Part shown: positions 1 to 64,000 of the stretch, piece after piece
How the letters are laid out: each line of letters begins with the position of its first letter
Numbering within the stretch: position 1 is the stretch's first letter
Notes under the pieces: model-generated
What the model was told of the DNA's origin: nothing
Seen by the model: only the letters and a program-made list of their open reading frames with translations
Database searches by the model: none
Position numbers and translations under genes: made by a program
IMG/VR virus record: IMGVR_UViG_3300032236_002285
Location: 412,237-476,236 of that record
DNA: 64,000 nt
Direction: 5' to 3' (one strand)

Positions 1-279
1 AAATTCTATTTCTTTTTGATTTATTATGTCTATATCCTCTGTCTCAAAAATAATTTCCCATTTTATTGAATCAAAGCCATATTTATTTATAGCATTTGTA
101 AGTTTTGTATTATAATATCGTGTACTATAAGAGTGTTTGATTTTTCTACTATCAAAGTCTTTACTTTTACCAATATAAACTTTACCATTTGGAAATTCTG
201 CTTTATATATAACAAACATAGATTATATATTAAACAAAGTGAACTCTTAGAACTATAATTAAAAAAACATAATAAATAG

Positions 280-1458
280 ATGCCAAAATTAATTTTAAAT
301 ACTATCGTTAAAGATGAATCACATTGTATTTTAACAATGTTAAAATCAGCTATACAAATATCAGATGCTATAGTTATAGCAGACACTGGTTCTACTGATG
401 GAACACAAGAAATAATTAGAAAATTTGGAGAGGAAAATAATATTCCAACATATGTCGTTGAAAGACCATTTGATGACTTTGAGAAAAGTAGAAATTTTGG
501 AATGGAGAAGGCAAGAGAAATTGTAAAAGAGTTAGGTTGGAATCCAAATGATTGTTGGACTTGGTGGTGTGATGCTGATGAAACTATTATAGTTGATTCA
601 AAGTTTGATAAAAAACAATTTGTTAATGACCTTTATATGATAAACACATACATAGGTCAAATGAAATATACAAGAAATACATTTGCTAGAGTTTCAAAAC
701 CTTTTAGGTTTTATGGTCCAATTCACGAGTTCATTGTTTGTGATGACCAAAACATCACATCTGGTTTAGCAACTGATATTCACGTTGATGTTAAGATGAT
801 TGGTGCTTCTTGGCAAGGTGATATCCCAACTAAATATAAGAACCACGCTTTTGTATTAGAAAAGTACATTGATGCTAATCGTCAAGATCCTCGTTGGATT
901 TTCTATACAGCTCAGTCATATCACGACTCTGCTTCTATTCCTGATAATAAAGAAGAAAATGAAGAAAGATTGCGTAGAGCAATGAAGTATTACAAAGAAC
1001 GTGTTAATAGACCGGATGGTTATGCTGAAGAGGTTTACTATTCACAGTTCCGTATTGGTACTATTATGCGTGCTATGGAAGAACCTTGGAACTTAACACA
1101 CCAAGAGTTATTGAAAGCTTATAATATGGATCCAATGAGAGGTGAATCTATTAAGATTATCATTGATTACTACTTACAAATGAATGAGTGGAATATGGCT
1201 TATTTATATTCTAAGTTTGCTAAATTAAACTTCCACGGTAAGAATCCTTATCCTAATAGATTATTATTTGTTGATGAAGCTCTTTATGTTTGGAAATTTG
1301 CTGAAGCTCACGCCGCTTCTTGTTTCTACACAGGTAGAATGGATGAGGCTAAAGCATCATTTACTGAGATAATGCAAATATCTAAAACAAGTCCTCAGTA
1401 CTTTACACCAGAAGATATGGCTAAGATCCAACAAAACGCACAATTCTTCTTAAAGTAA
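280..1458 (+). CDS. Glycosyltransferase family 2 with TPR-like helical C-terminus
   Basis: N-terminal LNTIVKDE..IVIADTGSTDGT and DADE motifs typical of GT-A/GT2; C-terminal helical repeats (WIFYTAQSY..A, YYSQFRIG, EAKASF). Confidence 0.85.
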   Translation: MPKLILNTIVKDESHCILTMLKSAIQISDAIVIADTGSTDGTQEIIRKFGEENNIPTYVVERPFDDFEKSRNFGMEKAREIVKELGWNPNDCWTWWCDADETIIVDSKFDKKQFVNDLYMINTYIGQMKYTRNTFARVSKPFRFYGPIHEFIVCDDQNITSGLATDIHVDVKMIGASWQGDIPTKYKNHAFVLEKYIDANRQDPRWIFYTAQSYHDSASIPDNKEENEERLRRAMKYYKERVNRPDGYAEEVYYSQFRIGTIMRAMEEPWNLTHQELLKAYNMDPMRGESIKIIIDYYLQMNEWNMAYLYSKFAKLNFHGKNPYPNRLLFVDEALYVWKFAEAHAASCFYTGRMDEAKASFTEIMQISKTSPQYFTPEDMAKIQQNAQFFLK

Positions 1459-1459
1459 A

Positions 1460-1939
1460 ATGGTAAAGATAATAGTAGCAATGTCTGAGAATAGAGTTAT
1501 TGGAAACAATAATGAATTGATATGGAAACTATCATCTGACCTCAAACGATTCAAAGAGTTAACTACAGGACATCCGGTTGTGATGGGTAGAAAGACCTAT
1601 GAATCAATTGGTAGACCTCTTCCTAATAGAAGAAACATAATCATAACAAGAAATTCAGAATATGAAGTTGAAGGTTGTGAGATTGTTTCTTCATTAGAAG
1701 AGGCTTTACTTTTAACAGGTAGCAACTGTTTTATTATAGGTGGTGGAGAAATCTATAAACAATCATTAGAAATAGCTGATAAGATATATCTAACAGTAGT
1801 TCATAAAGACTTTGAAGGTGATACATCATTTCCAGAATTGGATGAAACCTGGGCCAAGTTAGATGTCAAAGACTTCACATCTGATGAGAAGAATGAATAT
1901 GATTATTCATTTATTGAATACGAAAGATATCAGTTTTAA
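1460..1939 (+). CDS. folA: Dihydrofolate reductase
   Basis: IVAMSENRVIGNNNELIW, SDLKRFKELTTGHPVVMGRKTYESIGRPLPNRRNI, FIIGGGEIY, GDTSFP motifs. Confidence 0.97.
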   Translation: MVKIIVAMSENRVIGNNNELIWKLSSDLKRFKELTTGHPVVMGRKTYESIGRPLPNRRNIIITRNSEYEVEGCEIVSSLEEALLLTGSNCFIIGGGEIYKQSLEIADKIYLTVVHKDFEGDTSFPELDETWAKLDVKDFTSDEKNEYDYSFIEYERYQF

Positions 1940-1947
1940 AATAAGAA

Positions 1948-1969
1948 ACCCATTCATTTCTGAATGGGT
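1948..1969. terminator. Hairpin terminator between convergent genes
   Basis: acccattca-tttc-tgaatgggt inverted repeat. Confidence 0.6.
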
Positions 1970-2000
1970 CAGTCAAGGGATGCTATCCTAAGAGGGGTTC

Positions 2001-2531
2001 TTATTTACAAGATTTTATAATAGAAGAAATCTCAGCTTTAATTTTACCTAACTCTTCATATCCTAATTCTTTAGGGAATTTATTACCTACTTTCTTAACA
2101 CCAACATAGTCAGCTCTAAACATTACTTGACCAACGTGTTCATCACAACAATGAATCTCCAAGTCATCACCTACTTGTTTAGTTTTACAATCTTTATTTG
2201 ATTCAATAATATCTTTGATTTTCTTTCTGAAAGAATCTCTCTTATCAGCTTTAACTTCTTTATGTTTATCTTTAGTTCTTACTGACTTCTCAGCAACACC
2301 TTCACCTAACCAACTTGGTTTGCCCATACCATCTTGCCAACCACCTTTTGAGTCAGAGTCATCATATCTTTCATCATCTCTTGGATACATTCCATCTGGA
2401 TCTTCTTTCTGAGATCTTTTTATTCTTTTTTCTCTTTTCTCAGCATCCTCTTTAGCTTTGTGTGGAAAATTAGAGATAGCTGTTTTTTCTGCTGGAGATA
2501 ACTCCTCATTAAATCTCTTTAAGTATTTCAT
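2001..2531 (-). CDS. Hypothetical protein with CTS-like N-terminus (putative head internal protein)
   Basis: Starts MKYLKRFNEE; highly charged. Confidence 0.65.
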   Translation of the reverse strand: MKYLKRFNEELSPAEKTAISNFPHKAKEDAEKREKRIKRSQKEDPDGMYPRDDERYDDSDSKGGWQDGMGKPSWLGEGVAEKSVRTKDKHKEVKADKRDSFRKKIKDIIESNKDCKTKQVGDDLEIHCCDEHVGQVMFRADYVGVKKVGNKFPKELGYEELGKIKAEISSIIKSCK

Positions 2532-2582
2532 ATTTTAATATGTATTTTTATAATGTATATATAAAATTTTACTGCATAAAAA

Positions 2583-2600
2583 AACTCACCGAAGTGAGTT
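2583..2600. terminator. Hairpin terminator
   Basis: aactcac-cgaa-gtgagtt flanked by A/T tracts. Confidence 0.6.
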
Positions 2601-2607
2601 TCTTAAA

Positions 2608-3258
2608 TTATTTACTTAAAAGTTTTATTAAGTCTTCTGTGATTTTAGTAATCATCTTTTTACCTTCAACTTCTAATAAAGGAATGTTTTTAACCATTGA
2701 GTATTTATCATTACCATCAACAACTATTTTAGAAATAGCTTCAATGAACTTTTTATCTTTACCATATTTCTTAGTATAGTATCCTTTTAACTCGTTAACG
2801 AATTTAGATAAATCAACACCTTCTTTGTAGTTATATTTAACCATTTGAAGTTCGTTGTCTTGCTTCTCAACCATAATATACCAAATAGACTTCTTAGAAA
2901 CTTTAACATTCTCAAGGAAGTTATAAGCTTTAGATGCTTTAGTATTCTTAGGGAACTTAGCAACCTTACCAGTGAAGTTTACATTTTCATGTGTTTTATC
3001 ACCTTTCATTTCAATATCATTTTCAAATTCATCTTCGTCAGAAGGTAAATCTACCGTTTGATCTTGAGGAATCAAGTTTTTTCTTGAAGCTGGTTTTTCG
3101 ATTTTTTTAGAATCTTTAGGCACATTAGGATTTGCTGGCAAATCTGAATCAGTAGCCGGTTGAGCGTCTAACGAAGGATTAACCTCTTCAATCTTAGATT
3201 TGCTCTTGATATCTGAGAATTTCTTAAATCCAACAATCTTTTTGTTTTCTTCTGCCAT
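2608..3258 (-). CDS. Hypothetical protein (probable virion/head-associated)
   Basis: 216-aa ORF, upstream TAATATATA at 3283-3291. Confidence 0.65.
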   Translation of the reverse strand: MAEENKKIVGFKKFSDIKSKSKIEEVNPSLDAQPATDSDLPANPNVPKDSKKIEKPASRKNLIPQDQTVDLPSDEDEFENDIEMKGDKTHENVNFTGKVAKFPKNTKASKAYNFLENVKVSKKSIWYIMVEKQDNELQMVKYNYKEGVDLSKFVNELKGYYTKKYGKDKKFIEAISKIVVDGNDKYSMVKNIPLLEVEGKKMITKITEDLIKLLSK

Positions 3259-3323
3259 TTGATTTTATTACGTTTTGTCTATTATATATTAAATAAATTA
3301 TTTAGTTTTCTTGATTTTTAAAA

Positions 3324-3575
3324 TTATCTTTGTCTATAGTGATATTTGTCTACCATATAGTTCTTCCAGTTCTTCATAATGTTCATTTGGTCAAACAAAA
3401 TAGCTACCAATGGTTGCATTTTATTTAGCCAATTATTCATTAAGTCATTTTGAAAAATGTAAGGTGACAAAGACTTATCAAGTATAACCTCATCATATTT
3501 CACAAAATTAGTATCATCATCATGAAGATGTTTCATATGATATAATTCTGGTAACTGATTCTTTTCGTATAACAT
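3324..3575 (-). CDS. Hypothetical protein next to baseplate wedge gene
   Basis: 83-aa ORF, upstream TAATATATA at 3580-3588. Confidence 0.6.
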   Translation of the reverse strand: MLYEKNQLPELYHMKHLHDDDTNFVKYDEVILDKSLSPYIFQNDLMNNWLNKMQPLVAILFDQMNIMKNWKNYMVDKYHYRQR

Positions 3576-3588
3576 ATCTTATATATTA

Positions 3589-5319
3589 TTAAACAGCGGG
3601 TCTGTTTTTAGCATCTATAGTTCCTTTCTTAATAATATTAACAGATTTCAAACCATTGCCATCTATATCATCAGAATAATAAACACCATTTCTATCAAAC
3701 CAACCACCTCTAATAATAGGAATTTCATTTGGTTCGAATATGATATCACCTAAAATAGGATCAAGACCTTTAACATCACTATATGAATAATCAGGATTCA
3801 TGTTAGAAATTGATATATCAGTTTGGTAACTTGAGTTATACATATTTAATTTATTTTGAGCATCGGTCATTGCTTGTGTATGATAATCCTCATTCTTTTT
3901 AGATATAATTTGAATATCAACTGAGTGAATATCTTGTATGCTTGAAAGAGCTCTAATTAAATCTAATTTAGGTATTCTATCAATTCTGGTTAAATTCAAA
4001 AAGTAATCAGAAATAGCTTGTAATATTTGAGAATTAACAGAATCATCTAAAGCATCTGAATAAGACATCACATAGACATTCATCACATAATATGATAAGT
4101 CAGGTGATTTAATTCTATACTTCTTAGTTAATTGTAAGTTACCACCCGCCTTCAAATAAGTATCTATCTTTGATATCTCATAAGCATCTAAACTAAAAGC
4201 CGCAATATCAATCGTAAAATAATCAGAATCTGGACTTTTGAACAATTTAATATTTGGTGTTGCCACTATGAAAATTGTTCCTGTTTGCTCATAAGCATTA
4301 ACATGTGAGAAAACACCTAATTTTTTAATCTCATAAGCATATTGTTGAGGCAAACCTAATACGAAGTTATTAGAAGCAATAGGAAGAATGTTTTTAGTAA
4401 ACATCAAATCCTCTTTATCAGCGCCAAAATTAATATCAGTGTAAATATCAACATCAAATACTTTTGTTATATCTAGTGTGTCACCATTACCATCAAATAC
4501 ATCTTCTACAAACTTCCAATCATTTCTAGTTCTTCTGAAGATATTACCATTAGAACCATTAGTTTTTAAGTAGTTAATTTGTATTACAGAACCTATTGGA
4601 GGAATAGCACCGAATCCACTATTACCAAATACAACATCAATACCACCGTTGAATCCAGTTCTAACAACACAAGCGTTTTCATCTGGAATCATCTCCCAAA
4701 TGTGTTTTTTTATTGACCAATAAACACCATTAACTAAAACTTCAACATTAAAATTTTCGACATCTTGATTAGCTGACTCTGAAAAGTTAAAAGTTTGTAA
4801 AGAAGTTCCATCACCTGTTCTAGTATTTTGAACCCACTCACCTTGAATTATTGGTAAGAAAAATTGATAGTTAGGAGTTATTTTATGACTAACTCTTTCA
4901 GTACCTATATTAAGAATATAACTTAAACTATTAGTTATGTTTTTAATTCTGGTTCTATTTATAATAACAACTCTACCACCTGGTATATCAGTTCCTAAAT
5001 CTACATTACTTTTCAATGTCAGCCTTAATGTACCAGTAGCACTAATAGCTCTACCTGGATTATGACCAGCAAAAATAGCAGCATTTCTAATAATTCTTTC
5101 ATTTATTGAGTTATTATCACCAAGATCAAACTGATTAATAGCATTCTTCAAATATAAGAATGACAACTGATGTAGATTTTCTAAAACAGATAAAATCTGA
5201 CCATAAGGTGATGCAGGACTATAAAGGATGTTGCCTTTATTATGCTCGTTTCTAAGGAAAGTTTCTATATCAGCTTTGATATTTGAGTATGTAATCTGTA
5301 TGAAATTATTTAATGCCAT
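3589..5319 (-). CDS. Baseplate wedge subunit, T4 gp6-like / baseplate J-like
   Basis: N-terminal YSNIKADIETFL..SPYGQILSVL..RNAAIFAGHNPGRAISATGTLRLT, central GGIDVVFGNSGFGAIP and YLKTNGSNGN motifs typical of gp6-like wedges. Confidence 0.85.
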   Translation of the reverse strand: MALNNFIQITYSNIKADIETFLRNEHNKGNILYSPASPYGQILSVLENLHQLSFLYLKNAINQFDLGDNNSINERIIRNAAIFAGHNPGRAISATGTLRLTLKSNVDLGTDIPGGRVVIINRTRIKNITNSLSYILNIGTERVSHKITPNYQFFLPIIQGEWVQNTRTGDGTSLQTFNFSESANQDVENFNVEVLVNGVYWSIKKHIWEMIPDENACVVRTGFNGGIDVVFGNSGFGAIPPIGSVIQINYLKTNGSNGNIFRRTRNDWKFVEDVFDGNGDTLDITKVFDVDIYTDINFGADKEDLMFTKNILPIASNNFVLGLPQQYAYEIKKLGVFSHVNAYEQTGTIFIVATPNIKLFKSPDSDYFTIDIAAFSLDAYEISKIDTYLKAGGNLQLTKKYRIKSPDLSYYVMNVYVMSYSDALDDSVNSQILQAISDYFLNLTRIDRIPKLDLIRALSSIQDIHSVDIQIISKKNEDYHTQAMTDAQNKLNMYNSSYQTDISISNMNPDYSYSDVKGLDPILGDIIFEPNEIPIIRGGWFDRNGVYYSDDIDGNGLKSVNIIKKGTIDAKNRPAV

Positions 5320-5330
5320 AAAGCTATTTA

Positions 5331-5663
5331 TTATTTATTTACTTCTTTTAAGTAATCTTCAGAAAACCTATTTTTTTCAAAGATTTCTTTAATATCAGAT
5401 GTGATATCATCAACACTTGAAAATCTTTCAACAAAATCTGAACTTTCATTAAGTGGATTTTCTGAATATCTCCAAGGGAAACTATAATTCTCTAAATCTT
5501 TCTTAGTCATAATCATTTTGACCTCTTTACCTTCATTGATAACAGAAACCTCAATGTAACTACCATATTTTAAGTTTGATTTTTCTTCTATTTTAATCTC
5601 TGCGTTATAAAACTGCGAAAGAAGATCGCTATGAATCTTATTAATATTATATTTCAAGTCCAT
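5331..5663 (-). CDS. Hypothetical protein
   Basis: 110-aa ORF, upstream TAATATATA at 5684-5692. Confidence 0.6.
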   Translation of the reverse strand: MDLKYNINKIHSDLLSQFYNAEIKIEEKSNLKYGSYIEVSVINEGKEVKMIMTKKDLENYSFPWRYSENPLNESSDFVERFSSVDDITSDIKEIFEKNRFSEDYLKEVNK

Positions 5664-5771
5664 TTTTATTAATTTATTTTATTTATATATTAAATTGGAG
5701 CCACCACTTACTTATTTTTTAATAAAAGAGTTTCAATAATAAATATATACTCCTATAAAATATAATTAAAG

Positions 5772-6491
5772 ATGGATATAAAAGATATAGCAGACCTTTT
5801 AGGTAAATACGGTTTTAAAGGAACCTTATTTGCTGTTTTTGTTTTTTTACTGGTTACTATGTTGAAAAGCAACTGGTTTAGTGGTGTAATGAGTAAGTTG
5901 TCTGATAAGTTTGTTGAAAAGTTTATGAGAAGCAAGGTTAAAGAAGTTAACTCTCATGTTAAATCAATTACTGACTCTGATATAACAAATCATGATATAT
6001 TCAACTATATTGACTTCTGGACTTATTCTAAGGTTCCTACTATTCAATTCTCAACTGAGTATAGAACCGTAGTATTTAGAAAATATTTAACAATATATCT
6101 TAAATCATACAAAAAGAAAATATCAGATTTTGTAAATAGCAAAGAATATCAAGCTATGGATGATGCTAAGGTTTGGAAAGCGTTACTTGATTTAATTAAT
6201 CAAATTGTCTTTGATTACGAAAGAGAGATGATAGATGCTGGTTTACCTAAGATTGTTGTTGATAAAATGAAGGCTAAAAACAATGATACAATTACTTTAA
6301 CAATAGATTTAATTGAGGGTATTTGTAACTCACAATTTTATGATTCGGATAAAAACTTCTTAAAAGTTTATTCTATTCTAAATATTTTATTATCAGTTTT
6401 AGAAAATACAATTTCTAATTCCGAAAATGTTTGTAATTCTATTAACGGTCAGTTAAAAGGATTAAAATTTGATGGAAAAATTGAACCGTAA
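5772..6491 (+). CDS. Membrane-anchored hypothetical protein (possibly holin-like)
   Basis: One N-terminal hydrophobic segment (TLFAVFVFLLVTML) plus a soluble domain; holin role is only a guess. Confidence 0.55.
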   Translation: MDIKDIADLLGKYGFKGTLFAVFVFLLVTMLKSNWFSGVMSKLSDKFVEKFMRSKVKEVNSHVKSITDSDITNHDIFNYIDFWTYSKVPTIQFSTEYRTVVFRKYLTIYLKSYKKKISDFVNSKEYQAMDDAKVWKALLDLINQIVFDYEREMIDAGLPKIVVDKMKAKNNDTITLTIDLIEGICNSQFYDSDKNFLKVYSILNILLSVLENTISNSENVCNSINGQLKGLKFDGKIEP

Positions 6492-6495
6492 TGAA

Positions 6496-6933
6496 ATGAA
6501 ACACTTAAAATCATATAAGATCTACGAAAGTGATAATGTTTGTACTACTTGTAACGGAACTGGTGAAGTAGATAGAGAGATTAATATGTGGGGTGATATG
6601 GGTAGATATGAGTGTGAGGATTGTAATGGAACTGGTAAACTAAGCACTCAATCATTTACAAAAGATTTAAGATCATTCACAGATGAATCTCAATCAGAAT
6701 TGAAATCATTACTGGATAAGTATGAAATAAAATACGGCGCTGTTTTACCTAAAGTTGAAAGATATTCTGATAATCATGAAGATGTTGAGAAGGTAGAAAT
6801 AGAAGCTCAGTTATACTCAACTTCTACATTAACTAAAGAATTACTTGAAGAAATAAATGAAAAATATGTTGATTATAATATTCATTTTGATACTTACAAT
6901 CACTTATATCTAATGGTTTATAAACTTTACTAA
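6496..6933 (+). CDS. CTS-like leader + DnaJ-type CxxCxGxG zinc finger protein
   Basis: Likely start at ATG 6496 (MKHLKSYKIYES); CTTCNGTG and CEDCNGTG repeats. Confidence 0.7.
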   Translation: MKHLKSYKIYESDNVCTTCNGTGEVDREINMWGDMGRYECEDCNGTGKLSTQSFTKDLRSFTDESQSELKSLLDKYEIKYGAVLPKVERYSDNHEDVEKVEIEAQLYSTSTLTKELLEEINEKYVDYNIHFDTYNHLYLMVYKLY

Positions 6934-7475
6934 TCCATAAAATCATAAATATCATCTGGTAAAAATTCTGGATCAGTTATTTTTAAATCATAGTCTCTAA
7001 AGTCTCCGAAGTCAATATCATCAGCATCTAGTCTTCTTGTAATTGAGTCATTTTTATCTTGTCGTCCTAATAGTCTTGACTCTCTAACCTCTCTATCAAT
7101 ATCAAGATAAACAACAAAGCAACCTTCTCTCATCTCAGGTGTTAAGTTAGTAAACTCACCAGGTGTCATAATAAATACTTGTGACTCATTGAATTCTTGT
7201 AAGGTTATACCATAGTACCATGTTTCTGGTTCTCTACCATCAGGTGTAACATAAAATGTTTGGTAAGCTAAAAATTTATTTTCATTTATAGATTGTGTAA
7301 ACTCATAATCAGATACAAAATTGTAAGTAATACCTTGTTCTTCATTTAGTCTTTGAGGTCTTGTTGTCCATTTAAGACAAGCTTTTAATCCTTTTTCAAC
7401 AAGCTTTCTCATTAAGAAGTCCTTACCTGAACCAGATTTACCTAAAATAATTAGTTTCTCATTTTTAACATTCAT
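6930..7475 (-). CDS. gmk: Guanylate kinase-like protein
   Basis: P-loop GKSGSGKD, TTRPQR..E..G..YNFVS motif, YGIT. Confidence 0.88.
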   Translation of the reverse strand: MNVKNEKLIILGKSGSGKDFLMRKLVEKGLKACLKWTTRPQRLNEEQGITYNFVSDYEFTQSINENKFLAYQTFYVTPDGREPETWYYGITLQEFNESQVFIMTPGEFTNLTPEMREGCFVVYLDIDREVRESRLLGRQDKNDSITRRLDADDIDFGDFRDYDLKITDPEFLPDDIYDFMD

Positions 7476-7568
7476 TATATTGTTAATAAATTTATTAATT
7501 ATAATTTGTAAATATGAAAAAGTTTAAGTATTGAATTTTTAATATATACTAAAAACAAATAATAATAT

Positions 7569-8612
7569 ATGTCAGTTGGTACAAAATATGCTACAGCCTT
7601 TACGAATGGTGTTACAATTCCAGGTTTTACTAATATTGGTAAAGTTGCCATAGATACAAACCCAGGTGTCGGAGATTATACACTCGGTAACTTTGTTGGT
7701 GGTATAAATGGCTCATATGACTACACTTCATATATTATTATATCTGATACAACTACAGCTCTTATTGATAATAGAAGCACTGGTAATCACACGGGTTCGG
7801 CTTTACCTAATCAACCAACATTTTTTGCTTCTAAATTTAAAACTGATGAAAGTTTTTTAAGAATGGTTAATAGACTACCAGCAAGATCAGGTCAAACTGC
7901 TTTTACTGATCCTTTATTAGCTTCTTCCTGGCTTAGGTCAAATGGTTATTGGACTACTTATGTAACACCGGTACTATCATTAGATGCTGGTAACCCAGCA
8001 AGTTACCCAGGAACCGGAAATACATGGACTGATACTATTGGTGGTAAAACATTCAATTTATATAATGGCGTTGGTTACGATCCAAACAATGGTGGTAAGT
8101 TTTATTTTTATGCACCAGCGGGTCAATATGCTGAGTGTAATACAAGTTTACCTGATTTAAATACTTGGTCAGTTGGTGTTTGGCACTATTATACTGGTCA
8201 AAATATTGGTTCTGGTATGTGTATTGTAACTGAAGTTTACCCAGGAGTAAATAATAATATAAACTACTCTTTAGGAGATAACGATACTGGCGGTGATATA
8301 AGTGCAGGATTTTTTGATGGCGCTTGGAGAGTAAGTAATCCTTATAGTTTAACACCTAATAATTGGTATTATATCGTTGGTACCTATGATGGTAGTACAA
8401 TTAGTCTTTATGTTAATGGTAGTCTAGTACAATCAAATAATTATAATGGTTACCCAATATCATCCCAGGGTGGTATAAGATTAATGAGAAGATGGGATAA
8501 TCCTGATTATTGGGATGGTTATTTATCTACGGTTGATATTTATGATCAAGCATTAGATTCATCAAAGATATCATCTATCTTTAATTCAACTAAATCAAGA
8601 TTTGGTTTGTAA
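7569..8612 (+). CDS. LamG/concanavalin-A jelly-roll domain protein (virion/tail-associated)
   Basis: LSLDAGNPASYPGTGNTWTD, NNWYYIVGTYDG..ISLYVNG, IYDQAL motifs. Confidence 0.85.
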   Translation: MSVGTKYATAFTNGVTIPGFTNIGKVAIDTNPGVGDYTLGNFVGGINGSYDYTSYIIISDTTTALIDNRSTGNHTGSALPNQPTFFASKFKTDESFLRMVNRLPARSGQTAFTDPLLASSWLRSNGYWTTYVTPVLSLDAGNPASYPGTGNTWTDTIGGKTFNLYNGVGYDPNNGGKFYFYAPAGQYAECNTSLPDLNTWSVGVWHYYTGQNIGSGMCIVTEVYPGVNNNINYSLGDNDTGGDISAGFFDGAWRVSNPYSLTPNNWYYIVGTYDGSTISLYVNGSLVQSNNYNGYPISSQGGIRLMRRWDNPDYWDGYLSTVDIYDQALDSSKISSIFNSTKSRFGL

Positions 8613-8614
8613 TA

Positions 8615-8860
8615 TTATCTAATTGGTTTGTAATTAGGAATAGCACCTTTGTAATTAGTGTTACCTTTTCTGATTTCTTCATGTTCAGCTTCTACTGCTG
8701 CTTGATATTCAGGATCATTCTTTTCATCCTGTTTACAATTCATACAAATAACATCTTCATTAAACATAGACATTGTAGTAACACCATTAGTTGGCTCACC
8801 ACATCTATCACAGATAGATTTATTCATTTCAAATGATTCGTATGTTTTTAAGTGTTTCAT
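8615..8860 (-). CDS. CTS-like leader + small zinc-finger protein
   Basis: MKHLKTYESFE; CDRC...CMNC. Confidence 0.7.
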   Translation of the reverse strand: MKHLKTYESFEMNKSICDRCGEPTNGVTTMSMFNEDVICMNCKQDEKNDPEYQAAVEAEHEEIRKGNTNYKGAIPNYKPIR

Positions 8861-9372
8861 TATTTCTTAATAGTATTGATATCATTCTTTTGAAAGTCAT
8901 CAAAACTCATAACTTTCTTTTCACCATTTTTAGATTGACCTGATGTGAAATCTTGTTTTTTAGCAAAAACACTTTTAAGAGCTTTTAAGTCTAATTTTTT
9001 AGTTCTTGATTTCTTACCGGTTCTTGGTCCGTGGTCATTACCCATTGGTGCTGGTATTTTCTGAAATACTCTATTAGCACCACTTGGATTATAAGGAACA
9101 TCAACATCACCTGAACCTGTTGTACCACCGTGAGATGCCCAACTTGTACCAATTGTAGCACCTGCTAAACCTGAAGGTTGAGCATTAACAACAGCACCCA
9201 TACCACCAACAGCTGGACCACCAGTAGCAGAAGTACCACCACCATCTTCAAGAAGACTTTCTCTGTTTGATATTTTCTCACAAAGTTTCAAATACCCTTC
9301 TTCAGAAGAAAGATTTTCTTTTTCCATTGTTTCTTTTAAAAGATGTAATTGGTATAATGATAATTGATTCAT
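8860..9372 (-). CDS. Gly-rich hypothetical protein
   Basis: LLEDGGG..GGPAVGGMG segment; upstream TAATATATA at 9378-9386. Confidence 0.65.
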   Translation of the reverse strand: MNQLSLYQLHLLKETMEKENLSSEEGYLKLCEKISNRESLLEDGGGTSATGGPAVGGMGAVVNAQPSGLAGATIGTSWASHGGTTGSGDVDVPYNPSGANRVFQKIPAPMGNDHGPRTGKKSRTKKLDLKALKSVFAKKQDFTSGQSKNGEKKVMSFDDFQKNDINTIKK

Positions 9373-9453
9373 AAACTTATATATTAAATATTAAACTCAC
9401 TATTTTGTTTTCAACAAAAGCAGTGACTAATTATATATAAACTACCTATTTGT

Positions 9454-10086
9454 ATGAGCAAGATAAAACAACTTGAGATTAAAAAACTATTGAAAGAGTT
9501 AGATTTTATTGAATCTGATTATAACTATAAAAGTGAAATAATAAATGAGGCTGATAGTAATTTCATTAAAACGGTTAATGATCTACTTGAAGAGCATCCA
9601 TTATTAAAAGAGGTATTTGACAAAAAAATTAATAGTAAGCTAGATCAAATATTTGAAAAAAAATCAGAACAGATAAAAGAAAAGATTGAAGTTGATATCG
9701 AAAAAGAAAATCAAGAGGAAGTATTTGAAGATGTTATAATTGAAAAGTTTGTAGATGATAAGGTTAAAAAACTTTATAGAGAAATAGCTAAACTAACACA
9801 TCCAGATAGAGTCAGTAATAAAAAACTAAACGACCTGTATATTAAAGCAACCGATTGCTATCATAACAATGATAGACCCGGAACTTATACTATTTGTGAT
9901 GAGTTAGATATAGACTATGAACCAGATGATTCAGATAATCAAATGATAAGTAGTAAGATTTCTAGCATTAAAGGTAAGATTAATTTCATAGAATCAACTA
10001 TGACTTGGAATTGGTACCACTCAAATGATGAAAAAGAAAAAGAACAAATGGTGTTAAGATATATTAAAAATAGATTAGATAATTGA
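9454..10086 (+). CDS. J-domain (HPD) co-chaperone-like protein
   Basis: VKKLYREIAKLTHPDR..LNDLYIKATDCY matches J-domain helices II-III. Confidence 0.75.
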   Translation: MSKIKQLEIKKLLKELDFIESDYNYKSEIINEADSNFIKTVNDLLEEHPLLKEVFDKKINSKLDQIFEKKSEQIKEKIEVDIEKENQEEVFEDVIIEKFVDDKVKKLYREIAKLTHPDRVSNKKLNDLYIKATDCYHNNDRPGTYTICDELDIDYEPDDSDNQMISSKISSIKGKINFIESTMTWNWYHSNDEKEKEQMVLRYIKNRLDN

Positions 10087-10707
10087 TATTTTAACTTTTC
10101 TTTCGTTTAATAATGATTGTAACTCATCTTTTCTGAAAAATCTCTTATAAATATCGTTTTCCTTATCAAGGTTTTGAAGTTCCCAAGTATTACCATCAGC
10201 TGTTGTGTAGATATAATTCTCGTCACCATCTGCAACTTCAATAGTTTTAGATGAAAGTTTATCATAAAACTTTTTAACATCACCATTAATTTGAAATAGT
10301 TTAACATCTTCCCAGTCTTTATTAGTTTCATTCCATGTTTGAAAAGCAATATAAACAGGGTTTTCTAGTTCATTGGAATTAATATCATAAATAAACATCC
10401 ATTTACAAGGTTTATTGACAAATGTTTGATAATCTTCTGTATTTTGAACTGGTGACTTTTTCAAACCTAAAGAAGATAGAGAATTAATAAATTCTATGTT
10501 ATCTGATAAAAAGTCTAAAGTAAGTCTACCTTGATAAAAATCTTTAGGTAATTTTAAAGTATCAAAAATATCTTTTTCTTCAGCTGAAATAGCCGAAAGA
10601 AGCACATCATGCCATATATTCATCGATTCTAGTATATCAACTGACATAGTAACCAAGTCGATAACTAAAGATTCTTTGAATTGTTTGTATGTTTTTATTG
10701 TCTTCAT
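10075..10707 (-). CDS. Hypothetical protein with CTS-like N-terminus
   Basis: MKTIKTYKQFKES. Confidence 0.7.
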   Translation of the reverse strand: MKTIKTYKQFKESLVIDLVTMSVDILESMNIWHDVLLSAISAEEKDIFDTLKLPKDFYQGRLTLDFLSDNIEFINSLSSLGLKKSPVQNTEDYQTFVNKPCKWMFIYDINSNELENPVYIAFQTWNETNKDWEDVKLFQINGDVKKFYDKLSSKTIEVADGDENYIYTTADGNTWELQNLDKENDIYKRFFRKDELQSLLNERKVKISII

Positions 10708-10724
10708 AAAAAAAGAATTAATAC

Positions 10725-10744
10725 TTTTAATATATATATTAAAA
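10725..10744. promoter_or_regulatory. Perfect 20-bp palindrome, putative bidirectional phage late promoter
   Basis: ttttaatatatatattaaaa between divergent CTS-type genes; contains TAATATATA on both strands. Confidence 0.55.
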
Positions 10745-10762
10745 TACTACATCACAAATCGA

Positions 10763-12136
10763 ATGAAATGGTTGAGAGGTTATAAATTATTCAAAGAAGC
10801 TAAGCAAGAAAAATCTTATAAGAATTTAATTAATGAGATATGTACTTGTATGGTACTCTTAAACAATGAATTCTTAGATAATTTATTAGATAGAGGATTG
10901 AAAGCAAGATATTCTGAAAACTCAGAAATATTTGTTACTGACTTAAAAAATTTGTTATTAGCTAAGAATAGATTGAATTTAGGTAAGTTTGAAGGTGATA
11001 CTTGTATTGCTGATGATGAGCTAGCAAAGGTTAATATGGCTTTTGATGGTATTGAGTTTGATATTGAGAAAGATTGGGATAAATTAGTTTCTGCTAGAAC
11101 AACTGCTAGAAATATTATTGATAAGTTATTATTAGATTCTAAACTAAAACCAGAGATGATTAAAAATATCTACTGGATTGGTCCTAATAAAGATACCGAT
11201 CATGAGGAAGATATAGTTATAGAAGATAAAAATGGTCAACAATATAGTTTTTACTTAAATAAAAATCTTGCTACACAAAAAACTGCTTCATTTAGTTTAT
11301 TTGCTGATGACTTGATTGGTGCTGATATTGATAAATTATATAAAGATGAGTATTTACCTAAATGGGATAAATTAACTCAAGAATGGATTAGATTAATCTA
11401 TGAGAATGCTAATAAAAATATTCAACAATTAATTGAGAAGTTTATTGACCCTAAAAGAATTGATACAATTGGTTATTTTGAATACTATGACATAAGACAT
11501 AAAGACCCAAAATTCAAACACTTAGGTGAATTTGTTAGAGAGTTTGAAAAGAATATTTTAAAGTTTTCAGATTTAATGTCTGAAATATGGAAGAATAAAG
11601 ATAATTGCTTTATGGACTCAAATAGAGTTACTAAGGAATGGATGGAAGTTAAAATAGTTATTCTTAACTCTAAAATTCTTGAGAATCTATTAACAACAAG
11701 TCTTAAATCAAATCATGTTGATGATATTCAAAAAGTTGAAGATAGTTGGAAATTGGCTGGTGGAACCGTTAAGATGAAACTATTTAAGACTTTAGTTGAA
11801 AAAATGGGTTGTCTAGAAAGACCTGTTTACTTCTTGGGTAAAAATGGTGACATCTTTAATCTAGTCCCATCAAGAGAATTCTTTAGAGAAAACTATGATG
11901 ACTTAAATATTAAATTTGATTATCATGTTAACTTTAATGTTAGTGACGAAGAAGAGAATAATGATTTCACAATTAAAATAAAACTAGAGTTAGATGACAA
12001 CACATTGATAGATATGTTTGTTATAGTTAAATTCTCTGGTGGTGAAATGTCTGGTAAATTATCAGCTAAATATAAATTTGATATCGCTGATAACTTTAAT
12101 TATTTAATTTCCAAAAAACAATCTAGTGTTGAATAA
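10763..12136 (+). CDS. Hypothetical protein with CTS-like N-terminus
   Basis: Likely start ATG 10763 (MKWLRGYKLFKEA), 457 aa. Confidence 0.75.
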   Translation: MKWLRGYKLFKEAKQEKSYKNLINEICTCMVLLNNEFLDNLLDRGLKARYSENSEIFVTDLKNLLLAKNRLNLGKFEGDTCIADDELAKVNMAFDGIEFDIEKDWDKLVSARTTARNIIDKLLLDSKLKPEMIKNIYWIGPNKDTDHEEDIVIEDKNGQQYSFYLNKNLATQKTASFSLFADDLIGADIDKLYKDEYLPKWDKLTQEWIRLIYENANKNIQQLIEKFIDPKRIDTIGYFEYYDIRHKDPKFKHLGEFVREFEKNILKFSDLMSEIWKNKDNCFMDSNRVTKEWMEVKIVILNSKILENLLTTSLKSNHVDDIQKVEDSWKLAGGTVKMKLFKTLVEKMGCLERPVYFLGKNGDIFNLVPSREFFRENYDDLNIKFDYHVNFNVSDEEENNDFTIKIKLELDDNTLIDMFVIVKFSGGEMSGKLSAKYKFDIADNFNYLISKKQSSVE

Positions 12137-12187
12137 ATTTTAGGAATACATGATATAAAAATATATATCTAAAATTCTTAAAATTAA

Positions 12188-15100
12188 ATGGCTTTACCTG
12201 GTTTATTTCCACTTTACCCCGATCCAATACCAATGAAATATCAAGTTTCATTAGGTCTACCGCCTCTTCCGGTAAGTGAAATAACTAAGTCAATTGGTAT
12301 AACTTCATCAAGCTCATTTTTAGTTCCTAATATTGAATATCTTCAAAAGTTTATTGAAGGTGATTTAGGAATTGCTGATAAGGCAGTAAAAGAAACATTA
12401 TATAAAAACTTTAATGACCCTATTGCTCAGAATAATGATAAAGTATTCAAAAGCTATGCTAGTCTAAATCAAATTGACATACCAGATATTAATAAGTATA
12501 AAGTAGATGGTAAAATAAAATTCCCTAAAGAAGATGTAACAGCTCCTAATTTAGATGGCATTGGATTCAAAGCATTTGAGAAAACCATTATGACTTCTAT
12601 CTTTGAAACTCAGAAACCATATCTTGAAGTTGCTAAATTAGTTATTGCTAATGTTGCTAAAATAGAAGACATAACCGCAAGAGTCATGCCTTTATTGGGT
12701 GTTCCTCTTAAAACTAAATCGCTAAAACCAACAGGTAATAGTGGTGCGGGTGATAGACCTAAAGCAATTGGTTATCAAAATGGTGATGAGTTAAAGAAAG
12801 CTCTTTCTCAATTACAAACACTAACTAATCAAGGATCAAAGATAAAAATAGATAAAAATGGTAATGCTACTCAAAGTATAACACCAACCGGAACAGCAAG
12901 CGTTTCGGGTAACGGTGATAATACAAACTGGCAGATACTATCAAGTGTTTATTCAACTGGTAAATTCATACCAGGCATAGACTATCAATATACTTATATT
13001 GATTTACCAAGCCAAACAAAGAACACACCAGAAACAGCTGACTTAAATTTAGGAGATGATGATCCATATAGTGGTTATAAACCAGAGAGAATAATATTGG
13101 GTATATTTAGATCGGATGGAACGCCATTAGATCCTAATGAATATCTAAAGACTATTGGTTCAAATGGCAATAATATAACATATAATGAAACAAATTTCAA
13201 AAGAGCTGATTGGGTATTAAAATCACCGAAGTGGCATTTACCACCATATCTTTCAGATACAAGATCGGCTATTTACTCTTGGCCGGCATTTGGCTCACCA
13301 ACATATAAGTGGAAAGGTCCTTTATTATTAACTCAAGATAGTAAGACGAAACCAGCGGATGGTTGGGAAATAATGAAATATGAAAAAGGAGATAAGAATG
13401 TAATTACCGGAGATGACGCTATCGAAGGTGACCCAATAATAACTGGGTTTGATACTAATCAAATTAATGAGTATAAGTCTTATTTTACCGATACGGTTAA
13501 ATATAAAATGAATCAATCTGATGGTTTAGAACAAACAGAAAAAGATCAATATTCTAATGAAATAATTAGCAAACTAAATATTCAATCACATCTTCAAAAT
13601 GTTTACTTATATGGTCAATCAAAGTCATCTGTTTACAAACAAATTAATAATAAACCGGCTTACCCTGAATCATTAAAAATATCTTTTAAGCCTTTTCAGA
13701 TATATTCAGCATCGGCTTCTCAAGATGTTAATCTTGCTGCTTATAATAAATCAGTGGGTTTACAACCAGGATTTATTTGGATTGATCCAGAATCTGATTA
13801 TGAAACAAAGATAATAAGAGTTGATCCTACAACTAAAATTGCTTTTGAAGAGGGAAAAGGTCAGCCTCAAATTTCATCAACAATTAAATCATTTGTTAAA
13901 AACAAAGCCAGTTTTAGTATATCTAATGGTCAAAACTTTAATATTGATATTCAAAAGAACGGCTTAGTAACGGAATCATTTACAAATGTTAATCAGTATG
14001 TTCTTGAAAATTGGAATTATAATTCAGATACTAATTTACCACCAGAAAATAGATTTGAGAATACTAACTTTTATAACATCTCTATTTGGTCAACAACACC
14101 TACAAAAGACTATGTTAATAAATCAGGAACAATAGAATTAAATCCTGACTCCTACTATCGTGAGTTAGTTAGAGAAAATGATAAATGGCTATATAAATCA
14201 TATATCTATGATAGCAATGGTGATAAATCTTATGTCGTGATATCAGATGGTGATATACTACTTAATGATAATATGAAAACTAGAGTTAGAATTCAAAATG
14301 GTTATATTATAAGATGGTATTATGCTTATAATAGAGTATTTAATGCTACAAACCTACCCGCATTTGGAAAAGGAAGAAACTTAGTATTAAACTACACAAA
14401 CGATTTGGATTCAAATTCTAACTTAATCATAAACACAACAGATACTGATATACCTTTATATCAATTAAAAGTCGAAAATAGTGATTTTCCTTATGGTAAA
14501 ATTATAGACCCATCAAAAATAACTAACGACAACTTAATTAAAGACCAATTATTCTCAAAAGGTAAGTATGGTCATGGTGATGCTGAAAATCCACAAGAGA
14601 TAGAAGTTATACAAAGATATATGCTAACTGATTTAGACACAGAGTCTTATTATATCATAGAGGGAGTTTTAACAGAAAAAAATACACAAACTGACACGGT
14701 ACCTTCAACAGGCGGCGCTGCGTCCGGTGGTGGTTATTATAGACTACCACATGCTTTAGGTGCGACTAAAGTTTTCTTATCTTTATTAGTAGATATCTTT
14801 TCAAAGTTAATACCTCAAATAACTAAGATGATAGCTCTTTTCAAAAATCCAGGAAGTTTTATAATAGACATTATACAAAGAAAGTTAGGTGAAGGTTTTT
14901 CTATTTTTTCTAAACAATCATTTGATACATTTGAAAAGGCAAAATCTATTTCAAATAAGAAAGTTGATAGCACCAATAGAGTATCCGATAAGGTTAATAG
15001 GCTTAAAGATACATTTAAAAACTCACCATTATCTAATGTGGTTTATGTTGATAAAAAAGGTAATTACAAATTTTTACTTGATGGTGTAGCTATGTTACCA

Positions 15101-16483
15101 TTTGAGATGTTTGGTTTAAGTATTCCTTTTGGTGCTGATTTGAACTTTTCTAATTTACCTGATGTGCCTATAAAATTAATAACAGATGTTAAAACAGCAA
15201 AAGCTAAAAATATTCAAGACTTCTTAAAACCTAAGTTAAAAGAATTTAACGGACCAGGTAGTACCGGTGTTGCGCCAACAGGAGCAGGAAAGCTAGCACC
15301 TGGATTAAATATCTCAGATATAAAGTCAATTAAAGATGATCCTATTTATAATACTAATGTAAATAATGGTAAAACCAATCCTAATGATTATCAGATTATT
15401 GATGTTAAATATTCAACTGGTTCTTATATAAATGGTGTGAATTATAATTATATTTATATTAATCAAGATGAAGATAAAATATTAACTGATGCTAATAATT
15501 TAGTAAATACTCCTAATGAAGCGGTCGATTTACCTAAGGCTCAAAAAACTTTACAGGATTTGAATGATGCTCAAAAGAAAGACCCTACAAATGAGGCAAT
15601 AAAAGATATGATTAATAAACTTAAAAATAAGTTAGCAAATCTTTCTGATAATACTCAACCAATTATTAAAATGTTATTAGGCTTTGTTACAATACCTGTA
15701 AAAATAATTGGTGGTATAATAAGTTGGTTAATGGACTTTTTCAAAAGTCTAACAAATCCACTAACACTACCTGCTAAAATAGCAGAATTATTATCTTTTA
15801 GTTGGCTCATGAAGTTTTTCACACCTATTGGTATGATGGAACTTATAGGATTTAAGTTTGAACCAGCTAAACTAGCAGAGTGGCTTGCCTTGGTTAAGGT
15901 ACCAAGTGTAAAACCACCTAATATATCACCTAAAATACCAGATGGTTTTGATTTACCAAGTGCTCATTATTACAAGGATGCAACACCAAAAGGTAGATTT
16001 TTAATACCAGATGATTTTGATATAGCTGACTTAAATATGGTAATTGCTGCTCCGTTTATTCCTAAATTACCAACCTATACAGCTAGACAATTCAGAGAGA
16101 ATCCAACAAGACCTATTAAGTTAATATTGCCTTTTCTTTGTTTCTTTGAAAAAATAATAAATGGTATAATTGATTTTATTTGGTCAACATTAGGTATAGA
16201 AGCTTTAATACCAGCACCTCATATAAAATTATGTAGTAATTCAGTAAATCCTAGTATAAGTGATGCTGTTAAGATAGCTGATGACTTGAAGAAAACGGGA
16301 ACTGAACCGGTTGCTACAGGTGGTACCTTTAGTAATGGTAGTAGCACTAATATACCAACAGATGCTGGGTTTTTATATGATATAACTCTTGATAATGGGA
16401 CCGTAGTAAAAGGTTTAAACTATGAAGAAATGCAAAAGTATATTAAAGACCATGAGAATATTGGTTATGATTTTAAATTCTAA
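12188..16483 (+). CDS. Large (1431 aa) hypothetical virion-type protein with internal repeat
   Basis: Long ORF; YSTGx[FY]IxG[IV][DN]YxYxYI motif occurs twice; amphipathic helical segments in C-terminal half. Confidence 0.7.
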   Translation: MALPGLFPLYPDPIPMKYQVSLGLPPLPVSEITKSIGITSSSSFLVPNIEYLQKFIEGDLGIADKAVKETLYKNFNDPIAQNNDKVFKSYASLNQIDIPDINKYKVDGKIKFPKEDVTAPNLDGIGFKAFEKTIMTSIFETQKPYLEVAKLVIANVAKIEDITARVMPLLGVPLKTKSLKPTGNSGAGDRPKAIGYQNGDELKKALSQLQTLTNQGSKIKIDKNGNATQSITPTGTASVSGNGDNTNWQILSSVYSTGKFIPGIDYQYTYIDLPSQTKNTPETADLNLGDDDPYSGYKPERIILGIFRSDGTPLDPNEYLKTIGSNGNNITYNETNFKRADWVLKSPKWHLPPYLSDTRSAIYSWPAFGSPTYKWKGPLLLTQDSKTKPADGWEIMKYEKGDKNVITGDDAIEGDPIITGFDTNQINEYKSYFTDTVKYKMNQSDGLEQTEKDQYSNEIISKLNIQSHLQNVYLYGQSKSSVYKQINNKPAYPESLKISFKPFQIYSASASQDVNLAAYNKSVGLQPGFIWIDPESDYETKIIRVDPTTKIAFEEGKGQPQISSTIKSFVKNKASFSISNGQNFNIDIQKNGLVTESFTNVNQYVLENWNYNSDTNLPPENRFENTNFYNISIWSTTPTKDYVNKSGTIELNPDSYYRELVRENDKWLYKSYIYDSNGDKSYVVISDGDILLNDNMKTRVRIQNGYIIRWYYAYNRVFNATNLPAFGKGRNLVLNYTNDLDSNSNLIINTTDTDIPLYQLKVENSDFPYGKIIDPSKITNDNLIKDQLFSKGKYGHGDAENPQEIEVIQRYMLTDLDTESYYIIEGVLTEKNTQTDTVPSTGGAASGGGYYRLPHALGATKVFLSLLVDIFSKLIPQITKMIALFKNPGSFIIDIIQRKLGEGFSIFSKQSFDTFEKAKSISNKKVDSTNRVSDKVNRLKDTFKNSPLSNVVYVDKKGNYKFLLDGVAMLPFEMFGLSIPFGADLNFSNLPDVPIKLITDVKTAKAKNIQDFLKPKLKEFNGPGSTGVAPTGAGKLAPGLNISDIKSIKDDPIYNTNVNNGKTNPNDYQIIDVKYSTGSYINGVNYNYIYINQDEDKILTDANNLVNTPNEAVDLPKAQKTLQDLNDAQKKDPTNEAIKDMINKLKNKLANLSDNTQPIIKMLLGFVTIPVKIIGGIISWLMDFFKSLTNPLTLPAKIAELLSFSWLMKFFTPIGMMELIGFKFEPAKLAEWLALVKVPSVKPPNISPKIPDGFDLPSAHYYKDATPKGRFLIPDDFDIADLNMVIAAPFIPKLPTYTARQFRENPTRPIKLILPFLCFFEKIINGIIDFIWSTLGIEALIPAPHIKLCSNSVNPSISDAVKIADDLKKTGTEPVATGGTFSNGSSTNIPTDAGFLYDITLDNGTVVKGLNYEEMQKYIKDHENIGYDFKF

Positions 16484-16535
16484 TAAACATTTTAGTAAGC
16501 TTCATATATAACTAAAAACATAAATTAAATTAAAA

Positions 16536-16757
16536 ATGGGAAAAGCAGCAAAAGAACACCGTAAGAAAGTTCAAGCAAGAAACAATCGCATCAATCAACA
16601 AAAGCAAAAAGTGCAAAAGATGCAAAAAGATTTTATCATGAATTTGATTAAGCAAGAGCAAGAAAAAGGAATGTTTGAGAATAATCCAAGTATTACACCA
16701 ATGCCGGGATTGAATGGACCAGCAATCGATACAACAATAGAAGGACCTTCTATCTAA
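16536..16757 (+). CDS. Small basic coiled-coil protein
   Basis: K/R/Q-rich N-terminus, high-expression-style codons. Confidence 0.65.
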   Translation: MGKAAKEHRKKVQARNNRINQQKQKVQKMQKDFIMNLIKQEQEKGMFENNPSITPMPGLNGPAIDTTIEGPSI

Positions 16758-16763
16758 TACTAT

Positions 16764-16943
16764 TTAAAATAAAAAAAAGGCTTTGCTTGGTTGAACTAAT
16801 TTAGTTCTCTCAAACAGAGCCTTATTTATTTTAGCAACAAGATATTTTCTTGCTAGTTCCGTCTTAGGACAAGATGGCTTTTCCATCTTACACTTAATAA
16901 GGTACCAATTTGCTAAAAGAATCGAATCTATGTCTTGTTTCAT
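16764..16943 (-). CDS. Possible 59-aa hypothetical protein (below ORF-track cutoff)
   Basis: MKQDIDSILLANWYLIKC...AFFLF* fills the intergenic gap. Confidence 0.35.
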   Translation of the reverse strand: MKQDIDSILLANWYLIKCKMEKPSCPKTELARKYLVAKINKALFERTKLVQPSKAFFLF

Positions 16944-17001
16944 TTAATATTTAAACTTTTAATGAGATTATATATAAAAAAATAAAATCAATTTTCTTAT
17001 T

Positions 17002-18087
17002 TTGAAAAATAAATCTACATACACAACACCTACACTGAATCTTAATGTAAATAAAGATGATGCTGAATTAAATGACTTTTTATATTGTTGGGAACAATTT
17101 GGAACTCGTCCTAATAAAATAGTTATACATAATACATACTCAACAAAGCCATTTAACCAGCTTTTATCAGAGTTAATAATTGAAAAAAATTATTTTACAG
17201 AGATTTTACCAGCAGAAGATGAGTTTGTCATCAATGATAAAATGTTTGTTAAAATAACAGATGAAGTTTATTGCGCATATGTGGTTGTTGATAGAAAACA
17301 TGAAAACTCTATTATCAGCGAACTAACATTCTTTTACAAATCAGAAGAAGATTTCAAAACTATTCAAGAAATTGTAGAAGATCTAAATACTTGCACACTT
17401 AATTTTCAAGAAGAAGAATCTAATAATCTAAATACAATTGCGCTAAGCACTACCAGTGGTTTAGAAATAGAGCCTATTGAAATGTCTGAGCTAGATATTG
17501 ATAATTTTGATTTGTATTACACAAAGAGTACCGGTAAAGATATTAACAAACTAGTAAAAGAGATTAAAAAATCTGATAAAGGTTTAAGTATATTATACGG
17601 TGAAAGAGGAACAGGTAAAACATCAGTTATTAACTTCTTAGCATCTAAACTTGATAGAATTGTAATATTCATACCAAATAGTATGATTGAACACACTATA
17701 AACAATCCAGAGTTTAGAAAATTCTTAAAAAGATATACCAAACCGGTAATTGTAATTGATGATTGTGAGATGATGTTTCATGAATATTTTAATAAATCAA
17801 ATATGTTTGTAAATAATCTTTTACAAATGGTAGATGGTTTCTTATCTGATTCAATGGAGGTAAATGTAGTTGCTATATTTAATGTTAATAGTGATGATGA
17901 AATAGACCATTCTCTTTTAGAGTCAAATAACTTGATAAGAGTTATTGAATTTGATCATTTATCATCTGAAGAAGCAACGGATTTATCTGAATTTATAGGA
18001 TACAAAAAGCAATATAAAAACAAAACAAAGGTTTTAGATATAATAAGGAATAGAAAACCAAAGGATGTGAAGGAGTTTGGTTTGTAA
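17002..18087 (+). CDS. AAA+ family ATPase
   Basis: Walker A GERGTGKT, Walker B IVIDDCE, LLQMVDG; TTG start. Confidence 0.85.
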   Translation: MKNKSTYTTPTLNLNVNKDDAELNDFLYCWEQFGTRPNKIVIHNTYSTKPFNQLLSELIIEKNYFTEILPAEDEFVINDKMFVKITDEVYCAYVVVDRKHENSIISELTFFYKSEEDFKTIQEIVEDLNTCTLNFQEEESNNLNTIALSTTSGLEIEPIEMSELDIDNFDLYYTKSTGKDINKLVKEIKKSDKGLSILYGERGTGKTSVINFLASKLDRIVIFIPNSMIEHTINNPEFRKFLKRYTKPVIVIDDCEMMFHEYFNKSNMFVNNLLQMVDGFLSDSMEVNVVAIFNVNSDDEIDHSLLESNNLIRVIEFDHLSSEEATDLSEFIGYKKQYKNKTKVLDIIRNRKPKDVKEFGL

Positions 18088-18104
18088 AAAAAATATATAT
18101 ACAC

Positions 18105-18446
18105 ATGATTTCAGAACTAAAAGATGACGAAATATTAGATTTCTTGATGACTTCCGACTTCGAAGATGATTATTCTCCAACAGAGCTAAAATATCTATTG
18201 GTTAAATGGAGATATTTTTACAGACTTCAAAACGGTGCGTTAGAAAGAAGGTCAGTTGATTTAGAAGGTAAAATAAGAATTTTAGAAGAAAAAGTTAATG
18301 CTCAAGAAAGAGAGAAAACAAATCTTCAAATTCAATTAGCTGATAGTCAAAACACCATCGATAGTATGAAAAACAGAAATCTTACCTTCAAGGAAAGATG
18401 GTCTGGAAAAATTATTCTAAAAGAAGATGAAAATACAAGAGTTTAA
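18105..18446 (+). CDS. Coiled-coil hypothetical protein
   Basis: Heptad-rich C-terminal half. Confidence 0.65.
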   Translation: MISELKDDEILDFLMTSDFEDDYSPTELKYLLVKWRYFYRLQNGALERRSVDLEGKIRILEEKVNAQEREKTNLQIQLADSQNTIDSMKNRNLTFKERWSGKIILKEDENTRV

Positions 18447-19551
18447 AAAACTAGAAGAGAAAATAACGGGTCAAGACTTCAATAGAGGTTATAAAAACAT
18501 TAATACTTTAATGCTTATACTTTCTATTTTTGGACACTTTGCCTCTATTTTCTTGGCTTATTTTATGGTTTCTAAAGTTTTATCAGGTGCTATGACTGAT
18601 AACCCTGTTGCTGTGTTCATAGCTTCAATCGTAATCCTTTCTGGATTAGAGTTATTAAAAAGAGATATCTTTGATAAATTCAGTATTCAATACTTGAAAT
18701 TCAAATCATTTACAAAAGAAGTTTTACCGCTTTTTATTTTAAGTGTTGCTATTATAAGTATATCTTTCTACTCATCTATATCAGGTGCTAAAGAGTTTTC
18801 ATCTAAAGCCGCAGTGATTGAGCAAAACAAAAAAGAAGTGGTTAGTCAGTTTGCTGATAGTTTAACTAAAATTTATGATGCTAAAGTATCTGAAATTGAT
18901 AGTGAAATTAAATCAGATAAAGATAAAATTGATGCTAAAGATAAAGAACAAACAGATCTTGAAGCTATTCAACCACCTACTCGTTCTCAAAGATCTAGAA
19001 TTAAAGACTTAAAAGATGAGAAGACTATTTTAAGAAATGAGATTACTAAATTTGAAAGTGATCAAAATAATATTAAAGCTGAGCTTGCTACTAAGTTAAA
19101 AGAACATGAAACTGAAGTAAGTAAAGATGCTGATAGTAAAAAGAAAGATAACAGCTCTAACTCTTTAGCATTTGTTTTAATATCAACTTTGATTGAATTG
19201 GTTATCTTAGCTGGTGTTTATTTCAATGAGTATTATAAATTCAGATCGTATAGAGAATTTAGAAATAAAATTGAAAAAGATCCTAACTATCAAAAATGGA
19301 TGCTTTACGACCAAATGTTACACATTGTTTACACAGAAGATTCTAAAATGAATCAAAAACTACCAGCTAATAAAGGTATTGCTGATATGTGTAAAGTAAA
19401 TGATATCATTGTTATGCCTAAAGATATCACAGATTTCTTAAAAGTTATGAACGGTCTTGGTATTATTAAAACATCTGGTTCAACTAGGTATATAAATAAG
19501 CAAAGAGATTTAGCTTTTGAGATTTTAAGAAGACATTTTAATATTCAATAA
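18427..19551 (+). CDS. Multi-pass membrane protein with long coiled coil
   Basis: Three N-terminal hydrophobic helices, charged coiled coil, fourth helix LAFVLISTLIELVILAGVYF. Confidence 0.75.
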   Translation: MKIQEFKKLEEKITGQDFNRGYKNINTLMLILSIFGHFASIFLAYFMVSKVLSGAMTDNPVAVFIASIVILSGLELLKRDIFDKFSIQYLKFKSFTKEVLPLFILSVAIISISFYSSISGAKEFSSKAAVIEQNKKEVVSQFADSLTKIYDAKVSEIDSEIKSDKDKIDAKDKEQTDLEAIQPPTRSQRSRIKDLKDEKTILRNEITKFESDQNNIKAELATKLKEHETEVSKDADSKKKDNSSNSLAFVLISTLIELVILAGVYFNEYYKFRSYREFRNKIEKDPNYQKWMLYDQMLHIVYTEDSKMNQKLPANKGIADMCKVNDIIVMPKDITDFLKVMNGLGIIKTSGSTRYINKQRDLAFEILRRHFNIQ

Positions 19552-19552
19552 T

Positions 19553-20359
19553 ATGTATATAGATTCTGTAATGAATTACACGGGAAGTAAATTCAAGCTA
19601 CTTGAACAATTACTTCCCGTTTTTGATTATACAAAACCTTACTTTGTAGATGTATTTGCCGGTGGTGGCTCAATCTACACAAATGTCGTTGATAAGTATC
19701 AAAAGGTATTAGTCAATGATGTTATATCTGATTTAGTCGGAATACATCAAAATCTTCTATTAGGAGACGAAATTATTCAAACAACTAAAGAACTATGCCC
19801 GGGTAAAAATAACCCAACCAAGTTCGCCGAATTGAGAAATTCATACAATTTAGAACCAACACCTGCTAAACTTTGGGCTTTGATGTTATCATCAACTAAT
19901 AATATGATGAGGTTCAATCAAAAGTTCAAGTATAATCAAACTTATGGTGATAGAGGTTGGAATGCTAACACTGATAAGAAGGTAGAAACATTTACTAATC
20001 ATATCAGACAATACAAAGAAAGGATTAAATTCATTTCTAAACCATTTGATCAGATAGAGATATCTTCAAATAAAATTATGTTTTATTGTGATCCGCCATA
20101 CAAAAACTCAAATGCTGGTTATAACGCATATTGGAAAAATGAAGATGAGGATAAGTTATATGAATATCTAAAAAAAATAGACAACCATGGTTCTTCATTT
20201 ATGGTATCTGGAGTTTTAAAACATAATAATATTGAATCTGAGTTGTTAAAAAAACTGATATCAGATGGATATAAGTATAAAGAGTTAAGATTTGATTATA
20301 ATAAGGTCTCAAGAGTTGGTAAAAAAGAAACAACGGAGATTATAGTTATGAACTATTAG
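19553..20359 (+). CDS. dam: DNA adenine methyltransferase (Dam/D12 class)
   Basis: MNYTGSKFKLL, FVDVFAGGGS (motif I), FYCDPPY (motif IV). Confidence 0.9.
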   Translation: MYIDSVMNYTGSKFKLLEQLLPVFDYTKPYFVDVFAGGGSIYTNVVDKYQKVLVNDVISDLVGIHQNLLLGDEIIQTTKELCPGKNNPTKFAELRNSYNLEPTPAKLWALMLSSTNNMMRFNQKFKYNQTYGDRGWNANTDKKVETFTNHIRQYKERIKFISKPFDQIEISSNKIMFYCDPPYKNSNAGYNAYWKNEDEDKLYEYLKKIDNHGSSFMVSGVLKHNNIESELLKKLISDGYKYKELRFDYNKVSRVGKKETTEIIVMNY

Positions 20360-20447
20360 ATATATTTAAATATATTGATCCTCCCTATTAAAAATCCAAA
20401 GAAAGCGCACTTTTTAATATATAAACCATAAAAAATAAAAATAAATT

Positions 20448-20663
20448 ATGGAATACTTAGACAAATACGATAAATTGGTTAAGTTACTTACAGAAGATTT
20501 TGAGATTGAAGGTAAGAATTTTAATCTAAAAGATGACTTTGAAAAGTTCTTCGTAAAAGGCAACAAAACTGCAGGCACTCGTATTAGAAAAGCAATGCAA
20601 GAGTTAAAGAAATTATCTCAAGAAGTTAGAAATGATGTTCAAGAGTATAAAACTAAAATCTAA
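20448..20663 (+). CDS. Histone H1-like (Hc1-family) nucleoid protein
   Basis: KGNKTAGTRIRKAMQELKKLSQEVR resembles the Bacteroidota Hc1-like consensus KGNKAAGTRARK. Confidence 0.75.
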   Translation: MEYLDKYDKLVKLLTEDFEIEGKNFNLKDDFEKFFVKGNKTAGTRIRKAMQELKKLSQEVRNDVQEYKTKI

Positions 20664-20675
20664 TGAAAAGATATT

Positions 20676-20702
20676 AAAACCCATCTCAAAAAGATGGGTT
20701 TT
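20676..20702 (+). terminator. Intrinsic terminator
   Basis: aaaacccatct-caaaa-agatgggtttt. Confidence 0.75.
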
Positions 20703-20740
20703 GCTTTTTAATATATAATTATACAAATAAGATTTATAAT

Positions 20741-21325
20741 ATGAAAAAGTTCAGTAACATATCAAACGTAAAGGTTTCAGAAGAACCTAAAATAGAAGTT
20801 AAACAATTAAACGAAGAAGAAATGTTTAAGGTTAAGGTAATGAACCTTATGGAACAACTTCTTTCTGTAAGAACTTATGGCCCGGTTGATAGATATCTAA
20901 GAGCCGGTAACATTAAAGTTGTTGGTAAAGAAATGTTTTTAGAAGCTTTAATGGACTTACTAAAAGATAAATCTTCAAAAGATGAAAAGAAAATATTAGA
21001 ATCACTTAAAGCTGAAGTTTCCAACTGGGAAGTGATTGATTCTAAAATTGATGAAGTAAATCAAAAAATTGCTGAGAATCAAGAAAAGGATAAAATGATT
21101 CCTCATAGAAACAAGCTCAAATCTCTTTATAATAACTACGGTCAAGACGAAGAAATGTTTATGAACATGGTTCAAGAAGCTTGTAACAAAATTACAAATA
21201 GCGAAACAGCTTATTTAAGAGGTTTAACAGCCGAATATATGGCTAATGAAGGTAAATACCCAAAAGAAGTATTTGCTAAAGTATCTGAATTATTTAAAGA
21301 AAAATCTAAACAATTAGGCTCATAA
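20741..21325 (+). CDS. Hypothetical protein
   Basis: 194-aa helical ORF; upstream TAATATATA at 20709-20717. Confidence 0.7.
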   Translation: MKKFSNISNVKVSEEPKIEVKQLNEEEMFKVKVMNLMEQLLSVRTYGPVDRYLRAGNIKVVGKEMFLEALMDLLKDKSSKDEKKILESLKAEVSNWEVIDSKIDEVNQKIAENQEKDKMIPHRNKLKSLYNNYGQDEEMFMNMVQEACNKITNSETAYLRGLTAEYMANEGKYPKEVFAKVSELFKEKSKQLGS

Positions 21326-21332
21326 TTAATTA

Positions 21333-21587
21333 ATGACTGATCTAACAGACAATCAACTTGAAAAGCTTTATGCTATGTCTGAAATCCACTACAAATGGTT
21401 CCAGATATATTCTCCTGAGACTAAATATGAAGATGTTTTAAAGCTTAATCATATAAAGATGTTAAGTATAATGGAAGGTTGTTCTGATTGTTCAGAAGAT
21501 ATGTTAGATTTTATTTTTGATGCTATTATTAGAGATTATAAAGAAATGTTAAATGATTATTCAATTGGCTTAGACGATATTATCTAA
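21333..21587 (+). CDS. Hypothetical protein
   Basis: 84-aa ORF. Confidence 0.6.
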   Translation: MTDLTDNQLEKLYAMSEIHYKWFQIYSPETKYEDVLKLNHIKMLSIMEGCSDCSEDMLDFIFDAIIRDYKEMLNDYSIGLDDII

Positions 21588-21950
21588 GTTCTTTCTTCTG
21601 CGATACTTTTGTTTTGACTTTTCCACTTCATCTTCGTTGTTTCCGTACATATAGTTATAATAATAAAGAAGTGTTGCGTCTTGTAAGTTTTCTTTAATAC
21701 AATCATCACAAATAGCAATCACGAATTGATCACCATCATGTGTTGAACCATAACCAGCGTCAATGATATGAATTATACCATTATCAATCATTTCATTATT
21801 GACATTAACCAAACTACCATCTTCTCTTCTTTCTCTTTTCCAAATAACATCCTCTTCACTTTGAGGGGGTGAATCTTCAGTTGAGATTTTAGAACCCATT
21901 CTTGGTGTATAAGGAATTACATTATTTTTCTTACAACAGATGCAATACAT
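21570..21950 (-). CDS. Zinc-binding hypothetical protein, C-tag
   Basis: CICC...CDDC; ends RRKNLDNIV. Confidence 0.65.
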   Translation of the reverse strand: MYCICCKKNNVIPYTPRMGSKISTEDSPPQSEEDVIWKRERREDGSLVNVNNEMIDNGIIHIIDAGYGSTHDGDQFVIAICDDCIKENLQDATLLYYYNYMYGNNEDEVEKSKQKYRRRKNLDNIV

Positions 21951-22099
21951 TAGTTAAATATCTTTTTAATTTTTTTCATTCTTTTCTTTTCTCTACTTAA
22001 TGGTCTGTTATAAGTTATAATAGAAGATATTCTTGTTTCTAAATTAGGTAGAAACCTTATTTTAGCACCTGGCTTTAACTCAAAGAATTCTTTTTTCAT
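21950..22099 (-). CDS. 49-aa C-tag protein (not in ORF track)
   Basis: MKKEFFELKPG...REKKRMKKIKKIFN*; overlaps neighbours by TAATG/ATGA. Confidence 0.65.
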   Translation of the reverse strand: MKKEFFELKPGAKIRFLPNLETRISSIITYNRPLSREKKRMKKIKKIFN

Positions 22100-22281
22100 A
22101 TATCAAATATGTTTTTAATTTTTTTCATTCTTCTGCTTTGCTTAGAAGGAAACTTCATTGTCATAAAAGATGGATAAATAATTCTATCGTAGTTTTTAAT
22201 ACTATCTTGAATTTTACCCTTCTGTTCTTTTCTAAGTGATGCTAGTTCTTCTAACATCTTCTTCATTTGTTCTTCGTTCAT
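22096..22281 (-). CDS. Small C-tag protein
   Basis: Ends RMKKIKNIFDI. Confidence 0.65.
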   Translation of the reverse strand: MNEEQMKKMLEELASLRKEQKGKIQDSIKNYDRIIYPSFMTMKFPSKQSRRMKKIKNIFDI

Positions 22282-22421
22282 AGATTAAACAAGTTCTTTA
22301 TTTTCTCTTTTCTTTTTGTTCGTCTTGATGGTAGAATAGTTACTGAATGTGTTAAAGAGGATATACCACCTTGTAATCCACTTGGTAAAGTAAAAACAAA
22401 ATCAAAATTCTTTATATTCAT
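22278..22421 (-). CDS. 47-aa C-tag protein (not in ORF track)
   Basis: MNIKNFDFVF...RKEKIKNLFNL*; ATGA overlaps at both ends. Confidence 0.65.
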   Translation of the reverse strand: MNIKNFDFVFTLPSGLQGGISSLTHSVTILPSRRTKRKEKIKNLFNL

Positions 22422-23260
22422 TTCTCTGCTACTTTTCTAAAGTCAGTTAAGATAGTGTTTCTTAGTTCTCTGAACTCTTCATCTAATTCCTCCCAAGTCC
22501 ATCTTTTTCTTTTAATCTTATCCCAAATAAAGTTAGCACAAGAAAAATCTGTAATACGACCTGACGTTGCTATTTGAGTAGCAAACATAGGAATTCTCAA
22601 TGAGTGAAAAAGAGATTTAACTCCGGTGTGGTATTCGTCAGTTAGTTCTAATTTCTTTTTGCACTTGACCCAGCTATTAGAACTTATATGAGAAGTTGCG
22701 TGTCTGAGTTTAGCTAAGTTGATTTTGAAATTATCAAACTTGATAGTTTCTTTTAACTTAGCCCAATCTGGTGCCCAAATACATTCTAGATTGTTTATAC
22801 GATGCCATTCTAAATCAGCTTTGAACTTATCAGGAGTGTAAACGTGAATGTTGAATAAACCATTACGAATCTCAGTTGATTCAACAGAGTTGTTAGCGAT
22901 CATAATAATATCCCAATCAGAATCAGAGGTAGCTGTTCCGTATACCTGAGACCCGAAGATGTACACGTTAAAGACCCGACTTGGGTGTATCTTTGATGCT
23001 TTAATTATTGTTTCTAATGTTGGTATCATTATCTTATCTATTTTAATATTTCTTACTGCTGATGGATCTAAACTCTCTAAAATCCCCTCAATACAATCTT
23101 GACAAAGAATTGAAACTCCACCATCTAATGTGTGTATAGAAGCACACTTCACAACGTGAGAGTCACAACCATCACATATCTTATTATCATCAACAAACAT
23201 TAGAGATGCTTTAAGTACTTGTGGTCTTTCTGGAAACTTAGATAAGTGTATTTTTCTCAT
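22418..23260 (-). CDS. Zn-finger/C-tag module fused to DNA pol-beta-like nucleotidyltransferase
   Basis: CDGC..CQDC, internal RNIKIDKI, then YIFGSQVYGTATSDSDWDII (GS..YG....SDxD). Confidence 0.8.
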   Translation of the reverse strand: MRKIHLSKFPERPQVLKASLMFVDDNKICDGCDSHVVKCASIHTLDGGVSILCQDCIEGILESLDPSAVRNIKIDKIMIPTLETIIKASKIHPSRVFNVYIFGSQVYGTATSDSDWDIIMIANNSVESTEIRNGLFNIHVYTPDKFKADLEWHRINNLECIWAPDWAKLKETIKFDNFKINLAKLRHATSHISSNSWVKCKKKLELTDEYHTGVKSLFHSLRIPMFATQIATSGRITDFSCANFIWDKIKRKRWTWEELDEEFRELRNTILTDFRKVAEK

Positions 23261-23478
23261 ATTCCTAATTCTTTTAACTTGTCGTCTCTTAATTTACTAA
23301 GCAATTCATACTTACTACGAATGAATCTTGTTTCACCAATACAATTACCATTATCATCTTCTAAATCAAGACCTCTAATGTCATCATCACCTGTAATAGT
23401 GAACTGATGTCCTTTCTTATATACTTTACCGTTAAATTCAAAGTCCTCTAAAAAAACTACTCTGTCTCCAATTCTCAT
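23257..23478 (-). CDS. SH3-like small protein, C-tag
   Basis: IGDRVVF..KKGHQFTIT; ends RDDKLKELGI. Confidence 0.7.
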   Translation of the reverse strand: MRIGDRVVFLEDFEFNGKVYKKGHQFTITGDDDIRGLDLEDDNGNCIGETRFIRSKYELLSKLRDDKLKELGI

Positions 23479-23717
23479 TTTAATATTTTATTTATTTGTT
23501 GTTCTCTAAATTCTTCTAACGTCATAAAATGTTTAGCATCCATCTTCCTAAACTTACCATCATCACACTTGATAACATATGATGGTGCTACAGGTTTTAA
23601 TGTAACTGGATCATAAATAACAGGAGTCAATTCACACTCATAAAAGCTACCTGGCTTTACATAGTAAGCCATTTCATCAACTGGTGATATAGTATCTTTA
23701 AGATAGAGTGTAGCCAT
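23475..23717 (-). CDS. Small protein, C-tag
   Basis: Ends REQQINKILK; TATCTTTG 4 nt upstream of ATG. Confidence 0.7.
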   Translation of the reverse strand: MATLYLKDTISPVDEMAYYVKPGSFYECELTPVIYDPVTLKPVAPSYVIKCDDGKFRKMDAKHFMTLEEFREQQINKILK

Positions 23718-23721
23718 TTTA

Positions 23722-23729
23722 CAAAGATA
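23722..23729 (-). promoter_or_regulatory. Bacteroidota sigma70 -7 element
   Basis: TATCTTTG-TAAA-ATG. Confidence 0.65.
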
Positions 23730-23740
23730 GTTATTTTTAT

Positions 23741-23974
23741 TTAGATTCCTAATTCACTTAACTTTTTATCTCTATCCTCTTTAACTGAACAAGATTCACA
23801 TTTTGTAGGCTCTCCTCTGAATCCACCTTTATATAGGTCTAATTCTTTTTTACAAGATTCACAAAGCTCACCAATACCAATTGAAAATAATTCATCAGAA
23901 TCATATTTACCATATGACTTAGGTTCTTTCAAATCAAGATGTAAAATTGTTTTGATAAGATCTACAAATTTCAT
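23741..23974 (-). CDS. Zn-finger small protein, C-tag
   Basis: CESC..CESC; ends RDKKLSELGI. Confidence 0.7.
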   Translation of the reverse strand: MKFVDLIKTILHLDLKEPKSYGKYDSDELFSIGIGELCESCKKELDLYKGGFRGEPTKCESCSVKEDRDKKLSELGI

Positions 23975-24198
23975 ATACCTAATTCATTTAGTTTATCTTC
24001 TCTTAAATCTACTATATCAATACAATCTTCTGGTATTATAGCCCAACTAGTCAAACCATGTGACTTAATAACACGGTAATATTCATCTTTGTCATTAAGA
24101 CCAACCTCAAATACTTCACCCACTTTATCATGATACCAATATCTGTCTGTACTAGATTCTGAGTAATCACAAGAGCATTTTATAATTTTTACTTTCAT
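23971..24198 (-). CDS. SH3-like small protein, C-tag
   Basis: MKVKII..KVGEVFEV; ends REDKLNELGI. Confidence 0.7.
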   Translation of the reverse strand: MKVKIIKCSCDYSESSTDRYWYHDKVGEVFEVGLNDKDEYYRVIKSHGLTSWAIIPEDCIDIVDLREDKLNELGI

Positions 24199-24482
24199 AT
24201 TCCTAAATCATTTAGCTTAATATCTCTATCTAATTCAGTTGAGATATTTTTTAACTTCTTTGATAGAAACCACATTAAGCCAGAATCACCAAACTGATAT
24301 GGTTCTTCGGGCCAAGAGTCTCTATCTTTTGAGTTCATCTGTCTTGCTTCTTCGCACCATTCTTCTGGTATCAATTTATAGATTTCTTCATCCAAGTCAT
24401 TACAACCGTGATTATCAAATTCATCTTTAGCCATCATCAACATCTTTGATGATAACTCTAATAGCAATTTTATATCTTTCAT
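24195..24482 (-). CDS. Small protein, C-tag
   Basis: Ends RDIKLNDLGI. Confidence 0.7.
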   Translation of the reverse strand: MKDIKLLLELSSKMLMMAKDEFDNHGCNDLDEEIYKLIPEEWCEEARQMNSKDRDSWPEEPYQFGDSGLMWFLSKKLKNISTELDRDIKLNDLGI

Positions 24483-24706
24483 ATCCCTATGTGTTTAAGT
24501 TTCTTTTGTCTTAACAAGTTTAAGTATTCTGACTTTAATAAACAAAGAGTATGTCCATCCATTTGTCTATTTGGTACATCAAATGAAACTAAAATATCAT
24601 TCTCTCTTTGAGAGATAGTATGAATTTTAATATCCATTGGATTTTCTAAACCAATGTTCCATTTGTATAAACAAATGTCATATAACAACTCTTCATCTAA
24701 TATCAT
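24479..24706 (-). CDS. Small protein, C-tag
   Basis: Ends RQKKLKHIGI. Confidence 0.7.
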   Translation of the reverse strand: MILDEELLYDICLYKWNIGLENPMDIKIHTISQRENDILVSFDVPNRQMDGHTLCLLKSEYLNLLRQKKLKHIGI

Positions 24707-25065
24707 ATACCCAAACCATTTAACTTTTGATCTCTCTTATATAACAAAGAAACTTCAATGTTATTATCTTCTGGATAACTTAAAACATTTTGTAAGTAGT
24801 CATAAACTTCTTGAGTTCTACCTTCGTCTGATTCATATCCATAAAGATATCCACCTCTGAATATTCTACCATCAGATGGATCATCAATCTCACCTTGAGC
24901 AGTTAGTATCAATGATTCTATTTCACCTTCATCAATACCAAAAGATTTTAATTGATTAAGTAAATCAATCAAATCTTCCAATCTTTCTTTATAGTCCCAA
25001 CCCCAGTTGCCTCTAAGGTCTAATTGTAAGTGACCAATTGCGGTTTTCAATTCTTCTATATTCAT
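24703..25065 (-). CDS. Small protein, C-tag
   Basis: Ends RDQKLNGLGI. Confidence 0.7.
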   Translation of the reverse strand: MNIEELKTAIGHLQLDLRGNWGWDYKERLEDLIDLLNQLKSFGIDEGEIESLILTAQGEIDDPSDGRIFRGGYLYGYESDEGRTQEVYDYLQNVLSYPEDNNIEVSLLYKRDQKLNGLGI

Positions 25066-25277
25066 ATTCCTATTTTTTCTAAATTATCTATTCTTGTTTT
25101 TACTTTAACTGATATCCAATGTTCATCACCACAAAATTGAGATTCCGGATCAGTTATACTGGCTTCTGAGCCGTGTAAGTGACAAGCAAACTCAACACAC
25201 CAATTAGCTGATGTGTATAGTTCAGGTCTGCTTTTATCAATAAAAAACAAACAATTTTTACAACACTTTTCTCTCAT
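25062..25277 (-). CDS. Cys-rich small protein, C-tag
   Basis: CCKNC..C..C..C; ends RIDNLEKIGI. Confidence 0.7.
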   Translation of the reverse strand: MREKCCKNCLFFIDKSRPELYTSANWCVEFACHLHGSEASITDPESQFCGDEHWISVKVKTRIDNLEKIGI

Positions 25278-25528
25278 ATTCCTAAATCGGTTAAAGTGTT
25301 ATCTAATTTCAAATCTTTATTCCATTCTTCTAACTCATTTAAATAATATTCTTTGCTTACCCATTTAGCACCATTATAAACTGCCTTATCCATTCCATAC
25401 CAAACGGTTGCCATTGCTTTATCAAACTCAACATAAAGACCGTTGTGAGGTGTATCTATGCTTACGAGTATACCAAACCCATCTTCAGTTTTAACCTCTT
25501 GAAATATTCTTAAAAATGATGGTTTCAT
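25274..25528 (-). CDS. Small protein, degenerate C-tag
   Basis: Ends KLDNTLTDLGI. Confidence 0.7.
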   Translation of the reverse strand: MKPSFLRIFQEVKTEDGFGILVSIDTPHNGLYVEFDKAMATVWYGMDKAVYNGAKWVSKEYYLNELEEWNKDLKLDNTLTDLGI

Positions 25529-26352
25529 ATAGCAACTAAATCTTCGTATTTAAATTTTGTTTGTTTTTTCTTTTTATTAATGAACTTAACCTCATTTACC
25601 ACTAAATCACCTTTTTCTATCTCAGATTTAATTTTATCAAATGTTTCTTTTTTTGGTTCAAATAATTTAAGTGAGTCCCAAATGCTACCAGAATGTATTG
25701 AAGCATTATAAACTTCTATCAAACCATCTTTATAGTCATATGAAAACCAAACACCTTCTACCCAAACAGATCTACCTCTTTGAATATTAAATGCGATATC
25801 AAGTGCAACTTCTCTCCAGTAAGATTTAGTGAGAGCTTCACAAGCTGGTTTTGACCAATCTAATATACCTCTAGCATCCTTGACATTCTCAGGAAAACTA
25901 ACTTCATATTTTACTCCTTCAATTCCATCCACACTAAATCTTCTCTCTTCTGAATAGTGACCCGCGTATTTGAGTTTATCTTTTTGGTGAACTACTGGTA
26001 TAGTCCATTCATCAATATTGCTAAATTCTGGATTTCTTTCTAAAAATGTTTTTAGCTTAATACTCACATTTGATGAGGTTTTGTAATGATCATACCCATT
26101 AACGCCTGTTATAAATTTAGGCGATGTATCTGATTTAGGATTAAAAAAGAAACCAACATTTATTGTAAGAACATCCCAGTTGTTAGCATTGAAACTTAAT
26201 CCGTAGATATCACGACTACACAAAGGCCTGCTGTCAATAGAAGGTGGACAAATACCAATTAAATCCTTAGTATATCCTGGTGAGTTTAGAATTTCTTGTC
26301 TAATGACTTCTAATACCGGATGGTCTTTTTTTATTGTATAAATTTTTTTCAT
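25525..26352 (-). CDS. Hypothetical protein
   Basis: 275-aa ORF, ATGA-coupled, no C-tag. Confidence 0.7.
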   Translation of the reverse strand: MKKIYTIKKDHPVLEVIRQEILNSPGYTKDLIGICPPSIDSRPLCSRDIYGLSFNANNWDVLTINVGFFFNPKSDTSPKFITGVNGYDHYKTSSNVSIKLKTFLERNPEFSNIDEWTIPVVHQKDKLKYAGHYSEERRFSVDGIEGVKYEVSFPENVKDARGILDWSKPACEALTKSYWREVALDIAFNIQRGRSVWVEGVWFSYDYKDGLIEVYNASIHSGSIWDSLKLFEPKKETFDKIKSEIEKGDLVVNEVKFINKKKKQTKFKYEDLVAI

Positions 26353-26864
26353 ATTCCTAATTTATTTAATACTTTACTTCTAATGTTTGCTTTAGTGTCC
26401 CAATATTTCTTTGTGTCTAAGTAATACAACTCAATATCACCTTTTGATTGGTCTAAAAATCTAATCTTCCAATCTGCTGATGTTTCTTTAACATCAATAA
26501 TAACAAGTTCAGTACCTTTTGAAATCTTCCACCAGTTTGGCTTCTGACTCGGATCGCTGTGATTGATATATTTCTTAAATATACCATCATAATAGAAATC
26601 TTTTTTAACTACAACTATCTCACCAACTTGAGGAACTTGATAGCCACTTCTATCAAAGTCAACCATTCCATCATAAATAAGAATTCGATAGAGACCTAAG
26701 ACACAAAGTATCAATATCATTGACACACCGAAGAATAGATTGCCAGTTTGTATGTTAATCATACTAAAGGCAACAATCGAAACCATGAAAAGAAACTTAA
26801 ATACTTCATTTCTGTCTAACCAACGATTCAATCTAAAAATACTATTCTTTAACATGCTAACCAT
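26349..26864 (-). CDS. Two-TM membrane protein + SH3-like domain, C-tag
   Basis: Two hydrophobic helices; VGEIVVVK; ends RSKVLNKLGI. Confidence 0.7.
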   Translation of the reverse strand: MVSMLKNSIFRLNRWLDRNEVFKFLFMVSIVAFSMINIQTGNLFFGVSMILILCVLGLYRILIYDGMVDFDRSGYQVPQVGEIVVVKKDFYYDGIFKKYINHSDPSQKPNWWKISKGTELVIIDVKETSADWKIRFLDQSKGDIELYYLDTKKYWDTKANIRSKVLNKLGI

Positions 26865-27190
26865 ATACTTTCTTTTGGTAATTTATCTAAAACTTCATCA
26901 ATTTTAATTTGTCTTTTATAAGCAATCATCTTACTCAAAGTATCTCTGAGAAAGGTTAATGTTTTTTGCTTTCTCGTTTCACTTCTGAATTTAGTATTCT
27001 CGGTTTGTCTGATATTTGATTTCATTTGTTCAATATTAATCTTCATATCAAAATTATAATCATTAGCATTCTGCCAATAGAGAATTTCATCATTTTTTAA
27101 GATGATGAAATCCTTCTTTTCATTGAAAGGACATTTTAATTCCTCAATGATTTGATACCACTCTCCGTTATTACTTGACATTATTCTCAT
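26849..27190 (-). CDS. Hypothetical protein, near-terminal C-tag
   Basis: RQIKIDEVL near C-terminus. Confidence 0.6.
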   Translation of the reverse strand: MRIMSSNNGEWYQIIEELKCPFNEKKDFIILKNDEILYWQNANDYNFDMKINIEQMKSNIRQTENTKFRSETRKQKTLTFLRDTLSKMIAYKRQIKIDEVLDKLPKESIWLAC

Positions 27191-28143
27191 GACCCAAATA
27201 AACTATTTAATAAATCATCACGATGTGACTGAACATCTTCAAAACAAGAATACTGAAACCAATTTGAACGATTGTCGTCACCATAAATTAAAACATTTAC
27301 ATAACCATTAGAAATGCTTGTACTACGAACTTCATAATATTGGTCTTTAGTAAGACTTTTCTGACCATAATTATAAACATCATTCAAACACTTTAATCTT
27401 GTTCCTTCAGGAACTTTCATCAACTTAGATATCTTTTCAGAAATTGAACTAATGATATAATCAGAGTTTAATTTTCTAAAATCAATTTTACTATCATCAA
27501 CAATCTGAGCCAAACTACTCAATAACTTACGAGTTACATCAATCTCACGCTTAGGTACACCAGAGAAGTCTAACTCTTTATCTATATACCAACGAACTGA
27601 TGATTCAATTATTGATTGATTTTTGAAATAAGAATAATGTTCTTTACGATCATCATAACTATCATAGACATCAATGTTATTTTCCATGATATAGTTAATC
27701 ATTGGGACAATACAATACTTGAAACCCTCAATATGTTCGTGACTTCTGCGACCAGAAGTTCTACGACCTCTACTAGTTACACTGGGTTTGGAAACCCAAC
27801 GACCATTTAGATAACGATCAAAAGTAGCACCATCATTTAGTATCTCATTGAACTGACGTTGAGTTCTATTAAGTAAAAACTTCTTAAATCTTTCATTGTT
27901 AGTTTGTTCAACTAACATTGGTTTTAATCTACGCCAAGTCATACCTTTCATAACAGGATTAAATCCTGCGTTGAAACAATTAGTTAAAAAAGAACCAAAA
28001 CTAGCAAAGTCACCAAGACCTAACTTGTTCATTGTACCATAACTAACTTGACCCTGCTCATATTCAGATATGATAGGGAATATCTCTTTTGCTTCTTTGT
28101 AAGTTTCTAAGTTCTTTTTAATTAGATCGTAGTTTAACTTCAT
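27187..28143 (-). CDS. Hypothetical protein with C-terminal SH3-like module, C-tag
   Basis: GTRLKCLND..LTKDQYYEVR; ends RDDLLNSLFGS. Confidence 0.7.
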   Translation of the reverse strand: MKLNYDLIKKNLETYKEAKEIFPIISEYEQGQVSYGTMNKLGLGDFASFGSFLTNCFNAGFNPVMKGMTWRRLKPMLVEQTNNERFKKFLLNRTQRQFNEILNDGATFDRYLNGRWVSKPSVTSRGRRTSGRRSHEHIEGFKYCIVPMINYIMENNIDVYDSYDDRKEHYSYFKNQSIIESSVRWYIDKELDFSGVPKREIDVTRKLLSSLAQIVDDSKIDFRKLNSDYIISSISEKISKLMKVPEGTRLKCLNDVYNYGQKSLTKDQYYEVRSTSISNGYVNVLIYGDDNRSNWFQYSCFEDVQSHRDDLLNSLFGS

Positions 28144-28439
28144 AGTTTAGATATGATTTTAGAAACACTTTTGTTGATCTCATCAAAAGTAGGAACACCT
28201 TCACCGATGTAAACAAAAGCTATATTCTTGTTATTGATTGTTGATTTTCTAACAGATTCTTTCATTAATCTTTTGATTCTATTTCTATCAACAGCTCTTT
28301 TGAACTTCTTAGATGAAACAGCAAAAAGAAAAGAAGTAGATTCAGATTCTAAAACTTTAGCCAATACGATACCATTTGAAACGGACTTACCCCTTTCAAA
28401 AAGTGCATCAATTGATATCTTATTTTTTAGAATATTCAT
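28140..28439 (-). CDS. rnpA: Ribonuclease P protein component
   Basis: IDALFERGK, FAVSSKKFKRAVDRNRIKRLMKE (RNR motif). Confidence 0.88.
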   Translation of the reverse strand: MNILKNKISIDALFERGKSVSNGIVLAKVLESESTSFLFAVSSKKFKRAVDRNRIKRLMKESVRKSTINNKNIAFVYIGEGVPTFDEINKSVSKIISKL

Positions 28440-28443
28440 TAAG

Positions 28444-28474
28444 CAAAGATAAGAAATATTTTTGATAAAACAAA
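28444..28474 (-). promoter_or_regulatory. Bacteroidota sigma70 promoter (-33 TTTG / -7 TATCTTTG)
   Basis: TTTG-N19-TATCTTTG-CTTA-ATG(rnpA). Confidence 0.75.
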
Positions 28475-28501
28475 AAACCCACCAATTACTTGATGGGTTT
28501 T
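28472..28501 (-). terminator. Terminator after clpP
   Basis: aaaaccca..tgggtttt hairpin. Confidence 0.6.
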
Positions 28502-28517
28502 AATTCTAAAAAAAGAA

Positions 28518-29276
28518 TTACTTCTTTTTCTTATCAGTGCCAGGTACTTGTAAGATTTCTCTTTGATAGTATTCATCGAAACCATCCATTAAAGTTGTGA
28601 TTGAAGATGTTTTATCACTAATGATAATTTCATCAATAAATCCAAAGTCTAATGCTTCTTGTGAATTTAACCACTTGTCTCTACGAGCACTTTCCAAAAC
28701 TTCTTCAAATGATTTACCAGAGTTTTCAGCCAACATCTTAAACAAGATGTAGTTGTACTTTTCAGACTCCATTTGAGAGATACGATTATCTTGAACGTGT
28801 CCTTGAGCACCAGAACTAACTTGGTGAATCATTACTTTAGAGAAGTTCAAAGAAGATCGTTTACCTTTTGTACCAGATGATAGTAAGATAGACCCCATTG
28901 ATGCTGCCATACCAGTATTAATAGTTGCTACATCAGATTTGATATATCTCATTACGTCTACCATAGATAAACCAGATTTAACTGAGCCACCTGGTGAGTC
29001 AACGTGCATTGTGATGTCGCTGTTGTTTAAATTATCCAAGAACATTAACTGAGCTTGAACAATAGTTGACATATTGTCGTTAACAACACCGGCTACCCAC
29101 AAAATACGATCTCTCATTAAACGAGAGAAGATATCCATTTGAGTTACACGCATTTCTCTTTCTTCAAGAATGTATGGTGTCATACTATTCTCCAAGTTTT
29201 TATCGAAATAGTGTAGGTTAAGTGACGAGATACCTTCACTCAAGGCGTACTTTTGAAATTCTTTTCCGTAATTCAT
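28518..29276 (-). CDS. clpP: ATP-dependent Clp protease proteolytic subunit
   Basis: MDIFSRLMRDRI, SPGGSV, GMAASMG (catalytic Ser), MIHQ (His), RDKWL. Confidence 0.95.
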   Translation of the reverse strand: MNYGKEFQKYALSEGISSLNLHYFDKNLENSMTPYILEEREMRVTQMDIFSRLMRDRILWVAGVVNDNMSTIVQAQLMFLDNLNNSDITMHVDSPGGSVKSGLSMVDVMRYIKSDVATINTGMAASMGSILLSSGTKGKRSSLNFSKVMIHQVSSGAQGHVQDNRISQMESEKYNYILFKMLAENSGKSFEEVLESARRDKWLNSQEALDFGFIDEIIISDKTSSITTLMDGFDEYYQREILQVPGTDKKKK

Positions 29277-29301
29277 ATTAGTTATATTAGTTGTTTGTTA
29301 T

Positions 29302-29667
29302 TTAGTTTATAGAATATTTTCTTTTGTGAATGATTTCTTTTACCTCAGATAGTTCTTTAGCATACTTTCTACGAAGATGATCTTTAAGATTACTTGGTAA
29401 CATTCTTTGATTATCAATTATTTCTAAAACGGCTACAACACCTCGTTCTTTAATATCATTATCAATCTTTAGTAGTTCTTCATCTGAAAGCATAGTAGGT
29501 TCAACCCAAGTATCTAAAATCATTTCTCCTTTAAGGAAATTCTCCCAAAGGTCTGCTTTTTTGGTACCAGGTACAGGAATAGAATTGATATACTTATCAA
29601 TCTGTTCGAACTTATCTTCTGATAGTAAGCCTTTAGCTTTTTCTTTTGCTGCTTCTAATCTTGTCAT
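29302..29667 (-). CDS. Hypothetical protein
   Basis: 121-aa ORF. Confidence 0.65.
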   Translation of the reverse strand: MTRLEAAKEKAKGLLSEDKFEQIDKYINSIPVPGTKKADLWENFLKGEMILDTWVEPTMLSDEELLKIDNDIKERGVVAVLEIIDNQRMLPSNLKDHLRRKYAKELSEVKEIIHKRKYSIN

Positions 29668-29669
29668 TT

Positions 29670-30146
29670 TTATTTATTTAACAATTCATTTATTTTATCG
29701 TCTCTAACAATAGACTTATCAACGGATTTTTTTACATCCATTACATATTTGTTTACTTTTTCTTCATCAAGATCTCTTTTCTTTTGAGTATCTAAAAAAT
29801 AAAGAGTATCGAATATGAATTTTTGTTTTGAGTAAGAATTATCTTTTCTTGAGTCAAAAATTAACTCTTCAATATCATTACCATAGCTTTTATTTTCAGT
29901 AATAATAACGGTTGTTATATATCTATTGCGGAATAATCTTTTTATCCTATATACGTTAATAGCGTATCTATAATTCATACCATCTTCTGATATTTTAAAT
30001 GAGTAGTAATCTGATTTTTTATTAATATCATCAATATCTCTATTTCTAAAAGAAATACGAGAAGTGTTTAACATCTTTATCCAATCTTTTCTACTTTTTA
30101 TAGAATTTAAGATAGTATCTAATAACGGGTTATATTTATTCATCAT
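29670..30146 (-). CDS. Hypothetical protein, C-tag
   Basis: Ends RDDKINELLNK. Confidence 0.7.
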   Translation of the reverse strand: MMNKYNPLLDTILNSIKSRKDWIKMLNTSRISFRNRDIDDINKKSDYYSFKISEDGMNYRYAINVYRIKRLFRNRYITTVIITENKSYGNDIEELIFDSRKDNSYSKQKFIFDTLYFLDTQKKRDLDEEKVNKYVMDVKKSVDKSIVRDDKINELLNK

Positions 30147-30148
30147 AA

Positions 30149-30601
30149 CTAATTTAATATTTGATTAATCTTACGGTCTCTTCGCATTTGATCATCAACA
30201 ACAAGCTCAATATCTTTCCTAGAAATCCATTTTTTGTTCATGAAATCAATAATACCTTGTCGGTTTTGAGGATCTCTACCTACTTTATCAGTTGATGTGA
30301 AATCAATTGCTTTGACTTTTACTTTATCCGTTGAGACTTCAAGTATTTCAATCTCATAAGTAACCTTAAAATTCTGTTCTTCTTTGGTACCACCATGGTA
30401 ACAAAGACCATAGTTTGGTATAATAGCTTTATCACCTGGTTCTATTGAGACCAATTCTTCAAGTTGGCTAACTTTTTCGTCAACTTTGGATATCATGCCG
30501 GTGATTTCTTTTCGTAAGTTAGTATTATCTGAATATAACTTACCAATAAAAAATAAACTAATTAGTAAAGTAAAAGACAATACAATTAATGATATTTCCA
30601 T
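30149..30601 (-). CDS. N-terminally anchored membrane protein, C-tag
   Basis: N-terminal TM; ends RDRKINQILN. Confidence 0.7.
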   Translation of the reverse strand: MEISLIVLSFTLLISLFFIGKLYSDNTNLRKEITGMISKVDEKVSQLEELVSIEPGDKAIIPNYGLCYHGGTKEEQNFKVTYEIEILEVSTDKVKVKAIDFTSTDKVGRDPQNRQGIIDFMNKKWISRKDIELVVDDQMRRDRKINQILN

Positions 30602-30603
30602 AA

Positions 30604-30876
30604 TTAAATTTCTTGTGCTAACTCTGAATAAATAGGTGAACGTTTAACGATTTCGCGGATTATCTCTGAGCCTAAATCTTGTAGTGCAAACTTCAATATC
30701 GCATCATCTGTTTCTTTTTCAAGTATATCACCTGAGCACAATTTCTTCATATCAATTCTGGTGAATCTCACATCATAAGTACCAGAGAGTGTGCTTTGGT
30801 GTTTAATAAATCCATGCTTACAAATGTTTGTAAACATTCCTTCTGTTAATGATATTCTAATTTCTTTCATATTCAA
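30604..30876 (-). CDS. Hypothetical protein
   Basis: 90-aa ORF. Confidence 0.6.
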   Translation of the reverse strand: MNMKEIRISLTEGMFTNICKHGFIKHQSTLSGTYDVRFTRIDMKKLCSGDILEKETDDAILKFALQDLGSEIIREIVKRSPIYSELAQEI

Positions 30877-30878
30877 TT

Positions 30879-31091
30879 TTATATTTTTTTATCAGTAAAG
30901 TTTATTGAACCAATACAAACATTTTTTTCATCAATTTTGGTTTTATAACCCCATACATCTTTATTTATCATATGACAAGAATGGTTTTCTATCTTACCGA
31001 GTTTGCGCATCTTTTCTACATAGGTTCTGAATTTCAAACTATGTACATTATCATTTTTCCAGGGGCATTCTTTACACGGCTTTCTGCACAT
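30879..31091 (-). CDS. Small Cys/His metal-binding protein
   Basis: PCKECPW..HSCH..CIG pattern. Confidence 0.65.
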   Translation of the reverse strand: MCRKPCKECPWKNDNVHSLKFRTYVEKMRKLGKIENHSCHMINKDVWGYKTKIDEKNVCIGSINFTDKKI

Positions 31092-31659
31092 TCTTTTGAG
31101 CTTTTAAGAAGTTATCTTTTCTTTTATTAGACACCATTACTCTGGTATTATAACCATTAATTTTTTGATAAAAAACATCTACCATTTCTTTAATATCCAA
31201 AAAGTCAATAAGTATCTCAAACCATCTAACATCATCAGTGATCTCACATAATAGAAAATCTTTTTGTGATTTAAGATATTTGGTGATAACTTTTTTATCA
31301 TTACCCAACATATTTAACTTATCAAGGAGTGGATGAATCATCAAACTTACACCCTTAGAATTTATATTGGAATATTTAATCAGTTCGGATTTGAAATTTT
31401 CAAATTTTGAAAACCAAGGATCTTTAGATACAATCGCTTGTATTTTACTATCACGAGCATTTGCTTCTTTAATTGAATCGACATAGCTTTGTAAGCTAGT
31501 TTCTTGTAAAACTTCTGCCTCAAGAATTTTTACTTCTTTTGATTGTTTTGATGTTTTTGGTGTAAATACATTAGGTAAAATTCTACTTTGTTTTAATAAT
31601 TCCATATTAAAACTAGATTCATCAAAAAATACTTTATCACCTATAATCCAAATTTTCAT
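31072..31659 (-). CDS. Hypothetical protein with internal C-tag-like helix
   Basis: Internal RDSKIQAIV. Confidence 0.65.
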   Translation of the reverse strand: MKIWIIGDKVFFDESSFNMELLKQSRILPNVFTPKTSKQSKEVKILEAEVLQETSLQSYVDSIKEANARDSKIQAIVSKDPWFSKFENFKSELIKYSNINSKGVSLMIHPLLDKLNMLGNDKKVITKYLKSQKDFLLCEITDDVRWFEILIDFLDIKEMVDVFYQKINGYNTRVMVSNKRKDNFLKAQKNVQKAV

Positions 31660-31892
31660 AATTTTTTTATCTTTTCTTTTCTTAGTAAACTTCTCTTCTT
31701 TGATTTGTAATGTCTTAATGATATTTCATCGGATTCATCTGATGTCCAACCATTCTTACAATTATCACAATAGTAAGATAAATATTCATTACCATTTTGA
31801 TTTTGCCACTCAAGATTCGCCTCAATATTACTTTCTAGTGAGTAACAAATTGGACACTTTATACTATGAGGTATAGAATCTGGTAAATTCAT
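31656..31892 (-). CDS. Zn-ribbon protein, C-tag
   Basis: CPIC..CDNC; ends RKEKIKKL; TATATTTG 4 nt upstream of ATG. Confidence 0.7.
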   Translation of the reverse strand: MNLPDSIPHSIKCPICYSLESNIEANLEWQNQNGNEYLSYYCDNCKNGWTSDESDEISLRHYKSKKRSLLRKEKIKKL

Positions 31893-32035
31893 TTAGCAAA
31901 TATAAGGAAAATATAAATAACAAAATAAAAATTATTTTTAGATTTTATTAAACTTTTTAAAACTTAATGCCTGCCTACATCTATAAGAATCATACGGATA
32001 ATAAAGGATTCCGTAATAAAAAAATATAATGACAC

Positions 32036-32308
32036 ATGAATAAGACAGATTTAGTAAACTCGATAGCTAAACAAACAGGTCTATCAAAGTCAAAGTCTAA
32101 CGAGGTTATCAACGCTTTCGTTTCAGCTGTATCTGAATCACTTTCAAAAGGTGAGAAAGTTACACTTGTAGGCTTCGGTACATTTACCACTTCCGAAAGA
32201 GAAGCTCGTAAAGGTCGTAACCCTAAGACTGGTGAAGTTATTAACATCTCGGCTAAAACCGTTGCTCGCTTCAAAGCCGGCTCTGAACTTAGCAAGAGTG
32301 TTAATTAA
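32036..32308 (+). CDS. hup: HU family DNA-binding protein
   Basis: MNKTDLV..IA, GEKVTLVGFGTF, RKGRNPKTGEVI..ARFKAGSEL. Confidence 0.96.
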   Translation: MNKTDLVNSIAKQTGLSKSKSNEVINAFVSAVSESLSKGEKVTLVGFGTFTTSEREARKGRNPKTGEVINISAKTVARFKAGSELSKSVN

Positions 32309-32323
32309 TAACATCTTGATATT

Positions 32324-32352
32324 AAAAGCCCACTCAAATGAGTGGGTTTTTT
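32324..32352 (+). terminator. Terminator after HU
   Basis: aaaagcccactc-aaat-gagtgggtttttt. Confidence 0.8.
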
Positions 32353-32363
32353 ATTTTAAACAT

Positions 32364-32391
32364 AAAAAACCCCATTTGATAATGGGGTTTT
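32364..32391 (-). terminator. Terminator for the convergent minus-strand operon
   Basis: aaaaccccatt-tgat-aatggggtttt. Confidence 0.7.
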
Positions 32392-32523
32392 GTTTGTGTG
32401 AGGGTTAACGGTTATTACCTCAACTTACTACCTGATACAAGCATGATGTATCTTCTATTGCCAGGGACTAATAGTATGTGCTACTTATATACCGTTCAGC
32501 CATCTAGGACCTTTTACACTACA
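32392..32523 (-). ncRNA. Candidate structured RNA (unassigned)
   Basis: About 130-nt ORF-free, GC-richer segment with several complementary stems; no Rfam family recognised. Confidence 0.25.
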
Positions 32524-33039
32524 CTAATTCAACATATAAGTGAAACCTTTTGAAATAGTATCACCATATTCTTTTTTCATTTCGTGATCTCTGTATTTAA
32601 TACCAACAATCAAATCAGAGCAACCATCTAATAATTCAAGTGTTTCAGCAATTATCAAGCTTGGATCAAAGTCTTCATCAGTTTCTAAAACATAGTTAAA
32701 GAAATTACCCTTTTGATAATCCTCTGCTGAAAAATAAGTTGTATCATTGAATTTATAATCATCTTCATACTCCTCAAATTCAAAATCATCGTCTGATTCC
32801 CAAACTACTTCACCCGATTCATCTTTAACAATGATTTGAATATTCTCACCACCGGGATAAATACCCATCACGATATCTTCACTATCTAAAAAATCAATAC
32901 CTAAAACCTCATTGATTTGTTCGTGTTCCATTAAATCATCTTCAACACCACCTTCTTGTAGTTGTTCGTATTGTTCTTCATTTAATTTATGAATAAAAGC
33001 TTCAGCACCTTTACCATTAACTTCAATTGTATATTTCAT
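32524..33039 (-). CDS. Acidic hypothetical protein
   Basis: 171 aa, very D/E-rich. Confidence 0.7.
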   Translation of the reverse strand: MKYTIEVNGKGAEAFIHKLNEEQYEQLQEGGVEDDLMEHEQINEVLGIDFLDSEDIVMGIYPGGENIQIIVKDESGEVVWESDDDFEFEEYEDDYKFNDTTYFSAEDYQKGNFFNYVLETDEDFDPSLIIAETLELLDGCSDLIVGIKYRDHEMKKEYGDTISKGFTYMLN

Positions 33040-33040
33040 A

Positions 33041-33352
33041 TTATCTTTTTACATACATTATACAATCAACATTACCTAAAGTTTTTATGTTGATTTTTTT
33101 ATACTCAAGACCTTCATATTCATCTATTAAAGGCATCATTTCTTCTGGTATATGAACAATTGCTCCTAAAATAGGTGATTTTTTATTCTCACTTGGAATA
33201 GCAACATTATAGTAAATACCACTCATTTTAACTTTTATAATATCCCAACCATTGATGAAGTCTAAATCAGGCTCAACATAAAACTCTTGACCAAACTCTC
33301 TAAGTTGAACTTCTTTTTCACAAAGTGTACCATATGAGAATAACTTAATCAT
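33041..33352 (-). CDS. Gamma-glutamylcyclotransferase (GGCT/AIG2)-like protein
   Basis: LFSYGTL N-terminus, LIDEYEG..YKK motif. Confidence 0.75.
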   Translation of the reverse strand: MIKLFSYGTLCEKEVQLREFGQEFYVEPDLDFINGWDIIKVKMSGIYYNVAIPSENKKSPILGAIVHIPEEMMPLIDEYEGLEYKKINIKTLGNVDCIMYVKR

Positions 33353-33746
33353 TGATTATGCTTTTAATAGTTATATCTCTTTTAAGTTTTTTGAATGTTT
33401 CTCTATCACAATCTTTCCAATTCATTTTGAAATGAAATGCAAAAGCTTGTTCGAATCCAAACTCACCAACACCAACACTATCTTCTAATAATTTTCTTTC
33501 TTTTACAGGTAGTGATATCCAATCTAAACAAAATTCTGGTGTTGCTTTTTTAGCAAAATCTTGAATCATTCTATCCCACTCAAAATCTAATGAGTCTTGC
33601 TCATCAAATTTATGACCACAAAAACAACATTGATATAATTGTTCATCATCAAGTATGATAACTAAGTCAGTTGCCTTGCCATCTGGATTACAAGTTTTAC
33701 AATCACATTTATTTATCTTCTCACATTTTGGACAAAGCAAAGCCAT
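33345..33746 (-). CDS. Zn-binding hypothetical protein, C-tag
   Basis: CPKC..CDCKTC..CCFCG; ends RDITIKSIIND. Confidence 0.65.
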   Translation of the reverse strand: MALLCPKCEKINKCDCKTCNPDGKATDLVIILDDEQLYQCCFCGHKFDEQDSLDFEWDRMIQDFAKKATPEFCLDWISLPVKERKLLEDSVGVGEFGFEQAFAFHFKMNWKDCDRETFKKLKRDITIKSIIND

Positions 33747-33949
33747 TATAAATTATTTTTATAATTATTAAGAAAATTCTTTTCATGTATTGATAAACTA
33801 TCATATCCTTCTTTAGATATTCTATCTAAAATAGAGTTTAGTTTATCTTCTCTACCTTTACGCATAGAATTGAATTCATCATCACTGATAACTCTTTTTC
33901 TAACTTGCTTAGGTTTAGACTTAAATAAATTTTTGAACCAATTAAACAT
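33746..33949 (-). CDS. DUF6576-like small protein
   Basis: REDKLNSILDRISKEGYDSLSIHEKNFL resembles the helical domain at the C-terminus of Bacteroidota rhomboids; probable start ATG 33949. Confidence 0.65.
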   Translation of the reverse strand: MFNWFKNLFKSKPKQVRKRVISDDEFNSMRKGREDKLNSILDRISKEGYDSLSIHEKNFLNNYKNNL

Positions 33950-33951
33950 AA

Positions 33952-34914
33952 TTAACAACCATATACGCTTTCGTGAGGTGAAAACCTAAGTGTAGGTTTT
34001 TCATCTAATACGTTAGCAATTTTTAACTCTCTATTTATATTTTTAATATTTTCAATTTCTTTCCAACCTCTATCCTCTAACTTAGCTTTTCTATGTTGTG
34101 CTCTTTTTTGAGAATACATTTTAGCAAACATATTAACTGAGAAAACTTTGCTCTGACAATGAACAATAGCATTAGGAAAATCCTCATAAAGTGTTTCACC
34201 ATCATAAGAAACACCACAACAACTAAAGTCAACATTAGCAATTAAATCTGAAAATCCTTGACGATAAACTTGTTCATCTTTACCTTTAGAACCTATTGAT
34301 GGTCTAATTAACTGAACAATCTTTTTACCTTTAATCCAAGTGTGTGGCTCATTAATAACGTGAATATCAGAATAAATTTCTTGAAGATCTTTACCATTCA
34401 ACATTTCCATATACTGATAATCATTTTGTTCTAAAACAGATTCAATATACCTAAGTGCTTTAGAGCCACAAAGAATATCAACATCATTGATTGGTTGTTC
34501 TGCTAGAATATCTCTGATGGCTCCACCAAAAATTCTAACTAAATTAAACTTACTTTTGAATAATTCATCTGAATCAAATTCTAAATATTCATTTAATGAT
34601 TGTCTAATCTTATCTTCTTGAGTTACTGCTATGTGCCTCAGTTTTTCTTCTCTCATAAATTGTAGGTAAATATCCTTCTTTATACTTAAAGTCTCGTATT
34701 TGTTTATAACATCATCCGGATTTTTATAATTAGTAAGAGTAACTGCAAAACTAACACTAATAGTATCTTCAATTTCAAATACTCTTGTTAATCTAATCTT
34801 TAGTTTATATTCATTAAGATTAGGTTTAAGAAGGGTGAATTTTTTATCTAACCAATTATCATTAGTTACCACATTGTAAACTATTTTCTCAACTAACTTG
34901 TCGTAGATTTCCAT
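33952..34914 (-). CDS. C-tag module fused to class II (CCA-adding/poly(A) polymerase head) nucleotidyltransferase
   Basis: IFGGAIRDIL..INDVDIL and DFSCCG motifs; REEKLRHIA at domain junction, RELKIANVL near end. Confidence 0.8.
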   Translation of the reverse strand: MEIYDKLVEKIVYNVVTNDNWLDKKFTLLKPNLNEYKLKIRLTRVFEIEDTISVSFAVTLTNYKNPDDVINKYETLSIKKDIYLQFMREEKLRHIAVTQEDKIRQSLNEYLEFDSDELFKSKFNLVRIFGGAIRDILAEQPINDVDILCGSKALRYIESVLEQNDYQYMEMLNGKDLQEIYSDIHVINEPHTWIKGKKIVQLIRPSIGSKGKDEQVYRQGFSDLIANVDFSCCGVSYDGETLYEDFPNAIVHCQSKVFSVNMFAKMYSQKRAQHRKAKLEDRGWKEIENIKNINRELKIANVLDEKPTLRFSPHESVYGC

Positions 34915-34930
34915 AATTTACAAATATAAA

Positions 34931-34958
34931 AAAACCCTTTGATAATTCAAAGGGTTTT
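34931..34958 (-). terminator. Terminator after tyrosinase
   Basis: aaaaccctttga-taat-tcaaagggtttt. Confidence 0.75.
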
Positions 34959-34977
34959 AATAATTAGTTTTAAGATT

Positions 34978-36435
34978 TTATCTACCAGTGACGGTAACAT
35001 TATCAATAATCATATCAGATGTAACTTGATTATGCTTATAGATTGTTATATTATATTCACCAGAAGTAACTGATTCTTTTGATAACTCAAAATAGAATTT
35101 AGTATAAGGTCTGCCATTTGAATTCAATGGAGTGCAACATCCTTTTCTACAAGATTTACCTTGCATCTTATCATCAAAGCCAAAGAAGTTCATAAATCCA
35201 ACAAAGTATTTACTACCAGGATAATAGATTTCACTAGCTGGTATGTTTAAGTAAACTTCATAAATACCTCTTGGTACTTTATCAAAAGACACAGATACTT
35301 CCATATTCATTTTACGGAATGAATTATTATCAGATGTTAATAAACCATCAACTCTAAGACTTGTAAAACCTGAGGCAACCTTAACATTTACATTCTTATT
35401 AGCAATAACTTTAATAGGTGTTGCTTGAACTAATGTGTTTTGAGATTTAGGTTGAACCTTTGTATCATCAAAATCATAATCCATATTGTATATGATTTTA
35501 ATAACCGAATCCATTGTATATTCTACCTTTTTACCATTCTCATCAAAGAATACATAGGGCCATTCAACAGACTTCAATTCTTCTAAAGTAATCATTTTAC
35601 CATTTTCAGAATTAGTCCATTGTTGCCAGATTCTATCAATGTTAGAGTGATGTAACCAAAAAATTGGATCAAAACCAGCAGTTGGTACCCAACCCATTAA
35701 TCCTGTATTAGTAACAGAGTTTGTGATAGGATTGTTAAATTTAAGTAACCCTGTTGTATCATTACCAGCACCAATATAATCATGCATTGCTCCGTGAGGT
35801 GCCGCATTGATATTCATACAAAAAGTATAATAATCTGTATAAGACATTAACTTAGTCATATCTAATGCTCTTTCGATTTCACCAGAGATAGGGTAACCAT
35901 TGTTTAAACTATCATATCTACAAGATTCATATAAAGCTGACTTTGAATCTCTAAACATAACAGGCATCATTTTGTCAGAATCGTTTAAGTTTGTATAACC
36001 CCAATAAGGTAAAGCAAAGTCTTTCTTTCCTGATAATTTTCTTACAATCTTTTCAAAGTGCCAGATATAAAGTCTGTGCCAAACTAAGAAGTGTATTTTT
36101 TCTTTACCAGAAGGTGAGTGAGTACAATTGTCCCAAGCTTCTTTTAAATCAGCTACGGTGCTATAAGATTCACATAAAGGATTCTTACCAATTGAATCTG
36201 GAATCCAGTGCATTGCACCTTGATAGTACCAACTCATTGGATCAGTACATCCTTTCTCTCTCATAATAGTCAAAGCCTTATTCATAGCCTCAATATCTGA
36301 CTGAGCTTCTGTCGAGTTAGCATTCTTTCTAACAAAACGACCTATCTTATTATGTGCGAAGTGAGTATAAACAACACCAGTCATGATAGATAACACCAAT
36401 ATAATGATTAGTGATGAAATTGTTTTTCTATTCAT
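34978..36435 (-). CDS. Tyrosinase / polyphenol oxidase (type-3 copper) with N-terminal signal or TM anchor
   Basis: CuA AMHW..CTH..HFLVWHR, PYW; CuB PHGAMHDYIG..DPIFWLHHSNIDRIW. Confidence 0.92.
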   Translation of the reverse strand: MNRKTISSLIIILVLSIMTGVVYTHFAHNKIGRFVRKNANSTEAQSDIEAMNKALTIMREKGCTDPMSWYYQGAMHWIPDSIGKNPLCESYSTVADLKEAWDNCTHSPSGKEKIHFLVWHRLYIWHFEKIVRKLSGKKDFALPYWGYTNLNDSDKMMPVMFRDSKSALYESCRYDSLNNGYPISGEIERALDMTKLMSYTDYYTFCMNINAAPHGAMHDYIGAGNDTTGLLKFNNPITNSVTNTGLMGWVPTAGFDPIFWLHHSNIDRIWQQWTNSENGKMITLEELKSVEWPYVFFDENGKKVEYTMDSVIKIIYNMDYDFDDTKVQPKSQNTLVQATPIKVIANKNVNVKVASGFTSLRVDGLLTSDNNSFRKMNMEVSVSFDKVPRGIYEVYLNIPASEIYYPGSKYFVGFMNFFGFDDKMQGKSCRKGCCTPLNSNGRPYTKFYFELSKESVTSGEYNITIYKHNQVTSDMIIDNVTVTGR

Positions 36436-36556
36436 TTTTATTTTATTTTTATTTCTTATATAAAATCAAGGATTAAATGTTTAATTATTAATATATACAG
36501 AAAATTAAACCGTTAAAATTGGTTTTTACCAAAATAAATTTAATATATAATCTACT

Positions 36557-38224
36557 ATGAAATGGATAAAAGACAGAGAAAAATTCTTAAACGAGGCTAA
36601 GCTTCGTGACGTTATTTTCCAAAGACAAGCTAAAGAAGTTAGCCGTATTTGGGGAGAAAAATTCCTTGATTATGAAGAAGTTACACCTACTGATAAAATT
36701 AAACAAGGTAAGTGGAAGCTATCTGAAGAAGATAAAAATAAAGTATTAGGCAAATTTTTTGATGCTAATATGGAAGTTGTTACTGGTATATTCAATAGTT
36801 TACCAGATAAATTTGCTGAAGTTTTGGCACAATCTATTAACACTGAATTACTTAGAAATGATAAATTCAAAGTAATAGCTAAAGACTTAAATATTAAAAA
36901 TCCATCCATAGACCAAATTGTTATTATATTCGATCCTATCTTTAGAAAAATATCAGTATCTGAAACAATGGCTACTGAGATTATCCAAAAAGATGAGAAT
37001 GGTAGACCAGTAAAAGATGAAGCTGGTAATATGATTAAAATTAAGAAAGAAAAAGGCGATTTAATGTTCACTAATAACTTAGTTAATATCAATACATTTG
37101 TTGATGACTTTAATAGATGTTTCACTGAAGAAAAAGTAGGTGTTAATTTTGAAGAAAGAAATATACAAAGATTAAGAAGTGCTGCTAGTATGGATGAGAA
37201 TCAAGAGTATAAAGTTGATTTCAAAATTTTTGACAAAGATGTTTATTTATCTATCACACATAATCCAAAAGACATTTTGAATATGTCTATTTCTAAGTTC
37301 TATGCTTCTTGTCAACATTTATATTCAGGTGGTTATAGAGAACAAGTTTTAGGTAACGTATTTGACCCTAACTCTATTCCTGCTTTCTTAACATTTGAGA
37401 CTCCAATTTATTGGGATGATGAAAAGATATCTGATCAATTACCACTTTCAAGAATGGTGATTAGAAATATTGAAACATTTGACGAACAATCAACTGAGGC
37501 TAAATTATTTTTTGATAGAGCTTATCCAGATAGAATGAAAGAAGTATTTGATGAGATAGTTGAAAAGTATGCTGATATGAAACAAAATACTGATAGAAAT
37601 AGTATTACTTATGTATTTACACCAGATATTGACACAGAAGATAAGTTAAGAGATCCTTATATGGATAGATTAGGAATTCAAAGAAAACCTTATATCGGTA
37701 AAAACACTAGAACTCTTTACTTAAATAGAATGCATGACTGGTCTAATGTTAAGATTGCTCCAGATGCTAAGATTAAAGAATTAATTATTGAAACAACTGA
37801 TATTCCTGAAGACTTAACTAAAGTTCCTTTGAATCCAGATTGGGTTAAATTCAAATACCTAACTATTAATTCATTATCAAACTTTGATAAAATTAAAACA
37901 GATTCAATTGCTTTTGATAAGTGTAAATTAGATACTTCAGTTTTAGAAGAGATGAACAAATCAAATCCTAATATCAAAAAGTTACAAATTGTTAGTTGTG
38001 ATTTAACAGGGTCTTTAGGTTTCTCTCAATTCCAAAGCTTAGAAGAGCTACATATTATTTATACATTAGATACTATTGAAGAGTTAAAAGACCTAACTGA
38101 AAACCTTAAAATTAAGAAACTTGTTATATCAGGTGACTTGATTAAAAATAAAGAAGCTAAGACTCAAATTAACCAGGTTAGACAACGTGGTATAAAAGTA
38201 GAAATCGTAGGTCCAGTTATATAA
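36557..38224 (+). CDS. CTS-like leader protein with C-terminal LRR-like solenoid
   Basis: MKWIKDREKFLNEA; periodic LxxLxI repeats in last ~170 aa; TAATATATA at 36541-36549. Confidence 0.7.
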   Translation: MKWIKDREKFLNEAKLRDVIFQRQAKEVSRIWGEKFLDYEEVTPTDKIKQGKWKLSEEDKNKVLGKFFDANMEVVTGIFNSLPDKFAEVLAQSINTELLRNDKFKVIAKDLNIKNPSIDQIVIIFDPIFRKISVSETMATEIIQKDENGRPVKDEAGNMIKIKKEKGDLMFTNNLVNINTFVDDFNRCFTEEKVGVNFEERNIQRLRSAASMDENQEYKVDFKIFDKDVYLSITHNPKDILNMSISKFYASCQHLYSGGYREQVLGNVFDPNSIPAFLTFETPIYWDDEKISDQLPLSRMVIRNIETFDEQSTEAKLFFDRAYPDRMKEVFDEIVEKYADMKQNTDRNSITYVFTPDIDTEDKLRDPYMDRLGIQRKPYIGKNTRTLYLNRMHDWSNVKIAPDAKIKELIIETTDIPEDLTKVPLNPDWVKFKYLTINSLSNFDKIKTDSIAFDKCKLDTSVLEEMNKSNPNIKKLQIVSCDLTGSLGFSQFQSLEELHIIYTLDTIEELKDLTENLKIKKLVISGDLIKNKEAKTQINQVRQRGIKVEIVGPVI

Positions 38225-38225
38225 T

Positions 38226-39857
38226 ATGAAACATTTAAAACACATACAAGTATTTGAAGCCTTTGAATCTAAGATTCTTAGCAAAACATTAGGTTATATT
38301 AAAGAACCAAATGATAGAGAAAAGTTTTTTGACCAAATCAAAAGACTATGTAATTCTATAGATTATCCTTATTCAGAAATGTCTGATGACTTCTTTGAAT
38401 ATTTACCATTTAAAAAAGCAATCAACAAAGCAGCAATGACTGGTGATGAACCTTGTGAAGCAACTTCAAAAAGTGAATTCCCGGAATATGCGGTAGATGG
38501 AGCTAAGTGTGAAGGTGGTAAACTTAAAAGAAAATGGGGAGCTAGGACAAGAGAGGTAGTTTGTCCAGTTTGTAATGGTACTGGGGTTAAACCAAAAAAA
38601 TCTGAAGTAAAATTAGTTAAATTCTGGTTTACATCAGAAGGTAAATATGTTACTACAACAATTGTTGATGGTGTGATAAGAAGTGGTAAATCTGGTTCTA
38701 AAATATCAACTAGATTATCAGATTATATAGTATCTTCAAATGTTTCGGATATAAACACACTAACCGGTGGTGAAATTGTTAGTGTTAATATAAGAGGTGA
38801 TCAAGTTATTGCCTACATAGTCAAAGAGTATGGTAGATATTTTGCTATACAAAATAAAGTCTCAGGTAGCACACCAAGTTCTTCAAGTTGGAGGTCATAT
38901 GGTAAGTATTCATGGGCTTTAGGTCGTGGTGAATACTCTGATATGAAACTTCTTACAAAAAAACCAAAAAGTAAAGAAGAGGAAGAAGTAGATCCATATA
39001 CTTGGAATGTTGGTGTTAATTTCTCATATGGTCAAGTATCAGTAAATAGTTCAATAGATGTTCAAAATGTAATTAAAGATGCTCACTTTGCTATTGTATT
39101 TGATTATGGTAAATTGAAAAAGTCTGAATTTAAAAATAGAGAAGAAACTAAACAAAAAAGAGAAGAGGCTAAAGAAGGCTCTAAATTAGATCCTAATCAA
39201 TCAGATGTAGAAATAAGAAAAAGAAATATTGAAAGATATGTTAATTTACTTTCTCAAAAGTTAGACATATCGACTGATATAGGAAATTGTAATAGACTAG
39301 TAGTTAGAGCTTTAGGTCATAAAGCTGCTTTATATATTGTTTATGGAACAAACATCTATTCTTATTTAACAAACCTTATCGACTCTTATATGAAGTTTAT
39401 GAAGGCTGATGACAATAATACTAAAAAATCATATGCTGAAGATATATCAGAAAAAACAAATGATATGTTTAAGAGTGGTATGAAAAGAGCTGATAGAGCC
39501 AACGATATTGTTAAAGATGTTAGATCCAAACTTAAAGCAAATAATGCAGATGAAAAATATATTCAATTGTTAGATTTAACTCAAAAACTAAGTGATGCTA
39601 TCTATGATAATATTAAAAACTATCAAATAGATAGTATTGAAGATTTAGAAGTTGTTGCTCAAAAGATTAGCTCAATCAGAAACATTCTTAAATCAGATAG
39701 ATATGGACTAAGTAGATATTTCAATTATTATATTTCTTATGTAGTGGATAATAGACCAGAGAGGGCATATGATTATTTATCAGATCCTTATTATGTAAAT
39801 ATTGATGCTGCCTTAGAAAACTTACCAAGAATAATAACAATTATCTCTAAACTATAA
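38226..39857 (+). CDS. CTS-like leader protein with DnaJ-type zinc finger
   Basis: MKHLKHIQVFEAFES; CEGG..CPVCNGTG. Confidence 0.7.
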   Translation: MKHLKHIQVFEAFESKILSKTLGYIKEPNDREKFFDQIKRLCNSIDYPYSEMSDDFFEYLPFKKAINKAAMTGDEPCEATSKSEFPEYAVDGAKCEGGKLKRKWGARTREVVCPVCNGTGVKPKKSEVKLVKFWFTSEGKYVTTTIVDGVIRSGKSGSKISTRLSDYIVSSNVSDINTLTGGEIVSVNIRGDQVIAYIVKEYGRYFAIQNKVSGSTPSSSSWRSYGKYSWALGRGEYSDMKLLTKKPKSKEEEEVDPYTWNVGVNFSYGQVSVNSSIDVQNVIKDAHFAIVFDYGKLKKSEFKNREETKQKREEAKEGSKLDPNQSDVEIRKRNIERYVNLLSQKLDISTDIGNCNRLVVRALGHKAALYIVYGTNIYSYLTNLIDSYMKFMKADDNNTKKSYAEDISEKTNDMFKSGMKRADRANDIVKDVRSKLKANNADEKYIQLLDLTQKLSDAIYDNIKNYQIDSIEDLEVVAQKISSIRNILKSDRYGLSRYFNYYISYVVDNRPERAYDYLSDPYYVNIDAALENLPRIITIISKL

Positions 39858-39860
39858 AAT

Positions 39861-39888
39861 AAAAGCCTTTCAAATGAAAGGCTTTTTT
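39861..39888. terminator. Bidirectional terminator
   Basis: aaaagcctttca-aa-tgaaaggctttt. Confidence 0.75.
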
Positions 39889-40732
39889 ATTTCATAACAC
39901 TTAAATATCTACTATGTTGTTCTGCTGATTTTGAACCGTGAACAAATAGTAAACTCTCAAAGTTATTATTTATCAACACAATTCTATTATGTCTAGCTAA
40001 AGTCCAACCATGACTTAAAATGAAAGTGTCTTCATTATCAGCTATTCTATGACTAATATCAAATAAATTATAATATTCTTCAGATGTTTTAGACATCAAA
40101 GCCGCTTCCACTATATAAGGACTAAAATAATGTGTGCATAAAAACACATCACCTAAATTACTAGTCAGTTTATCACGCCACATTATACAATTAATAATAC
40201 TTTCATCACCATAAGGATAAACATCACTACTAAAATCTTTATAGTATTTAAGAATTTCATTAAAGAAGCTTATACATTTTTTATTAAAAACCATACAACA
40301 AGCTTGTAAATAAGTATTACTAAAATCATTATTAGTAACACCTATTCTTCTTTTAGCTTCACCTAAGAAATTAGGATCGTTGTAATTTGGCTTAGGACTA
40401 GGCCAAATATGAAAGTTATTGAATCGTTCTGTTGGTAATAAAGGATAGTTATCAACTTTATAATCCCACACCTTATCTATATTATATGTAGGTAAGCAAT
40501 CATTGTCTAACCAAACAACATCATCATACTTTTCTAATGCTTTTAAACAAGAAAGAACCTTATAAATAAAGACATAAGCAGGTTGCCAGTTCTCTGGTTC
40601 CCATTTAATATCAAAGTCTTCTGGTTTATAAACAATCAATTTATAATCAGAGAACTCATCAATACTATCTTTTAGAACCTCTGCTAATTTTTCATATTGT
40701 TCACCAGCGGCAAATGTTATAAATCTTTTCAT
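39887..40732 (-). CDS. GT-A fold glycosyltransferase-like protein
   Basis: FITFA..Y, YKVLSCLKAL..VVWLDNDC (DxD), DESIIN, FVHG. Confidence 0.7.
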   Translation of the reverse strand: MKRFITFAAGEQYEKLAEVLKDSIDEFSDYKLIVYKPEDFDIKWEPENWQPAYVFIYKVLSCLKALEKYDDVVWLDNDCLPTYNIDKVWDYKVDNYPLLPTERFNNFHIWPSPKPNYNDPNFLGEAKRRIGVTNNDFSNTYLQACCMVFNKKCISFFNEILKYYKDFSSDVYPYGDESIINCIMWRDKLTSNLGDVFLCTHYFSPYIVEAALMSKTSEEYYNLFDISHRIADNEDTFILSHGWTLARHNRIVLINNNFESLLFVHGSKSAEQHSRYLSVMK

Positions 40733-40740
40733 TATTATAG

Positions 40741-41427
40741 TTATCTAGATCTTTCGGGTCTATATGTGTTGTCAATTATAGAATCACCACCTGCCTGACT
40801 AGTTAGTATAAAGTCTTTAAAAGCTGGCATTTTCTCACCTACTTTTTCAAATGCGTAATTTAAAAAGAAATCAGGCGAGTGCCAACCAACATTTTTTATT
40901 CTATCTAGCCAAAAATCCATATTTCTTGAATGTACCATATAACAATGACCAAGTGTCATCATATTACCTAAATATAAGTTATCAGATAACTTATCAGTGT
41001 AAACAACTTGATGATTTGGTGATTCAAATCTAACTATCTTATAATCAGAATTCTCTAATAGATTGATGGCTTCATCTACTCTATCCCTAAAGAATTGAGG
41101 ATCAACGGTAATTAAACAATCACATTCACATATTAAAGTATAATCCTCATCAACAAAAGATGCTAGAATCGCAGACATGTGTCCCTGCCATGCGCCATAA
41201 TGGCCCGATGTAAACCCAAATTTATTAGGATCCGGTTTTGTTATACCAACTATCCAATCAGTCCTCCCCTCAAAAACATTATGGGTTGGTGGATATTGCA
41301 TATATCTTGGGTTAATAATTCTAATATATCTATAACCTAATTGAGATAAAGATTTATGTGACCTTACTTCTCTTTGCTTATCTGGTTCAGATGATACTTG
41401 TATAATCTTTACATCAGTTCTATTCAT
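40741..41427 (-). CDS. Glycosyltransferase family 25-like protein
   Basis: GHYGAWQGH..AI, LICECDC, GHCYMV resemble GT25 GC..SH / LILEDD / AYxV motifs. Confidence 0.65.
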   Translation of the reverse strand: MNRTDVKIIQVSSEPDKQREVRSHKSLSQLGYRYIRIINPRYMQYPPTHNVFEGRTDWIVGITKPDPNKFGFTSGHYGAWQGHMSAILASFVDEDYTLICECDCLITVDPQFFRDRVDEAINLLENSDYKIVRFESPNHQVVYTDKLSDNLYLGNMMTLGHCYMVHSRNMDFWLDRIKNVGWHSPDFFLNYAFEKVGEKMPAFKDFILTSQAGGDSIIDNTYRPERSR

Positions 41428-41480
41428 CTAATTTATATTTTTTATTTTATATACTAAATGGCTTATTTAGTTTAAAACTA

Positions 41481-41505
41481 AAAACCCATCATTTCTGATG
41501 GGTTT
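41481..41505 (-). terminator. Terminator
   Basis: aaacccatca-tttc-tgatgggttt. Confidence 0.7.
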
Positions 41506-41520
41506 AACTGATTGATAAGA

Positions 41521-42168
41521 TTATTTATACAAAGTCAGTAAGATTGCTAACAAAGAACCTAAAGTGATAATCAAGAAATTATACTTAGCATGAACAGAGG
41601 TAGAAGCCAAAACCGCAATCTTATCTGATGATGGTGGATTATATGGATTATGATTTTTATTAAAAGATTTTACATAAAAAATAGAAAAAATATAACCAAC
41701 AACTGATAGAATCAAAGCTATAAACAAAGGCACACCAACAAACATATGAACTAAGCCAAATATAATATTAGCAGTAATTCGTTTTCTAACACCAAACACC
41801 ATACTACGGAAAGTTTCTTCTTCACTTTTTGCTAAGTAGGGTAAAGCCAAGCTCAATAGGAACCAGAAACCAACAATGATTAAGACTGAATTAGATCTGA
41901 ACGGTGCGGTGATGATGTTACCACTCGGAGCATCAGTACCACTACCTAACATACTAACCCAAGACCAAGTCATGAATTTAGGTAGACCAATAGAAGCTAA
42001 AACACCAACAGAAATAATCACAAAAATAACAATTAAGAAAGCCCATAGGTAGTCAATTTTGTTATTTAAGTAAGCATTCCTCAAAACTGAGGAGTCTTTG
42101 CGAAAGTCTTTGTAAGAGTTGTAAAAGGCTGAGCCAATAAGTAAAGTTGCGATTATATTAAATATCAT
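41521..42168 (-). CDS. CPBP/Abi (CAAX-like) intramembrane protease-like protein
   Basis: Multi-TM; EEETFR and IFGLVH motifs; probable start ATG 42168, 6 nt after TATATTTG. Confidence 0.65.
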   Translation of the reverse strand: MIFNIIATLLIGSAFYNSYKDFRKDSSVLRNAYLNNKIDYLWAFLIVIFVIISVGVLASIGLPKFMTWSWVSMLGSGTDAPSGNIITAPFRSNSVLIIVGFWFLLSLALPYLAKSEEETFRSMVFGVRKRITANIIFGLVHMFVGVPLFIALILSVVGYIFSIFYVKSFNKNHNPYNPPSSDKIAVLASTSVHAKYNFLIITLGSLLAILLTLYK

Positions 42169-42210
42169 ATTATACAAATATACGGATAAAAAATAAAAAA
42201 ACCTAATTAA

Positions 42211-42444
42211 TTAGGCTTTTAATTTTTCTTTAAGATGATTAATCTTTATTTTTAACTCTTCTCTTCTAGCAAGTTTCAATTTACAATATTCATTGAACCT
42301 ATCGTTTATATTCAACTTACCATCAAAGAACTTAGTGTTATTAGAAATTAAATAAACTTTATAATACATAATATCATTATATATTGAGTCTATTTCAGAT
42401 TCAAGCTTCCATATTTTATATCTAATATACAGCTTTTTTAACAT
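42211..42444 (-). CDS. Hypothetical protein
   Basis: 77 aa; upstream TAATATATA at 42449-42457. Confidence 0.55.
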   Translation of the reverse strand: MLKKLYIRYKIWKLESEIDSIYNDIMYYKVYLISNNTKFFDGKLNINDRFNEYCKLKLARREELKIKINHLKEKLKA

Positions 42445-42477
42445 AAACTATATATTAATTAATATCATGGAAAACCT

Positions 42478-43281
42478 TTATTTATCTATATTTGATAAGA
42501 TATTATTTAATTTATTATCTCTTACTCTTTGATTGATTAATTTCAATAATTCTTCTTCTTTTTCTGGATAATAGCGAGCTAACCCAAATGGCTCAAACTG
42601 CATATTATCAATCAAATCTTGATTAACATTTAACTTAAACTTATGCCTAATCGAATCATTATATTTTTTAACAAACTCAGTTGATCTATCAACTACTAAA
42701 CCACCACCTGTTTGAAACTTCCAGAACCTAAATAACATCAAGCTTCTTGATAAAACAGAGTGCTCGAAATAAAAGTTATCTCTTTGTTCATCAGTCATTG
42801 GTAGTTTAGGTGACACACTACTTAAATGTAAATCAGCATTGTAAATATAAATAGCGTCATTAATTAGATAGAAAAATGATTCTACAAAACTAGTAGCAGG
42901 TGATAGAAGATTTTCTCTAACATTTGTATCAAATGGTCTTTGACGATTCCACTCTTCAGTAGCCATCTTACTTAAATGTAAACATTCATCGTAATAAGAT
43001 TGTGTCATTTTGAACTTAGAATATTTATCAAAGACATATTTATACTTTTGCGGATAAAGATATTCTAACCAGTCAACTTCTTTTAACATTTGTTTAAGTG
43101 CTAACGATTGTTCTTTAGTTGCTTTAGGTATACCATATTTTTTATACCAGTTTTTGCGAGATTGAATTTTATAATTATCGAATTCAAACCAATCTAATTG
43201 AACAACTAAAAGTTCTTTTACACCAAGATTTGTATTATCGTTTGGAACTCTATCTATAATCTTTAACTCTGGAAATTTCAT
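42478..43281 (-). CDS. Hypothetical protein, C-tag
   Basis: RDNKLNNIL near end. Confidence 0.7.
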   Translation of the reverse strand: MKFPELKIIDRVPNDNTNLGVKELLVVQLDWFEFDNYKIQSRKNWYKKYGIPKATKEQSLALKQMLKEVDWLEYLYPQKYKYVFDKYSKFKMTQSYYDECLHLSKMATEEWNRQRPFDTNVRENLLSPATSFVESFFYLINDAIYIYNADLHLSSVSPKLPMTDEQRDNFYFEHSVLSRSLMLFRFWKFQTGGGLVVDRSTEFVKKYNDSIRHKFKLNVNQDLIDNMQFEPFGLARYYPEKEEELLKLINQRVRDNKLNNILSNIDK

Positions 43282-43892
43282 ATACCTAATTCATTTAACT
43301 TTTTACCACGGTCTTCACTAATAATCTGACCAATGATATCAGAACCAAAACAATTTATCAACTCAGAACGCTTACTATAGATATCATTTTGTTTGAAAAA
43401 TGTTTCTAAATCAGGTTGATTTTTAGTGATGAAGTTAATCCATTCATCACCAGAGTTTATATCAACTGGACAATTCCAATCACATGCAATAGGATGTGAT
43501 TTATCAAAAATAGGATAACTATTCCTAACACTCATTTTGATATTCAAATGCCAGTTAGATTTTAACTCCAGTAACCGCTTATTATCAGTTATAATCTGCA
43601 TAAGAGTACGACCAATCGCAATAACTTTTATCTCACCTTTTGTAGTAAGTGTATTAAAATAATACTTTGTGGACCTACTTATCTCCCTGTTCATAAATTT
43701 TTCATTAGTAGATCTATGATAGTAGATTTTTGAAACCCATTTGTACTCTGGATCATAAAGAACACTAAGCTGGCCAGTATCACCTTGATACATTAAACTA
43801 TCAACTTTTGTTACCCATTGAATTTTACCATCAACTATTCTTGGGATAAGTTTAATGATATCACCATCTTCTAATTTATGAATTTTTATCAT
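43278..43892 (-). CDS. Hypothetical protein, C-tag
   Basis: Ends RGKKLNELGI. Confidence 0.7.
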   Translation of the reverse strand: MIKIHKLEDGDIIKLIPRIVDGKIQWVTKVDSLMYQGDTGQLSVLYDPEYKWVSKIYYHRSTNEKFMNREISRSTKYYFNTLTTKGEIKVIAIGRTLMQIITDNKRLLELKSNWHLNIKMSVRNSYPIFDKSHPIACDWNCPVDINSGDEWINFITKNQPDLETFFKQNDIYSKRSELINCFGSDIIGQIISEDRGKKLNELGI

Positions 43893-44244
43893 CTAATATC
43901 GTTTTTAATTTCATATCTCGAATAGCATCTTGGTTATTCATTTCATAAAGTCTTTTACGAATTGAACTAACCTTATCATTTATTTTATTGAGAATCTTAC
44001 TATGTTCAAAAATTTCTTCAATAAACTCTTTTGTCATTTCATTTGGTATTCTTACTTCCACATCTTCTTTATTAACCCAAACACTACAATACCAAATACA
44101 ATCTGGTTTAGATGAATCTTGATTATAAGTAAAAAACCTTAAACCAGGTAAATCAATAACAGAGTATTTACTTTTTGGCTCTAAATAAATTGATTGACCA
44201 ACAAATACTTTATCTAATATGTCTAATATTTCTAACTTAGTCAT
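43876..44244 (-). CDS. Hypothetical protein, C-tag
   Basis: RDMKLKTIL near end. Confidence 0.7.
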   Translation of the reverse strand: MTKLEILDILDKVFVGQSIYLEPKSKYSVIDLPGLRFFTYNQDSSKPDCIWYCSVWVNKEDVEVRIPNEMTKEFIEEIFEHSKILNKINDKVSSIRKRLYEMNNQDAIRDMKLKTILDDKNS

Positions 44245-44587
44245 TTCCTAAAACATTATTTAGTTTCTCATCTCTCTTTTTCTCAATTTTCAATAAATCT
44301 ATATCTTCTCTTGATAATTTTTCATATTGCTTGAACTCACGAATGTTTTTACAATAGATAATAAAATCCCATTCCCAATAATTTTCATCATCAATATCTT
44401 CCACAATATGCACACCTAACCACAAATGAGACTTTGTTCCATAACTTTCGTGTGACCAAAGAATAATATTAAACATTTGATCACGAATAAAATCAGTAAA
44501 ACTTCTAGCATTATCAAACTCCCAAAACATAGGTATATGGCTATATGATCCATTACCACCACCTATATTCATTGATACTTTTATCAT
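44237..44587 (-). CDS. Hypothetical protein, C-tag
   Basis: Ends RDEKLNNVLGND. Confidence 0.7.
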   Translation of the reverse strand: MIKVSMNIGGGNGSYSHIPMFWEFDNARSFTDFIRDQMFNIILWSHESYGTKSHLWLGVHIVEDIDDENYWEWDFIIYCKNIREFKQYEKLSREDIDLLKIEKKRDEKLNNVLGND

Positions 44588-44644
44588 AACAAAACATTTA
44601 ATTTTAAATATCTAATATTATCTTTTCTCTACACTCTGGTATAT

Positions 44645-44986
44645 TCATAATAATCTATCTAGTTTATACTGACGTTTCAATTGTTTCTCCCATTCTGGTG
44701 AAGGATACAAACCCAAAGGATTTCTATCAGACTGCATTTTATCCATCAAACTACCTTCTGCTTTAATCATAACTTTAACACTCCAGAAAGTTAAGTGTTG
44801 AGTATATTCAACTATTTCATAGTTATATATATCAGGTCCTAAACCAACCATCATACCAATTGGATACCACTTCTCTAAAATCTGTAATTGTAAATCTTTA
44901 GGAGTAGAATTAAAACGCAATAAGGCGGCCCTATCACGAGTGTGATAGTCCCACCATATTAACGATTTTTTACCAAATGTGCTCAT
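44645..44986 (-). CDS. Hypothetical protein, C-tag
   Basis: Ends RQYKLDRLL. Confidence 0.7.
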   Translation of the reverse strand: MSTFGKKSLIWWDYHTRDRAALLRFNSTPKDLQLQILEKWYPIGMMVGLGPDIYNYEIVEYTQHLTFWSVKVMIKAEGSLMDKMQSDRNPLGLYPSPEWEKQLKRQYKLDRLL

Positions 44987-45672
44987 TAGCTCTTTACCAT
45001 ATATTTAGCCATATCCACCCAGTTATCAGGATAAGCGGCTTTCATTTTAATTACCATAATCAACATACGCATATTCAAGTTGACTTCATTTTTAACACTA
45101 GCTAAGAAATTCAAAGCCTCAAGTTTATCTTCTAATACATAGTCTGGTAAGATTGAACCTATAATAGAAGTCATACGGTCAATTTTATCATCTGGTGTCA
45201 TACTCAAATCTACGGTCAAACTTCTCGATAAGATAGCATCATTCATGCTTTCTTTAGATTTGTTAGAGATAAAGATTATACGACCAGTGAAGTCAAATTG
45301 TTGAGGGTACTCGTCATTTTTATTCATCTTAGCCATCCAAGTGATAGTTCTCTTCTCATAAGAATCTAACGCAGACTTCAAAATATTTAGTGCTACTTTA
45401 TCTTCTAAAACCGAATCACAATCGTCAAAGATAATCAATTTACCATTATTATCATAAAGTGCGTTGTATAAGCCACGAGCAGTTGAGTAACCTTTGAAGA
45501 AAACATAATCATCTTCAGTCATATCGGTGCTCTCAATAGTTTGATTAACTGAGTGTGTCTTACCTAAGCCACCTTCACCAGTAACAATTAGTGATGGCGT
45601 AACACCACCAATAACCATATGAGTTAAGTTATTAAGAAATTCAAATCTTTGATTTATTGTAAATGTAGACAT
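44986..45672 (-). CDS. Phage AAA-type P-loop ATPase
   Basis: GEGGLGKT, IIFDDCD, NILKSALDS. Confidence 0.85.
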   Translation of the reverse strand: MSTFTINQRFEFLNNLTHMVIGGVTPSLIVTGEGGLGKTHSVNQTIESTDMTEDDYVFFKGYSTARGLYNALYDNNGKLIIFDDCDSVLEDKVALNILKSALDSYEKRTITWMAKMNKNDEYPQQFDFTGRIIFISNKSKESMNDAILSRSLTVDLSMTPDDKIDRMTSIIGSILPDYVLEDKLEALNFLASVKNEVNLNMRMLIMVIKMKAAYPDNWVDMAKYMVKS

Positions 45673-45692
45673 AGTGGTTATTATTTGTTATA

Positions 45693-45723
45693 CAAAGATA
45701 AGGAATTTATACCAATAAACAAA
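45693..45723 (-). promoter_or_regulatory. Bacteroidota sigma70 promoter
   Basis: TTTG-N19-TATCTTTG upstream of the ATPase operon. Confidence 0.7.
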
Positions 45724-45788
45724 AAAAATTGATTTTTAGAGATATGTATTTTTATATATACAAGTAATAAAAAAATAATTTTTTAACC

Positions 45789-47885
45789 ATGGCAGGTAGA
45801 TCAATTGAAGATATTTTGAGACAACAGGCGGCTCAACGTCAAGCTCAAATTCAACAACAACAAGCTCAAGAAAGAGCTCTTCATGAACAAAGAGAAAGAG
45901 CAAGACAAGACTATTTACAAAGAATGAGAATGTTTGAAAAGCTTTCTAATACAAATCCAGCGGCAGCAGCATCTGCGGCAGCAGGTGGTCACACGACACC
46001 AATAATTAACGGTCATACTGAAATCATTTTATTCAGTACAACAGACTCATCTAACTGGCATTATGTAATACTAGATTTTCAACATGATACTATCAGTGAT
46101 TCTAAAGACACTGGAATTTCAAATTCACTAAATATAAATCACTATTATGTTATTGATAACACAGGTTATGTTGTAAAAATCAGTGATAACTATTTGTGTA
46201 TAAATGATAGCACTCATATAGTTAAAACTATTACTGGTTCATATGGTGTTCATGCTAAGAGTGATTTAGTTATCTTCTATGATGAGACTGCTGGTGAAAT
46301 TAATTACTTTGATGGTAAGGTTTTCTCTACATTTACTGGTGCTCCTGTTTCACCAAACTCATATAATTTAACAAGAGGTGGATATTTAATCATTGAATAT
46401 AGAAATTCAGATAATGGTGATATTACAATTTATAACTGGACACCTACTGATGGTTTAACATCTATTTATACGGATGTTTATTGGGGATTCACTGGTGAAT
46501 ACAATGGTATTGATGTAGACCCATCAGTTCCATTTTTCTGTGTTGAGATTAACCCAGGTGGTCATTGGAAAAAAATTAAAATTATAGGTGAACAAGGTGA
46601 TGCTAGATCTATACTTGATGTTGATGCTCTTAGTGGTGGTACAATGGCAAGTGGATATATTCAGTTTTATGGTGATAGTAAAGTAGAATGGCAGTTTAAT
46701 GCTTTTGGTGGTTCTGTAAGATATATTGGTAACTATGACTATAATACAGATACTTGGAAAACAACAAGACACAATACAACAGCTAACTATGTTAACCAAG
46801 AAAATGTTTTTCAATATTCTCCAATAGGAACACAATTTACATCTCCATCAAATGGTAAAGTAAACTTATTTCATGATGGTGCTAGTGGTAGCCAATATAA
46901 TATTGACCTATATAGACACTTAGATGTAATTTGGACAATTGATGGTGGCAACTACCTTACTTATTCAGTTAACAATACAACAACTTGGTCAAAAGGCGTT
47001 GACTTAAACGATGCTAGTCGTGATTATGGTAACAATACTTTGTATTGTGGTAAATCAATGTTCTTCCCTATGTGGTTGAACAATAGCTACCTTTCTTTAT
47101 TATGTTTAACATCTACACAATCTGTAGTTATACAAGCTGGTTCAACTACAGGATTAACCGGTAGTCAAGGTTATGGTCATATTCCAGGATGGTATAATGG
47201 CCAAAGATATGCTACATTTAGAGTAGGTGATTATTTTGGTATTTGGTTAGCTTATGCTACTAGTGATGTTTATAAAATTTATGATTATACAGGTAATAAA
47301 GTTGTATCATTAACAATGAGTGTTGGTACTTACCTAAACTATAGAGGTAATATAGCTGTTATAACAACACCAACTACTGATTATCTTTTTGCTGAAAGTA
47401 CATTAGGTGCTTCACCTTCTTACGCTACTTATTCAAATTTAGGTTGGAACGCTATAGGACAATCACCTGATTACTCTAGCACAGAAGATGCGTCACTTAT
47501 AATTAATTCTAATTTATCAACTGGTCAATTTAGAATATTCAAAAATCCAGGAGCTATTGATGGTACGGTGCCTTCTGGAAAGATATCTTACGCATTTGCT
47601 AGTACTACATATGTTGGATTTGTGGATGATAGTAGTGGTAGTGTTGTTGTTTATTTATATGACTCAGATGCTAATCTTTTACAAACAGCTGATCTTGGTG
47701 TATCATCTATCAATAACTGGTTTATAGTAGAAGATAGAATAAATCTTGAAAAAGATAATGGTTCTACAAAAACATTCTGGTATGTTTCTCCAACTAAGGT
47801 AGATACTAAAGTAATAAAAAATGTATCATCATATGATGTTTACTATGACAATTACAACTGGTGGGCTCAACAATCTTGGTGCTAA
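45789..47885 (+). CDS. Large beta-rich virion/tail-type protein with Q/A-rich N-terminus
   Basis: RQQAAQRQAQIQQQQ..AAAASAAAGG followed by a Y/W/T/S/N-rich beta region. Confidence 0.65.
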   Translation: MAGRSIEDILRQQAAQRQAQIQQQQAQERALHEQRERARQDYLQRMRMFEKLSNTNPAAAASAAAGGHTTPIINGHTEIILFSTTDSSNWHYVILDFQHDTISDSKDTGISNSLNINHYYVIDNTGYVVKISDNYLCINDSTHIVKTITGSYGVHAKSDLVIFYDETAGEINYFDGKVFSTFTGAPVSPNSYNLTRGGYLIIEYRNSDNGDITIYNWTPTDGLTSIYTDVYWGFTGEYNGIDVDPSVPFFCVEINPGGHWKKIKIIGEQGDARSILDVDALSGGTMASGYIQFYGDSKVEWQFNAFGGSVRYIGNYDYNTDTWKTTRHNTTANYVNQENVFQYSPIGTQFTSPSNGKVNLFHDGASGSQYNIDLYRHLDVIWTIDGGNYLTYSVNNTTTWSKGVDLNDASRDYGNNTLYCGKSMFFPMWLNNSYLSLLCLTSTQSVVIQAGSTTGLTGSQGYGHIPGWYNGQRYATFRVGDYFGIWLAYATSDVYKIYDYTGNKVVSLTMSVGTYLNYRGNIAVITTPTTDYLFAESTLGASPSYATYSNLGWNAIGQSPDYSSTEDASLIINSNLSTGQFRIFKNPGAIDGTVPSGKISYAFASTTYVGFVDDSSGSVVVYLYDSDANLLQTADLGVSSINNWFIVEDRINLEKDNGSTKTFWYVSPTKVDTKVIKNVSSYDVYYDNYNWWAQQSWC

Positions 47886-47892
47886 TAAAACT

Positions 47893-47923
47893 AAAAACCC
47901 TCTCAAATCGAGAGGGTTTTTTT
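47893..47923. terminator. Bidirectional terminator
   Basis: aaaaaccctctc-aaatc-gagagggttttt. Confidence 0.8.
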
Positions 47924-48194
47924 ATTTTAAAATATTATCAATCTTTTTATCACGTTCTTCTTCTAAATATTCATAAACCCAACCTGGGCAGTTTCCTTCT
48001 TCTTCACCTCTGAATGTATCTTCATTGATATCACATCCAGCAATATGGTCTTCATAACCATCTTCATGAGAAAACTTACAAGTATAACAATGCTTTGTTG
48101 CTTTATTAAAACAACACACTGGCTCATGTTTAGCCATCAAATCAGCATTTATATCTGTATGTGAACAATGGTCACACTTCCAAACTTGTTTCAT
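47922..48194 (-). CDS. Zn-finger protein, C-tag
   Basis: CDHC..HEPVC..CYTC; ends RDKKIDNILK. Confidence 0.7.
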   Translation of the reverse strand: MKQVWKCDHCSHTDINADLMAKHEPVCCFNKATKHCYTCKFSHEDGYEDHIAGCDINEDTFRGEEEGNCPGWVYEYLEEERDKKIDNILK

Positions 48195-48742
48195 TAAAAA
48201 TCAGGTCTAACCCATTTAGTTTTATAATTCTTGTTATTAACGGCATAAGCCGCATAATCATTGACTTGAGGATAACCAGTATTGTAATAACCTAAAGTCA
48301 AGTCCCATCGACCATATATGCCATATATCTTTCTTAACATCTTACAACTAACATCAACATTTAACTCTAAATTAGTTCTTAATTCTTTGGCACTAACATG
48401 ATGTCCAGCGTGAGCATGTGCAAACTTGGTTATAATTTGCATTGGGCCTTGAGCACCACCATCAGATGTTAAATAAGGATCATAATCCCAATCAAAAGGA
48501 CCACAATACCTTGTTTCAAGCCAAGCAACATTATACAAGATATGTTTTGGTATTGAATATTGCTTTGACTTACGTTCAATTAAGTTATACATTTGTAAGC
48601 AAGCAGGTGAATTAGTAGAGTCACCTAACGAAATGATTTTCATTTCAAACTTAGACTTTTGAGTTTGTAACAAATAACCACAGGTCAGAACGGCACTAAT
48701 AACCAAAAGTGTAATCAGTATTAATGTGCTTTTAATCTTCAT
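48194..48742 (-). CDS. Lytic transglycosylase (SLT domain) with N-terminal TM
   Basis: Catalytic WLETR, GPMQI, N..V..ML..YG.W..LGYYNTG. Confidence 0.85.
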   Translation of the reverse strand: MKIKSTLILITLLVISAVLTCGYLLQTQKSKFEMKIISLGDSTNSPACLQMYNLIERKSKQYSIPKHILYNVAWLETRYCGPFDWDYDPYLTSDGGAQGPMQIITKFAHAHAGHHVSAKELRTNLELNVDVSCKMLRKIYGIYGRWDLTLGYYNTGYPQVNDYAAYAVNNKNYKTKWVRPDF

Positions 48743-48747
48743 AGAAA

Positions 48748-49074
48748 TTATTTAGGTGTAACCGGAGTATGCTGACTCCAAATGTTTTTAGCATAAATAT
48801 CAAAAATAGCTCTACCTACACTATCATCAAGTAAAGTATAAGTACCATCATTTTTAGTGATAATCATAAAATCCGAGTTTTCATCAATTGCTAGTGTAAC
48901 CTCAGAACGTCTGATTGTAACGGGTTTGTGTTTAACTGAATAAGACTTTAAGTCTTTGTAGTAGTAGCCTAATGTAAAAAACATAGACATACCTAAAATA
49001 ACTAATGAATAATGTAAAATTACTTTTAAAATCTTGAGAGCCTTTTCTTTAATCTGTTGTAGTTGTTCCTTCAT
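48748..49074 (-). CDS. Single-pass membrane protein
   Basis: ILHYSLVILGMSMFFTLGYYY. Confidence 0.65.
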   Translation of the reverse strand: MKEQLQQIKEKALKILKVILHYSLVILGMSMFFTLGYYYKDLKSYSVKHKPVTIRRSEVTLAIDENSDFMIITKNDGTYTLLDDSVGRAIFDIYAKNIWSQHTPVTPK

Positions 49075-49133
49075 AAAATTGTATTTAAATTGTTAATGTG
49101 ACAAAGGTAATACAAAAAATTCAAAAATAAAAG

Positions 49134-49355
49134 TCAGATAAGCAATTTAATCTTATTATCTCTTATAGTTTCTTTTGATAAAGGTTTCAATCTATCTTGA
49201 TCAGTACACTGATAACACCTGGTGCCTTGATGTTGATAATGTATCGTGAATGTATAAGAACAATCTTCACAATATACCTCACCACACATATCACATATCA
49301 TAATATCTGGTTCAACATTAGTTGTATAGCAAATATGACAATGTGGTTGAATCAT
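49134..49355 (-). CDS. Cys-rich Zn-finger protein, C-tag
   Basis: CHIC..CDMC..CEDC..CYQC; ends RDNKIKLLI. Confidence 0.7.
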   Translation of the reverse strand: MIQPHCHICYTTNVEPDIMICDMCGEVYCEDCSYTFTIHYQHQGTRCYQCTDQDRLKPLSKETIRDNKIKLLI

Positions 49356-49639
49356 TTTAATATTTTACTTATTTTACTATCTCTTGAATCTCTTAACTTA
49401 TAAAATTCTTTATATTCTTTTTTAGCAACTGATATTATTTCTTTAGCTTGTGTTTTAGTTGGGTTATCTGTTCTTGTGTTAGGTAAACCATCTACAAAAT
49501 CCCAATAGATTTCATCATTTAAGTAAACAATAGCTTTTAGATATGAACCACCCCATTTTGAACTGGTGTAATAAACATAATCTACTCGCCAAACATCCTC
49601 ATTACTTTGAAAGTAAAAACTTGACTTAATATGTTCCAT
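49352..49639 (-). CDS. Small protein, C-tag
   Basis: Ends RDSKISKILK. Confidence 0.7.
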   Translation of the reverse strand: MEHIKSSFYFQSNEDVWRVDYVYYTSSKWGGSYLKAIVYLNDEIYWDFVDGLPNTRTDNPTKTQAKEIISVAKKEYKEFYKLRDSRDSKISKILK

Positions 49640-49964
49640 TTAATATAGTATTAATTTTTTTATCTCTTAGAAAAGAAGCATAAGCCGACTTAAACAACGA
49701 CTCATGCCTAATCATAGAAAGTATTTCATCTTCACCAACATTACCAGGTATAGAATGAATTAACTCATTTATATTTGAAATCTTTAACTTAACATCATTA
49801 TACTCAAATAAAACAGCATCAAATTCAAAAGTAATATGATTATATAAAAATGACATTTCTAACATCATCTTTATTTGATCAGGTGAAAACTTATCATTGA
49901 ACTTACCATCAATGATATCTTGAAAACTATCCTTTATAAACTGATTTGTGTCATTTAATTTCAT
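49626..49964 (-). CDS. Small protein, C-tag
   Basis: RDKKINTIL near end. Confidence 0.7.
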   Translation of the reverse strand: MKLNDTNQFIKDSFQDIIDGKFNDKFSPDQIKMMLEMSFLYNHITFEFDAVLFEYNDVKLKISNINELIHSIPGNVGEDEILSMIRHESLFKSAYASFLRDKKINTILNGTY

Positions 49965-50500
49965 AATAGTGCTTTTAATTTAATTGTTCTTTGTAATTGA
50001 ATATCATGTGGATACTTCTTTGCTTCTTTCAATATTACTGAAGCAACCCACTCTTCTAATGTTACTGACTTACCTTTGATATCTAACATACCATCTTTAT
50101 AAGAATACCAGTAACCATAAGAATCATCTGATATCATATCTTTATGAATATCATTCATATAAACCGTTATCCAAGAATCACCAAAAATAAATCTTTGAGT
50201 AAATACCGTTTTATCCTTTCTTTTCAAAGATTTCATTGCCGTAACATTCAACTCTAGTGACCAATCATTAAACACCCGTTCAATATGCTTCAACATCACA
50301 GATGGTCTTTTACTAAGTATTAATGTCTTATCAACACGACCATCTACATAATGAACCACATGATATGAATCTTCATCCCACTTAGTTAAGTAATCACCTT
50401 CTACTGCACGACTAACCGTTTCAGTTGAAATTGTAGAAACTTCTTCAAGCCACTTGCGAAGCTGAATATCTCTTTGCGAATTATGTATTTGTAAATCCAT
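49961..50500 (-). CDS. Hypothetical protein, C-tag
   Basis: Ends RTIKLKALL. Confidence 0.7.
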   Translation of the reverse strand: MDLQIHNSQRDIQLRKWLEEVSTISTETVSRAVEGDYLTKWDEDSYHVVHYVDGRVDKTLILSKRPSVMLKHIERVFNDWSLELNVTAMKSLKRKDKTVFTQRFIFGDSWITVYMNDIHKDMISDDSYGYWYSYKDGMLDIKGKSVTLEEWVASVILKEAKKYPHDIQLQRTIKLKALL

Positions 50501-50889
50501 TATATTCCTATTTGTTCTAATTTTTTATTTCTTAACCACTCATTATATAATGATTCAAATGCTTCATCATCCCATTGAAAACCAAAGATATAAGTTGAAC
50601 CACCACACCATCTTGACCAAACATCATAAAATAAATTCCAAGATTTAAATAACTTTTCTAATGACTCAGCTTCTTCCCTTGTAGTGTATAATTGAAAACC
50701 TGACTCAGATAAGTACATCATTAAAACATCAATCTTATGTGAACGGTTGCTCCAGTTTTCTAAGTACCACTCACCTTTCAAGTCTTTAACTTGTTGCTTT
50801 ATCTCAGGTAAATGATGGTCACAATATCCCTTTGTAACAATATCAAATACCTCAAAAGGTTTTAGTTTCCTAATTATACGCCAACTCAT
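50500..50889 (-). CDS. Hypothetical protein, C-tag
   Basis: Ends RNKKLEQIGI. Confidence 0.7.
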   Translation of the reverse strand: MSWRIIRKLKPFEVFDIVTKGYCDHHLPEIKQQVKDLKGEWYLENWSNRSHKIDVLMMYLSESGFQLYTTREEAESLEKLFKSWNLFYDVWSRWCGGSTYIFGFQWDDEAFESLYNEWLRNKKLEQIGI

Positions 50890-51158
50890 ATTCCTAACTT
50901 ATTTAGTTTTAAATCTCTTTCACCAGCCAAATCCACAAAACACTCAATTGGTACAAACTCTTCATGAAAGTAATAAGGACCTTTTAACTTAACACATATT
51001 CTATCCGGAAAATGAAAATCAACATCAGTTACTTTATATTTTTCACCTATGATTAAACGCTCATTATCATAATCACCACCTATATAACCAATAGAATAAG
51101 AATTTAACTTAACACAAGTTAAAATATCACCTATTTTGAAATCTTTATATGTTTTCAT
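50886..51158 (-). CDS. SH3-like small protein, C-tag
   Basis: IGDILTCV..LIIGEKYKV; ends RDLKLNKLGI. Confidence 0.7.
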   Translation of the reverse strand: MKTYKDFKIGDILTCVKLNSYSIGYIGGDYDNERLIIGEKYKVTDVDFHFPDRICVKLKGPYYFHEEFVPIECFVDLAGERDLKLNKLGI

Positions 51159-51544
51159 ATACCTAACTCACTTAATATTTTATCACGCTTAATCGCTTCA
51201 TCTGAATCAAAGTAAATATCACCACGAAGATAAAACTCCATCGTCTCAGTATAGTTTTGACCATGTTGTGATGAACGAAACTGAACCGTTAACCTCTTTG
51301 CTTTAGCAACCAAATCTGGACAATCCAATATCTTTGATTTTAACTGCTCACGAATATCCTTTTTAACCCAATTCATCAACTCATGTGTTAAACACGAACC
51401 GTTCATTGTACTGCGCTCAACTTCTTCATAAGCATCCTGATATCGTGTAGGTAATCTAAACTCTAAAGTATCAACCTGCCAAAACATCCACCAATACTTG
51501 CGGTAAACCGCATAACCCTTATTATGTTTTTTAATATAACCCAT
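51155..51544 (-). CDS. Hypothetical protein, C-tag
   Basis: Ends RDKILSELGI. Confidence 0.7.
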   Translation of the reverse strand: MGYIKKHNKGYAVYRKYWWMFWQVDTLEFRLPTRYQDAYEEVERSTMNGSCLTHELMNWVKKDIREQLKSKILDCPDLVAKAKRLTVQFRSSQHGQNYTETMEFYLRGDIYFDSDEAIKRDKILSELGI

Positions 51545-52043
51545 CTAATATCTTATTTAAAACATTATCTCTTCTTAAAGCAACATAGTCAAAGTATTCA
51601 TCTACCAAGCGAACCGTATAAACAAAACACGGCTTACCTAAACTATTACCACCTTTACCTTTAGCAGCACCTAATCTATACAATTCATCATCAGATAATA
51701 AACAAAATGAATTAATTTGACTATCTGAACAAAGGCATTGAAAGTAAGGCATATCTATCTTCTTGGTATATAAATCATGAAATTCTTTAGTAGTTTTATA
51801 ACCAGGTATCACCTCATGTAAAGTTTCTTCAGTATAACCCTTACGAATCCACTCAATTGAATTACAAACCAATCCATTGTAATACCAATACTTATCATAA
51901 TCAGTAATAATCTGAGTTGATTTAAAAACAATTTTACCAAGATACTCTTGACCAGGTATAAGTATCTCACCCCAATGAGCCGCCATTGATTTCTTACACT
52001 TCAATGTCAAAGATTCTCCTAATTTTGTTTTTTCTAAGTTCAT
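51531..52043 (-). CDS. Hypothetical protein, C-tag (start uncertain)
   Basis: LKCKK..LIPGQEY; RDNVLNKIL near end. Confidence 0.65.
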   Translation of the reverse strand: MNLEKTKLGESLTLKCKKSMAAHWGEILIPGQEYLGKIVFKSTQIITDYDKYWYYNGLVCNSIEWIRKGYTEETLHEVIPGYKTTKEFHDLYTKKIDMPYFQCLCSDSQINSFCLLSDDELYRLGAAKGKGGNSLGKPCFVYTVRLVDEYFDYVALRRDNVLNKILDGLY

Positions 52044-52116
52044 TTCTCAAAGTTTTAATTGTTTGCCTCATAGCACGAGCAAACGTTTCATCAGCTAATC
52101 CATTCATCCAACTCAT
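51994..52116 (-). CDS. 40-aa C-tag protein (not in ORF track)
   Basis: MSWMNGLADETF...LRKNKIRRIFDIEV*; ATGA-coupled to the ACP-like gene. Confidence 0.5.
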   Translation of the reverse strand: MSWMNGLADETFARAMRQTIKTLRNELRKNKIRRIFDIEV

Positions 52117-52403
52117 AAACCCAACTCTTCTATTTTCTTATTACGAAGATACGATTTAAATACCATCGGCTTTTTATTTCCTCCAATAAAAGCATCCACC
52201 ACTTCATCTGGAATAACAATGTCTAATCTTTTCTCTAGCTCCATTGCCAACTCAACACAATCTAAATCATCATAACCATTATCATTCCAAGTTTTATTCA
52301 TATCTAATGGATAACCTATCTTTTCATTAGCAACCTCCATCAAAATCTCTGGAGTTACCTTAACTATATCTGGACACTTTTCGATCATTTCTAATTCTGT
52401 CAT
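52113..52403 (-). CDS. Acyl carrier protein-like protein lacking the pantetheine serine, C-tag
   Basis: GYDDLDCVELAMELEKRLDIVIPDE versus ACP GxDSLDxVELxMxxE..F.IxIPDE; ends RNKKIEELGL. Confidence 0.8.
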   Translation of the reverse strand: MTELEMIEKCPDIVKVTPEILMEVANEKIGYPLDMNKTWNDNGYDDLDCVELAMELEKRLDIVIPDEVVDAFIGGNKKPMVFKSYLRNKKIEELGL

Positions 52404-52777
52404 AGTATTTGCTTTAATTTTTTATCTCTTATTTCTTGTAATAGTGAAGGTATATACTGACCCCACTTTATATAAATCTTCATCTTTTCAGCATCCCAAT
52501 CAAAATCATCAATTGATTTATAACTATTTTTGCCATATACCGCCGTGTGATGATTAATCAACATATCAATACACTCATTCATAAACACCTGACGAATTCC
52601 AATATCCGATATCTCACCAGCCCAATCTGTTAACTGCTTATGAAATTCAGACCACTCATTTAACTTTCTCATTCGCTTACTATGTTGACGGGTTTCTTTA
52701 AAGAATCTCCAAACTATTCCAACAATTACAAACAAAAACACTAAAAATAATGCCGCTTGTATAATCTTAAATATCAT
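52400..52777 (-). CDS. N-terminal TM protein, C-tag
   Basis: Ends RDKKLKQIL. Confidence 0.7.
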   Translation of the reverse strand: MIFKIIQAALFLVFLFVIVGIVWRFFKETRQHSKRMRKLNEWSEFHKQLTDWAGEISDIGIRQVFMNECIDMLINHHTAVYGKNSYKSIDDFDWDAEKMKIYIKWGQYIPSLLQEIRDKKLKQIL

Positions 52778-53067
52778 ATACCTAACTTATTTAACTTTTC
52801 TTGACGATTTATTAATTTAGTAATATCAACCAAATACCCTTTAGTAAAACAACCAGCAATAGTTAACCTAACACTCGTCATTTTATCCCAATCTATTGTA
52901 AATTCAGCATCATACTCTACCTTACCAAACACCACCTTAGGACCTTTATCTGAATACATATGAATAGTAATAATATCACCAATATCAAAATGATGATAAT
53001 AATGAACATCAGTATCTAAACAGATACTAACACCACCCTTCATTACTTCTAAATAATAAACCGTCAT
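52774..53067 (-). CDS. Small protein, C-tag
   Basis: Probable start ATG 53067, 6 nt after TATCTTTG; ends RQEKLNKLGI. Confidence 0.7.
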   Translation of the reverse strand: MTVYYLEVMKGGVSICLDTDVHYYHHFDIGDIITIHMYSDKGPKVVFGKVEYDAEFTIDWDKMTSVRLTIAGCFTKGYLVDITKLINRQEKLNKLGI

Positions 53068-53073
53068 AAAACA

Positions 53074-53105
53074 CAAAGATACGAATAATATTTTAAAAAA
53101 ACAAA
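53074..53105 (-). promoter_or_regulatory. Bacteroidota sigma70 promoter
   Basis: TTTG-N20-TATCTTTG. Confidence 0.7.
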
Positions 53106-53112
53106 AATCAAT

Positions 53113-53331
53113 CTATTGATTGATCTTCTTACACTTTTTAAGTAAAACATTAATAGTTTTTACCACATCACCTCCAAAACTTAACCTACAGAATTTATAA
53201 ATATGTCCTTCACGATTACGATAATATATCCTATCTACTTGACATATAATATCACTGCCATAATAATTATCACCGCAAGTAACCTTATCACCTACTTTTA
53301 TATCACTACTTAAAAAATTAAACCATTTCAT
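53113..53331 (-). CDS. Small hypothetical (SH3/KOW-like) protein
   Basis: IKVGDKVTC. Confidence 0.55.
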   Translation of the reverse strand: MKWFNFLSSDIKVGDKVTCGDNYYGSDIICQVDRIYYRNREGHIYKFCRLSFGGDVVKTINVLLKKCKKINQ

Positions 53332-53447
53332 ACTAACTCTTATTTATATTATACTTTTTAATTATTACGATGTTTTTAGTTTAAAAATTTTTTCTTTTCG
53401 AGTTTACGAGTTTAAAAATTTTCCAGGAATCTCCACCCACCACAACA

Positions 53448-53672
53448 TTAAACCCTACTCAACCTATCTCGCAACCTTTTCATAGCTTCTATACGAAAAT
53501 AAACACTATCCGCCCAACGATTAACCAAATCATCAACATCACCACGACCACAATAATATAAATTATTCATAATAGTCATATCATACCTATACTTAAATAT
53601 ATTCATCTCTAAAACACGAATACGATGGTCCAAAATAGCTACCTTCATTTTATTAGATATACTTACACACAT
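53448..53672 (-). CDS. Hypothetical protein
   Basis: 74 aa; upstream TAATATATA at 53677-53685. Confidence 0.5.
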   Translation of the reverse strand: MCVSISNKMKVAILDHRIRVLEMNIFKYRYDMTIMNNLYYCGRGDVDDLVNRWADSVYFRIEAMKRLRDRLSRV

Positions 53673-53763
53673 AAGTTATATATTAATAACATATTATTAA
53701 CAATGATAAATTTTACTTATTTTTTATAATAAAACAAATAAATAACAAATTCATATAAACACT

Positions 53764-54024
53764 ATGATAGAACACTTTAAACTAACAGATATAAATATAC
53801 AATCAAACGAAGGTAAATTACTAATGGCAGCAGTAGCCATTCTTACCTCTATCGATCATAAACATATCATCTCAGGTAGATGGGGTGGCACAATAACACC
53901 AGATACAGCAGTTAAACAAATAACAGAACTATCTAACAAAATCTACTACGAAGAAGAATACAAAGCAGAACAACAAAGAATCGAAAGAGATAATAAAATT
54001 AATAAGATACTAAGAAATGAGTAA
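53764..54024 (+). CDS. Small protein, C-tag
   Basis: RDNKINKIL near end. Confidence 0.7.
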   Translation: MIEHFKLTDINIQSNEGKLLMAAVAILTSIDHKHIISGRWGGTITPDTAVKQITELSNKIYYEEEYKAEQQRIERDNKINKILRNE

Positions 54025-54406
54025 TTTAACTAACAGGTCAGCGTGGCACGGTGCTGGTATTGCACAAATAACAGGGTCTCAAGGCTCTATAGGAATAACA
54101 GGCGCTAAAGGTACACCAGGTAACCAATTCCAAATAGAAGAACTTGAAGAACTACAAAAAAAGTATCATAACCGCTTTATCATTAGAATAGAATACGATG
54201 ATGTAGACTTATCTCCTACTAACCTAATAAAAGATACTCACGAAGTGAGAGTGTCTAAAGACACTACTACTACCAATAGAGAATATAAGCTCATACCTAA
54301 AAGTATTTCTAATATAGTAAACGAAACAGATAAATTCATACAAACTCTAATAGTAATGATTAGAGATGAAAAATTAGACAAAATCATCAATGGCAGAAAA
54401 AGTTAA
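54017..54406 (+). CDS. Protein with short Gly-X-Y run, C-tag
   Basis: GSQ-GSI-GIT-GAK-GTP-GNQ; RDEKLDKII near end. Confidence 0.7.
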   Translation: MSNLTNRSAWHGAGIAQITGSQGSIGITGAKGTPGNQFQIEELEELQKKYHNRFIIRIEYDDVDLSPTNLIKDTHEVRVSKDTTTTNREYKLIPKSISNIVNETDKFIQTLIVMIRDEKLDKIINGRKS

Positions 54407-54629
54407 AAAAATAGGTTGGGAAAAAGCTTCACTATTTAATAAGAACTTCGATAAAATATACGACTTCTGGAAAAAGAAAGCCGAAGACGAATATAACTAC
54501 TACGATGACCTGAAACTAATCAAAGAACATAATAAAGTAATTATCTATATTATAATAGATGATATTGACCAATACACAGAACGTGAAGAATGGCATAATG
54601 ACCCAGATGACCCAGAAACAATAATATAA
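54390..54629 (+). CDS. Hypothetical protein
   Basis: 79-aa ORF coupled to the upstream gene. Confidence 0.6.
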   Translation: MAEKVKKIGWEKASLFNKNFDKIYDFWKKKAEDEYNYYDDLKLIKEHNKVIIYIIIDDIDQYTEREEWHNDPDDPETII

Positions 54630-54632
54630 GAT

Positions 54633-54821
54633 ATGGTAAGAGTACCTTGTTATAACTGCGGAATAGGAATTGATTTAGAACCAATCGGGATTCGGTCGGG
54701 TTATGATACCTTATGTAAAGAATGTAAATGCCATATAGAATCAGATAAAAGAGATAAGAAGTTAGACAAACTATTGAAAAGAAATATATGGCAACGAATA
54801 AAACAACTTATAAAAATATAA
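54633..54821 (+). CDS. Zn-ribbon protein, C-tag + amphipathic tail
   Basis: CYNC..CKEC; RDKKLDKLL-KRNIWQRIKQLIKI. Confidence 0.65.
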   Translation: MVRVPCYNCGIGIDLEPIGIRSGYDTLCKECKCHIESDKRDKKLDKLLKRNIWQRIKQLIKI

Positions 54822-54976
54822 ACGGGGTTTATAAATTAAAGATAATAGTATGTAATAATTGCGGTACTATCATGGATGGTGAAGTTAGTTCTTGTACCGT
54901 ATGCAGAGATGCGAAATTGGGTAAATTACTGAAAAGGTCTATTTGGAGGAAAATTAGAGATTTTGTTAGATTATAA
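54788..54976 (+). CDS. Zn-ribbon paralog, C-tag + amphipathic tail
   Basis: CNNC..CTVC; RDAKLGKLL-KRSIWRKIRDFVRL. Confidence 0.6.
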   Translation: MATNKTTYKNINGVYKLKIIVCNNCGTIMDGEVSSCTVCRDAKLGKLLKRSIWRKIRDFVRL

Positions 54977-54982
54977 AAACAT

Positions 54983-55009
54983 TACAGAAAAGTGCTACGT
55001 TTTTCTGTA
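54983..55009 (+). repeat. 27-bp imperfect palindrome, copy 1
   Basis: tacagaaaa-gtgctacgt-ttttctgta. Confidence 0.85.
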
Positions 55010-55231
55010 GAATTTTGTGTTGATCCTATTCACGCTTATCAGCATCTACCGAAACCTTCTACTCTGTACTGATCCGTATATACAAGCACCTCTGAAAGCC
55101 GCACCCCCATTACGTTTCCGAGGTGTCATTTTTTCACAAAAAATCGATGTTAATTTGGCCTTACCACAAAGGTTTTCAGCGGCCGAATGACGATTTGACA
55201 AAACCAAATAAAGTTGTCCACATATTACATA

Positions 55232-55258
55232 TACAGAAATTTGCTGCGTTTTTCTGTA
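55232..55258 (+). repeat. 27-bp imperfect palindrome, copy 2
   Basis: tacagaaat-ttgctgcgt-ttttctgta. Confidence 0.85.
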
Positions 55259-55263
55259 GTCAA

Positions 55264-55290
55264 TTATATACCTAATGACTCTAATTTATC
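55264..55290 (-). pseudogene. Orphan C-tag-coding remnant
   Basis: GAT AAA TTA GAG TCA TTA GGT ATA TAA (DKLESLGI*) directly after the stop of 55289..55534. Confidence 0.6.
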
Positions 55291-55534
55291 ATATACCTAA
55301 TGATTTTAGTTTTTTATCACGACTTTCGTCTAAGTTTAATTCTGTATCGCGCCAGTGAGCGTATAAACTCTTAGTTTGTAATTGCTTTTTAGAACATCTT
55401 TTACATATTCGGAATAAGGTATGCTGCTGCCAACGGTAGGTTGAGCTGTTTTGCTTTTTTACCACAAGAGAGCCAAAAGAATCGCGATCTGTAAAGTATC
55501 GCCAGTTGTGGCCTATTATTTTACAAAGTATCAT
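55289..55534 (-). CDS. DUF1660-like small protein, C-tag
   Basis: CKIIGHNW..CKRC; ends RDKKLKSLGI. Confidence 0.7.
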   Translation of the reverse strand: MILCKIIGHNWRYFTDRDSFGSLVVKKQNSSTYRWQQHTLFRICKRCSKKQLQTKSLYAHWRDTELNLDESRDKKLKSLGI

Positions 55535-55665
55535 ATTCCTAAATTTCTTAGTTTCTGCTGTCCTACTGGTGATGTAGCATCTTCATTTACATCACCATAG
55601 AATGTTATAAAGATAAAGATAAAAAGTGGGTCTACAAAATTATGTAGCGTTTTTCTGTAACTACT
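55531..55665 (-). pseudogene. Start-less frame ending in C-tag
   Basis: ...SPVGQQKLRNLGI*; no ATG/GTG/TTG in frame; 5' part overlaps palindrome copy 3. Confidence 0.45.
55633..55659 (+). repeat. 27-bp imperfect palindrome, copy 3
   Basis: tacaaaatt-atgtagcgt-ttttctgta. Confidence 0.8.
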
Positions 55666-55882
55666 TTAGAATAGAATCTATCTTTGTTTCTCGCCATTTG
55701 TCTAATGGGGTTAGTATCCTTTCAATTGTGTTTAAGTGTAGTGTTGTTACCCGTTTATTTTCGGTGGTGAATATATCACGGTATGCACCGCCTAGTGATA
55801 GTGGTGTTTTTATTATATAGATGTTACCTTTTTGGAAGGTGATATCGTGTAGAGTAAAGGTTTTTATACAGATGTATTTCAT
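55661..55882 (-). CDS. SH3-like small protein, C-tag
   Basis: MKYICIK..FQKGNIYI; ends RETKIDSILK. Confidence 0.7.
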   Translation of the reverse strand: MKYICIKTFTLHDITFQKGNIYIIKTPLSLGGAYRDIFTTENKRVTTLHLNTIERILTPLDKWRETKIDSILK

Positions 55883-55903
55883 ACTTTTTCGAGTATTACA
55901 TAT

Positions 55904-55930
55904 TACAGAAAAGTGCCGCGGATTTCTGTA
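55904..55930 (+). repeat. 27-bp imperfect palindrome, copy 4
   Basis: tacagaaaa-gtgccgcgg-atttctgta. Confidence 0.85.
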
Positions 55931-55935
55931 GTTTA

Positions 55936-56274
55936 TTAGAATAATATTACTGGTGGTTGGTTATTTAAGTAAAGTGCATAGGTGAATAAGCAAATTGTGG
56001 TTATAAGCCATATCCACCAAGATTTTTTTGTCATAAATCTGTTTTCGGATTGAACTTCTTTGTTTTTAGCGAACAAGAGTAGATATAGATATGCTTTGAT
56101 AGTTGATGATATCAGTATAAGTATTAAGATTAATGTTTTTAATTCAAATCCTATCATTTTAGAATTAGGTCCAAACTTCAGTGAATTAAAACTTAACAAA
56201 TTAGTTGTTCTGCTTATGATAAATAGCATGGCAAATCCGATAATGAATGCTATTAGTTTGTGTGATGCTTTCAT
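55936..56274 (-). CDS. Three-TM membrane protein
   Basis: Three hydrophobic helices; TAACTTTG upstream. Confidence 0.7.
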   Translation of the reverse strand: MKASHKLIAFIIGFAMLFIISRTTNLLSFNSLKFGPNSKMIGFELKTLILILILISSTIKAYLYLLLFAKNKEVQSENRFMTKKSWWIWLITTICLFTYALYLNNQPPVILF

Positions 56275-56353
56275 AGTTTTGTTTTAAGCAAAGTTACTAT
56301 AATATAAAATAACTACCAAAATCATATGTAATCTAGCGTGTGTATTTCATACT

Positions 56354-56692
56354 TTATAATGATTCAATCTTAGCAATTACTTTATCTCTACGTTTGATAG
56401 CTGATTCGTTTTTATCACCGGTAGAGTTGTTAGACCAGAATGTATTGAAGTCAAATCTTACATAGAAGTTGTAGTTATCATTACCTGAGATACCACCTGA
56501 ACGAGCATTATAAGATTTAGGGAATTTGGCTTTATAAGCTTCAGCTTCGTCTTTTGTTTCAAAGTAAGCGGTAATACTTCTTACTTCATTAGCATCTCCA
56601 ATATCATTTACAGATGTTAATAAAGGTAGGGCGTAGTAGCCACTGGTATCTGTAGGGTTTTTATAATCTAGACGGTGAACAAGTAGTTTCAT
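56354..56692 (-). CDS. Hypothetical protein
   Basis: 112 aa; promoter TTTG-N19-TATCTTTG at 56709-56739. Confidence 0.7.
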   Translation of the reverse strand: MKLLVHRLDYKNPTDTSGYYALPLLTSVNDIGDANEVRSITAYFETKDEAEAYKAKFPKSYNARSGGISGNDNYNFYVRFDFNTFWSNNSTGDKNESAIKRRDKVIAKIESL

Positions 56693-56748
56693 AGTGTAGT
56701 GATTTATACAAAGATATGAAATATTACTAACAAAACAAAATTGTGAGG

Positions 56749-57306
56749 TTAAATGTTATTATATCCCTCAACGGATTCTACTGGTGGTTTTCCAATCTCT
56801 TGTAGGAAATCGTTTAATCTATCGATGATTATCTCATCATCATGTATAATATCATAATCATTAAACAATTCTATATAATCTTTATTATAGAATAATAGCC
56901 AAATGTCACTAACTGGGTTATTATAAAGGTAAATATCACCAACAACCACCTTTGGAAAATGTTCTAACGATGTTAATTTATTATTTTTACAACTAAAATA
57001 ACCACCAACGGATTCAGGACAATCTTCCAAAGATGTTAATTGATTATAAGAACAATTAAAATTACCACCAACGTATTTAGGAGCACCTTCCAAAGATATT
57101 AGTTTATTATCAATACAATTAAAATCACCAGTAACCTTTCTAAACTTTAATGGTAGCTTTGCTAATCCTTTATTTTCTAAATCAACATTACCATCAACAT
57201 CAATCGAACCATCTTCGTTAATAGTATAATCTTCTATACCACAAATTTTACATATATCATCAATGTCATTTTCAATAAATGATTCATATAGTTTTAAGTA
57301 TTTCAT
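56749..57306 (-). CDS. LRR protein paralog A with CTS-like leader
   Basis: Probable start ATG 57306 (MKYLKLYESFIE); about 22-aa repeats VGGxFxCxxNxLTSLExxP. Confidence 0.85.
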   Translation of the reverse strand: MKYLKLYESFIENDIDDICKICGIEDYTINEDGSIDVDGNVDLENKGLAKLPLKFRKVTGDFNCIDNKLISLEGAPKYVGGNFNCSYNQLTSLEDCPESVGGYFSCKNNKLTSLEHFPKVVVGDIYLYNNPVSDIWLLFYNKDYIELFNDYDIIHDDEIIIDRLNDFLQEIGKPPVESVEGYNNI

Positions 57307-57310
57307 TATC

Positions 57311-57922
57311 TTATATATTATTATATCCTTCAACGGATTTCACTGGTGGCTTACCAATCTCTTGTAAGAACTCATTTAATCTATCAATGATAATGCTATT
57401 ACCACGAATAACATCGTAATCGTTGAGTAATTCAATCTTATCTTTATCCTTGAATAATTGCCAAATATTATCAACCGGATTATCATAAAGGTAAATATCA
57501 CCACCAACCTGTGGGAAATGTTCTAAAGATCTTAATTGATTATTACAACAATTAAAATAACCACTAACTGATCTAGGAGAACCAACCAAACTAGTTAATT
57601 GATTATGACTACAATCAAAACGATCACCTACCGATTCAGGACAACCTTGCAAACTAGTTAATCTATTGAAAGAGCAATAAAAACTACCACCAACATATTG
57701 AGGAGAACCCTCTAATGATGTTAATTGATTATTAGAACAATAAAAAGTACCAGTAACCTTACCGAACTTTAGTGGTAGCTTTTTTAATCCTTTATTATTT
57801 AAATTAACATTACCATCGACATCAATAGATCCATCCGAGTTTATAGTATAGTTTTTTATACCATACTTTTTACAGATAGCATCAATTTCATTAAATGATT
57901 CATATAGTTTTAAGTATTTCAC
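57311..57922 (-). CDS. LRR protein paralog B with CTS-like leader
   Basis: GTG start, MKYLKLYESFNE; one more repeat than paralog A; near-identical caps. Confidence 0.85.
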   Translation of the reverse strand: MKYLKLYESFNEIDAICKKYGIKNYTINSDGSIDVDGNVNLNNKGLKKLPLKFGKVTGTFYCSNNQLTSLEGSPQYVGGSFYCSFNRLTSLQGCPESVGDRFDCSHNQLTSLVGSPRSVSGYFNCCNNQLRSLEHFPQVGGDIYLYDNPVDNIWQLFKDKDKIELLNDYDVIRGNSIIIDRLNEFLQEIGKPPVKSVEGYNNI

Positions 57923-57949
57923 AAGGTATATATTAAATGTCTTTTATAT

Positions 57950-58045
57950 AAAAAAAGACAACCTGCCCTTGATTTCTTCAGACATTTTATAGTCCGCCCT
58001 TCGTACTTTGATATCCAGTCGGCAACCTGTTTATCGTTTCTGACA
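57950..58045 (-). ncRNA. Candidate small RNA
   Basis: TATCTTTG (58049-58056) followed by about 95 GC-richer nt ending in a weak hairpin plus U-tract; only mini-ORFs under 20 aa. Confidence 0.3.
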
Positions 58046-58071
58046 ATACAAAGATAAGGAGGATTACTTAA

Positions 58072-58347
58072 TTAAACAAGGGATTCTAATAATTTATTTC
58101 TTTTATATACTTTATAATCTTCTAATGGCATCCAATGTGTTGGTTGAAAAGGAAATTGAGGATGATTGTCGGTAAAGAAGTTATCTGAATCTTGTGGGTC
58201 TTGAAAGTTCCATTTATATTCACTACTCATAAGATACCACATAATAGCTTCTTGGTTACCATCAGTAGTCATAACATCATATCCTTCTGGTGGATAGTTG
58301 CTATCTGGTTGGTTATTTAAATCTTTATTATTAAAGGCTATCCACAT
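58072..58347 (-). CDS. Small protein (DUF551-like PTHWMPL tail), C-tag
   Basis: MWI..N..P..V...PTHWMPL; ends RNKLLESLV. Confidence 0.65.
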   Translation of the reverse strand: MWIAFNNKDLNNQPDSNYPPEGYDVMTTDGNQEAIMWYLMSSEYKWNFQDPQDSDNFFTDNHPQFPFQPTHWMPLEDYKVYKRNKLLESLV

Positions 58348-58349
58348 TG

Positions 58350-58613
58350 TTATATTAGTTCTGATAATTTAATACCTCTTAAAATTGATTTCCATTTACT
58401 TACTTCTGAGTTATCTATAATGCTATCTGCTTTATAGATAATAACTTTATCATCAACTATTTCATAGATAACTTTTTTAGTATGATTTAAATGTGACATT
58501 GGTTTACCAATTAACATAATCATATTATCACCTATAAGTTTAACATCTTGTATCTCAGTGGTGTGATTAGGATAGTGTAGTTTAATAAGGTCTATAATTT
58601 CTTGTTTATCCAT
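58350..58613 (-). CDS. Small protein, C-tag
   Basis: Ends RGIKLSELI; TATCTTTG 4 nt upstream of ATG. Confidence 0.7.
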   Translation of the reverse strand: MDKQEIIDLIKLHYPNHTTEIQDVKLIGDNMIMLIGKPMSHLNHTKKVIYEIVDDKVIIYKADSIIDNSEVSKWKSILRGIKLSELI

Positions 58614-58661
58614 TAGGCAAAGATAATATTTAGCAATTAATTATTTTTATAATGTATAGGT

Positions 58662-59045
58662 TTATTTCAAATCCTTTACTGATAACTTACCTTTAAATAA
58701 ACAACCTTGTGATTCAAAATCTTTTCTTTCAAGTCCTAAACTTGTTAAATAATTAGAAACTTCTTCTAATTTAGAAAGGTCAAATTCAAAAATACTAGAC
58801 ATATATTGTCCATTTTTATCTTTATTAAAACCTAAATTGAACTTATCATTCAACATATCCATTATTTTAACATTTACCTTGCTATCAAGATCCTTGTTTA
58901 ATATTCTTGGCATTCCATTATTTGTGAATACCCAAATAAAAACAGATTCTGCATATGTACCCATAACATTTCTTTTCCAAGATGTTTTAGCACCTGAGAC
59001 AATATCATTGAATAAACCTTCGTTAAATCTTTTTAAGTGTTTCAT
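58662..59045 (-). CDS. Hypothetical protein with CTS-like N-terminus
   Basis: MKHLKRFNEG. Confidence 0.7.
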   Translation of the reverse strand: MKHLKRFNEGLFNDIVSGAKTSWKRNVMGTYAESVFIWVFTNNGMPRILNKDLDSKVNVKIMDMLNDKFNLGFNKDKNGQYMSSIFEFDLSKLEEVSNYLTSLGLERKDFESQGCLFKGKLSVKDLK

Positions 59046-59099
59046 ATATTTAATTTTTTTACAGGAGTATATATAAAAGAAAATATTTATTTAATTTAG

Positions 59100-59819
59100 T
59101 TAGCTTAATATTTGATTTAACTTCTCATCACGATATTGTGATATGTCTGGTTGCCAATCATATAGATAAGAATGTATTCTAAATCTTTTATCTACATATT
59201 TAGTCCATTGTGGTCCATTATAACTAAAAGGACCACCCAACTCTGTTTGTTGAAAAGCAGTTACTGGTAGATAATAACCAACCTCAGTAAATAACTTTTC
59301 TAACATATCTACGAATTGATTCAAAGCTAATTGTTCTTCTACATAATCATTATAATTGTCTTCTAAGTGCCATTGAAGCATATTATCTCTATCAATGGCG
59401 GCTTGAACACCCTGATTAACCATTTCTTTCCTAACATCACCAAGAATATTAGAGTTACCAAATGGTCGTTTGAATTCCATAGTGATGTAAGTGTCATCTT
59501 CATCCCAATCTAAGTAAAGTTGTTTTAATAAACCAATCTGCCAATCCTCTACATTATACTTTTGTATAAAGTCAGGTTTTAATTGACACGATATGGTGAT
59601 AAACTGCATCGCAGGATAAATGTCATTTAATTCTTTTTTGGTTAAATACTCATTATCTTCTAAACGCCATTGAAGCATATTATCATAGTAACCACTCTCA
59701 TCTGAGTGGTGTGCTTTCAATGACTTAATCCTTTGTATCATATCATCGGTAATATGATATGCTCGTGGTATATTTTTTGATACCCACTTACCTGAATAAA
59801 AGAATTCTGATGTGTACAT
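59100..59819 (-). CDS. Hypothetical protein with internal duplication, C-tag
   Basis: DNMLQWRLEDN / DNMLQWHLEDN; ends RDEKLNQILS. Confidence 0.7.
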   Translation of the reverse strand: MYTSEFFYSGKWVSKNIPRAYHITDDMIQRIKSLKAHHSDESGYYDNMLQWRLEDNEYLTKKELNDIYPAMQFITISCQLKPDFIQKYNVEDWQIGLLKQLYLDWDEDDTYITMEFKRPFGNSNILGDVRKEMVNQGVQAAIDRDNMLQWHLEDNYNDYVEEQLALNQFVDMLEKLFTEVGYYLPVTAFQQTELGGPFSYNGPQWTKYVDKRFRIHSYLYDWQPDISQYRDEKLNQILS

Positions 59820-60061
59820 TATTTAATTTCTAATACGTTAAATACGTTATCAATCTTAGCTTCTCTGATATCTGCTAACTCTACATAATAGATAATAGCA
59901 GAGTATGATTCAATTGATCGATGAGGTCCAGAAGAAACACCTATTGAGTATTCTGTTTTGATAATCTGTCTGATATCAATTTTTTGTAGAAAGTCATTAA
60001 CCGCAACTTCTAATGTATGAGTATGGTCCTCATTAAATATCTTTACTTTAGCATTTATCAT
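59819..60061 (-). CDS. Small protein, C-tag
   Basis: REAKIDNVF near end. Confidence 0.65.
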   Translation of the reverse strand: MINAKVKIFNEDHTHTLEVAVNDFLQKIDIRQIIKTEYSIGVSSGPHRSIESYSAIIYYVELADIREAKIDNVFNVLEIK

Positions 60062-60315
60062 ATACCTAGTTCTTTTAATTTCTTATCTCTTTCTTGTTCT
60101 ACATTCAGCGCAACATTACGCCAATCCGTTTTTTCATCACCAGAATGTGCCACTCTAACTTGATTAATAAAACACCTTGGACAATATCTAAATTCAGTAT
60201 TTACTGGAAAGGTATATGATGGTATTACTCTATGTGTTAAATTAACAGGTGATGTTATATGGGGAACATCTTCTTTATAGTAGTTCCACTTATGACCAAA
60301 CAACTTACACTTCAT
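60058..60315 (-). CDS. DUF1660-like small protein, C-tag
   Basis: MKCKLFGHKW..CPRC; ends RDKKLKELGI. Confidence 0.7.
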   Translation of the reverse strand: MKCKLFGHKWNYYKEDVPHITSPVNLTHRVIPSYTFPVNTEFRYCPRCFINQVRVAHSGDEKTDWRNVALNVEQERDKKLKELGI

Positions 60316-60550
60316 TTGCTTCTGTTTGTTTTATCAACTCTAATATAATAGATTTATTATCTTGACAGGTTTGAATTAGTGAATGAAGTAATGGTATACC
60401 ACCATCAGTAGCAAGTATCTTTTGAAATTTATCTTCATTTGACAATATGTCAGTTAAGGTCCAAAATGGACTTAGTTTATTTCTAAGCTTTGCTTGTGGG
60501 GTTTCTGGTACCCAATTACCGTTAATATCTCTGGTGCCGCTATCTTGCAT
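60305..60550 (-). CDS. Hypothetical protein
   Basis: 81-aa ORF. Confidence 0.6.
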   Translation of the reverse strand: MQDSGTRDINGNWVPETPQAKLRNKLSPFWTLTDILSNEDKFQKILATDGGIPLLHSLIQTCQDNKSIILELIKQTEANEV

Positions 60551-60553
60551 ATA

Positions 60554-60775
60554 TTACTTTAATTGTATCATAGAAACAGACTCTACACCTCTGTAAATAA
60601 GAATTGTAGTTGAGTCATTTAATTGTACTTTATATAAACCGTGATCTATTTCATCCATTACTTTTTCTACTTTAGTATTAGATGAAGGTGCGGGTGAGTT
60701 GTTTTCAGTTGTTACCACTGGTGTGTTACAAGCAAAAAGACATAGTGTGATTAGAATGATAAGTATATTTTTCAT
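60554..60775 (-). CDS. Small lipoprotein
   Basis: MKNILIILITLCLFA-C lipobox. Confidence 0.7.
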   Translation of the reverse strand: MKNILIILITLCLFACNTPVVTTENNSPAPSSNTKVEKVMDEIDHGLYKVQLNDSTTILIYRGVESVSMIQLK

Positions 60776-60835
60776 AATGTAAATATAAGATAATTAATTG
60801 AATAAACAAAATAGATATAAAATATAAAAGTTTAT

Positions 60836-61132
60836 ATGATTATATATAAAGGTGTTTCTTATAACTCTACTAAATTAATTTGCACTAGTAAGCTATCTTT
60901 AATGTTAAGCTACCCTAATTATAACAAATTAGAAATAGGTAAGATATATGATGGTTTCTTAGTTTATGTTTATGGTAATGGTACATCTGGTTGTGTTGAT
61001 AAACCAAATGGAGATAATACTCAACCATGTGGTTGGTATATAGATGGAGTTAGTAGTTCTATAAATGAGAACTTTGGTCTTGAGTTTTTTAAGCCACTTA
61101 GAGATTACAACTTATCATTGATAAATTTATAA
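60836..61132 (+). CDS. SH3-like small protein, degenerate C-tag
   Basis: KLIC..LEIGKIYD; ends RDYNLSLINL. Confidence 0.6.
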   Translation: MIIYKGVSYNSTKLICTSKLSLMLSYPNYNKLEIGKIYDGFLVYVYGNGTSGCVDKPNGDNTQPCGWYIDGVSSSINENFGLEFFKPLRDYNLSLINL

Positions 61133-61354
61133 TATTCCTAACTTCTTTAGTTTCTTATCACGAGTATATTCAATTGATTCAAATCTTTTATGATGATAAA
61201 AACGTTTATTGCCATAATCATTAATAATAGCAAATGAATGGTCGCTAATAGAAACATTATCACCTAACACTTCATAAGCTTTACCAATAGTTAAATTGAC
61301 ATGTTCATCTTGAGCACCATCAACTTCACCATTATTAATACAAACTACTTTCAT
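61127..61354 (-). CDS. SH3-like (DUF6501-like) protein, C-tag
   Basis: MKVVCIN..LTIGKAYEV..IINDYG; ends RDKKLKKLGIL. Confidence 0.7.
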   Translation of the reverse strand: MKVVCINNGEVDGAQDEHVNLTIGKAYEVLGDNVSISDHSFAIINDYGNKRFYHHKRFESIEYTRDKKLKKLGIL

Positions 61355-61626
61355 ATTCCTAACTGATCTAATTTTTGATTTCTATATTCTTCTAAGGTAA
61401 TAAAATTATTAGGGTCAACATCCATAGTTGTTTCTAATTTATCATGATGGATAATAAGATACGACTTACCATGACCCCTTCCTGTGCATTTATCATAAAC
61501 TTCAAAGATATCACCTTTATAATAAGCTCTTTCAATATAAACACCTTTATAATAATAACCTTTCTTAGGTATCGCCCGAAATGCCTTTAGGGGCAGCGGC
61601 GCGTCATTAATAGCAATCACTTTCAT
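61351..61626 (-). CDS. SH3-like small protein, C-tag
   Basis: MKVIAIN..KGDIFEV; ends RNQKLDQLGI. Confidence 0.7.
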   Translation of the reverse strand: MKVIAINDAPLPLKAFRAIPKKGYYYKGVYIERAYYKGDIFEVYDKCTGRGHGKSYLIIHHDKLETTMDVDPNNFITLEEYRNQKLDQLGI

Positions 61627-61841
61627 AGAATCTTATCTAATTGTCTCCTTCGCCATTCATCTAATTTAAGGAATGTGCTTTTATAGTAATACTCTTTGTG
61701 ACCTCTATCATTTATTATCCACCAGTTGTAATTATCAATACCCGGTAGGCCGCATCCTGGCAGGACATCATATATCTTACCATAGGTTAATTCATATTGT
61801 AAACCTTGTGACCTGTATTTCTTAATACAAACTACTTTCAC
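61623..61841 (-). CDS. SH3-like (DUF6501-like) protein, C-tag
   Basis: MKVVCIK..LTYGKIYDV..IINDRG; ends RRRQLDKIL. Confidence 0.7.
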   Translation of the reverse strand: MKVVCIKKYRSQGLQYELTYGKIYDVLPGCGLPGIDNYNWWIINDRGHKEYYYKSTFLKLDEWRRRQLDKIL

Positions 61842-62059
61842 TTCAATATCTTTTTAATCTTCTCTTCTCTGTGGCAAGCTTCACAAATTAACTTACTATC
61901 ACCAATAGTTAAATCACCTGTTGGTCTCAATATAACATGAATTATAATATTTACAATGGTAACAAATCTACTAGGTTTCTTAACAAAGTATTTATCTTTT
62001 ACTAAATCAAATTTAGATTGACAATCGGGACAAGTTCTTTCAGTTATTCTCTTACTCAT
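61838..62059 (-). CDS. Zn-ribbon protein, C-tag
   Basis: CPDC..CEAC; ends REEKIKKILK. Confidence 0.7.
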   Translation of the reverse strand: MSKRITERTCPDCQSKFDLVKDKYFVKKPSRFVTIVNIIIHVILRPTGDLTIGDSKLICEACHREEKIKKILK

Positions 62060-62184
62060 ATGCCTAACTCATTTAACTTTTCTTCTCTAAGAATAGATGT
62101 TATATCATTAATACATCTAATTGGTTTTAATTCACCATCAACTAAAGATATGTAATAACTATTATCTTTAACAGGATAATTCAT
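62056..62184 (-). CDS. 42-aa C-tag protein (not in ORF track)
   Basis: MNYPVKDNSYYISLVDGELKPIRCINDITSILREEKLNELGI*. Confidence 0.7.
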   Translation of the reverse strand: MNYPVKDNSYYISLVDGELKPIRCINDITSILREEKLNELGI

Positions 62185-62428
62185 TCTTTTTCCAGCTTCT
62201 TAGAGTATTATTACCAATCATTAAATTCAATTTATTCAATTGAATTTCATTGTCTAATCTAAATTTTATACCATAAACATTTTTCAAAAAGCTCATACCG
62301 AAATCATTTTCTAATAAAGTTTCAATAGGTGTACAATCAAATTCTTTTTTTACATTAGCAATAATGTTATTGTAAGAATTTATAAAATCTTCTTTAGATT
62401 GAAATTTAGATTTATAAATAAAATTCAT
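62168..62428 (-). CDS. Hypothetical protein
   Basis: 86-aa ORF. Confidence 0.55.
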   Translation of the reverse strand: MNFIYKSKFQSKEDFINSYNNIIANVKKEFDCTPIETLLENDFGMSFLKNVYGIKFRLDNEIQLNKLNLMIGNNTLRSWKKNELSC

Positions 62429-62474
62429 TTTAAATATATCATAATTAATGTGTAAAGTTGTAAATATTTATACC

Positions 62475-62501
62475 TACAAAATTCCGCATCGTTTTTCTGT
62501 A
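62475..62501 (+). repeat. 27-bp imperfect palindrome, copy 5
   Basis: tacaaaatt-ccgcatcgt-ttttctgta. Confidence 0.75.
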
Positions 62502-62505
62502 GTTT

Positions 62506-62778
62506 TTAAATGCCTAACGCTTCGAGTTTATCTTGTCTAATAGATTGTGTATCTAATATCATAGTGCCACTATAATGACCTGTTACCATATTACGAAGTT
62601 GTTCATATGAATAGTTAATAATACGACCATTTTCCCATTCAATAGCAACTTCATACTCAAACGGAGCATTAACAACTTTCCCATGTGTATTTAATTTAGA
62701 GAGTGTATTTTCTTTATCAACCATTTCCTCTATCCAAATAACTTTATCACCTATATTTAGTTTCATAGAATCAATCAT
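62506..62778 (-). CDS. SH3/KOW-like small protein, C-tag
   Basis: LNIGDKVIW; ends RQDKLEALGI. Confidence 0.7.
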   Translation of the reverse strand: MIDSMKLNIGDKVIWIEEMVDKENTLSKLNTHGKVVNAPFEYEVAIEWENGRIINYSYEQLRNMVTGHYSGTMILDTQSIRQDKLEALGI

Positions 62779-62866
62779 TATAAAATATTTAATTCAACTT
62801 CTTTGATTTCTAATTGGTCATTTGTGTACACTTCATGAGTGTATATCTACCCTAAATTAGGGTGTA

Positions 62867-63322
62867 TTAAGCCCCTACCTTCCAAGCATTCTTAACAATC
62901 TTTCTAATTTGATTAGCATCTGCTTTATTACCAATCACTGAACCATCTTTAATAGTGAAAGCATGACCAGTTACACGAATAATATAAGTACCTTTATTAT
63001 ATTCTTTAACAAAAGTACCTACTGACATTTGTGATTTACCACCATTGGTCTTTAAATATTTACTATCAATCTTTTTAGTTACTTTACGATTAAGGCGAGT
63101 TTTAGCATCAGACATTCTATCCATGCCTTGAGGAAACCCACGAGTGCCTTTACGCATCTGACGATTGAATGTATCAGCTACCCAAGTATGAGCTTTATCA
63201 TATTCCATACCATAAGCAGAAGCAACAGCACGAACAACGCAGTCAGCTCGTTCTGAACGTGCTAAAGCAGAATCGGAATAACCTTTAATAGCTTCGGAGG
63301 TGGCTGTGTATGGTATCTTCAT
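62867..63322 (-). CDS. Conserved-type phage hypothetical protein (DCVVRA motif)
   Basis: ERADCVVRAVASA..GH AFTIKDG, suggestive of a papain-like Cys/His pair; TATCTTTG upstream at 63342-63349. Confidence 0.6.
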   Translation of the reverse strand: MKIPYTATSEAIKGYSDSALARSERADCVVRAVASAYGMEYDKAHTWVADTFNRQMRKGTRGFPQGMDRMSDAKTRLNRKVTKKIDSKYLKTNGGKSQMSVGTFVKEYNKGTYIIRVTGHAFTIKDGSVIGNKADANQIRKIVKNAWKVGA

Positions 63323-63373
63323 AACTTGTAGTGATTTTATACAAAGATACGAATAATTTACCTAACTAGCAAG

Positions 63374-64000
63374 TTAATACTTTATGAATATATTCGATAC
63401 ATTATCCACTATTAAATAATAAGTGCCTGGTACAAACCAACTAACATCTATTGAACCACAACCCATCGGCATATATTTAGAATACCAGATTCTACCATCT
63501 ATTGACATAATACTTACTTTACTATATTTAGGTAAGGTAACTACTATCTTACTATTAGTAGGGTTTGGATAAAAACTGAATTTAGGTAATTGATTATCTA
63601 CAATAACCAATGGACTACATTCTGTAATAGTATCATATAAAGCATCAAATGCTGTTACTGGCATATTATCATGTGACCAAGATTTCCTTATAGTTGGTGG
63701 CATTAAATCATCATAACACCAACAAATAGAATCACTGGTTGAAACGGTGACATAAGTGGTTAATGTGGCAAGTGTTATTGGTGGGAAAGGTAGTAACACT
63801 TTATATTTAAGTGTGGTATCACCATAAATAGTAAATGTAGTATCTAATAATAAAGTCCTGGCAGCATCACTGGTGAATACAGCCATTTCTACATTTGATT
63901 TACAATTACTAGGGTTGATAATAGTTTCATTAATATAGTAAGCTTGTGAGTAAGCATTTATTGATATTAGTAAACTAAGTAAGGTTAATAGTTTTTTCAT
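63374..64000 (-). CDS. Secreted protein with Sec signal peptide and T9SS type-A C-terminal sorting domain
   Basis: MKKLLTLLSLLISINAYSQ signal; FYPNPT..I...VSIMSIDGR..IDVS..PGTYYLIV..FIK CTD. Confidence 0.88.
   Translation of the reverse strand: MKKLLTLLSLLISINAYSQAYYINETIINPSNCKSNVEMAVFTSDAARTLLLDTTFTIYGDTTLKYKVLLPFPPITLATLTTYVTVSTSDSICWCYDDLMPPTIRKSWSHDNMPVTAFDALYDTITECSPLVIVDNQLPKFSFYPNPTNSKIVVTLPKYSKVSIMSIDGRIWYSKYMPMGCGSIDVSWFVPGTYYLIVDNVSNIFIKY

What the first reader, a model, noticed from the sequence alone, without database searches (positions are those of the whole stretch)
34978..36435. Intact phage-encoded exported tyrosinase
All six Cu-binding His are present, with a C-x-H (CTH) that could form the thioether seen in plant and fungal PPOs, an N-terminal signal or anchor and a C-terminal beta domain. 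Type-3 copper oxidases are rarely reported in phages to my knowledge. Possible roles (inferred): melanin UV or oxidant shielding, cross-linking of host surface receptors, or virion protein tanning.
Basis: partly seen in the sequence, partly recalled or inferred. Interest (0 to 1): 0.6.

Follow-up and report, generated by a model that had tools for sequence, protein, structure and literature searches.

The report
Megaphage-encoded exported latent polyphenol oxidase
A huge freshwater phage that probably infects Bacteroidota carries an intact, exported copper enzyme of the tyrosinase/polyphenol-oxidase family, and relatives of this gene turn up in many related large phages although none is in the phage reference sets searched here.

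Summary

The gene is phage-borne, not host contamination. The record is a 476-kb phage genome with T4-like terminase and capsid genes. Its capsid protein is 69% identical to those of the 634-642-kb "Mahaphage" huge phages. Both flanking genes have phage orthologues. An independent 88-kb contig is syntenic.

The gene ends in its own terminator and is under purifying selection (dN/dS 0.17). Its relatives form a clade that holds viral-contig rows but no bacterial-genome row, and 114 of 115 full-length top hits carry a C-x3-C-C loop where bacterial homologues have a His-rich loop. The family is rare in sampled Bacteroidota genomes (4 of 401) and absent from INPHARED, PHROGs and BFVD.

The most likely mechanism is a Sec-exported, membrane-tethered pro-enzyme that oxidises phenols at the infected cell's envelope. 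Substrate and benefit to the phage remain untested.

The parts
34978..36435 (-). Complete ORF, 485 aa: pre-pro polyphenol oxidase (type-3 copper protein)
36340..36435 (-). Residues 1-32: N-terminal signal-anchor (MNRK + 19 hydrophobic residues). It has no lipobox Cys, no twin-Arg and a poor signal-peptidase site.
   Evidence: Kyte-Doolittle 19-residue mean 2.26 at residues 6-24, the only such segment. Modelled as helix 3-26. Homologues carry lipoprotein or SPI signals at the same place, and the conserved mature start is R-[YF]-V-R-K-N.
35446..36339 (-). Residues 33-330: catalytic four-helix-bundle core
36076..36210 (-). CuA site: H76, C104-T-H106 (36118-36126), H120 in FLVWHR. HA2-HA3 spacing is 13 residues instead of the usual 8.
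   Evidence: Invariant columns in 57 sequences, alignment view, coordinates verified.
35647..35796 (-). CuB site: H214-G215-x-x-H218 and H262-H263 in DPIFWLHHSNIDRIW. V250 sits at HB3-13.
   Evidence: Invariant columns, alignment view, coordinates verified.
35413..35445 (-). Residues 331-341: flexible linker between core and lid (candidate processing site)
   Evidence: pLDDT dips to about 62 in block 331-340, between the last core element and strand 342-352.
34981..35412 (-). Residues 342-485: C-terminal beta-sandwich 'lid' domain
   Evidence: Strands 342-484. Alignments with latent PPOs and HcTyr1 extend to residue 484/485.
35182..35187 (-). F417-F418, invariant, at the end of strand 411-416: candidate placeholder that plugs the active site
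   Evidence: Invariant in 57 sequences. F417 is 68 residues from the C-terminus; the HcTyr1 placeholder F397 is 69 from its C-terminus (PMC11609597). No coordinates were available to measure the contact.
35134..35151 (-). C429-R-K-G-C433-C434: Cys-rich flexible loop, specific to the clade that holds the phage rows; candidate copper-loading loop
   Evidence: Present in 114 of 115 full-length top hits. Bacterial homologues have a His-rich loop there. pLDDT is below 50 at 430-433. Analogous CXXC loop after the placeholder in abPPO4 and aoTyr (PMC4157443).
34921..34958 (-). Intrinsic terminator: 12-bp stem, 4-nt loop, T-run, beginning 20 nt after the stop codon
   Evidence: Terminator scan found 3 sites where 0.5 are expected. 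Fold -15.4 kcal/mol, z -3.5. Comparable hairpins follow the gene in L003, L012, L036 and L037.
36436..36556 (.). 121-bp AT-rich divergent intergenic region upstream of the gene (promoter presumed, not identified)
   Evidence: Sequence. Sigma-70-like hits are no more frequent than in shuffles.
36557..39857 (+). Divergent pair of conserved megaphage ORFan genes (555 aa and 543 aa) that mark the locus
   Evidence: 62.5% and 42.5% identical to LR745206. 54% and 43% identical to IMG/VR record G001, where they also abut a tyrosinase.
33952..34914 (-). Downstream neighbour: nucleotidyltransferase. In LR745206 it lies directly next to the 564-aa gene, with no tyrosinase between them.
   Evidence: phrog_1614 7.9e-6. 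LR745206 orthologue at L045 5552-6562, about 300 bp from the 564-aa gene at 6866-8560.

Best explanation
The gene encodes a functional pre-pro polyphenol oxidase (binuclear type-3 copper enzyme). It is carried as a self-contained accessory gene by a freshwater megaphage of the Mahaphage group, whose host is most probably a member of Bacteroidota.

Shown here:
- the ORF is intact and under purifying selection
- all six copper-ligand His and the C-x-H Cys are invariant
- the fold is a two-domain latent PPO
- the gene sits between phage genes and is followed by its own terminator
- its closest relatives form a clade that holds viral-contig rows and no bacterial-genome row, and nearly all carry a C-x3-C-C loop

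Inferred mechanism:
1. The N-terminal segment sends the unfolded chain through Sec and keeps it tethered to the periplasmic face of the inner membrane. Many sister phage versions are lipoproteins instead.
2. Copper is inserted after export, helped by the flexible Cys loop next to the active-site plug, as proposed for the CXXC loop of fungal pro-tyrosinases.
3. The C-terminal beta-sandwich covers the active site with F417/F418 until the linker (residues 331-341) is cut or the lid moves.
4. The open enzyme uses O2 to oxidise o-diphenols, and possibly monophenols, to quinones at the cell envelope.

My committed guess for the benefit to the phage is detoxification or polymerisation of phenolic compounds into a melanin-like coat, protecting the infected cell during infection. 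This last step is the weakest.
For: - **Export.** Single hydrophobic N-terminal segment. All homologues carry a signal peptide or lipobox at the same place.
- **Lid and copper loop.** F417/F418 are invariant. A Cys loop is present in 114 of 115 top hits against His-rich loops in bacteria. The literature gives a parallel in abPPO4: placeholder Phe454 followed by a disordered loop with a CXXC 'copper grappler' (PMC4157443). HcTyr1 has lid placeholder Phe397 and becomes about 10-fold more active after lid loss (PMC11609597).
- **Selection.** dN/dS 0.17 against the 90%-identical orthologue.
- **Phage origin.** Terminase and Gp23-type capsid genes are in the record. Capsid is 69% and baseplate wedge 70% identical to LR756502 and LR745206. 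Synteny holds in L003 and G001.
- **Own transcription unit.** A terminator follows the stop codon, and comparable hairpins follow the gene in 4 of 5 other phage loci.
- **Clade.** An 88-row clade (SH-aLRT 93) holds the window's protein and 11 other rows from viral contigs or phage-like contigs, and no GTDB-genome row. Two further clade members, P0071 and P0081, also lie in phage-like contexts.
- **Bacteroidota host.** The nearest cultured phages infect Tenacibaculum, Flavobacterium, Chryseobacterium and Prevotella. Al-Shayeb et al. predict Bacteroidetes hosts for the largest Mahaphages (PMC7162821). Only 1.3% of ORFs have an upstream Shine-Dalgarno-like motif. A T9SS sorting domain occurs in the window. 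The nearest bacterial homologues are from Bacteroidota.
- **Habitat and RNA.** Freshwater and lake metagenomes. Short contigs 89-97% identical lie on the ORF in three metatranscriptome libraries.
Against: - No enzyme activity, copper content, localisation or processing has been measured.
- HB1+1 is an invariant Gly rather than the Asn linked to monophenolase activity, so the substrate class is open.
- The HA2-HA3 spacing (13 residues rather than 8) is unusual and its effect is unknown.
- In the apo crystal of the closest solved relative, HcTyr1, no Cys-His thioether was seen.
- The placeholder assignment rests on invariance and position counting, not on measured contacts.
- The Cys motif is C-x3-C-C, not CXXC, and could simply form disulfides in the periplasm.
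- No promoter was identified.
- The contigs in RNA libraries may be DNA carry-over, and they cover the neighbouring genes too.
- The five deposited Mahaphage-type huge phage genomes lack the gene, so it is dispensable.
- The physiological benefit is pure inference.
Confidence: 0.72

Rival explanations
1. The locus is host DNA. Either it is a bacterial flank left in a record that IMG/VR classes as 'provirus', or it is a chimeric assembly, so the tyrosinase is a bacterial gene and not a phage one.
For: IMG/VR classes the record as provirus, and the window is its last 64 kb. No terminal repeat was found. Homologues exist in chromosomal contexts in Flavobacterium cerinum and Mucilaginibacter. The last ORF of the window has a Bacteroidota T9SS sorting domain.
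Against: - GC is flat at about 0.30 over all 476 kb.
- The genes immediately left and right of the tyrosinase have orthologues in the curated huge phage LR745206.
- An independent 88-kb contig from another run has the same gene order across the 21-kb stretch fetched around the gene (35 shared genes).
- A contig from a second sample is 99.6% identical across the tyrosinase/555-aa junction.
- Genes near both ends of the record are shared with other viral contigs.
- Bacterial loci share only the tyrosinase, plus chaperone or other unrelated large genes, with G000.
- The protein carries the Cys loop of the phage-bearing clade, not the bacterial His-rich loop.
Confidence: 0.03
2. The protein is a real type-3 copper protein, but its job is to make a dark melanin shield from tyrosine or DOPA that protects infected cells, or released virions, from UV and oxidants.
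For: Tyrosinases are best known for melanin that protects against light damage (PMC11609597 abstract). The habitat is lake water. The gate position HB3-13 is a small Val, as in Bacillus megaterium tyrosinase V218 (position count; the V218 entries are listed).
Against: HB1+1 is Gly, not Asn, which argues against efficient tyrosine hydroxylation. The enzyme sits outside the cytoplasm, where free tyrosine is scarce. No pathway partner lies nearby. No pigment data exist.
Confidence: 0.2
3. The enzyme cross-links envelope proteins or surface receptors through quinone chemistry to block superinfection by other phages or to harden the cell. That would make it an exclusion device rather than a metabolic helper.
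For: The protein is located in the envelope. Many phage versions are lipoproteins with acidic residues after the lipid Cys, which could place them on the Bacteroidota surface (from my own knowledge of lipoprotein export signals). The gene is built as a separate unit with its own terminator, like many phage accessory genes. Al-Shayeb et al. note that huge phages encode membrane and surface proteins that may alter host susceptibility (PMC7162821).
Against: There is no direct evidence. The latent lid argues for a regulated enzyme rather than a constitutive one. No defence or exclusion family was matched.
Confidence: 0.1
4. The protein is not primarily an oxidase. It binds copper or oxygen, acting as a periplasmic copper buffer or haemocyanin-like protein during infection.
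For: The best sequence hits in the PDB are mollusc haemocyanin units. The lid is permanently encoded. A Cys-rich loop in phage versions and a His-rich loop in bacterial versions could bind extra metal. In Mucilaginibacter the bacterial homologue sits next to MbnB-like/DUF2063 genes; such gene pairs belong, as I recall, to copper-binding peptide systems.
Against: The haemocyanin scores are inflated by their many repeated units. By structure the closest matches are active enzymes: HcTyr1, plant PPOs and Ralstonia TYR. Two copper ions per 55-kDa protein is a poor buffer.
Confidence: 0.05

Closest known systems
HcTyr1, tyrosinase of Hahella sp. CCB MM4 (PDB 8B74; PMC11609597)
   Different: HcTyr1 is a cellular gammaproteobacterial enzyme. 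Its HA2-HA3 spacing is 8 residues (His78, His87) against 13 here. Whether its lid has a Cys loop was not checked. Only 24% of aligned residues are identical.
Latent plant polyphenol oxidases (aurone synthase 4Z11/4Z14, apple MdPPO1 6ELS, tomato 6HQI)
   Different: They are eukaryotic, plastid-targeted enzymes. Their thioether has a different link topology (PMC10526336). The gate residue is a bulky Phe in plant enzymes such as sweet-potato catechol oxidase (from my own knowledge) and V250 here. They have no Cys loop of this kind.
Verrucomicrobium spinosum pre-pro-tyrosinase (8BBQ; PMC10526336)
   Different: vsTyr uses a Tat signal and is exported folded. The phage protein has a Sec-type anchor without twin Arg, so copper must be loaded after export.
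Fungal pro-tyrosinases abPPO4 and Aspergillus oryzae MelB
   Same: A placeholder Phe at the end of a lid strand is followed by a long disordered loop carrying a Cys motif implicated in copper insertion (PMC4157443). The C-x-H thioether topology is the same.
Chromosomal homologues in Bacteroidota (Flavobacterium cerinum, Mucilaginibacter, Emticicia, Telluribacter)
   Same: 47-50% identical over the full length. They share the ligands, the 13-residue HA2-HA3 spacing, G215, V250, the F-F motif and an exported N-terminus. They are the nearest cellular branch in the tree.
   Different: They are lipoproteins with a His-rich lid loop instead of C-x3-C-C. The F. cerinum copy lies among housekeeping genes such as PriA, NadC and DapA. 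They are rare: 4 of 401 sampled Bacteroidota species genomes.
Mollusc haemocyanin functional units
   Different: They are oxygen carriers built of seven or eight units in giant multimers (from my own knowledge). The high whole-sequence scores come from summing many repeats. The structural match is weaker than to true oxidases.

Membership tests
Type-3 copper polyphenol oxidase / tyrosinase (Pfam PF00264) | Profile match above the curated threshold | tested here: met
   101.3 bits against a cut-off of 22.6, E 1.3e-28. Also found by a six-frame search of the record.
Type-3 copper polyphenol oxidase / tyrosinase (Pfam PF00264) | CuA triad: His on helix 2, His on the following loop, His in the F-x-x-W-H-R motif | tested here: met
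   H76, H106 and H120 are invariant in 57 sequences. The spacing between the second and third His is 13 residues, against 8 in HcTyr1.
Type-3 copper polyphenol oxidase / tyrosinase (Pfam PF00264) | CuB triad: H-x3-H plus His in DP-x-F-x-x-H-H-x-x-x-D-R | tested here: met
   H214, H218 and H263 are invariant, as is the seventh His H262.
Type-3 copper polyphenol oxidase / tyrosinase (Pfam PF00264) | Four-helix-bundle core fold | tested here: met
Type-3 copper polyphenol oxidase / tyrosinase (Pfam PF00264) | Binds two copper ions and O2 and oxidises phenols | not testable with these tools
   Needs recombinant protein, metal analysis and activity assays.
Type-3 copper polyphenol oxidase / tyrosinase (Pfam PF00264) | Cys-His thioether at the second CuA His (present in some subgroups only) | not testable with these tools
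   The Cys is present and invariant as C104-x-H106. The bond itself needs mass spectrometry or a crystal. It was not seen in apo HcTyr1 but was seen in vsTyr.
Tyrosinase in the strict sense (monophenolase-competent) | Asn directly after the first CuB His (proposed activity controller; from my own knowledge of Solem et al. 2016 and Goldfeder et al. 2014) | tested here: not met
   G215 is invariant across phage and bacterial members. The rule is not absolute, so this lowers but does not exclude monophenolase activity.
Tyrosinase in the strict sense (monophenolase-competent) | Small gate residue above CuA (position HB3-13) | tested here: met
   V250 is invariant. By position count it is equivalent to V218 of Bacillus megaterium tyrosinase.
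Latent pro-PPO with C-terminal lid | Beta-sandwich domain after the core that superposes on known lids | tested here: met
   Strands span 342-484. Alignments with 8B74, 6HQI, 6ELS, 7XIO and 4Z1x run to residue 484/485.
Latent pro-PPO with C-terminal lid | Hydrophobic placeholder residue inserted into the active site | tested here: inconclusive
   F417/F418 are invariant, lie at the end of strand 411-416, and are at the same distance from the C-terminus as HcTyr1 F397.
Latent pro-PPO with C-terminal lid | Cys motif on a disordered lid loop for copper insertion (fungal CXXC) | tested here: inconclusive
   C429-x3-C433-C434 lies on a low-confidence loop right after the F-F motif, in 114 of 115 top hits. 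The spacing differs from CXXC and the function is untested.
Streptomyces-type tyrosinase with caddie protein | Separate small copper-chaperone gene next to the enzyme, and Tat export | tested here: not met
   No twin-Arg in the N-terminus. The neighbouring ORFs have no tyrosinase-chaperone family hit. The lid is fused instead.
Phage accessory gene (moron or auxiliary metabolic gene) | Lies inside a bona fide phage genome | tested here: met
   Terminase, Gp23-type capsid and baseplate genes are in the same record, 69-70% identical to Mahaphage-type huge phages. Flanking genes are phage orthologues.
Phage accessory gene (moron or auxiliary metabolic gene) | Own transcription signals | tested here: inconclusive
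   A terminator is clearly present and recurs in other loci. No promoter could be assigned in the 121-bp upstream spacer.
Phage accessory gene (moron or auxiliary metabolic gene) | Present or absent among close relatives with otherwise conserved flanks | tested here: met
   LR745206 has the two flanking genes about 300 bp apart with no tyrosinase. G001 and L003 have it at the same site.

The most novel reading that the evidence does not exclude
Freshwater megaphages of Bacteroidota have kept, over long evolutionary time, their own lineage of envelope-located polyphenol oxidases with a Cys loop not seen in the bacterial homologues compared here. They use it to remodel the surface of the infected cell chemically, by quinone tanning or melanisation. 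This would act as armour or as a barrier to superinfection, a kind of virus-driven host modification not described for any phage. At this level of similarity, phages rather than bacteria would be the main reservoir of this enzyme subfamily.
Probability: 0.2. Interest if true: 0.8.

Novelty: new variant of a known kind. Interest (0 to 1): 0.55.

Why it matters
Type-3 copper oxidases drive melanin formation and phenol turnover, but they were absent from every phage reference set searched here: INPHARED genomes, PHROGs families, BFVD structures and the paper library.

This gene is not a one-off. 114 of the 115 full-length top hits carry the clade's Cys loop. Those whose context was examined lie on large, phage-like freshwater contigs up to 346 kb. 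The copy compared is under purifying selection, and most copies examined end in their own terminator. The family is found in only about 1% of sampled Bacteroidota genomes.

If the enzyme is active, megaphage infection would add phenol-oxidising capacity to lake bacteria. That bears on how infected cells cope with humic and phenolic compounds, light and oxidants, and possibly on phenol turnover in fresh waters.

The protein is also a compact, self-contained, Sec-exported pro-enzyme with a putative built-in copper-loading loop. That makes it a convenient model for how such enzymes acquire copper outside the cytoplasm.

Tried and rejected
- **PHROGs scan of the protein.** No family matched.
- **tblastn against 50,697 INPHARED phage records.** No match, even in the related huge phages.
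- **BFVD fold search.** Only weak partial matches (TM at most 0.19, none to a named copper oxidase), no type-3 copper fold.
- **Paper searches.** Searches for phage or viral tyrosinase, jumbo phage with tyrosinase, and PF00264 with phage found nothing relevant. A search for the code 8B74 as a word returned only unrelated papers. The entry was identified through Foldseek instead.
- **tRNA scan of the window.** None found.
- **Head-to-tail repeat of the record.** None found.
- **Sigma-70 promoter scan.** Hits no more frequent than in shuffles. By eye I found no perfect Bacteroidota -7 motif (TAnnTTTG) in the upstream spacer.
- **G000 capsid protein and Terminase_6N against five other tyrosinase-bearing IMG/VR records.** No terminase match and only one weak capsid match. 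I first read this as unrelated lineages. I rejected that reading after finding 2-14 shared genes per locus and, for G001, conserved synteny. These records are probably fragments or distant relatives.
- **H115 as third CuA ligand.** I first assumed this, then rejected it because H115 is not invariant while H120 in W-H-R is.
- **Recent insertion at this site.** Rejected. G001 is more distant than LR745206 by the flanking 555-aa protein, yet it has the gene at the same site. Loss in the LR745206 line is therefore more parsimonious.
- **ORF extraction for L020.** It failed, so that row was left out of the tree.
- **Not used.** No complex-prediction job was run.
Full report
**1. The observation**

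Window 34978-36435 on the minus strand is one uninterrupted ATG-started ORF of 485 codons. It matches Pfam Tyrosinase (PF00264) at 101 bits, against a curated cut-off of 22.6, E 1.3e-28. Against solved structures it hits mollusc haemocyanin units, plant PPOs and bacterial tyrosinases.

In an alignment of 57 phage and bacterial relatives (A1) the invariant histidines are H76, H106, H120, H214, H218, H262 and H263. C104 is also invariant, as are C63, C88, G215, V250, F417 and F418. Reading the columns gives:
- CuA: H76, H106 (within C104-T-H106) and H120 (within FLVWHR).
- CuB: H214-x3-H218 and H263 (within DPIFWLHHSNIDRIW).
- H262 is the non-ligand seventh His also described for the V. spinosum enzyme (PMC10526336).
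- H115 is replaced by Asn in several members, so it is not a ligand.

The second and third CuA ligands are 13 residues apart, against 8 in HcTyr1. This is a family trait shared with the bacterial relatives. All coordinates were checked by translation.

**2. Architecture**

The AlphaFold model built on A1 is confident (mean pLDDT 89.4, pTM 0.89). It has four parts:
- An N-terminal helix, residues 3-26.
- A helical core to about residue 330.
- A low-confidence linker, residues 331-341.
- A beta-sandwich, residues 342-484, with a disordered loop at 421-440.

|---|---|
| Hahella HcTyr1 (8B74) | 30.2 (366 residues aligned, rmsd 3.8 A) |
| Tomato PPO | 29.0 |
| Apple PPO | 28.4 |
| Ralstonia TYR | 27.9 |
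| Aurone synthase | about 26.7 |

In HcTyr1 the lid plugs the site with Phe397 and its loss raises activity about 10-fold (PMC11609597). In mushroom abPPO4 the plug Phe454 sits right after a lid strand. It is followed by a long disordered loop carrying a CXXC motif described as a copper 'grappler' (PMC4157443).

The phage protein has the same layout. Strand 411-416 is followed by the invariant F417-F418. Then comes a low-confidence loop with C429-R-K-G-C433-C434, then strand 443-451. I could not measure contacts because model coordinates are not exposed, so the plug assignment is an inference.

**3. Export**

Residues 6-24 are the only strongly hydrophobic stretch. They follow a basic N-R-K, lack a twin-Arg and a lipobox Cys, and are followed by H-F-A-H-N, a poor signal-peptidase site.

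All relatives have an export signal at the same place:
- Bacteroidota homologues have lipoprotein signals.
- Some Flavobacterium and Nitrosomonas homologues have ordinary signal peptides.
- Phage homologues have either a lipobox or, as in the window's sub-clade, an anchor-like segment without Cys.

The conserved mature part starts at R33-F-V-R-K-N. The protein therefore leaves the cytoplasm unfolded through Sec. In this phage it most likely stays tethered to the outer face of the inner membrane, which is an inference. It follows that copper must be inserted after export, which gives the Cys loop a plausible job.

**4. It is a phage gene**

- The window is the last 64 kb of a 476,236-bp IMG/VR record classed 'provirus', with 97% CheckV completeness.
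- GC is flat at about 0.30, coding density is 93% in the standard code, and there is no terminal repeat.
- The record has a T4-like large terminase and a Gp23-type capsid gene.
- The capsid protein is 69% identical to those of LR756502 (642 kb) and LR745206 (635 kb), and 52-54% identical to those of the 636-kb and 735-kb genomes.
- The window's baseplate wedge is 70% identical to the wedge of the first two.
- These are the curated huge phages of Al-Shayeb et al. All their genomes above 634 kb fall in the Mahaphage clade and are predicted to replicate in Bacteroidetes (PMC7162821).
- More distant hits are phages of Tenacibaculum, Flavobacterium, Chryseobacterium and Prevotella (Lak).

Three further observations fit a Bacteroidota host:
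- Only 1.3% of 610 ORFs have a Shine-Dalgarno-like 4-mer upstream, against 5.9% at random positions, and leaders are 51% A.
- The window's last ORF has a T9SS sorting domain.
- The nearest cellular homologues are from Bacteroidota.

The 'provirus' label looks doubtful, because genes near both ends of the record are shared with other viral contigs.

**5. The immediate locus**

The gene heads a long leftward block. It is cut off from the next gene by a 12-bp-stem hairpin plus T-run that begins 20 nt after its stop codon. Upstream lies a 121-bp AT-rich spacer shared with a divergent gene pair of 555 and 543 aa. No promoter could be assigned. Hairpin terminators of different sequence follow the orthologues in L012, L036 and L037, and a homologous one follows in L003. 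There is none in L004.

| Genome or contig | What is at the site |
|---|---|
| 88-kb contig from another run (L003) | Same gene order; tyrosinase 90% identical; 35 shared genes |
| Contig from a second sample | 99.6% identical across the tyrosinase/555-aa junction |
| LR745206 | The downstream nucleotidyltransferase and the 564-aa gene are about 300 bp apart, with no tyrosinase between |
| IMG/VR record G001 (281 kb) | A 59%-identical tyrosinase abuts the same divergent pair, which is 54% and 43% identical |

By the flanking 555-aa protein, LR745206 is closer to this phage (62.5%) than G001 is (54%). Presence at this site is therefore probably ancestral, with loss in the LR745206 line. The alternative, two independent insertions at the same site, is less parsimonious. 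This is an inference.

**6. Spread and descent**

- The word-indexed search found 1,530 relatives, and the best 120 clusters are all at least 52% identical.
- Thirteen IMG/VR loci, on contigs up to 281 kb, and 16 loci in GTDB species genomes were fetched.
- Metagenome contigs carrying members reach 320-346 kb.
- The contexts inspected (L004, L036, L037) are phage-like: dense ORFans plus ThyA, dNMP kinase, GIY-YIG, HNH, SAM synthetase and ArdC-N.
- Every viral locus shares 1-34 further genes with G000. Bacterial loci share only the tyrosinase, plus chaperone or other unrelated large genes.

A quick maximum-likelihood tree of 107 rows gives the following:
- The window's protein falls in an 88-row clade (SH-aLRT 93) with 11 other rows from viral or phage-like contigs and no GTDB-genome row.
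- The neighbouring branches are a five-row Bacteroidota group (Mucilaginibacter, F. cerinum, Telluribacter, Emticicia), a second small viral clade, and P0105.
- Other Bacteroidota, Burkholderiales, Acidobacteriota and Nitrosomonas sequences lie further out.

The tree is not reliably rooted and the bacterial sampling is word-limited, so the direction of transfer is open. The label 'viral' needs only one change on the tree, so a single origin is not excluded.

A sequence marker agrees with the tree. 114 of 115 full-length top hits have C-x-x-x-C-C in the lid loop. The bacterial homologues, and the basal row P0105, have a His-rich loop there.

The family is rare in cells. Only 4 of 401 evenly sampled Bacteroidota species genomes have a match at E of 1e-20 or better. 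The F. cerinum copy lies among PriA, NadC and DapA, so it is chromosomal.

Between the window and L003, dN/dS is 0.17, similar to 0.135 for the neighbouring gene.

**7. Habitat and expression**

Runs holding the sequence or close relatives are freshwater and lake-water metagenomes from 13 studies. Three metatranscriptome libraries contain short contigs 89-97% identical to parts of the ORF, and to the neighbouring genes as well. This is compatible with transcription of relatives. It does not prove it, because only contigs were laid and DNA carry-over cannot be excluded.

**8. What it most likely does**

Shown:
- The gene is an intact, conserved, exported two-domain type-3 copper protein.
- It lies in a phage genome and is followed by its own terminator.

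Inferred, in order:
1. Sec export and membrane tethering.
2. Copper loading after export, assisted by the Cys loop.
3. Latency through the F417/F418 plug, and activation at the 331-341 linker.
4. O2-dependent oxidation of o-diphenols to quinones.

Monophenol hydroxylation is uncertain. HB1+1 is an invariant Gly rather than Asn, while the gate position HB3-13 is a small Val, as in Bacillus megaterium tyrosinase. Both rules are from my own knowledge of the family and are not absolute.

The benefit to the phage is unknown. I favour handling of environmental phenolics, or formation of a protective melanin-like polymer at the envelope of the infected cell. Envelope cross-linking for superinfection exclusion is a less likely alternative, and copper or oxygen binding without catalysis is unlikely. 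Virion 'tanning' is the least likely, because the protein carries an export signal and lies about 30 kb from the nearest recognisable structural gene (the baseplate wedge at 3589-5319).

**9. Comparison and novelty**

By family, fold and motifs this is a member of the tyrosinase/PPO family. It has the lid-bearing, caddie-independent type of HcTyr1, vsTyr, and plant and fungal pro-enzymes. It is not a Streptomyces-type, caddie-dependent, Tat-exported enzyme.

What is new is the carrier and the lineage:
- A clade that holds viral-contig rows and no bacterial-genome row, with its own Cys loop, spread through large freshwater phages.
- No match in INPHARED, PHROGs or BFVD.
- Not found in the searchable literature. 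Absence from that library is not proof that it has never been noted.

I rate it a new variant of a known kind, on the border with a new member of a known kind. Interest is moderate: the enzyme chemistry is textbook, but a conserved phage-borne envelope phenol oxidase is unexpected and easy to test.

**10. Limits**

- There is no experimental evidence of activity, copper binding, localisation, processing or transcription.
- The tree is a quick search.

Noticed in passing
window 63374-64000 (-): The last ORF of the window, at the end of the record, carries a T9SS C-terminal sorting domain (Por_Secre_tail, 1.5e-5, just under the Pfam cut-off). It would be a phage-encoded cargo for the Bacteroidota-specific secretion system, and it is a host clue.
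   Followed up: partly
window 33952-34914 (-): The gene just downstream of the tyrosinase is a nucleotidyltransferase (PolyA_pol head 0.0016; phrog_1614 7.9e-6). Its 94%-identical orthologue in L003 has a weak precomputed hit to Gad2, which as I recall is an anti-Gabija protein family. It may be an anti-defence gene.
   Followed up: no
window 33041-33352 (-): A small gamma-glutamyl cyclotransferase-like (GGACT/AIG2) gene, 8e-8. This gene and the three small ORFs around it (32524-33958) have no tblastn match in the syntenic stretch of LR745206.
   Followed up: no
window 28518-29276 (-): Phage-encoded ClpP-like protease. The L003 orthologue hits PF00574 and is 99% identical. It is also 68% identical to genes in the viral loci L016 and L019. 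In L003 the adjacent ORF has a Ribonuclease_P family hit.
   Followed up: no
window 36557-38224 (+) and 38226-39857 (+): A conserved pair of large ORFan genes with no Pfam or PHROG hit. They are found in LR745206, LR756502 and G001. The second has a CPVCNGTG zinc-ribbon-like motif and a distant paralogue at G000 214143-215789.
   Followed up: partly
L023:7805-9730 (Mucilaginibacter sp. OK098): Directly upstream of the bacterial tyrosinase homologue lie an MbnB/TglH/ChrH-family gene (4e-107) and a DUF2063 gene. As I recall, this pairing is typical of copper-binding modified-peptide systems. It hints at a link between the cellular homologues and periplasmic copper handling.
   Followed up: no
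G000 whole record (window = C1:412237-476236): Only 8 of 610 ORFs (1.3%) have a Shine-Dalgarno-like 4-mer upstream, below the 5.9% random background, and leaders are 51% A. This is Bacteroidota-style translation initiation across the whole megaphage.
   Followed up: yes
G000 whole record: IMG/VR classes the 476-kb record as 'provirus' with 97% completeness. Yet GC is uniform, no terminal repeat was found, and both ends share genes with other viral contigs. Its nearest complete relatives are 634-642 kb. The class, and perhaps the completeness estimate, look unreliable.
   Followed up: partly
window 12188-16483 (+): A 1,431-aa ORF with no PHROG hit. It lies about 7 kb from the baseplate wedge gene at 3589-5319 and may be a structural or tail-fibre protein.
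   Followed up: no
window 32036-32308 (+): A 90-aa ORF on the opposite strand, inside the leftward block. It is 77% identical to LR745206. The L003 orthologue hits the HU/IHF family Bac_DNA_binding, so this is a phage histone-like protein.
   Followed up: no

Follow-up and report, generated by a model that had tools for sequence, protein, structure and literature searches.

While the replication origins of huge phages are essentially unmapped and their hosts are mostly uncultured, a local reversal of strand composition in one phage genome of more than 630 kb raised the question of whether a start site for DNA synthesis could be recognised from sequence alone. The reversal lies in a 64,000-nucleotide stretch (positions 412,237 to 476,236 of the 476-kb record IMGVR_UViG_3300032236_002285), hereafter the window, in whose coordinates all positions are given. 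The initial annotation had noted by eye that the + strand is A/C-rich left of about 54.6 kb and G/T-rich right of about 55.3 kb regardless of gene direction, that the switch coincides with a non-coding gap and a cluster of palindromes, and that the bias fades within a few kb. It was read as the signature of a bidirectional origin, with joined termini of a linear genome or a recent inversion or acquisition as alternatives. Therefore, we asked whether the reversal is real, what it is attached to, and which of these readings the sequence supports.

Silent codon positions reverse their strand bias at one site

The raw composition of the + strand was examined first. The GC skew is -0.33 to -0.60 over 50.0-53.8 kb, about 0 with an AT skew of +0.3 over the plus-strand genes at 53.8-54.6 kb, and +0.23 to +0.28 with an AT skew of -0.06 to -0.21 over 55.6-56.2 kb. 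At third codon positions, minus-strand genes 49626-53672 have a coding-strand GC3 skew of +0.43 to +0.90, against a genome mean of +0.05, while plus-strand genes 53764-54629 have -0.38 to -0.47 and minus-strand ORFs 55289-56692 have -0.25 to -0.79. It had been set beforehand that the reading would fail if third positions showed no sign change or if amino-acid composition explained it. With expectations taken per codon family, the + strand is C-rich in every one of 14 consecutive genes on both strands from 49626 to 54629 and G-rich from 54788 to 56692 (z +1.5 to +4.9), indicating that the sign change is independent of gene direction and of amino-acid content.

We next considered two-fold codon families, where only transitions count. 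Against a baseline of C/(C+T)=0.217 and G/(G+A)=0.186, left-zone minus genes give 0.081 and 0.389, left-zone plus genes give 0.452 and 0.084, and right-zone minus genes give 0.475 and 0.138, showing that both kinds of transition are asymmetric and that the ratios change in mirror image on the two strands. C/(C+T) in minus-strand genes falls from about 0.22 to 0.04 approaching the site, jumps to 0.48 just beyond it and returns to baseline after 56.7 kb. The gradient towards the core is monotonic in genes of one orientation, with C/(C+T) falling from 0.27 to 0.04 and G/(G+A) rising from 0.22 to 0.46. Among about 600 gene boundaries of the 476-kb record, this is the strongest origin-like contrast (19.5 against 6.5 for the next at k=5). 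Genome-wide, neighbouring genes on opposite strands have anticorrelated coding-strand bias (r=-0.29), which shows that a strand-based process acts in this phage.

The bias is local. It declines leftwards over 5-15 kb, and right of 56.7 kb there is no net bias to at least 83 kb, including the 19 kb beyond the window end; it does not persist along a whole replichore. Thus the reversal described in the initial annotation is confirmed, and is stronger than could be seen by eye. One correction is required: the two small plus-strand genes next to the gap (54633-54976) carry almost no bias, so the sign change lies between 54.63 and 55.29 kb.

The reversal sits on a conserved non-coding core bracketed by palindromes

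The features of the locus are listed in Table 1. The non-coding gap and the palindrome cluster were both confirmed: TACAGAAA-N11-TTTCTGTA occurs three times in 476 kb, all here, against 0.01 expected in the window, and there is a fourth degenerate copy. Related loci carry labels beginning with L (metagenomic contigs, of which L104 and L105 are also treated as strains), and X2 denotes a further strain.

Table 1. Features of the reversal locus, in window coordinates.
Coordinates	Strand	Feature	Observations
49626..54629		Left zone, 11 minus-strand and 3 plus-strand genes	Silent sites make the + strand A/C-rich (the - strand G/T-rich) and the bias grows towards 54.6 kb; per-gene plus-strand zGC -1.2 to -5.4 in all 14 genes; same pattern in L106, L117, L124 and L104
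54633..54976	+	Two paralogous 62-aa zinc-ribbon genes (CxxC...CxxC with a basic C-terminal helix)	Almost no bias (plus-strand zGC +0.1 and +1.5); the first is conserved next to the core in 7 loci; only weak Pfam hints, such as RecR_ZnF at E 0.02
54977..55258		Conserved non-coding core bracketed by the 27-bp palindromes h1 and h2; the sign change of the strand bias lies here	74-83% identical in 9 metagenomic loci, with long invariant blocks; best-conserved part 54977-55165; GC 0.37-0.43 against 0.30 for the genome
54983..55009		Palindrome h1 (TACAGAAAAGTGCTACGTTTTTCTGTA)	Looks like a terminator for the plus-strand operon 53764-54976; stem of 13 pairs, loop of 3 nt; tail AATTTTGTGT invariant in relatives; inner stem pair varies as C-G, T.G and T-A between loci
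55232..55258		Palindrome h2, right edge of the core and a recombination point	L104/L105 colinear with the window up to 55258, then continue as after h3, joining h2 to the right half of h3; X2 diverges at 55245 and rejoins at 56304
55259..55660	-	Gene cassette with ORF 55289-55534 (81 aa, DUF1660-like), ending in the degenerate palindrome h3 (55633-55659)	Present in the window, absent in L104 and L105 (blastn joint); DUF1660 at E 7e-4, phrog_2670 at E 7e-5; 25-nt direct repeats at 55263-55312 and 55530-55554
55661..55882	-	Cassette ORF, 73 aa	Coding strand A/C-rich; homologues in L106, in two copies
55904..55930		Palindrome h4, the inverted form of h2	Just 3' of ORF 55936-56274; in L106, h4 is the exact reverse complement of h2; shared flank TATTACATAT
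55936..56274	-	Cassette ORF, 112 aa, predicted membrane protein	Largely missing in L106; replaced in X2
56354..56692	-	Conserved 112-aa gene, last gene of the G/T-rich right zone in the window	Plus-strand zGC +4.9; phrog_7216 at E 7e-7; homologues close the variable zone in L106, L117, L125 and L108

To find relatives, several searches were made. Megablast and tblastn against deposited phages gave no match, and single-protein scans of viral contigs with two neighbouring genes gave no relatives. A loose palindrome pattern gave 102 scattered single hits in viral contigs, but none has the refined loop and they are chance matches. An exact 20-mer of the core gave no hit in viral or metagenome contigs. 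The degenerate palindrome consensus then found 21 metagenome contigs.

Nine related metagenomic contigs carry the same core and the same flip, although their right-hand genes differ. Counted by protein family across these loci, 9/10 left plus genes and 28/29 left minus genes are negative, and 34/37 right minus genes are positive. Plus-strand genes on the right follow the rule only weakly (6 of 10 families, mainly through G over C), and in L104 and L105 the 696-aa plus-strand gene right of the core has the opposite bias (z -6.1). Hairpins without the core, in other contigs (L118, L120, L123 and L115), show no flip.

These comparisons bear on two of the alternatives. A recent inversion or acquisition is refuted, because the flip is present in relatives only 74-90% identical in DNA, whose right-hand zone holds different genes and is 1.7 to 5.3 kb long. 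More generally, three sets of genes with different codon preferences, through selection, expression class or foreign origin, could happen to lie side by side; the right-zone ORFs do score as atypical with a codon model trained on the genome, and the zone is rich in accessory genes. However, one switch point explains five groups of genes, unrelated genes in the same position in nine relatives share the bias (85 protein families), and the gradient with distance is smooth. This gene-class reading is close to refuted and we consider it very unlikely.

Other identities for the core were also examined. Frames are open on both strands, but substitutions show no 3-base periodicity (22/46, 20/47 and 24/46), and a coding reading was rejected. 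Searches of the window and of the core for tRNAs and Rfam families found nothing, and the covariation term over 10 sequences is -1.0 on the + strand and +1.1 on the - strand, giving no convincing support for a structured RNA on either strand.

Joined ends, transcription and breakage as alternative causes

If the core were where the ends of linear virion DNA meet in the assembly, end-initiated strand displacement would be expected (by inference) to give the observed sign, and many short metagenomic contigs do end within 150-550 bp of a palindrome. However, contig breaks near the site are expected anyway because strains differ there, and at least ten independent assemblies from several studies run straight through it with the flanks joined in the same way. 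The site is internal in a 481-kb JGI contig and in a 472-kb ENA scaffold (at about 305 kb), and a search for terminal repeats between the two ends of the record found none. Ends resected 5' to 3' would give the opposite sign; on this inference the resected-end and pac-site models were rejected. On the evidence of assembled contigs, joined termini or a packaging start are therefore not supported, and we regard this reading as improbable.

Very strong transcription leaving the core in both directions, with R-loops exposing the non-template strand, could also produce a bias. The sign fits the minus-strand genes on the left and some plus-strand genes on the right, and in most relatives the core ends in a near-consensus TTGACA-N18-TATAAT that points rightwards out of it. 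However, about half of the genes contradict this explanation: the plus-strand operons left of the core (3-7 genes per locus) and the many minus-strand genes on the right carry the bias opposite to the one their own transcription would give. Moreover, the switch is not at the divergent promoter gap (53673-53763) but 1.2 kb further on, at a convergent gap, and no leftward promoter was found in the core. A transcription footprint is therefore unlikely.

A third possibility is a hypothetical site-specific cut at or near the palindromes, made by a homing or hairpin nuclease and repaired again and again by recombination-dependent synthesis. The nascent strands running away from the break would stay single-stranded, as in break-induced replication, giving the same footprint without a classical origin. 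The locus is a hot spot of cassette gain and loss with break points in the palindromes, L117 carries an HNH endonuclease gene between the palindromes right of the core (Pfam HNH, E 2e-8), and the phage has a RecA/UvsX-like recombinase. Against this, family searches detected no nuclease gene in the zone in the window itself, and by inference the 3' tails left by 5'-3' resection would add the opposite sign next to the break. We consider this explanation unlikely, although it ranks first among the alternatives.

A candidate zone of divergent DNA synthesis

Taken together, the results partly support the origin interpretation of the initial annotation, as a mutational footprint. The sign is the one expected at a start point of divergent DNA synthesis, in genes of both orientations on the left and in minus-strand genes on both sides. 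The explanation we favour, with moderate confidence, is that the core marks a fixed zone where DNA synthesis starts and moves away in both directions. In this view, the strand that would be displaced, or would serve as lagging-strand template, is the - strand on the left and the + strand on the right, and it has lost C and A and gained T and G at silent sites, as deamination of single-stranded DNA produces (C to U, and A to hypoxanthine). The link between single-strandedness and gradients of C>T plus A>G is established for mitochondria (PMC3269015). Because the bias is 5-10 times the genome-scale one and decays over 2-15 kb, either synthesis would begin by strand displacement, with an R-loop or D-loop start as at T4 origins and a displaced strand that stays single-stranded for a few kb, or forks from here would soon be met by forks started elsewhere by recombination. 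The analysis itself establishes the bias with its sign, gradient, uniqueness and conservation, the non-coding nature of the core and the cassette break points, whereas replication activity at the site, replication-type single-strandedness as the cause, and the kind of initiation are inferred.

Several properties of the locus fit an origin less well. No initiator family was detected in the neighbouring ORFs, and no iterons or AT-rich unwinding element were found: the only repeats are the four palindromes, and the core is the most GC-rich stretch nearby. A conserved zinc-ribbon gene lies beside it. The site lies between convergent genes, so forks leaving it would meet transcription head-on. Polarised substitutions between the window and its 98% relative L104, with an outgroup, gave only 53 sites, too few to show an ongoing asymmetry.

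Discussion

Skew is a marker of replication origins in bacteria, plasmids and some double-stranded DNA viruses (reviewed in PMC3269016). As in those systems, the sign of the GC and AT skew at silent sites changes here at one point whatever the gene direction, with G and T in excess on the strand that leads away from it; here, however, the bias is local and far stronger than the genome-scale bias of the same phage. At the phage T4 origins oriF (uvsY) and oriG (gene 34), a promoter transcript forms an R-loop that primes the leading strand. The phage studied here encodes a T4-style replication set (family B polymerase, DnaB-like helicase, RecA/UvsX-like recombinase and clamp-loader-like protein), and its small non-coding element holds a promoter-like site in most relatives, a possible source of a primer transcript. 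Recombination-started forks elsewhere could explain why the influence of the origin is short-ranged. There is no sequence similarity to the T4 origins, an R-loop remains hypothetical, and T4 origins are not known to carry such a compositional footprint.

In magnitude, the bias resembles the strand asymmetry that strand-displacement replication leaves in animal mitochondrial DNA (PMC3269015, PMC2939890). The four-fold GC skew is shifted by about 0.6, both C>T and A>G types are asymmetric, and there is a gradient with distance from the start point, although here it spans a few kb on both sides of one site in a large double-stranded DNA genome and not a whole genome.

The palindromes look like terminators (at least h1 does) and are also the points at which small accessory gene cassettes are swapped between strains. 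In this they recall the PeSL (promoter-early stem-loop) motifs of T4-like phages, which bound and shuffle small genes in hyperplastic regions (PMC2839356, PMC4122927): conserved stem-loops sit between small variable ORFs, and indels and replacements between close strains end within the motif. However, the sequence is unrelated, the four copies lie at a single locus of the 476-kb record rather than dispersed over several regions, no promoter consensus is attached, and the genome's own promoter-like motif T(A/T)ATATATA(C/T) is not part of the palindrome. PeSLs are not linked to a strand-bias flip.

In summary, we describe a sequence footprint that can be placed within about 650 bp, is unique in the record and is conserved across a lineage of freshwater phages, and which gives a concrete candidate start site for testing. 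More tentatively, displaced strands that stay single-stranded for kilobases would create a standing, mitochondrial-strength mutational gradient on both sides of a fixed initiation zone, steadily rewriting the codons, and even the amino acids, of the accessory genes shuffled into this hyperplastic locus. If so, this would be the first replication start of a phage of more than 600 kb to be located from sequence alone, and a new example of how the mode of replication sculpts local gene evolution. The locus also shows that strand-specific mutation pressure can be intense and local in a double-stranded DNA phage, strong enough to shift first and second codon positions of small accessory genes. That matters for gene calling, since a codon model trained on the genome rejected the real genes here, for dating gene transfers, and for understanding how hyperplastic regions evolve.

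Genome context

The window is the last 64 kb of an IMG/VR virus record of 476,236 bp with about 30% G+C, which encodes a large terminase, a family B DNA polymerase, a DnaB-like helicase, a RecA/UvsX-like recombinase, a clamp-loader-like protein and 53 tRNAs. Most of the genes in the window are small ORFans. The record is not the whole genome and is probably not a provirus. Its JGI parent contig is 481,145 bp and overlaps by 123 nt with a second JGI contig of 155,228 bp, and an ENA scaffold of 471,672 bp, 100% identical to the window over the 11 kb compared, bridges the two (contigs L128, L129, L132 and L133). The phage genome is therefore at least about 636 kb, and the feature under study lies well inside it. 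The 4.9 kb trimmed from the parent contig holds RNase H and type IX secretion-tail genes rather than obvious host DNA, while the record itself starts inside a long, highly repetitive Ser/Gly-coding repeat, the likely reason that the assembly broke there. Several phage genes encode secreted proteins with type IX secretion sorting domains (CHU_C, Por_Secre_tail), which by inference points to a Bacteroidota host.

A motif, T(A/T)ATATATA(C/T), is strongly enriched between genes of the record (TAATATATA: 109 of 143 copies are intergenic). It lies 0-9 or 20-29 nt upstream of co-oriented gene starts, so it is probably the main promoter element of this phage.

Silent-site strand bias changes sign at a non-coding gap

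The initial annotation had claimed, from the sequence alone, that the compositional skew of the plus strand inverts locally near 54.6-55.3 kb. To test this, genes were called with a simple codon-score and length method and third-position composition was measured. The coding-strand GC3 skew departed strongly from the genome mean of +0.05, with opposite signs in minus-strand genes on the two sides of the gap. To remove amino-acid effects, each gene was compared with the genome-wide third-base frequencies of each codon family. The plus strand is C-rich in all 14 genes from 49626 to 54629 and G-rich from 54788 to 56692, with the matching A/T shifts.

In two-fold codon families only transitions can matter. 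Against a baseline of C/(C+T)=0.217 and G/(G+A)=0.186, the respective values are 0.081 and 0.389 in left-zone minus-strand genes, 0.452 and 0.084 in left-zone plus-strand genes, and 0.475 and 0.138 in right-zone minus-strand genes. Taking minus-strand genes only, C/(C+T) falls stepwise from 0.27 at 22-27 kb to 0.04 at 52.4-53.7 kb, while G/(G+A) rises from 0.22 to 0.46; the right-zone values apply just right of the gap, and from 56.7 kb onwards both ratios are back near baseline. Of about 600 gene boundaries in the record, this one has by far the largest origin-type contrast (19.5 against 6.5 for the next). Neither of the outcomes named beforehand as fatal to the claim, absence of a sign change at third positions or an amino-acid artefact, was found, and the observation made in the initial annotation is confirmed. 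One refinement is needed: because the two small plus-strand genes beside the gap carry almost no bias, the change of sign lies between 54.63 and 55.29 kb.

The bias reflects a strand-based rather than a gene-based process. Across the record, neighbouring genes on opposite strands have anticorrelated coding-strand bias (r=-0.29, n=167), and neighbours on the same strand are positively correlated (r=+0.24). There is also a genome-scale domain, outside the window, in which silent sites make the plus strand G/T-rich in genes of both orientations (z 6 to 15). It ends abruptly near 163.7 kb, and the ENA scaffold begins close to that boundary, at about 162.5 kb of the record. There is no net bias from 165 to 445 kb and a weak opposite bias from 445 to 462 kb. 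Per informative site, the local bias at the switch is 5-10 times stronger than in the genome-scale domain.

Anatomy of the switch

The gap holds a non-coding core bracketed by two copies (h1 and h2) of a 27-bp palindrome, TACAGAAA-N11-TTTCTGTA. A third copy and a degenerate one (h3) follow to the right, and the exact palindrome occurs nowhere else in 476 kb. Palindrome h1 follows the stop codon of the plus-strand operon and looks like an intrinsic terminator, with 13 pairs, a 3-nt loop and a T-rich tail. The other three palindromes each lie just 3' of a small minus-strand ORF. The first of these ORFs weakly matches DUF1660 and phrog_2670, so these minus-strand ORFs are genes even though a codon model trained on the genome rejected them.

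Coordinates of features at and around the strand-bias switch (window positions unless another sequence is named)
Feature	Position	Strand	Observation
Left-zone minus-strand genes	49626-53672	-	Coding-strand GC3 skew +0.43 to +0.90
Blocks of small genes	49716-51079 and 51686-52778		Absent from the 98% identical strains L104 and L105; the left zone is also hyperplastic
Left-zone plus-strand genes	53764-54629	+	Coding-strand GC3 skew -0.38 to -0.47
Two small genes	54633-54976	+	Almost no bias; the first (54633-54821) encodes a conserved zinc-ribbon protein
Gap with non-coding core	54977-55288		Core bracketed by h1 and h2
Palindrome h1	54983		Terminator-like
Motifs within the core	55076-55083 and 55090-55124		Invariant GTATATAC preceded by a GATC site; internal palindrome TCTGAAAG-N-CGTTTC(C/A)GA, with arms resembling the flanking palindromes, around a conserved C-run (GCACCCC)
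Palindrome h2	55232		Second copy
25-nt direct repeat	55263-55312 and 55530-55554		In tandem just after h2 and again over the start codon of ORF 55289-55534; looks like the vestigial ribosome-binding and start region of a lost cassette
Right-zone ORFs	55289-56692	-	Coding-strand GC3 skew -0.25 to -0.79
Small ORF	55289-55534	-	Weak DUF1660 and phrog_2670 matches
Palindrome h3	55633		Degenerate copy
Small ORF	55661-55882	-	
Palindrome, third copy	55904		
Small ORF	55936-56274	-	
Segment missing in L104 and L105	55259-55660		Absent exactly; h2 is joined to the right half of h3
Divergent segment in run X2	55245 and 56304		Strain diverges at the first position and rejoins at the second
Tandem paralogues	56749-57306 and 57311-57922		About 78% identical in DNA, leucine-rich-repeat-like segments, no local strand bias; pieces have very high summed depth in other lake metagenomes, so this is a widespread repeat domain
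T(A/T)ATATATA(C/T) motif	57933 and 59074	-	Copies within the window
Ser/Gly-coding repeat	Record 1-300		Start of the record
G/T-rich domain	Record 1-165000		Genes of both orientations
Type IX sorting-domain genes	L104 11585-13675; record near 236, 250, 255 and 323 kb; L128 7529-8461		CHU_C, Por_Secre_tail
HNH endonuclease ORF in L117	L117 7153-8232		Runs through one of the palindromes (7711-7737); may be two genes or a read-through

Conservation of the core and of the flip

A word-based protein search with the gene at 54017-54406, followed by look-ups of the encoding contigs, gave two strains 98% identical to the window (L104 and L105) and a 79-90% relative (L106). A metagenome scan with the palindrome consensus gave 21 more contigs, nine of which hold h1 and the core. 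The core is conserved at 74-83% with long invariant blocks. Its substitutions show no 3-base periodicity, so it is not coding; it has no Rfam match and no convincing covariation on either strand. In most relatives it ends in TTGACA-N18-TATAAT pointing right. The inner stem of the palindrome varies as C-G, T.G and T-A, and two contigs have a perfect 12-bp stem with a 3-nt loop, which fits a real hairpin or cruciform.

The flip is conserved and depends on position. In L106 all 30 genes left of the core, 26 on the minus strand and 4 on the plus strand, have a C-rich plus strand, and 28 of them are A/C-rich on the combined index. To the right, 12 of 15 genes over 5.3 kb make the plus strand G/T-rich, including genes with no homologue in the window and one plus-strand gene. 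The same holds in the metagenomic contigs L117, L111/L127, L125, L110, L121, L108 and L124. We then counted once per protein family, using 85 families from nine loci within -8 to +6 kb. Left plus-strand genes are negative in 9 of 10 families and left minus-strand genes in 28 of 29, whereas right minus-strand genes are positive in 34 of 37 families and right plus-strand genes in 6 of 10. Pooled four-fold sites show GC-skew shifts of about 0.4-0.7 on both sides. Contigs that carry the palindrome but not the core (L118, L120, L123 and L115) show no flip. There is one exception: in L104 and L105 a 696-aa plus-strand gene with a type IX secretion sorting domain sits right of the core and has the opposite bias (z -6.1), which looks like a recent arrival. 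The initial annotation had listed a recent inversion or acquisition as an alternative cause of the flip; this is excluded by the conservation in diverged relatives with different gene content.

The locus is also a hot spot for gene cassettes. In addition to the strain differences at the palindromes (see table), L106 and L117 carry 5 kb of other small genes between the core and a conserved 112-aa gene, against 1.1 kb in the window, and these include an HNH endonuclease, an NlpC/P60 peptidase and a sugar epimerase. This behaviour is like that of the PeSL motifs of T4-like phages (PMC2839356, PMC4122927), although here the motif has only four copies at one locus and no attached promoter was shown.

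Interpretation of the switch

The sign of the bias fits any process in which synthesis leaves the core in both directions. Left of the core the minus strand would be the lagging-strand template or displaced strand, and right of the core the plus strand would be. The exposed strand has lost C and A and gained T and G, as deamination of single-stranded DNA predicts (PMC3269015 for mitochondria; PMC3269016 for origins).

Transcription alone does not fit these data. The switch is not at the divergent promoter gap at 53.7 kb but at a convergent gap, and the plus-strand operon left of the core and the minus-strand genes right of it carry the bias opposite to their own transcription. The initial annotation had also offered the joined termini of a linear genome as an alternative. 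Joined ends do not fit the assemblies, which cross the site in ten or more cases and place it internally in two contigs longer than 470 kb; resected ends would also, by inference, give the opposite sign.

Taken together, the interpretation proposed in the initial annotation is partly supported: the origin reading is supported as a mutational footprint but not as a demonstrated function, the reading as joined ends is unsupported, and the reading as a recent rearrangement is refuted. While the bias, its position and its conservation come directly from the sequence comparisons, initiation of replication at the core and the manner in which it would proceed are inferred. No initiator, iterons or AT-rich unwinding element was found, the public runs, represented only by contigs, gave no copy-number peak or read ends, and polarised substitutions were too few to be informative. 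A break-induced start at the palindromes is a close variant that cannot be excluded.

The strength of the bias and its short range suggest one of two things. Either the start proceeds by strand displacement, of R-loop or D-loop type, and leaves kilobases single-stranded, or there is an origin whose forks are soon met by recombination-started forks. We infer that the second is plausible for a phage with a T4-like replication and recombination gene set. While origin-type flips of strand bias are themselves a known kind of signal, the one described here is local, very strong and conserved at a palindrome-flanked non-coding element in a phage of more than 630 kb.

What the first reader, a model, noticed from the sequence alone, without database searches (positions are those of the whole stretch)
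52113..52403. ACP mimic with Ser-to-Asp at the phosphopantetheine site
The conserved ACP motif DSL reads DDL (codons GAT GAT TTA), while recognition helix II (LDCVELAMELE) and IPDE are intact. Established: the Ser is essential for pantetheinylation and helix II binds partner enzymes. Inference: a non-modifiable, possibly phosphomimetic decoy that could sequester AcpS, Fab, Lpx or SpoT-type partners, or defence proteins that use ACP. It also carries the C-tag.
Basis: partly seen in the sequence, partly recalled or inferred. Interest (0 to 1): 0.68.

Follow-up and report, generated by a model that had tools for sequence, protein, structure and literature searches.

The report
Serine-less acyl carrier protein look-alike in megaphage
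A 476-kb freshwater phage encodes a small protein with the acyl carrier protein fold and partner-binding helix, but an acidic residue replaces the serine that carries the cofactor, a change shared by a large family of uncultivated-phage proteins, so it probably binds proteins rather than carrying acyl groups.

Summary
Window 52113-52403 (minus strand) encodes a 96-aa protein. Its residues 17-86 are predicted to fold as an acyl carrier protein (ACP). The ACP motif reads D45-D46-L47 (GAT GAT TTA) where ACPs have D-S-L.

It is not a sequencing error. Independent contigs and all 22 close homologues have Asp or Glu there. In an exhaustive profile search, every strong relative lacks Ser: D 76, E 45, other residues 12.

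The family keeps the ACP helix II signature under purifying selection. It adds a conserved N-terminal extension. Nearly all members carry the C-terminal tag R-x-x-K-[LI]-x-x-[LI]-G-[IL], which also ends about 11% of this phage's ORFs.

The phage has no PPTase, no second ACP and no ACP-client enzymes. A natural strain variant has deleted the gene. One cultured jumbo phage, Pseudomonas phage Lu11, has an independent DDL version.

Best reading (inferred, not shown): a non-modifiable ACP mimic or adaptor that engages partners through helix II, most likely host ACP clients. The named targets (AcpS, Fab, Lpx, SpoT) are untested, and SpoT is unlikely. I rate it a new variant of a known kind, of moderate interest. 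The shared C-tag is the stranger feature.

The parts
52113..52403 (-). CDS of the 96-aa Ser-less ACP-like protein (P0001), stop codon included
   Evidence: ACP fold
52356..52403 (-). Family-specific N-terminal extension, residues 1-16 (MT-E-EMI--CPDIVKVT), outside the ACP core
   Evidence: VIA alignments start at model residue 14-18; M1, T2, P11 and K15 are conserved across the family
52266..52268 (-). Codon GAT for Asp46, at the position of the phosphopantetheine-bearing Ser of the DSL motif
   Evidence: the family has D 76, E 45, S 34 and other 12 at this column
52224..52268 (-). Helix II, residues 46-60 (DLDCVELAMELEKRL), the ACP partner-recognition helix
   Evidence: DSSP helix 46-60 in the model; the most conserved columns are D45, L47, D48, V50, E51, M54, E57 and K58
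52116..52145 (-). C-terminal tag, residues 87-96 (RNKKIEELGL). It continues helix IV beyond the end of the ACP fold
52400..52777 (-). Upstream 125-aa gene (N-terminal hydrophobic segment, C-tag RDKKLKQIL). Its stop overlaps the ACP-like start (ATGA)
   Evidence: a 46%-identical homologue sits at the same place in L003; no Pfam family
51994..52116 (-). 40-aa micro-ORF whose ATG lies in the TTATGA that ends the ACP-like gene. It is conserved in L003, has a tag-like RKNKIRRIF, and overlaps the start of the next gene
51531..52043 (-). Downstream 170-aa tagged gene of unknown function, syntenic in L003
51686..52780 (.). 1,095-bp stretch absent from a contig of a second sample of the same study. It removes the 125-aa gene, the ACP-like gene, the micro-ORF and the first 119 codons of the 170-aa gene
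   Evidence: joint 51685->52781 in run X2; the upstream ORF then ends ...KLNKLGIV*
47893..47921 (.). Bidirectional terminator-like hairpin at the end of the minus-strand cluster of small overlapping genes that holds the ACP-like gene
   Evidence: gene order

Best explanation
Shown: the gene encodes an acidic protein (pI 4.4) predicted to adopt the four-helix ACP fold. The cofactor-bearing Ser is replaced by Asp. It belongs to a large, diverse family from uncultivated, mostly very large phages. In that family the site is Asp or Glu, the helix II signature (G-x-D-[DE]-L-D-x-V-E-x-x-M-x-x-E-K) is kept, and a basic C-terminal tag is attached.

Inferred: it cannot receive phosphopantetheine at the canonical site, so it is not an acyl carrier. 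It works as a protein-binding module. It uses the conserved helix II face to occupy the ACP-docking site of one or more proteins. These are most likely host enzymes that normally dock ACP, such as AcpS, glycerol-3-phosphate or lipid A acyltransferases, or Fab enzymes. The result would be an unproductive competitor, in the way surplus apo-ACP inhibits E. coli PlsB. The acidic side chain at the start of helix II may stand in for the phosphodiester of holo-ACP.

The C-tag, shared with about 11% of the phage's ORFs, gives it a common fate with the other small tagged accessory proteins: docking to a shared receptor, localisation or turnover. That fate is unknown.
For: - Fold and site.
- Asp/Glu as a family trait: all 22 close homologues. 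Among the best 172 sequences the column reads D 76, E 45, other 12, S 34, with every hit better than about E 1e-11 lacking Ser.
- The same trait in further megaphages of 344 and 436 kb.
- Helix II columns are the most conserved, E57 is invariant in 127 members, and the profile matches that of the Ser-bearing relatives.
- dN/dS is 0.19-0.44 against moderately diverged homologues.
- The phage has no PPTase, no second PP-binding protein, and no AMP-binding, PlsC-type, FabA/Z or RelA/SpoT genes, so any ACP client would be the host's.
- The residues that pair with AcpS in E. coli ACP (D35, E41, E47) are kept as D45, E51 and E57 (bioRxiv 10.1101/2025.01.28.635281; alignment).
- Apo-ACP is a strong inhibitor of glycerol-3-phosphate acyltransferase and of growth (PMC3896788).
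- The gene sits in a cluster of small overlapping ORFan genes typical of accessory or host-takeover regions.
- An independent Ser-to-Asp ACP-like exists in Pseudomonas phage Lu11.
Against: - No partner has been shown. The AcpS complex prediction gave no verdict.
- The host is unknown.
- No conserved neighbour points to a target.
- The positions equivalent to E48/E49 are K58/R59, and E47A/E48A abolishes AcpS action on E. coli ACP.
- About 9% of family members have a non-acidic residue at the site, so a negative charge is preferred but not obligatory.
- The conserved N-terminal extension and the tag are not ACP features and may carry the real function.
- A closely related strain has lost the gene, so it is dispensable in nature.
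- The best PDB match is a Ser-less ACP-fold subunit that acts as a structural piece, not a decoy (PMC7583250).
Confidence: 0.4

Rival explanations
1. It is a structural adaptor. The Ser-less ACP fold is a permanent subunit or chaperone of a phage, or phage-host, protein assembly and is unrelated to host ACP clients. ATPTT11 of the ciliate ATP synthase and ACP in complex I or NFS1-ISD11 serve as structural pieces in this way. The C-tag or the N-terminal extension would dock it.
For: - The best PDB hit of the family profile is ATPTT11 (6ynx_q, E 4.4e-7, 'GLDEFD' aligned over residues 7-86).
- ATPTT11 has the ACP fold with no phosphopantetheine (PMC7583250).
- The family adds a conserved N-terminal extension and a tag that ACPs lack.
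- Non-acidic residues are tolerated at the site in about 9% of members.
Against: - No conserved neighbouring gene accompanies it across contigs.
- The helix II signature is conserved residue for residue as in true ACPs, which is more than a generic scaffold would need.
- It is lost in a natural variant along with unrelated small genes.
Confidence: 0.27
2. It is a tag-delivered cargo whose ACP domain is incidental. The function lies mainly in the shared C-terminal tag (targeting, docking or turnover). The ACP-like body is one of many small domains recruited to that system and needs only to fold.
For: - 78 of 699 ORFs carry the tag, against about 1 expected.
- 109 of 124 Ser-less family members carry it, against 3 of 14 Ser-bearing ones.
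- Tag residues R87, K90, L94 and G95 are as conserved as helix II.
- The other tagged proteins are ORFans.
Against: The surface-exposed acidic helix II residues are conserved across members below 30% identity, which folding alone does not require. Lu11 has a Ser-to-Asp ACP-like without the tag.
Confidence: 0.15
3. It is a generic acidic mimic or chaperone, for example a nucleic-acid mimic or a chaperone for basic proteins, that exploits the ACP's negative surface rather than its specific docking face.
For: The core, residues 1-76, has 19 acidic and 6 basic residues, pI 4.05. Small acidic helical phage proteins often act as DNA mimics (general knowledge, not tested here).
Against: Conservation is concentrated in the exact ACP signature rather than in overall charge. 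No evidence for nucleic-acid-binding targets was found.
Confidence: 0.08
4. It is still a carrier protein, modified at another residue or by an unknown enzyme.
For: T38 (T or S in 108 of 127 members) and C10 are fairly conserved.
Against: T38 corresponds to a conserved structural position of ordinary ACPs and is equally conserved in the Ser-bearing relatives. No PPTase, adenylating enzyme or acyltransferase is present in the phage. The canonical site is never Thr or Cys.
Confidence: 0.03

Closest known systems
Bacterial type II acyl carrier protein (AcpP; Pfam PP-binding PF00550)
   Same: Predicted four-helix fold (Z about 7, rmsd 2-3 A over about 66 residues). Acidic. Signature G-x-D-x-L-D-x-V-E-L-x-M-x-L-E and I-P-D-E. 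Helix II residues equivalent to D35, D38, E41, M44 and E47 are kept.
   Different: The pantetheine-bearing Ser is Asp (D or E in the family). The Pfam score is below threshold. There are extra conserved segments: 16 N-terminal residues and a 10-residue basic C-tag. The E48/E49 equivalents are K and R.
ATPTT11, subunit of the Tetrahymena thermophila type III ATP synthase (PDB 6YNX chain q)
   Same: Best PDB sequence match to the family profile (E 4.4e-7). It has the ACP fold and an acidic residue (Glu, 'LDEFD') at the Ser position. No phosphopantetheine was found on it (PMC7583250).
   Different: It is a eukaryotic mitochondrial structural subunit of 152 aa, has no C-tag, and is not viral. The likeness may be convergent.
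Apo-ACP of E. coli as an inhibitor
   Same: An ACP that lacks the prosthetic group yet still docks on ACP clients. It inhibits glycerol-3-phosphate acyltransferase and stops growth (PMC3896788). This is the functional precedent for a non-modifiable mimic.
   Different: Apo-ACP is a transient precursor that AcpS converts. The phage protein cannot be converted at that site and bears a negative charge there. Its inhibition of any enzyme is untested.
Pseudomonas phage Lu11 gp346 (AFH14884.1, annotated as a hypothetical protein)
   Same: A cultured jumbo-phage protein with an ACP-like C-terminal domain that reads G-V-D-D-L-D-R-I-E-M in place of D-S-L.
   Different: It is 140 aa with a long unrelated N-terminal part and no C-tag. 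It shares only about 41% identity over 39 residues, so the Ser loss was probably independent.
Canonical phage-encoded ACPs (PHROG 5934/4154), e.g. Yersinia phage fHe-Yen9-04 g153, Pectobacterium phage CBB_163, Achromobacter phage Motura gp339
   Same: Small ACP-like proteins of large phages. They are the family's nearest annotated viral relatives.
   Different: Nine of the ten cultured-phage examples read here keep D-S-L, and none has the C-tag.

Membership tests
Acyl carrier protein / PP-binding (PF00550) | Four-helix-bundle carrier-protein fold | tested here: met
   AF2 pLDDT 84 with helices 18-29, 46-60, 66-72 and 83-93. All top 50 Foldseek hits are ACPs. VIA Z 6.3-7.4. This is a prediction, not a solved structure.
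Acyl carrier protein / PP-binding (PF00550) | Sequence match above the curated Pfam threshold | tested here: not met
   PF00550 19.2 bits against a cut-off of 20.8; PF14573 22.5 against 32. The family profile does reach solved ACPs at E 2e-6.
Acyl carrier protein / PP-binding (PF00550) | Conserved Ser of the D-S-L motif at the N-terminus of helix II (the phosphopantetheine attachment site) | tested here: not met
   The residue is Asp46 (GAT). It is D or E in all 22 close homologues, and non-Ser in every relative better than about E 1e-11.
Acyl carrier protein / PP-binding (PF00550) | Post-translational phosphopantetheinylation and acyl carriage | not testable with these tools
   Needs intact-mass analysis. 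The phage encodes no ACPS-type PPTase.
Acyl carrier protein / PP-binding (PF00550) | Acidic helix II recognition surface | tested here: met
   D45, D48, E51, E55 and E57 are present. D45, D48, E51, M54 and E57 are among the most conserved family columns. K58/R59 replace the E48/E49 positions.
Ser-less ACP-fold structural subunits (ATPTT11 type) | ACP fold with an acidic residue in place of the Ser and no cofactor | tested here: met
   The alignment to 6ynx_q shows D/E on 'LDEFD'. The paper reports no phosphopantetheine (PMC7583250). Absence of the cofactor on the phage protein itself is inferred.
Ser-less ACP-fold structural subunits (ATPTT11 type) | Stable incorporation into a larger protein assembly | not testable with these tools
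   No partner was identified, and synteny gives none.
C-tagged small proteins of this megaphage clade | Motif R-x-x-K-[LI]-x-x-[LI]-[GL]-[ILK] that ends at or a few residues before the C-terminus | tested here: met
   R87-N-K-K-I-E-E-L-G-L96. The tag is on 78 of 699 ORFs, against about 1 in N-terminal, middle or shuffled controls. It is kept in 109 of 124 Ser-less family members.
PHROG 5934 (phage 'acyl carrier protein') | Significant profile match | tested here: inconclusive
   E 1.3e-6, but only over residues 37-72 of 96. The cultured-phage ACPs read here mostly keep Ser.

The most novel reading that the evidence does not exclude
The Ser-to-Asp/Glu proteins are holo-ACP phosphomimics that megaphages use to jam a host ACP-dependent process: lipid or LPS synthesis, or an ACP-dependent defence or stress signal. 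The shared C-terminal tag is a targeting peptide. It would send about a tenth of the phage proteome, this mimic included, to one receptor. One example would be the inside of the HK97-fold procapsid for co-injection, in the manner of encapsulin cargo-loading peptides. Another would be a phage-built compartment or hub.
Probability: 0.12. Interest if true: 0.85.

Novelty: new variant of a known kind. Interest (0 to 1): 0.55.

Why it matters
ACP is one of the most connected proteins in bacteria, serving lipid, lipid A, biotin and lipoate synthesis. If phages field a non-modifiable look-alike, that would be a new host-takeover strategy aimed at this hub, and a ready-made probe or inhibitor scaffold for ACP-client enzymes.

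The family is large: at least 120 clusters at 50% identity lack the Ser. My searches of the literature library found no description of it, and sequence databases label members simply 'acyl carrier protein', which is misleading for metabolic annotation of viral genomes.

The family is also the only tagged protein examined here with a recognisable fold. The 20 other tagged proteins scanned against Pfam matched no family convincingly. That makes it the best handle for finding out what the tag does.

Lu11 gp346 offers a cultured phage-host pair (Pseudomonas putida) in which the Ser-to-Asp idea can be tested directly.

Tried and rejected
- **Complex prediction.** E. coli AcpS trimer plus this protein gave no verdict. 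It scored 0.60, but a control with AcpS replaced scored 0.60 as well. This is neither support nor evidence against binding.
- **Phage collection searches.** Megablast of 5 kb against the phage collection found no match. tblastn found only three weak hits.
- **Related loci.** The search for related loci in IMG/VR with the family alignment found none. In bacterial genomes it found one MAG contig with a tandem ACP-like gene. No host emerged.
- **Synteny.** Only the close relative L003 shares neighbours. More distant contigs do not, so there is no conserved partner gene.
- **Family tree.** The tree of 138 members has too few columns to resolve. Only 11 of 135 inner branches are well supported. The number of Ser losses cannot be counted and no root is claimed.
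- **Promoter scan.** 58 sites found against 55 expected, which is uninformative.
- **Pfam on neighbours and tagged proteins.** Ten neighbours and the ten largest tagged proteins gave nothing convincing.
- **Literature.** Searches for phage Ser-less ACPs and for the C-terminal tag found nothing relevant.
- **Sequencing error.** Rejected.
- **Tag as a DNA-level repeat.** Rejected for its core, because synonymous codons vary as in the genome at large. Only the last codons (GGA ATA TGA) show nucleotide-level bias, consistent with an overlapping start for the next gene.
- **'Provirus' label.** G+C is flat at 0.27-0.33 over all 476 kb, with no host-like flank.
- **Alternative genetic code.** No suppressor tRNA was found and ORFs read through under table 11, so none was used.

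Full report
**1. What is there**

Window 52113-52403 holds a 96-aa ORF on the minus strand. Its sequence reads ...NDNGY-D45-D46-L47-D48-CVELAMELEKRLDIVIPDE... The codons for Y44 to D48 are TAT GAT GAT TTA GAT, and D46 is window 52266-52268.

The window is the last 64 kb of a 476,236-bp IMG/VR virus record.
- It has 29.9% G+C, flat along its whole length.
- It has 53 tRNA genes and no suppressor.
- It has tail-fibre, prohead-protease, helicase and ribonucleotide-reductase genes.

It is therefore a tailed megaphage. Contigs that carry the stretch or close relatives come from freshwater metagenomes.

**2. Is it ACP-like, and is the Asp real?**

A single-sequence Pfam scan is just sub-threshold: PP-binding 19.2 against 20.8 bits. 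PHROG 5934 'acyl carrier protein' matches at E 1.3e-6.

A profile of the protein and 22 homologues hits dozens of solved ACPs at E 2e-6 to 1e-5. In the printed alignments 'GlDDLDcVEL' lies on 'GaDSLDvVEL', so D46 sits on the pantetheine-bearing Ser.

AlphaFold2 with that alignment gives pLDDT 84 and helices at 18-29, 46-60, 66-72 and 83-93. All 50 best Foldseek hits are ACPs. VIA-align gives Z 6.3-7.4, with rmsd 2-3 A over 63-69 of about 75 residues. Model residues from about 14-18 to 83-88 cover whole ACP chains. That Z range is modest for a small helical protein. The fold assignment rests on the uniform ACP hit list together with the sequence signature.

The architecture is an N-terminal extension (1-16), an ACP-like core (17-86) and a C-terminal tag (87-96) that prolongs helix IV beyond the end of the ACP fold.

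The Asp is not an error.
- The stretch is identical in the probable source run.
- Contigs from two other studies (about 95% and 90% identical) cover the codons with no listed change. The table was truncated, but the 99%-identical protein P0002 reads DD; it comes from a contig of 15,884 bp, the length of the contig that run X3 laid here.
- Three homologous DNA loci read GAT at the site.

**3. A family trait**

All 22 close homologues have D (19) or E (3) at the site.

An exhaustive profile search of 1.84 billion cluster representatives found 739 proteins at E <= 1e-3. I aligned the best 150 together with the 22 close homologues. The site reads D 76, E 45, S 34, with N, G, A, V and Q twice each and Y and I once each. 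Every hit better than about E 1e-11 lacks Ser.

Thr never occurs and Asn occurs only twice. The preference is therefore for a negative charge rather than for a generic helix-capping residue. It is not absolute, since about 9% of members are non-acidic.

Across 127 Ser-less members the most conserved columns are G43, D45, L47, D48, V50, E51, M54, E57 (invariant), K58, I62, I64 and D66. This is the ACP helix II and loop signature, and its profile is nearly the same as that of the Ser-bearing relatives. R87, K90, [IL]91, L94 and G95 of the tag are equally conserved.

Pairwise dN/dS against moderately diverged homologues is 0.19-0.44.

The nearest ESM-Atlas clusters are viral. Two further IMG/VR megaphages, of 436 kb and 344 kb, carry Ser-less tagged copies. 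The 344-kb one has two.

Of ten ACP-like genes read from cultured phages, nine keep D-S-L. Pseudomonas phage Lu11 gp346 reads D-D-L and has no tag, so it is probably an independent case.

A tree of 138 members is too poorly resolved to count the losses of Ser.

**4. Context**

The gene lies in a minus-strand run of small, mostly overlapping ORFan genes. The run starts near 53.7 kb and ends at a strong bidirectional terminator-like hairpin at 47893-47921.

The upstream 125-aa gene overlaps the ACP-like start by ATGA. A conserved 40-aa micro-ORF starts at the ATG inside the TTATGA that ends the ACP-like gene.

Synteny holds only in the close relative L003, a 214-kb contig. Further relatives have different neighbours.

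The phage has no ACPS-type PPTase, no second PP-binding protein, and no AMP-binding, PlsC-type acyltransferase, FabA/Z or RelA/SpoT genes.

A contig from another sample of the same study joins 51685 to 52781. This deletes 1,095 bp that include the ACP-like gene, and the upstream tagged ORF then ends ...KLNKLGIV*. The gene is accessory.

**5. The C-tag**

The motif R-[DEN]-x-K-[LI]-x-x-[LI]-[GL]-[ILK] ends 78 of 699 ORFs of 60 aa or more. One ORF has it in an N-terminal window, one in a middle window, and about 1.1 have it in shuffled tails.

Synonymous codons at the conserved positions follow genome-wide usage, so the core is selected at the protein level. Only the final Gly-Ile-stop is biased, towards GGA ATA TGA. 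This fits a Shine-Dalgarno-like element plus an overlapping ATG for the next gene.

The tag accompanies 109 of 124 Ser-less family members but only 3 of 14 Ser-bearing ones.

The larger tagged proteins and the neighbours have no recognisable domains. The ACP-like protein is thus the only tagged protein examined here with a recognisable fold. I found no description of this tag.

**6. Mechanism**

Shown:
- ACP fold (predicted).
- No Ser at the attachment site.
- Conserved helix II.
- Purifying selection.
- No phage-encoded ACP machinery.
- Dispensable in nature.

Inferred: the protein is not a carrier but a binding module that uses the ACP docking face.

The precedent for a decoy comes from E. 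coli. There apo-ACP strongly inhibits glycerol-3-phosphate acyltransferase and arrests growth (PMC3896788). D35, E41 and E47/E48 of ACP make the ion pairs with AcpS (bioRxiv 10.1101/2025.01.28.635281), and the first three are kept here. SpoT is reported not to bind apo-ACP (PMC3896788), which makes it a poor candidate unless the acidic residue mimics the holo form.

The rival precedent is ATPTT11, the best PDB hit. It is an ACP-fold subunit with Glu at the site and no cofactor, and it serves as a structural piece (PMC7583250).

My weights are: host-ACP-client decoy about 0.4, structural adaptor about 0.27, tag-driven cargo with an incidental domain about 0.15, generic acidic mimic about 0.08, still a carrier about 0.03.

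The one binding test available, AcpS trimer plus this protein, gave no verdict and is not used as evidence.

**7. Comparison and novelty**

By fold and signature it resembles an ACP. It fails the defining feature of the family, the Ser, and falls below the Pfam threshold. It should therefore not be annotated as an acyl carrier protein, as JGI does for its homologues.

It is a new variant of a known kind: a viral, tagged, Ser-less ACP-fold family. It is moderately surprising to a specialist and is directly testable, and Lu11 gp346 offers a cultured system.

The proteome-wide C-tag is the more unusual feature and deserves its own follow-up.

Read laying was given 1,601 letters. No alternative genetic code was used.

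Noticed in passing
whole genome G000; in the window e.g. 50500-50889, 50886-51158, 51155-51544, 52774-53076, 55289-55534 (all minus strand): A C-terminal motif R-[DEN]-x-K-[LI]-x-x-[LI]-[GL]-[ILK] ends 78 of 699 ORFs, about 11%, against about 1 in controls. It is clustered at 356-362 kb, 391-411 kb and 435-475 kb of the genome. It is selected at the protein level, and its function is unknown. It also occurs in other IMG/VR megaphages of 132-436 kb.
   Followed up: partly
ends of tagged genes, e.g. window 50886-50889, 51155-51158, 52400-52403: The ...L-G-I-stop endings prefer GGA ATA TGA: ATA 77% against 33% genome-wide, GGA 50% against 20%. This gives a Shine-Dalgarno-like GGA and an ATG that overlaps the stop, so the tag's last codons double as a translational-coupling cassette.
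   Followed up: partly
window 51686-52780: A contig from a second sample of the same study lacks these 1,095 bp. The joint has 1 base of microhomology. It is a natural deletion of three and a half small genes, starting exactly after the tag of the upstream ORF.
   Followed up: partly
window 51994-52116 (minus strand): A 40-aa micro-ORF is 29/40 identical in the related contig L003. It starts at the ATG inside the ACP-like gene's TTATGA, ends with a tag-like RKNKIRRIF, and overlaps the first 50 bases of the next gene in another frame.
   Followed up: partly
L011:1246-1668 (Pseudomonas phage Lu11, JQ768459.1 262034-262456): gp346, annotated as hypothetical, has a C-terminal ACP-like domain that reads GVDDLDRIEM, with Ser replaced by Asp. 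It is a cultured-phage counterpart without the tag.
   Followed up: partly
L009:4533-5153 (MAG contig CAMVAB010000040.1, labelled uncultured proteobacterium): A 206-aa protein has two ACP-like domains in tandem. The first has Glu at the site (LDEYD) and the second keeps Ser (FDSLH).
   Followed up: no
L054:1498-2043 (IMG/VR megaphage G002, 344 kb): A tag-like sequence (HREKRINEILEK) is followed in the same frame, with no stop, by a Ser-less tagged ACP-like domain. This may be a fusion of two tagged units or a mis-chosen start. The same genome has a second copy in L056.
   Followed up: no
window 54017-54406 (+) and 56749-57333 (-): One ORF has a short collagen-like Gly-X-Y run (GSQGSIGITGAKGTPG) and a tag-like end. 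Another has repeated leucine-rich 'NxLTSLE' units.
   Followed up: no
genome G000 218.7-272.3 kb: Most of the 53 tRNA genes lie in five dense arrays, with many duplicates (four Lys, four Glu, four Asp, three Gln). Aragorn also called two odd tRNAs with 4-base and 2-base anticodon loops.
   Followed up: no
window 47893-47921: A perfect 12-13-bp G+C-rich hairpin is flanked by T runs on both strands. It is a bidirectional terminator between the convergent ORFs at 47861-48013 (+) and 47922-48194 (-).
   Followed up: no
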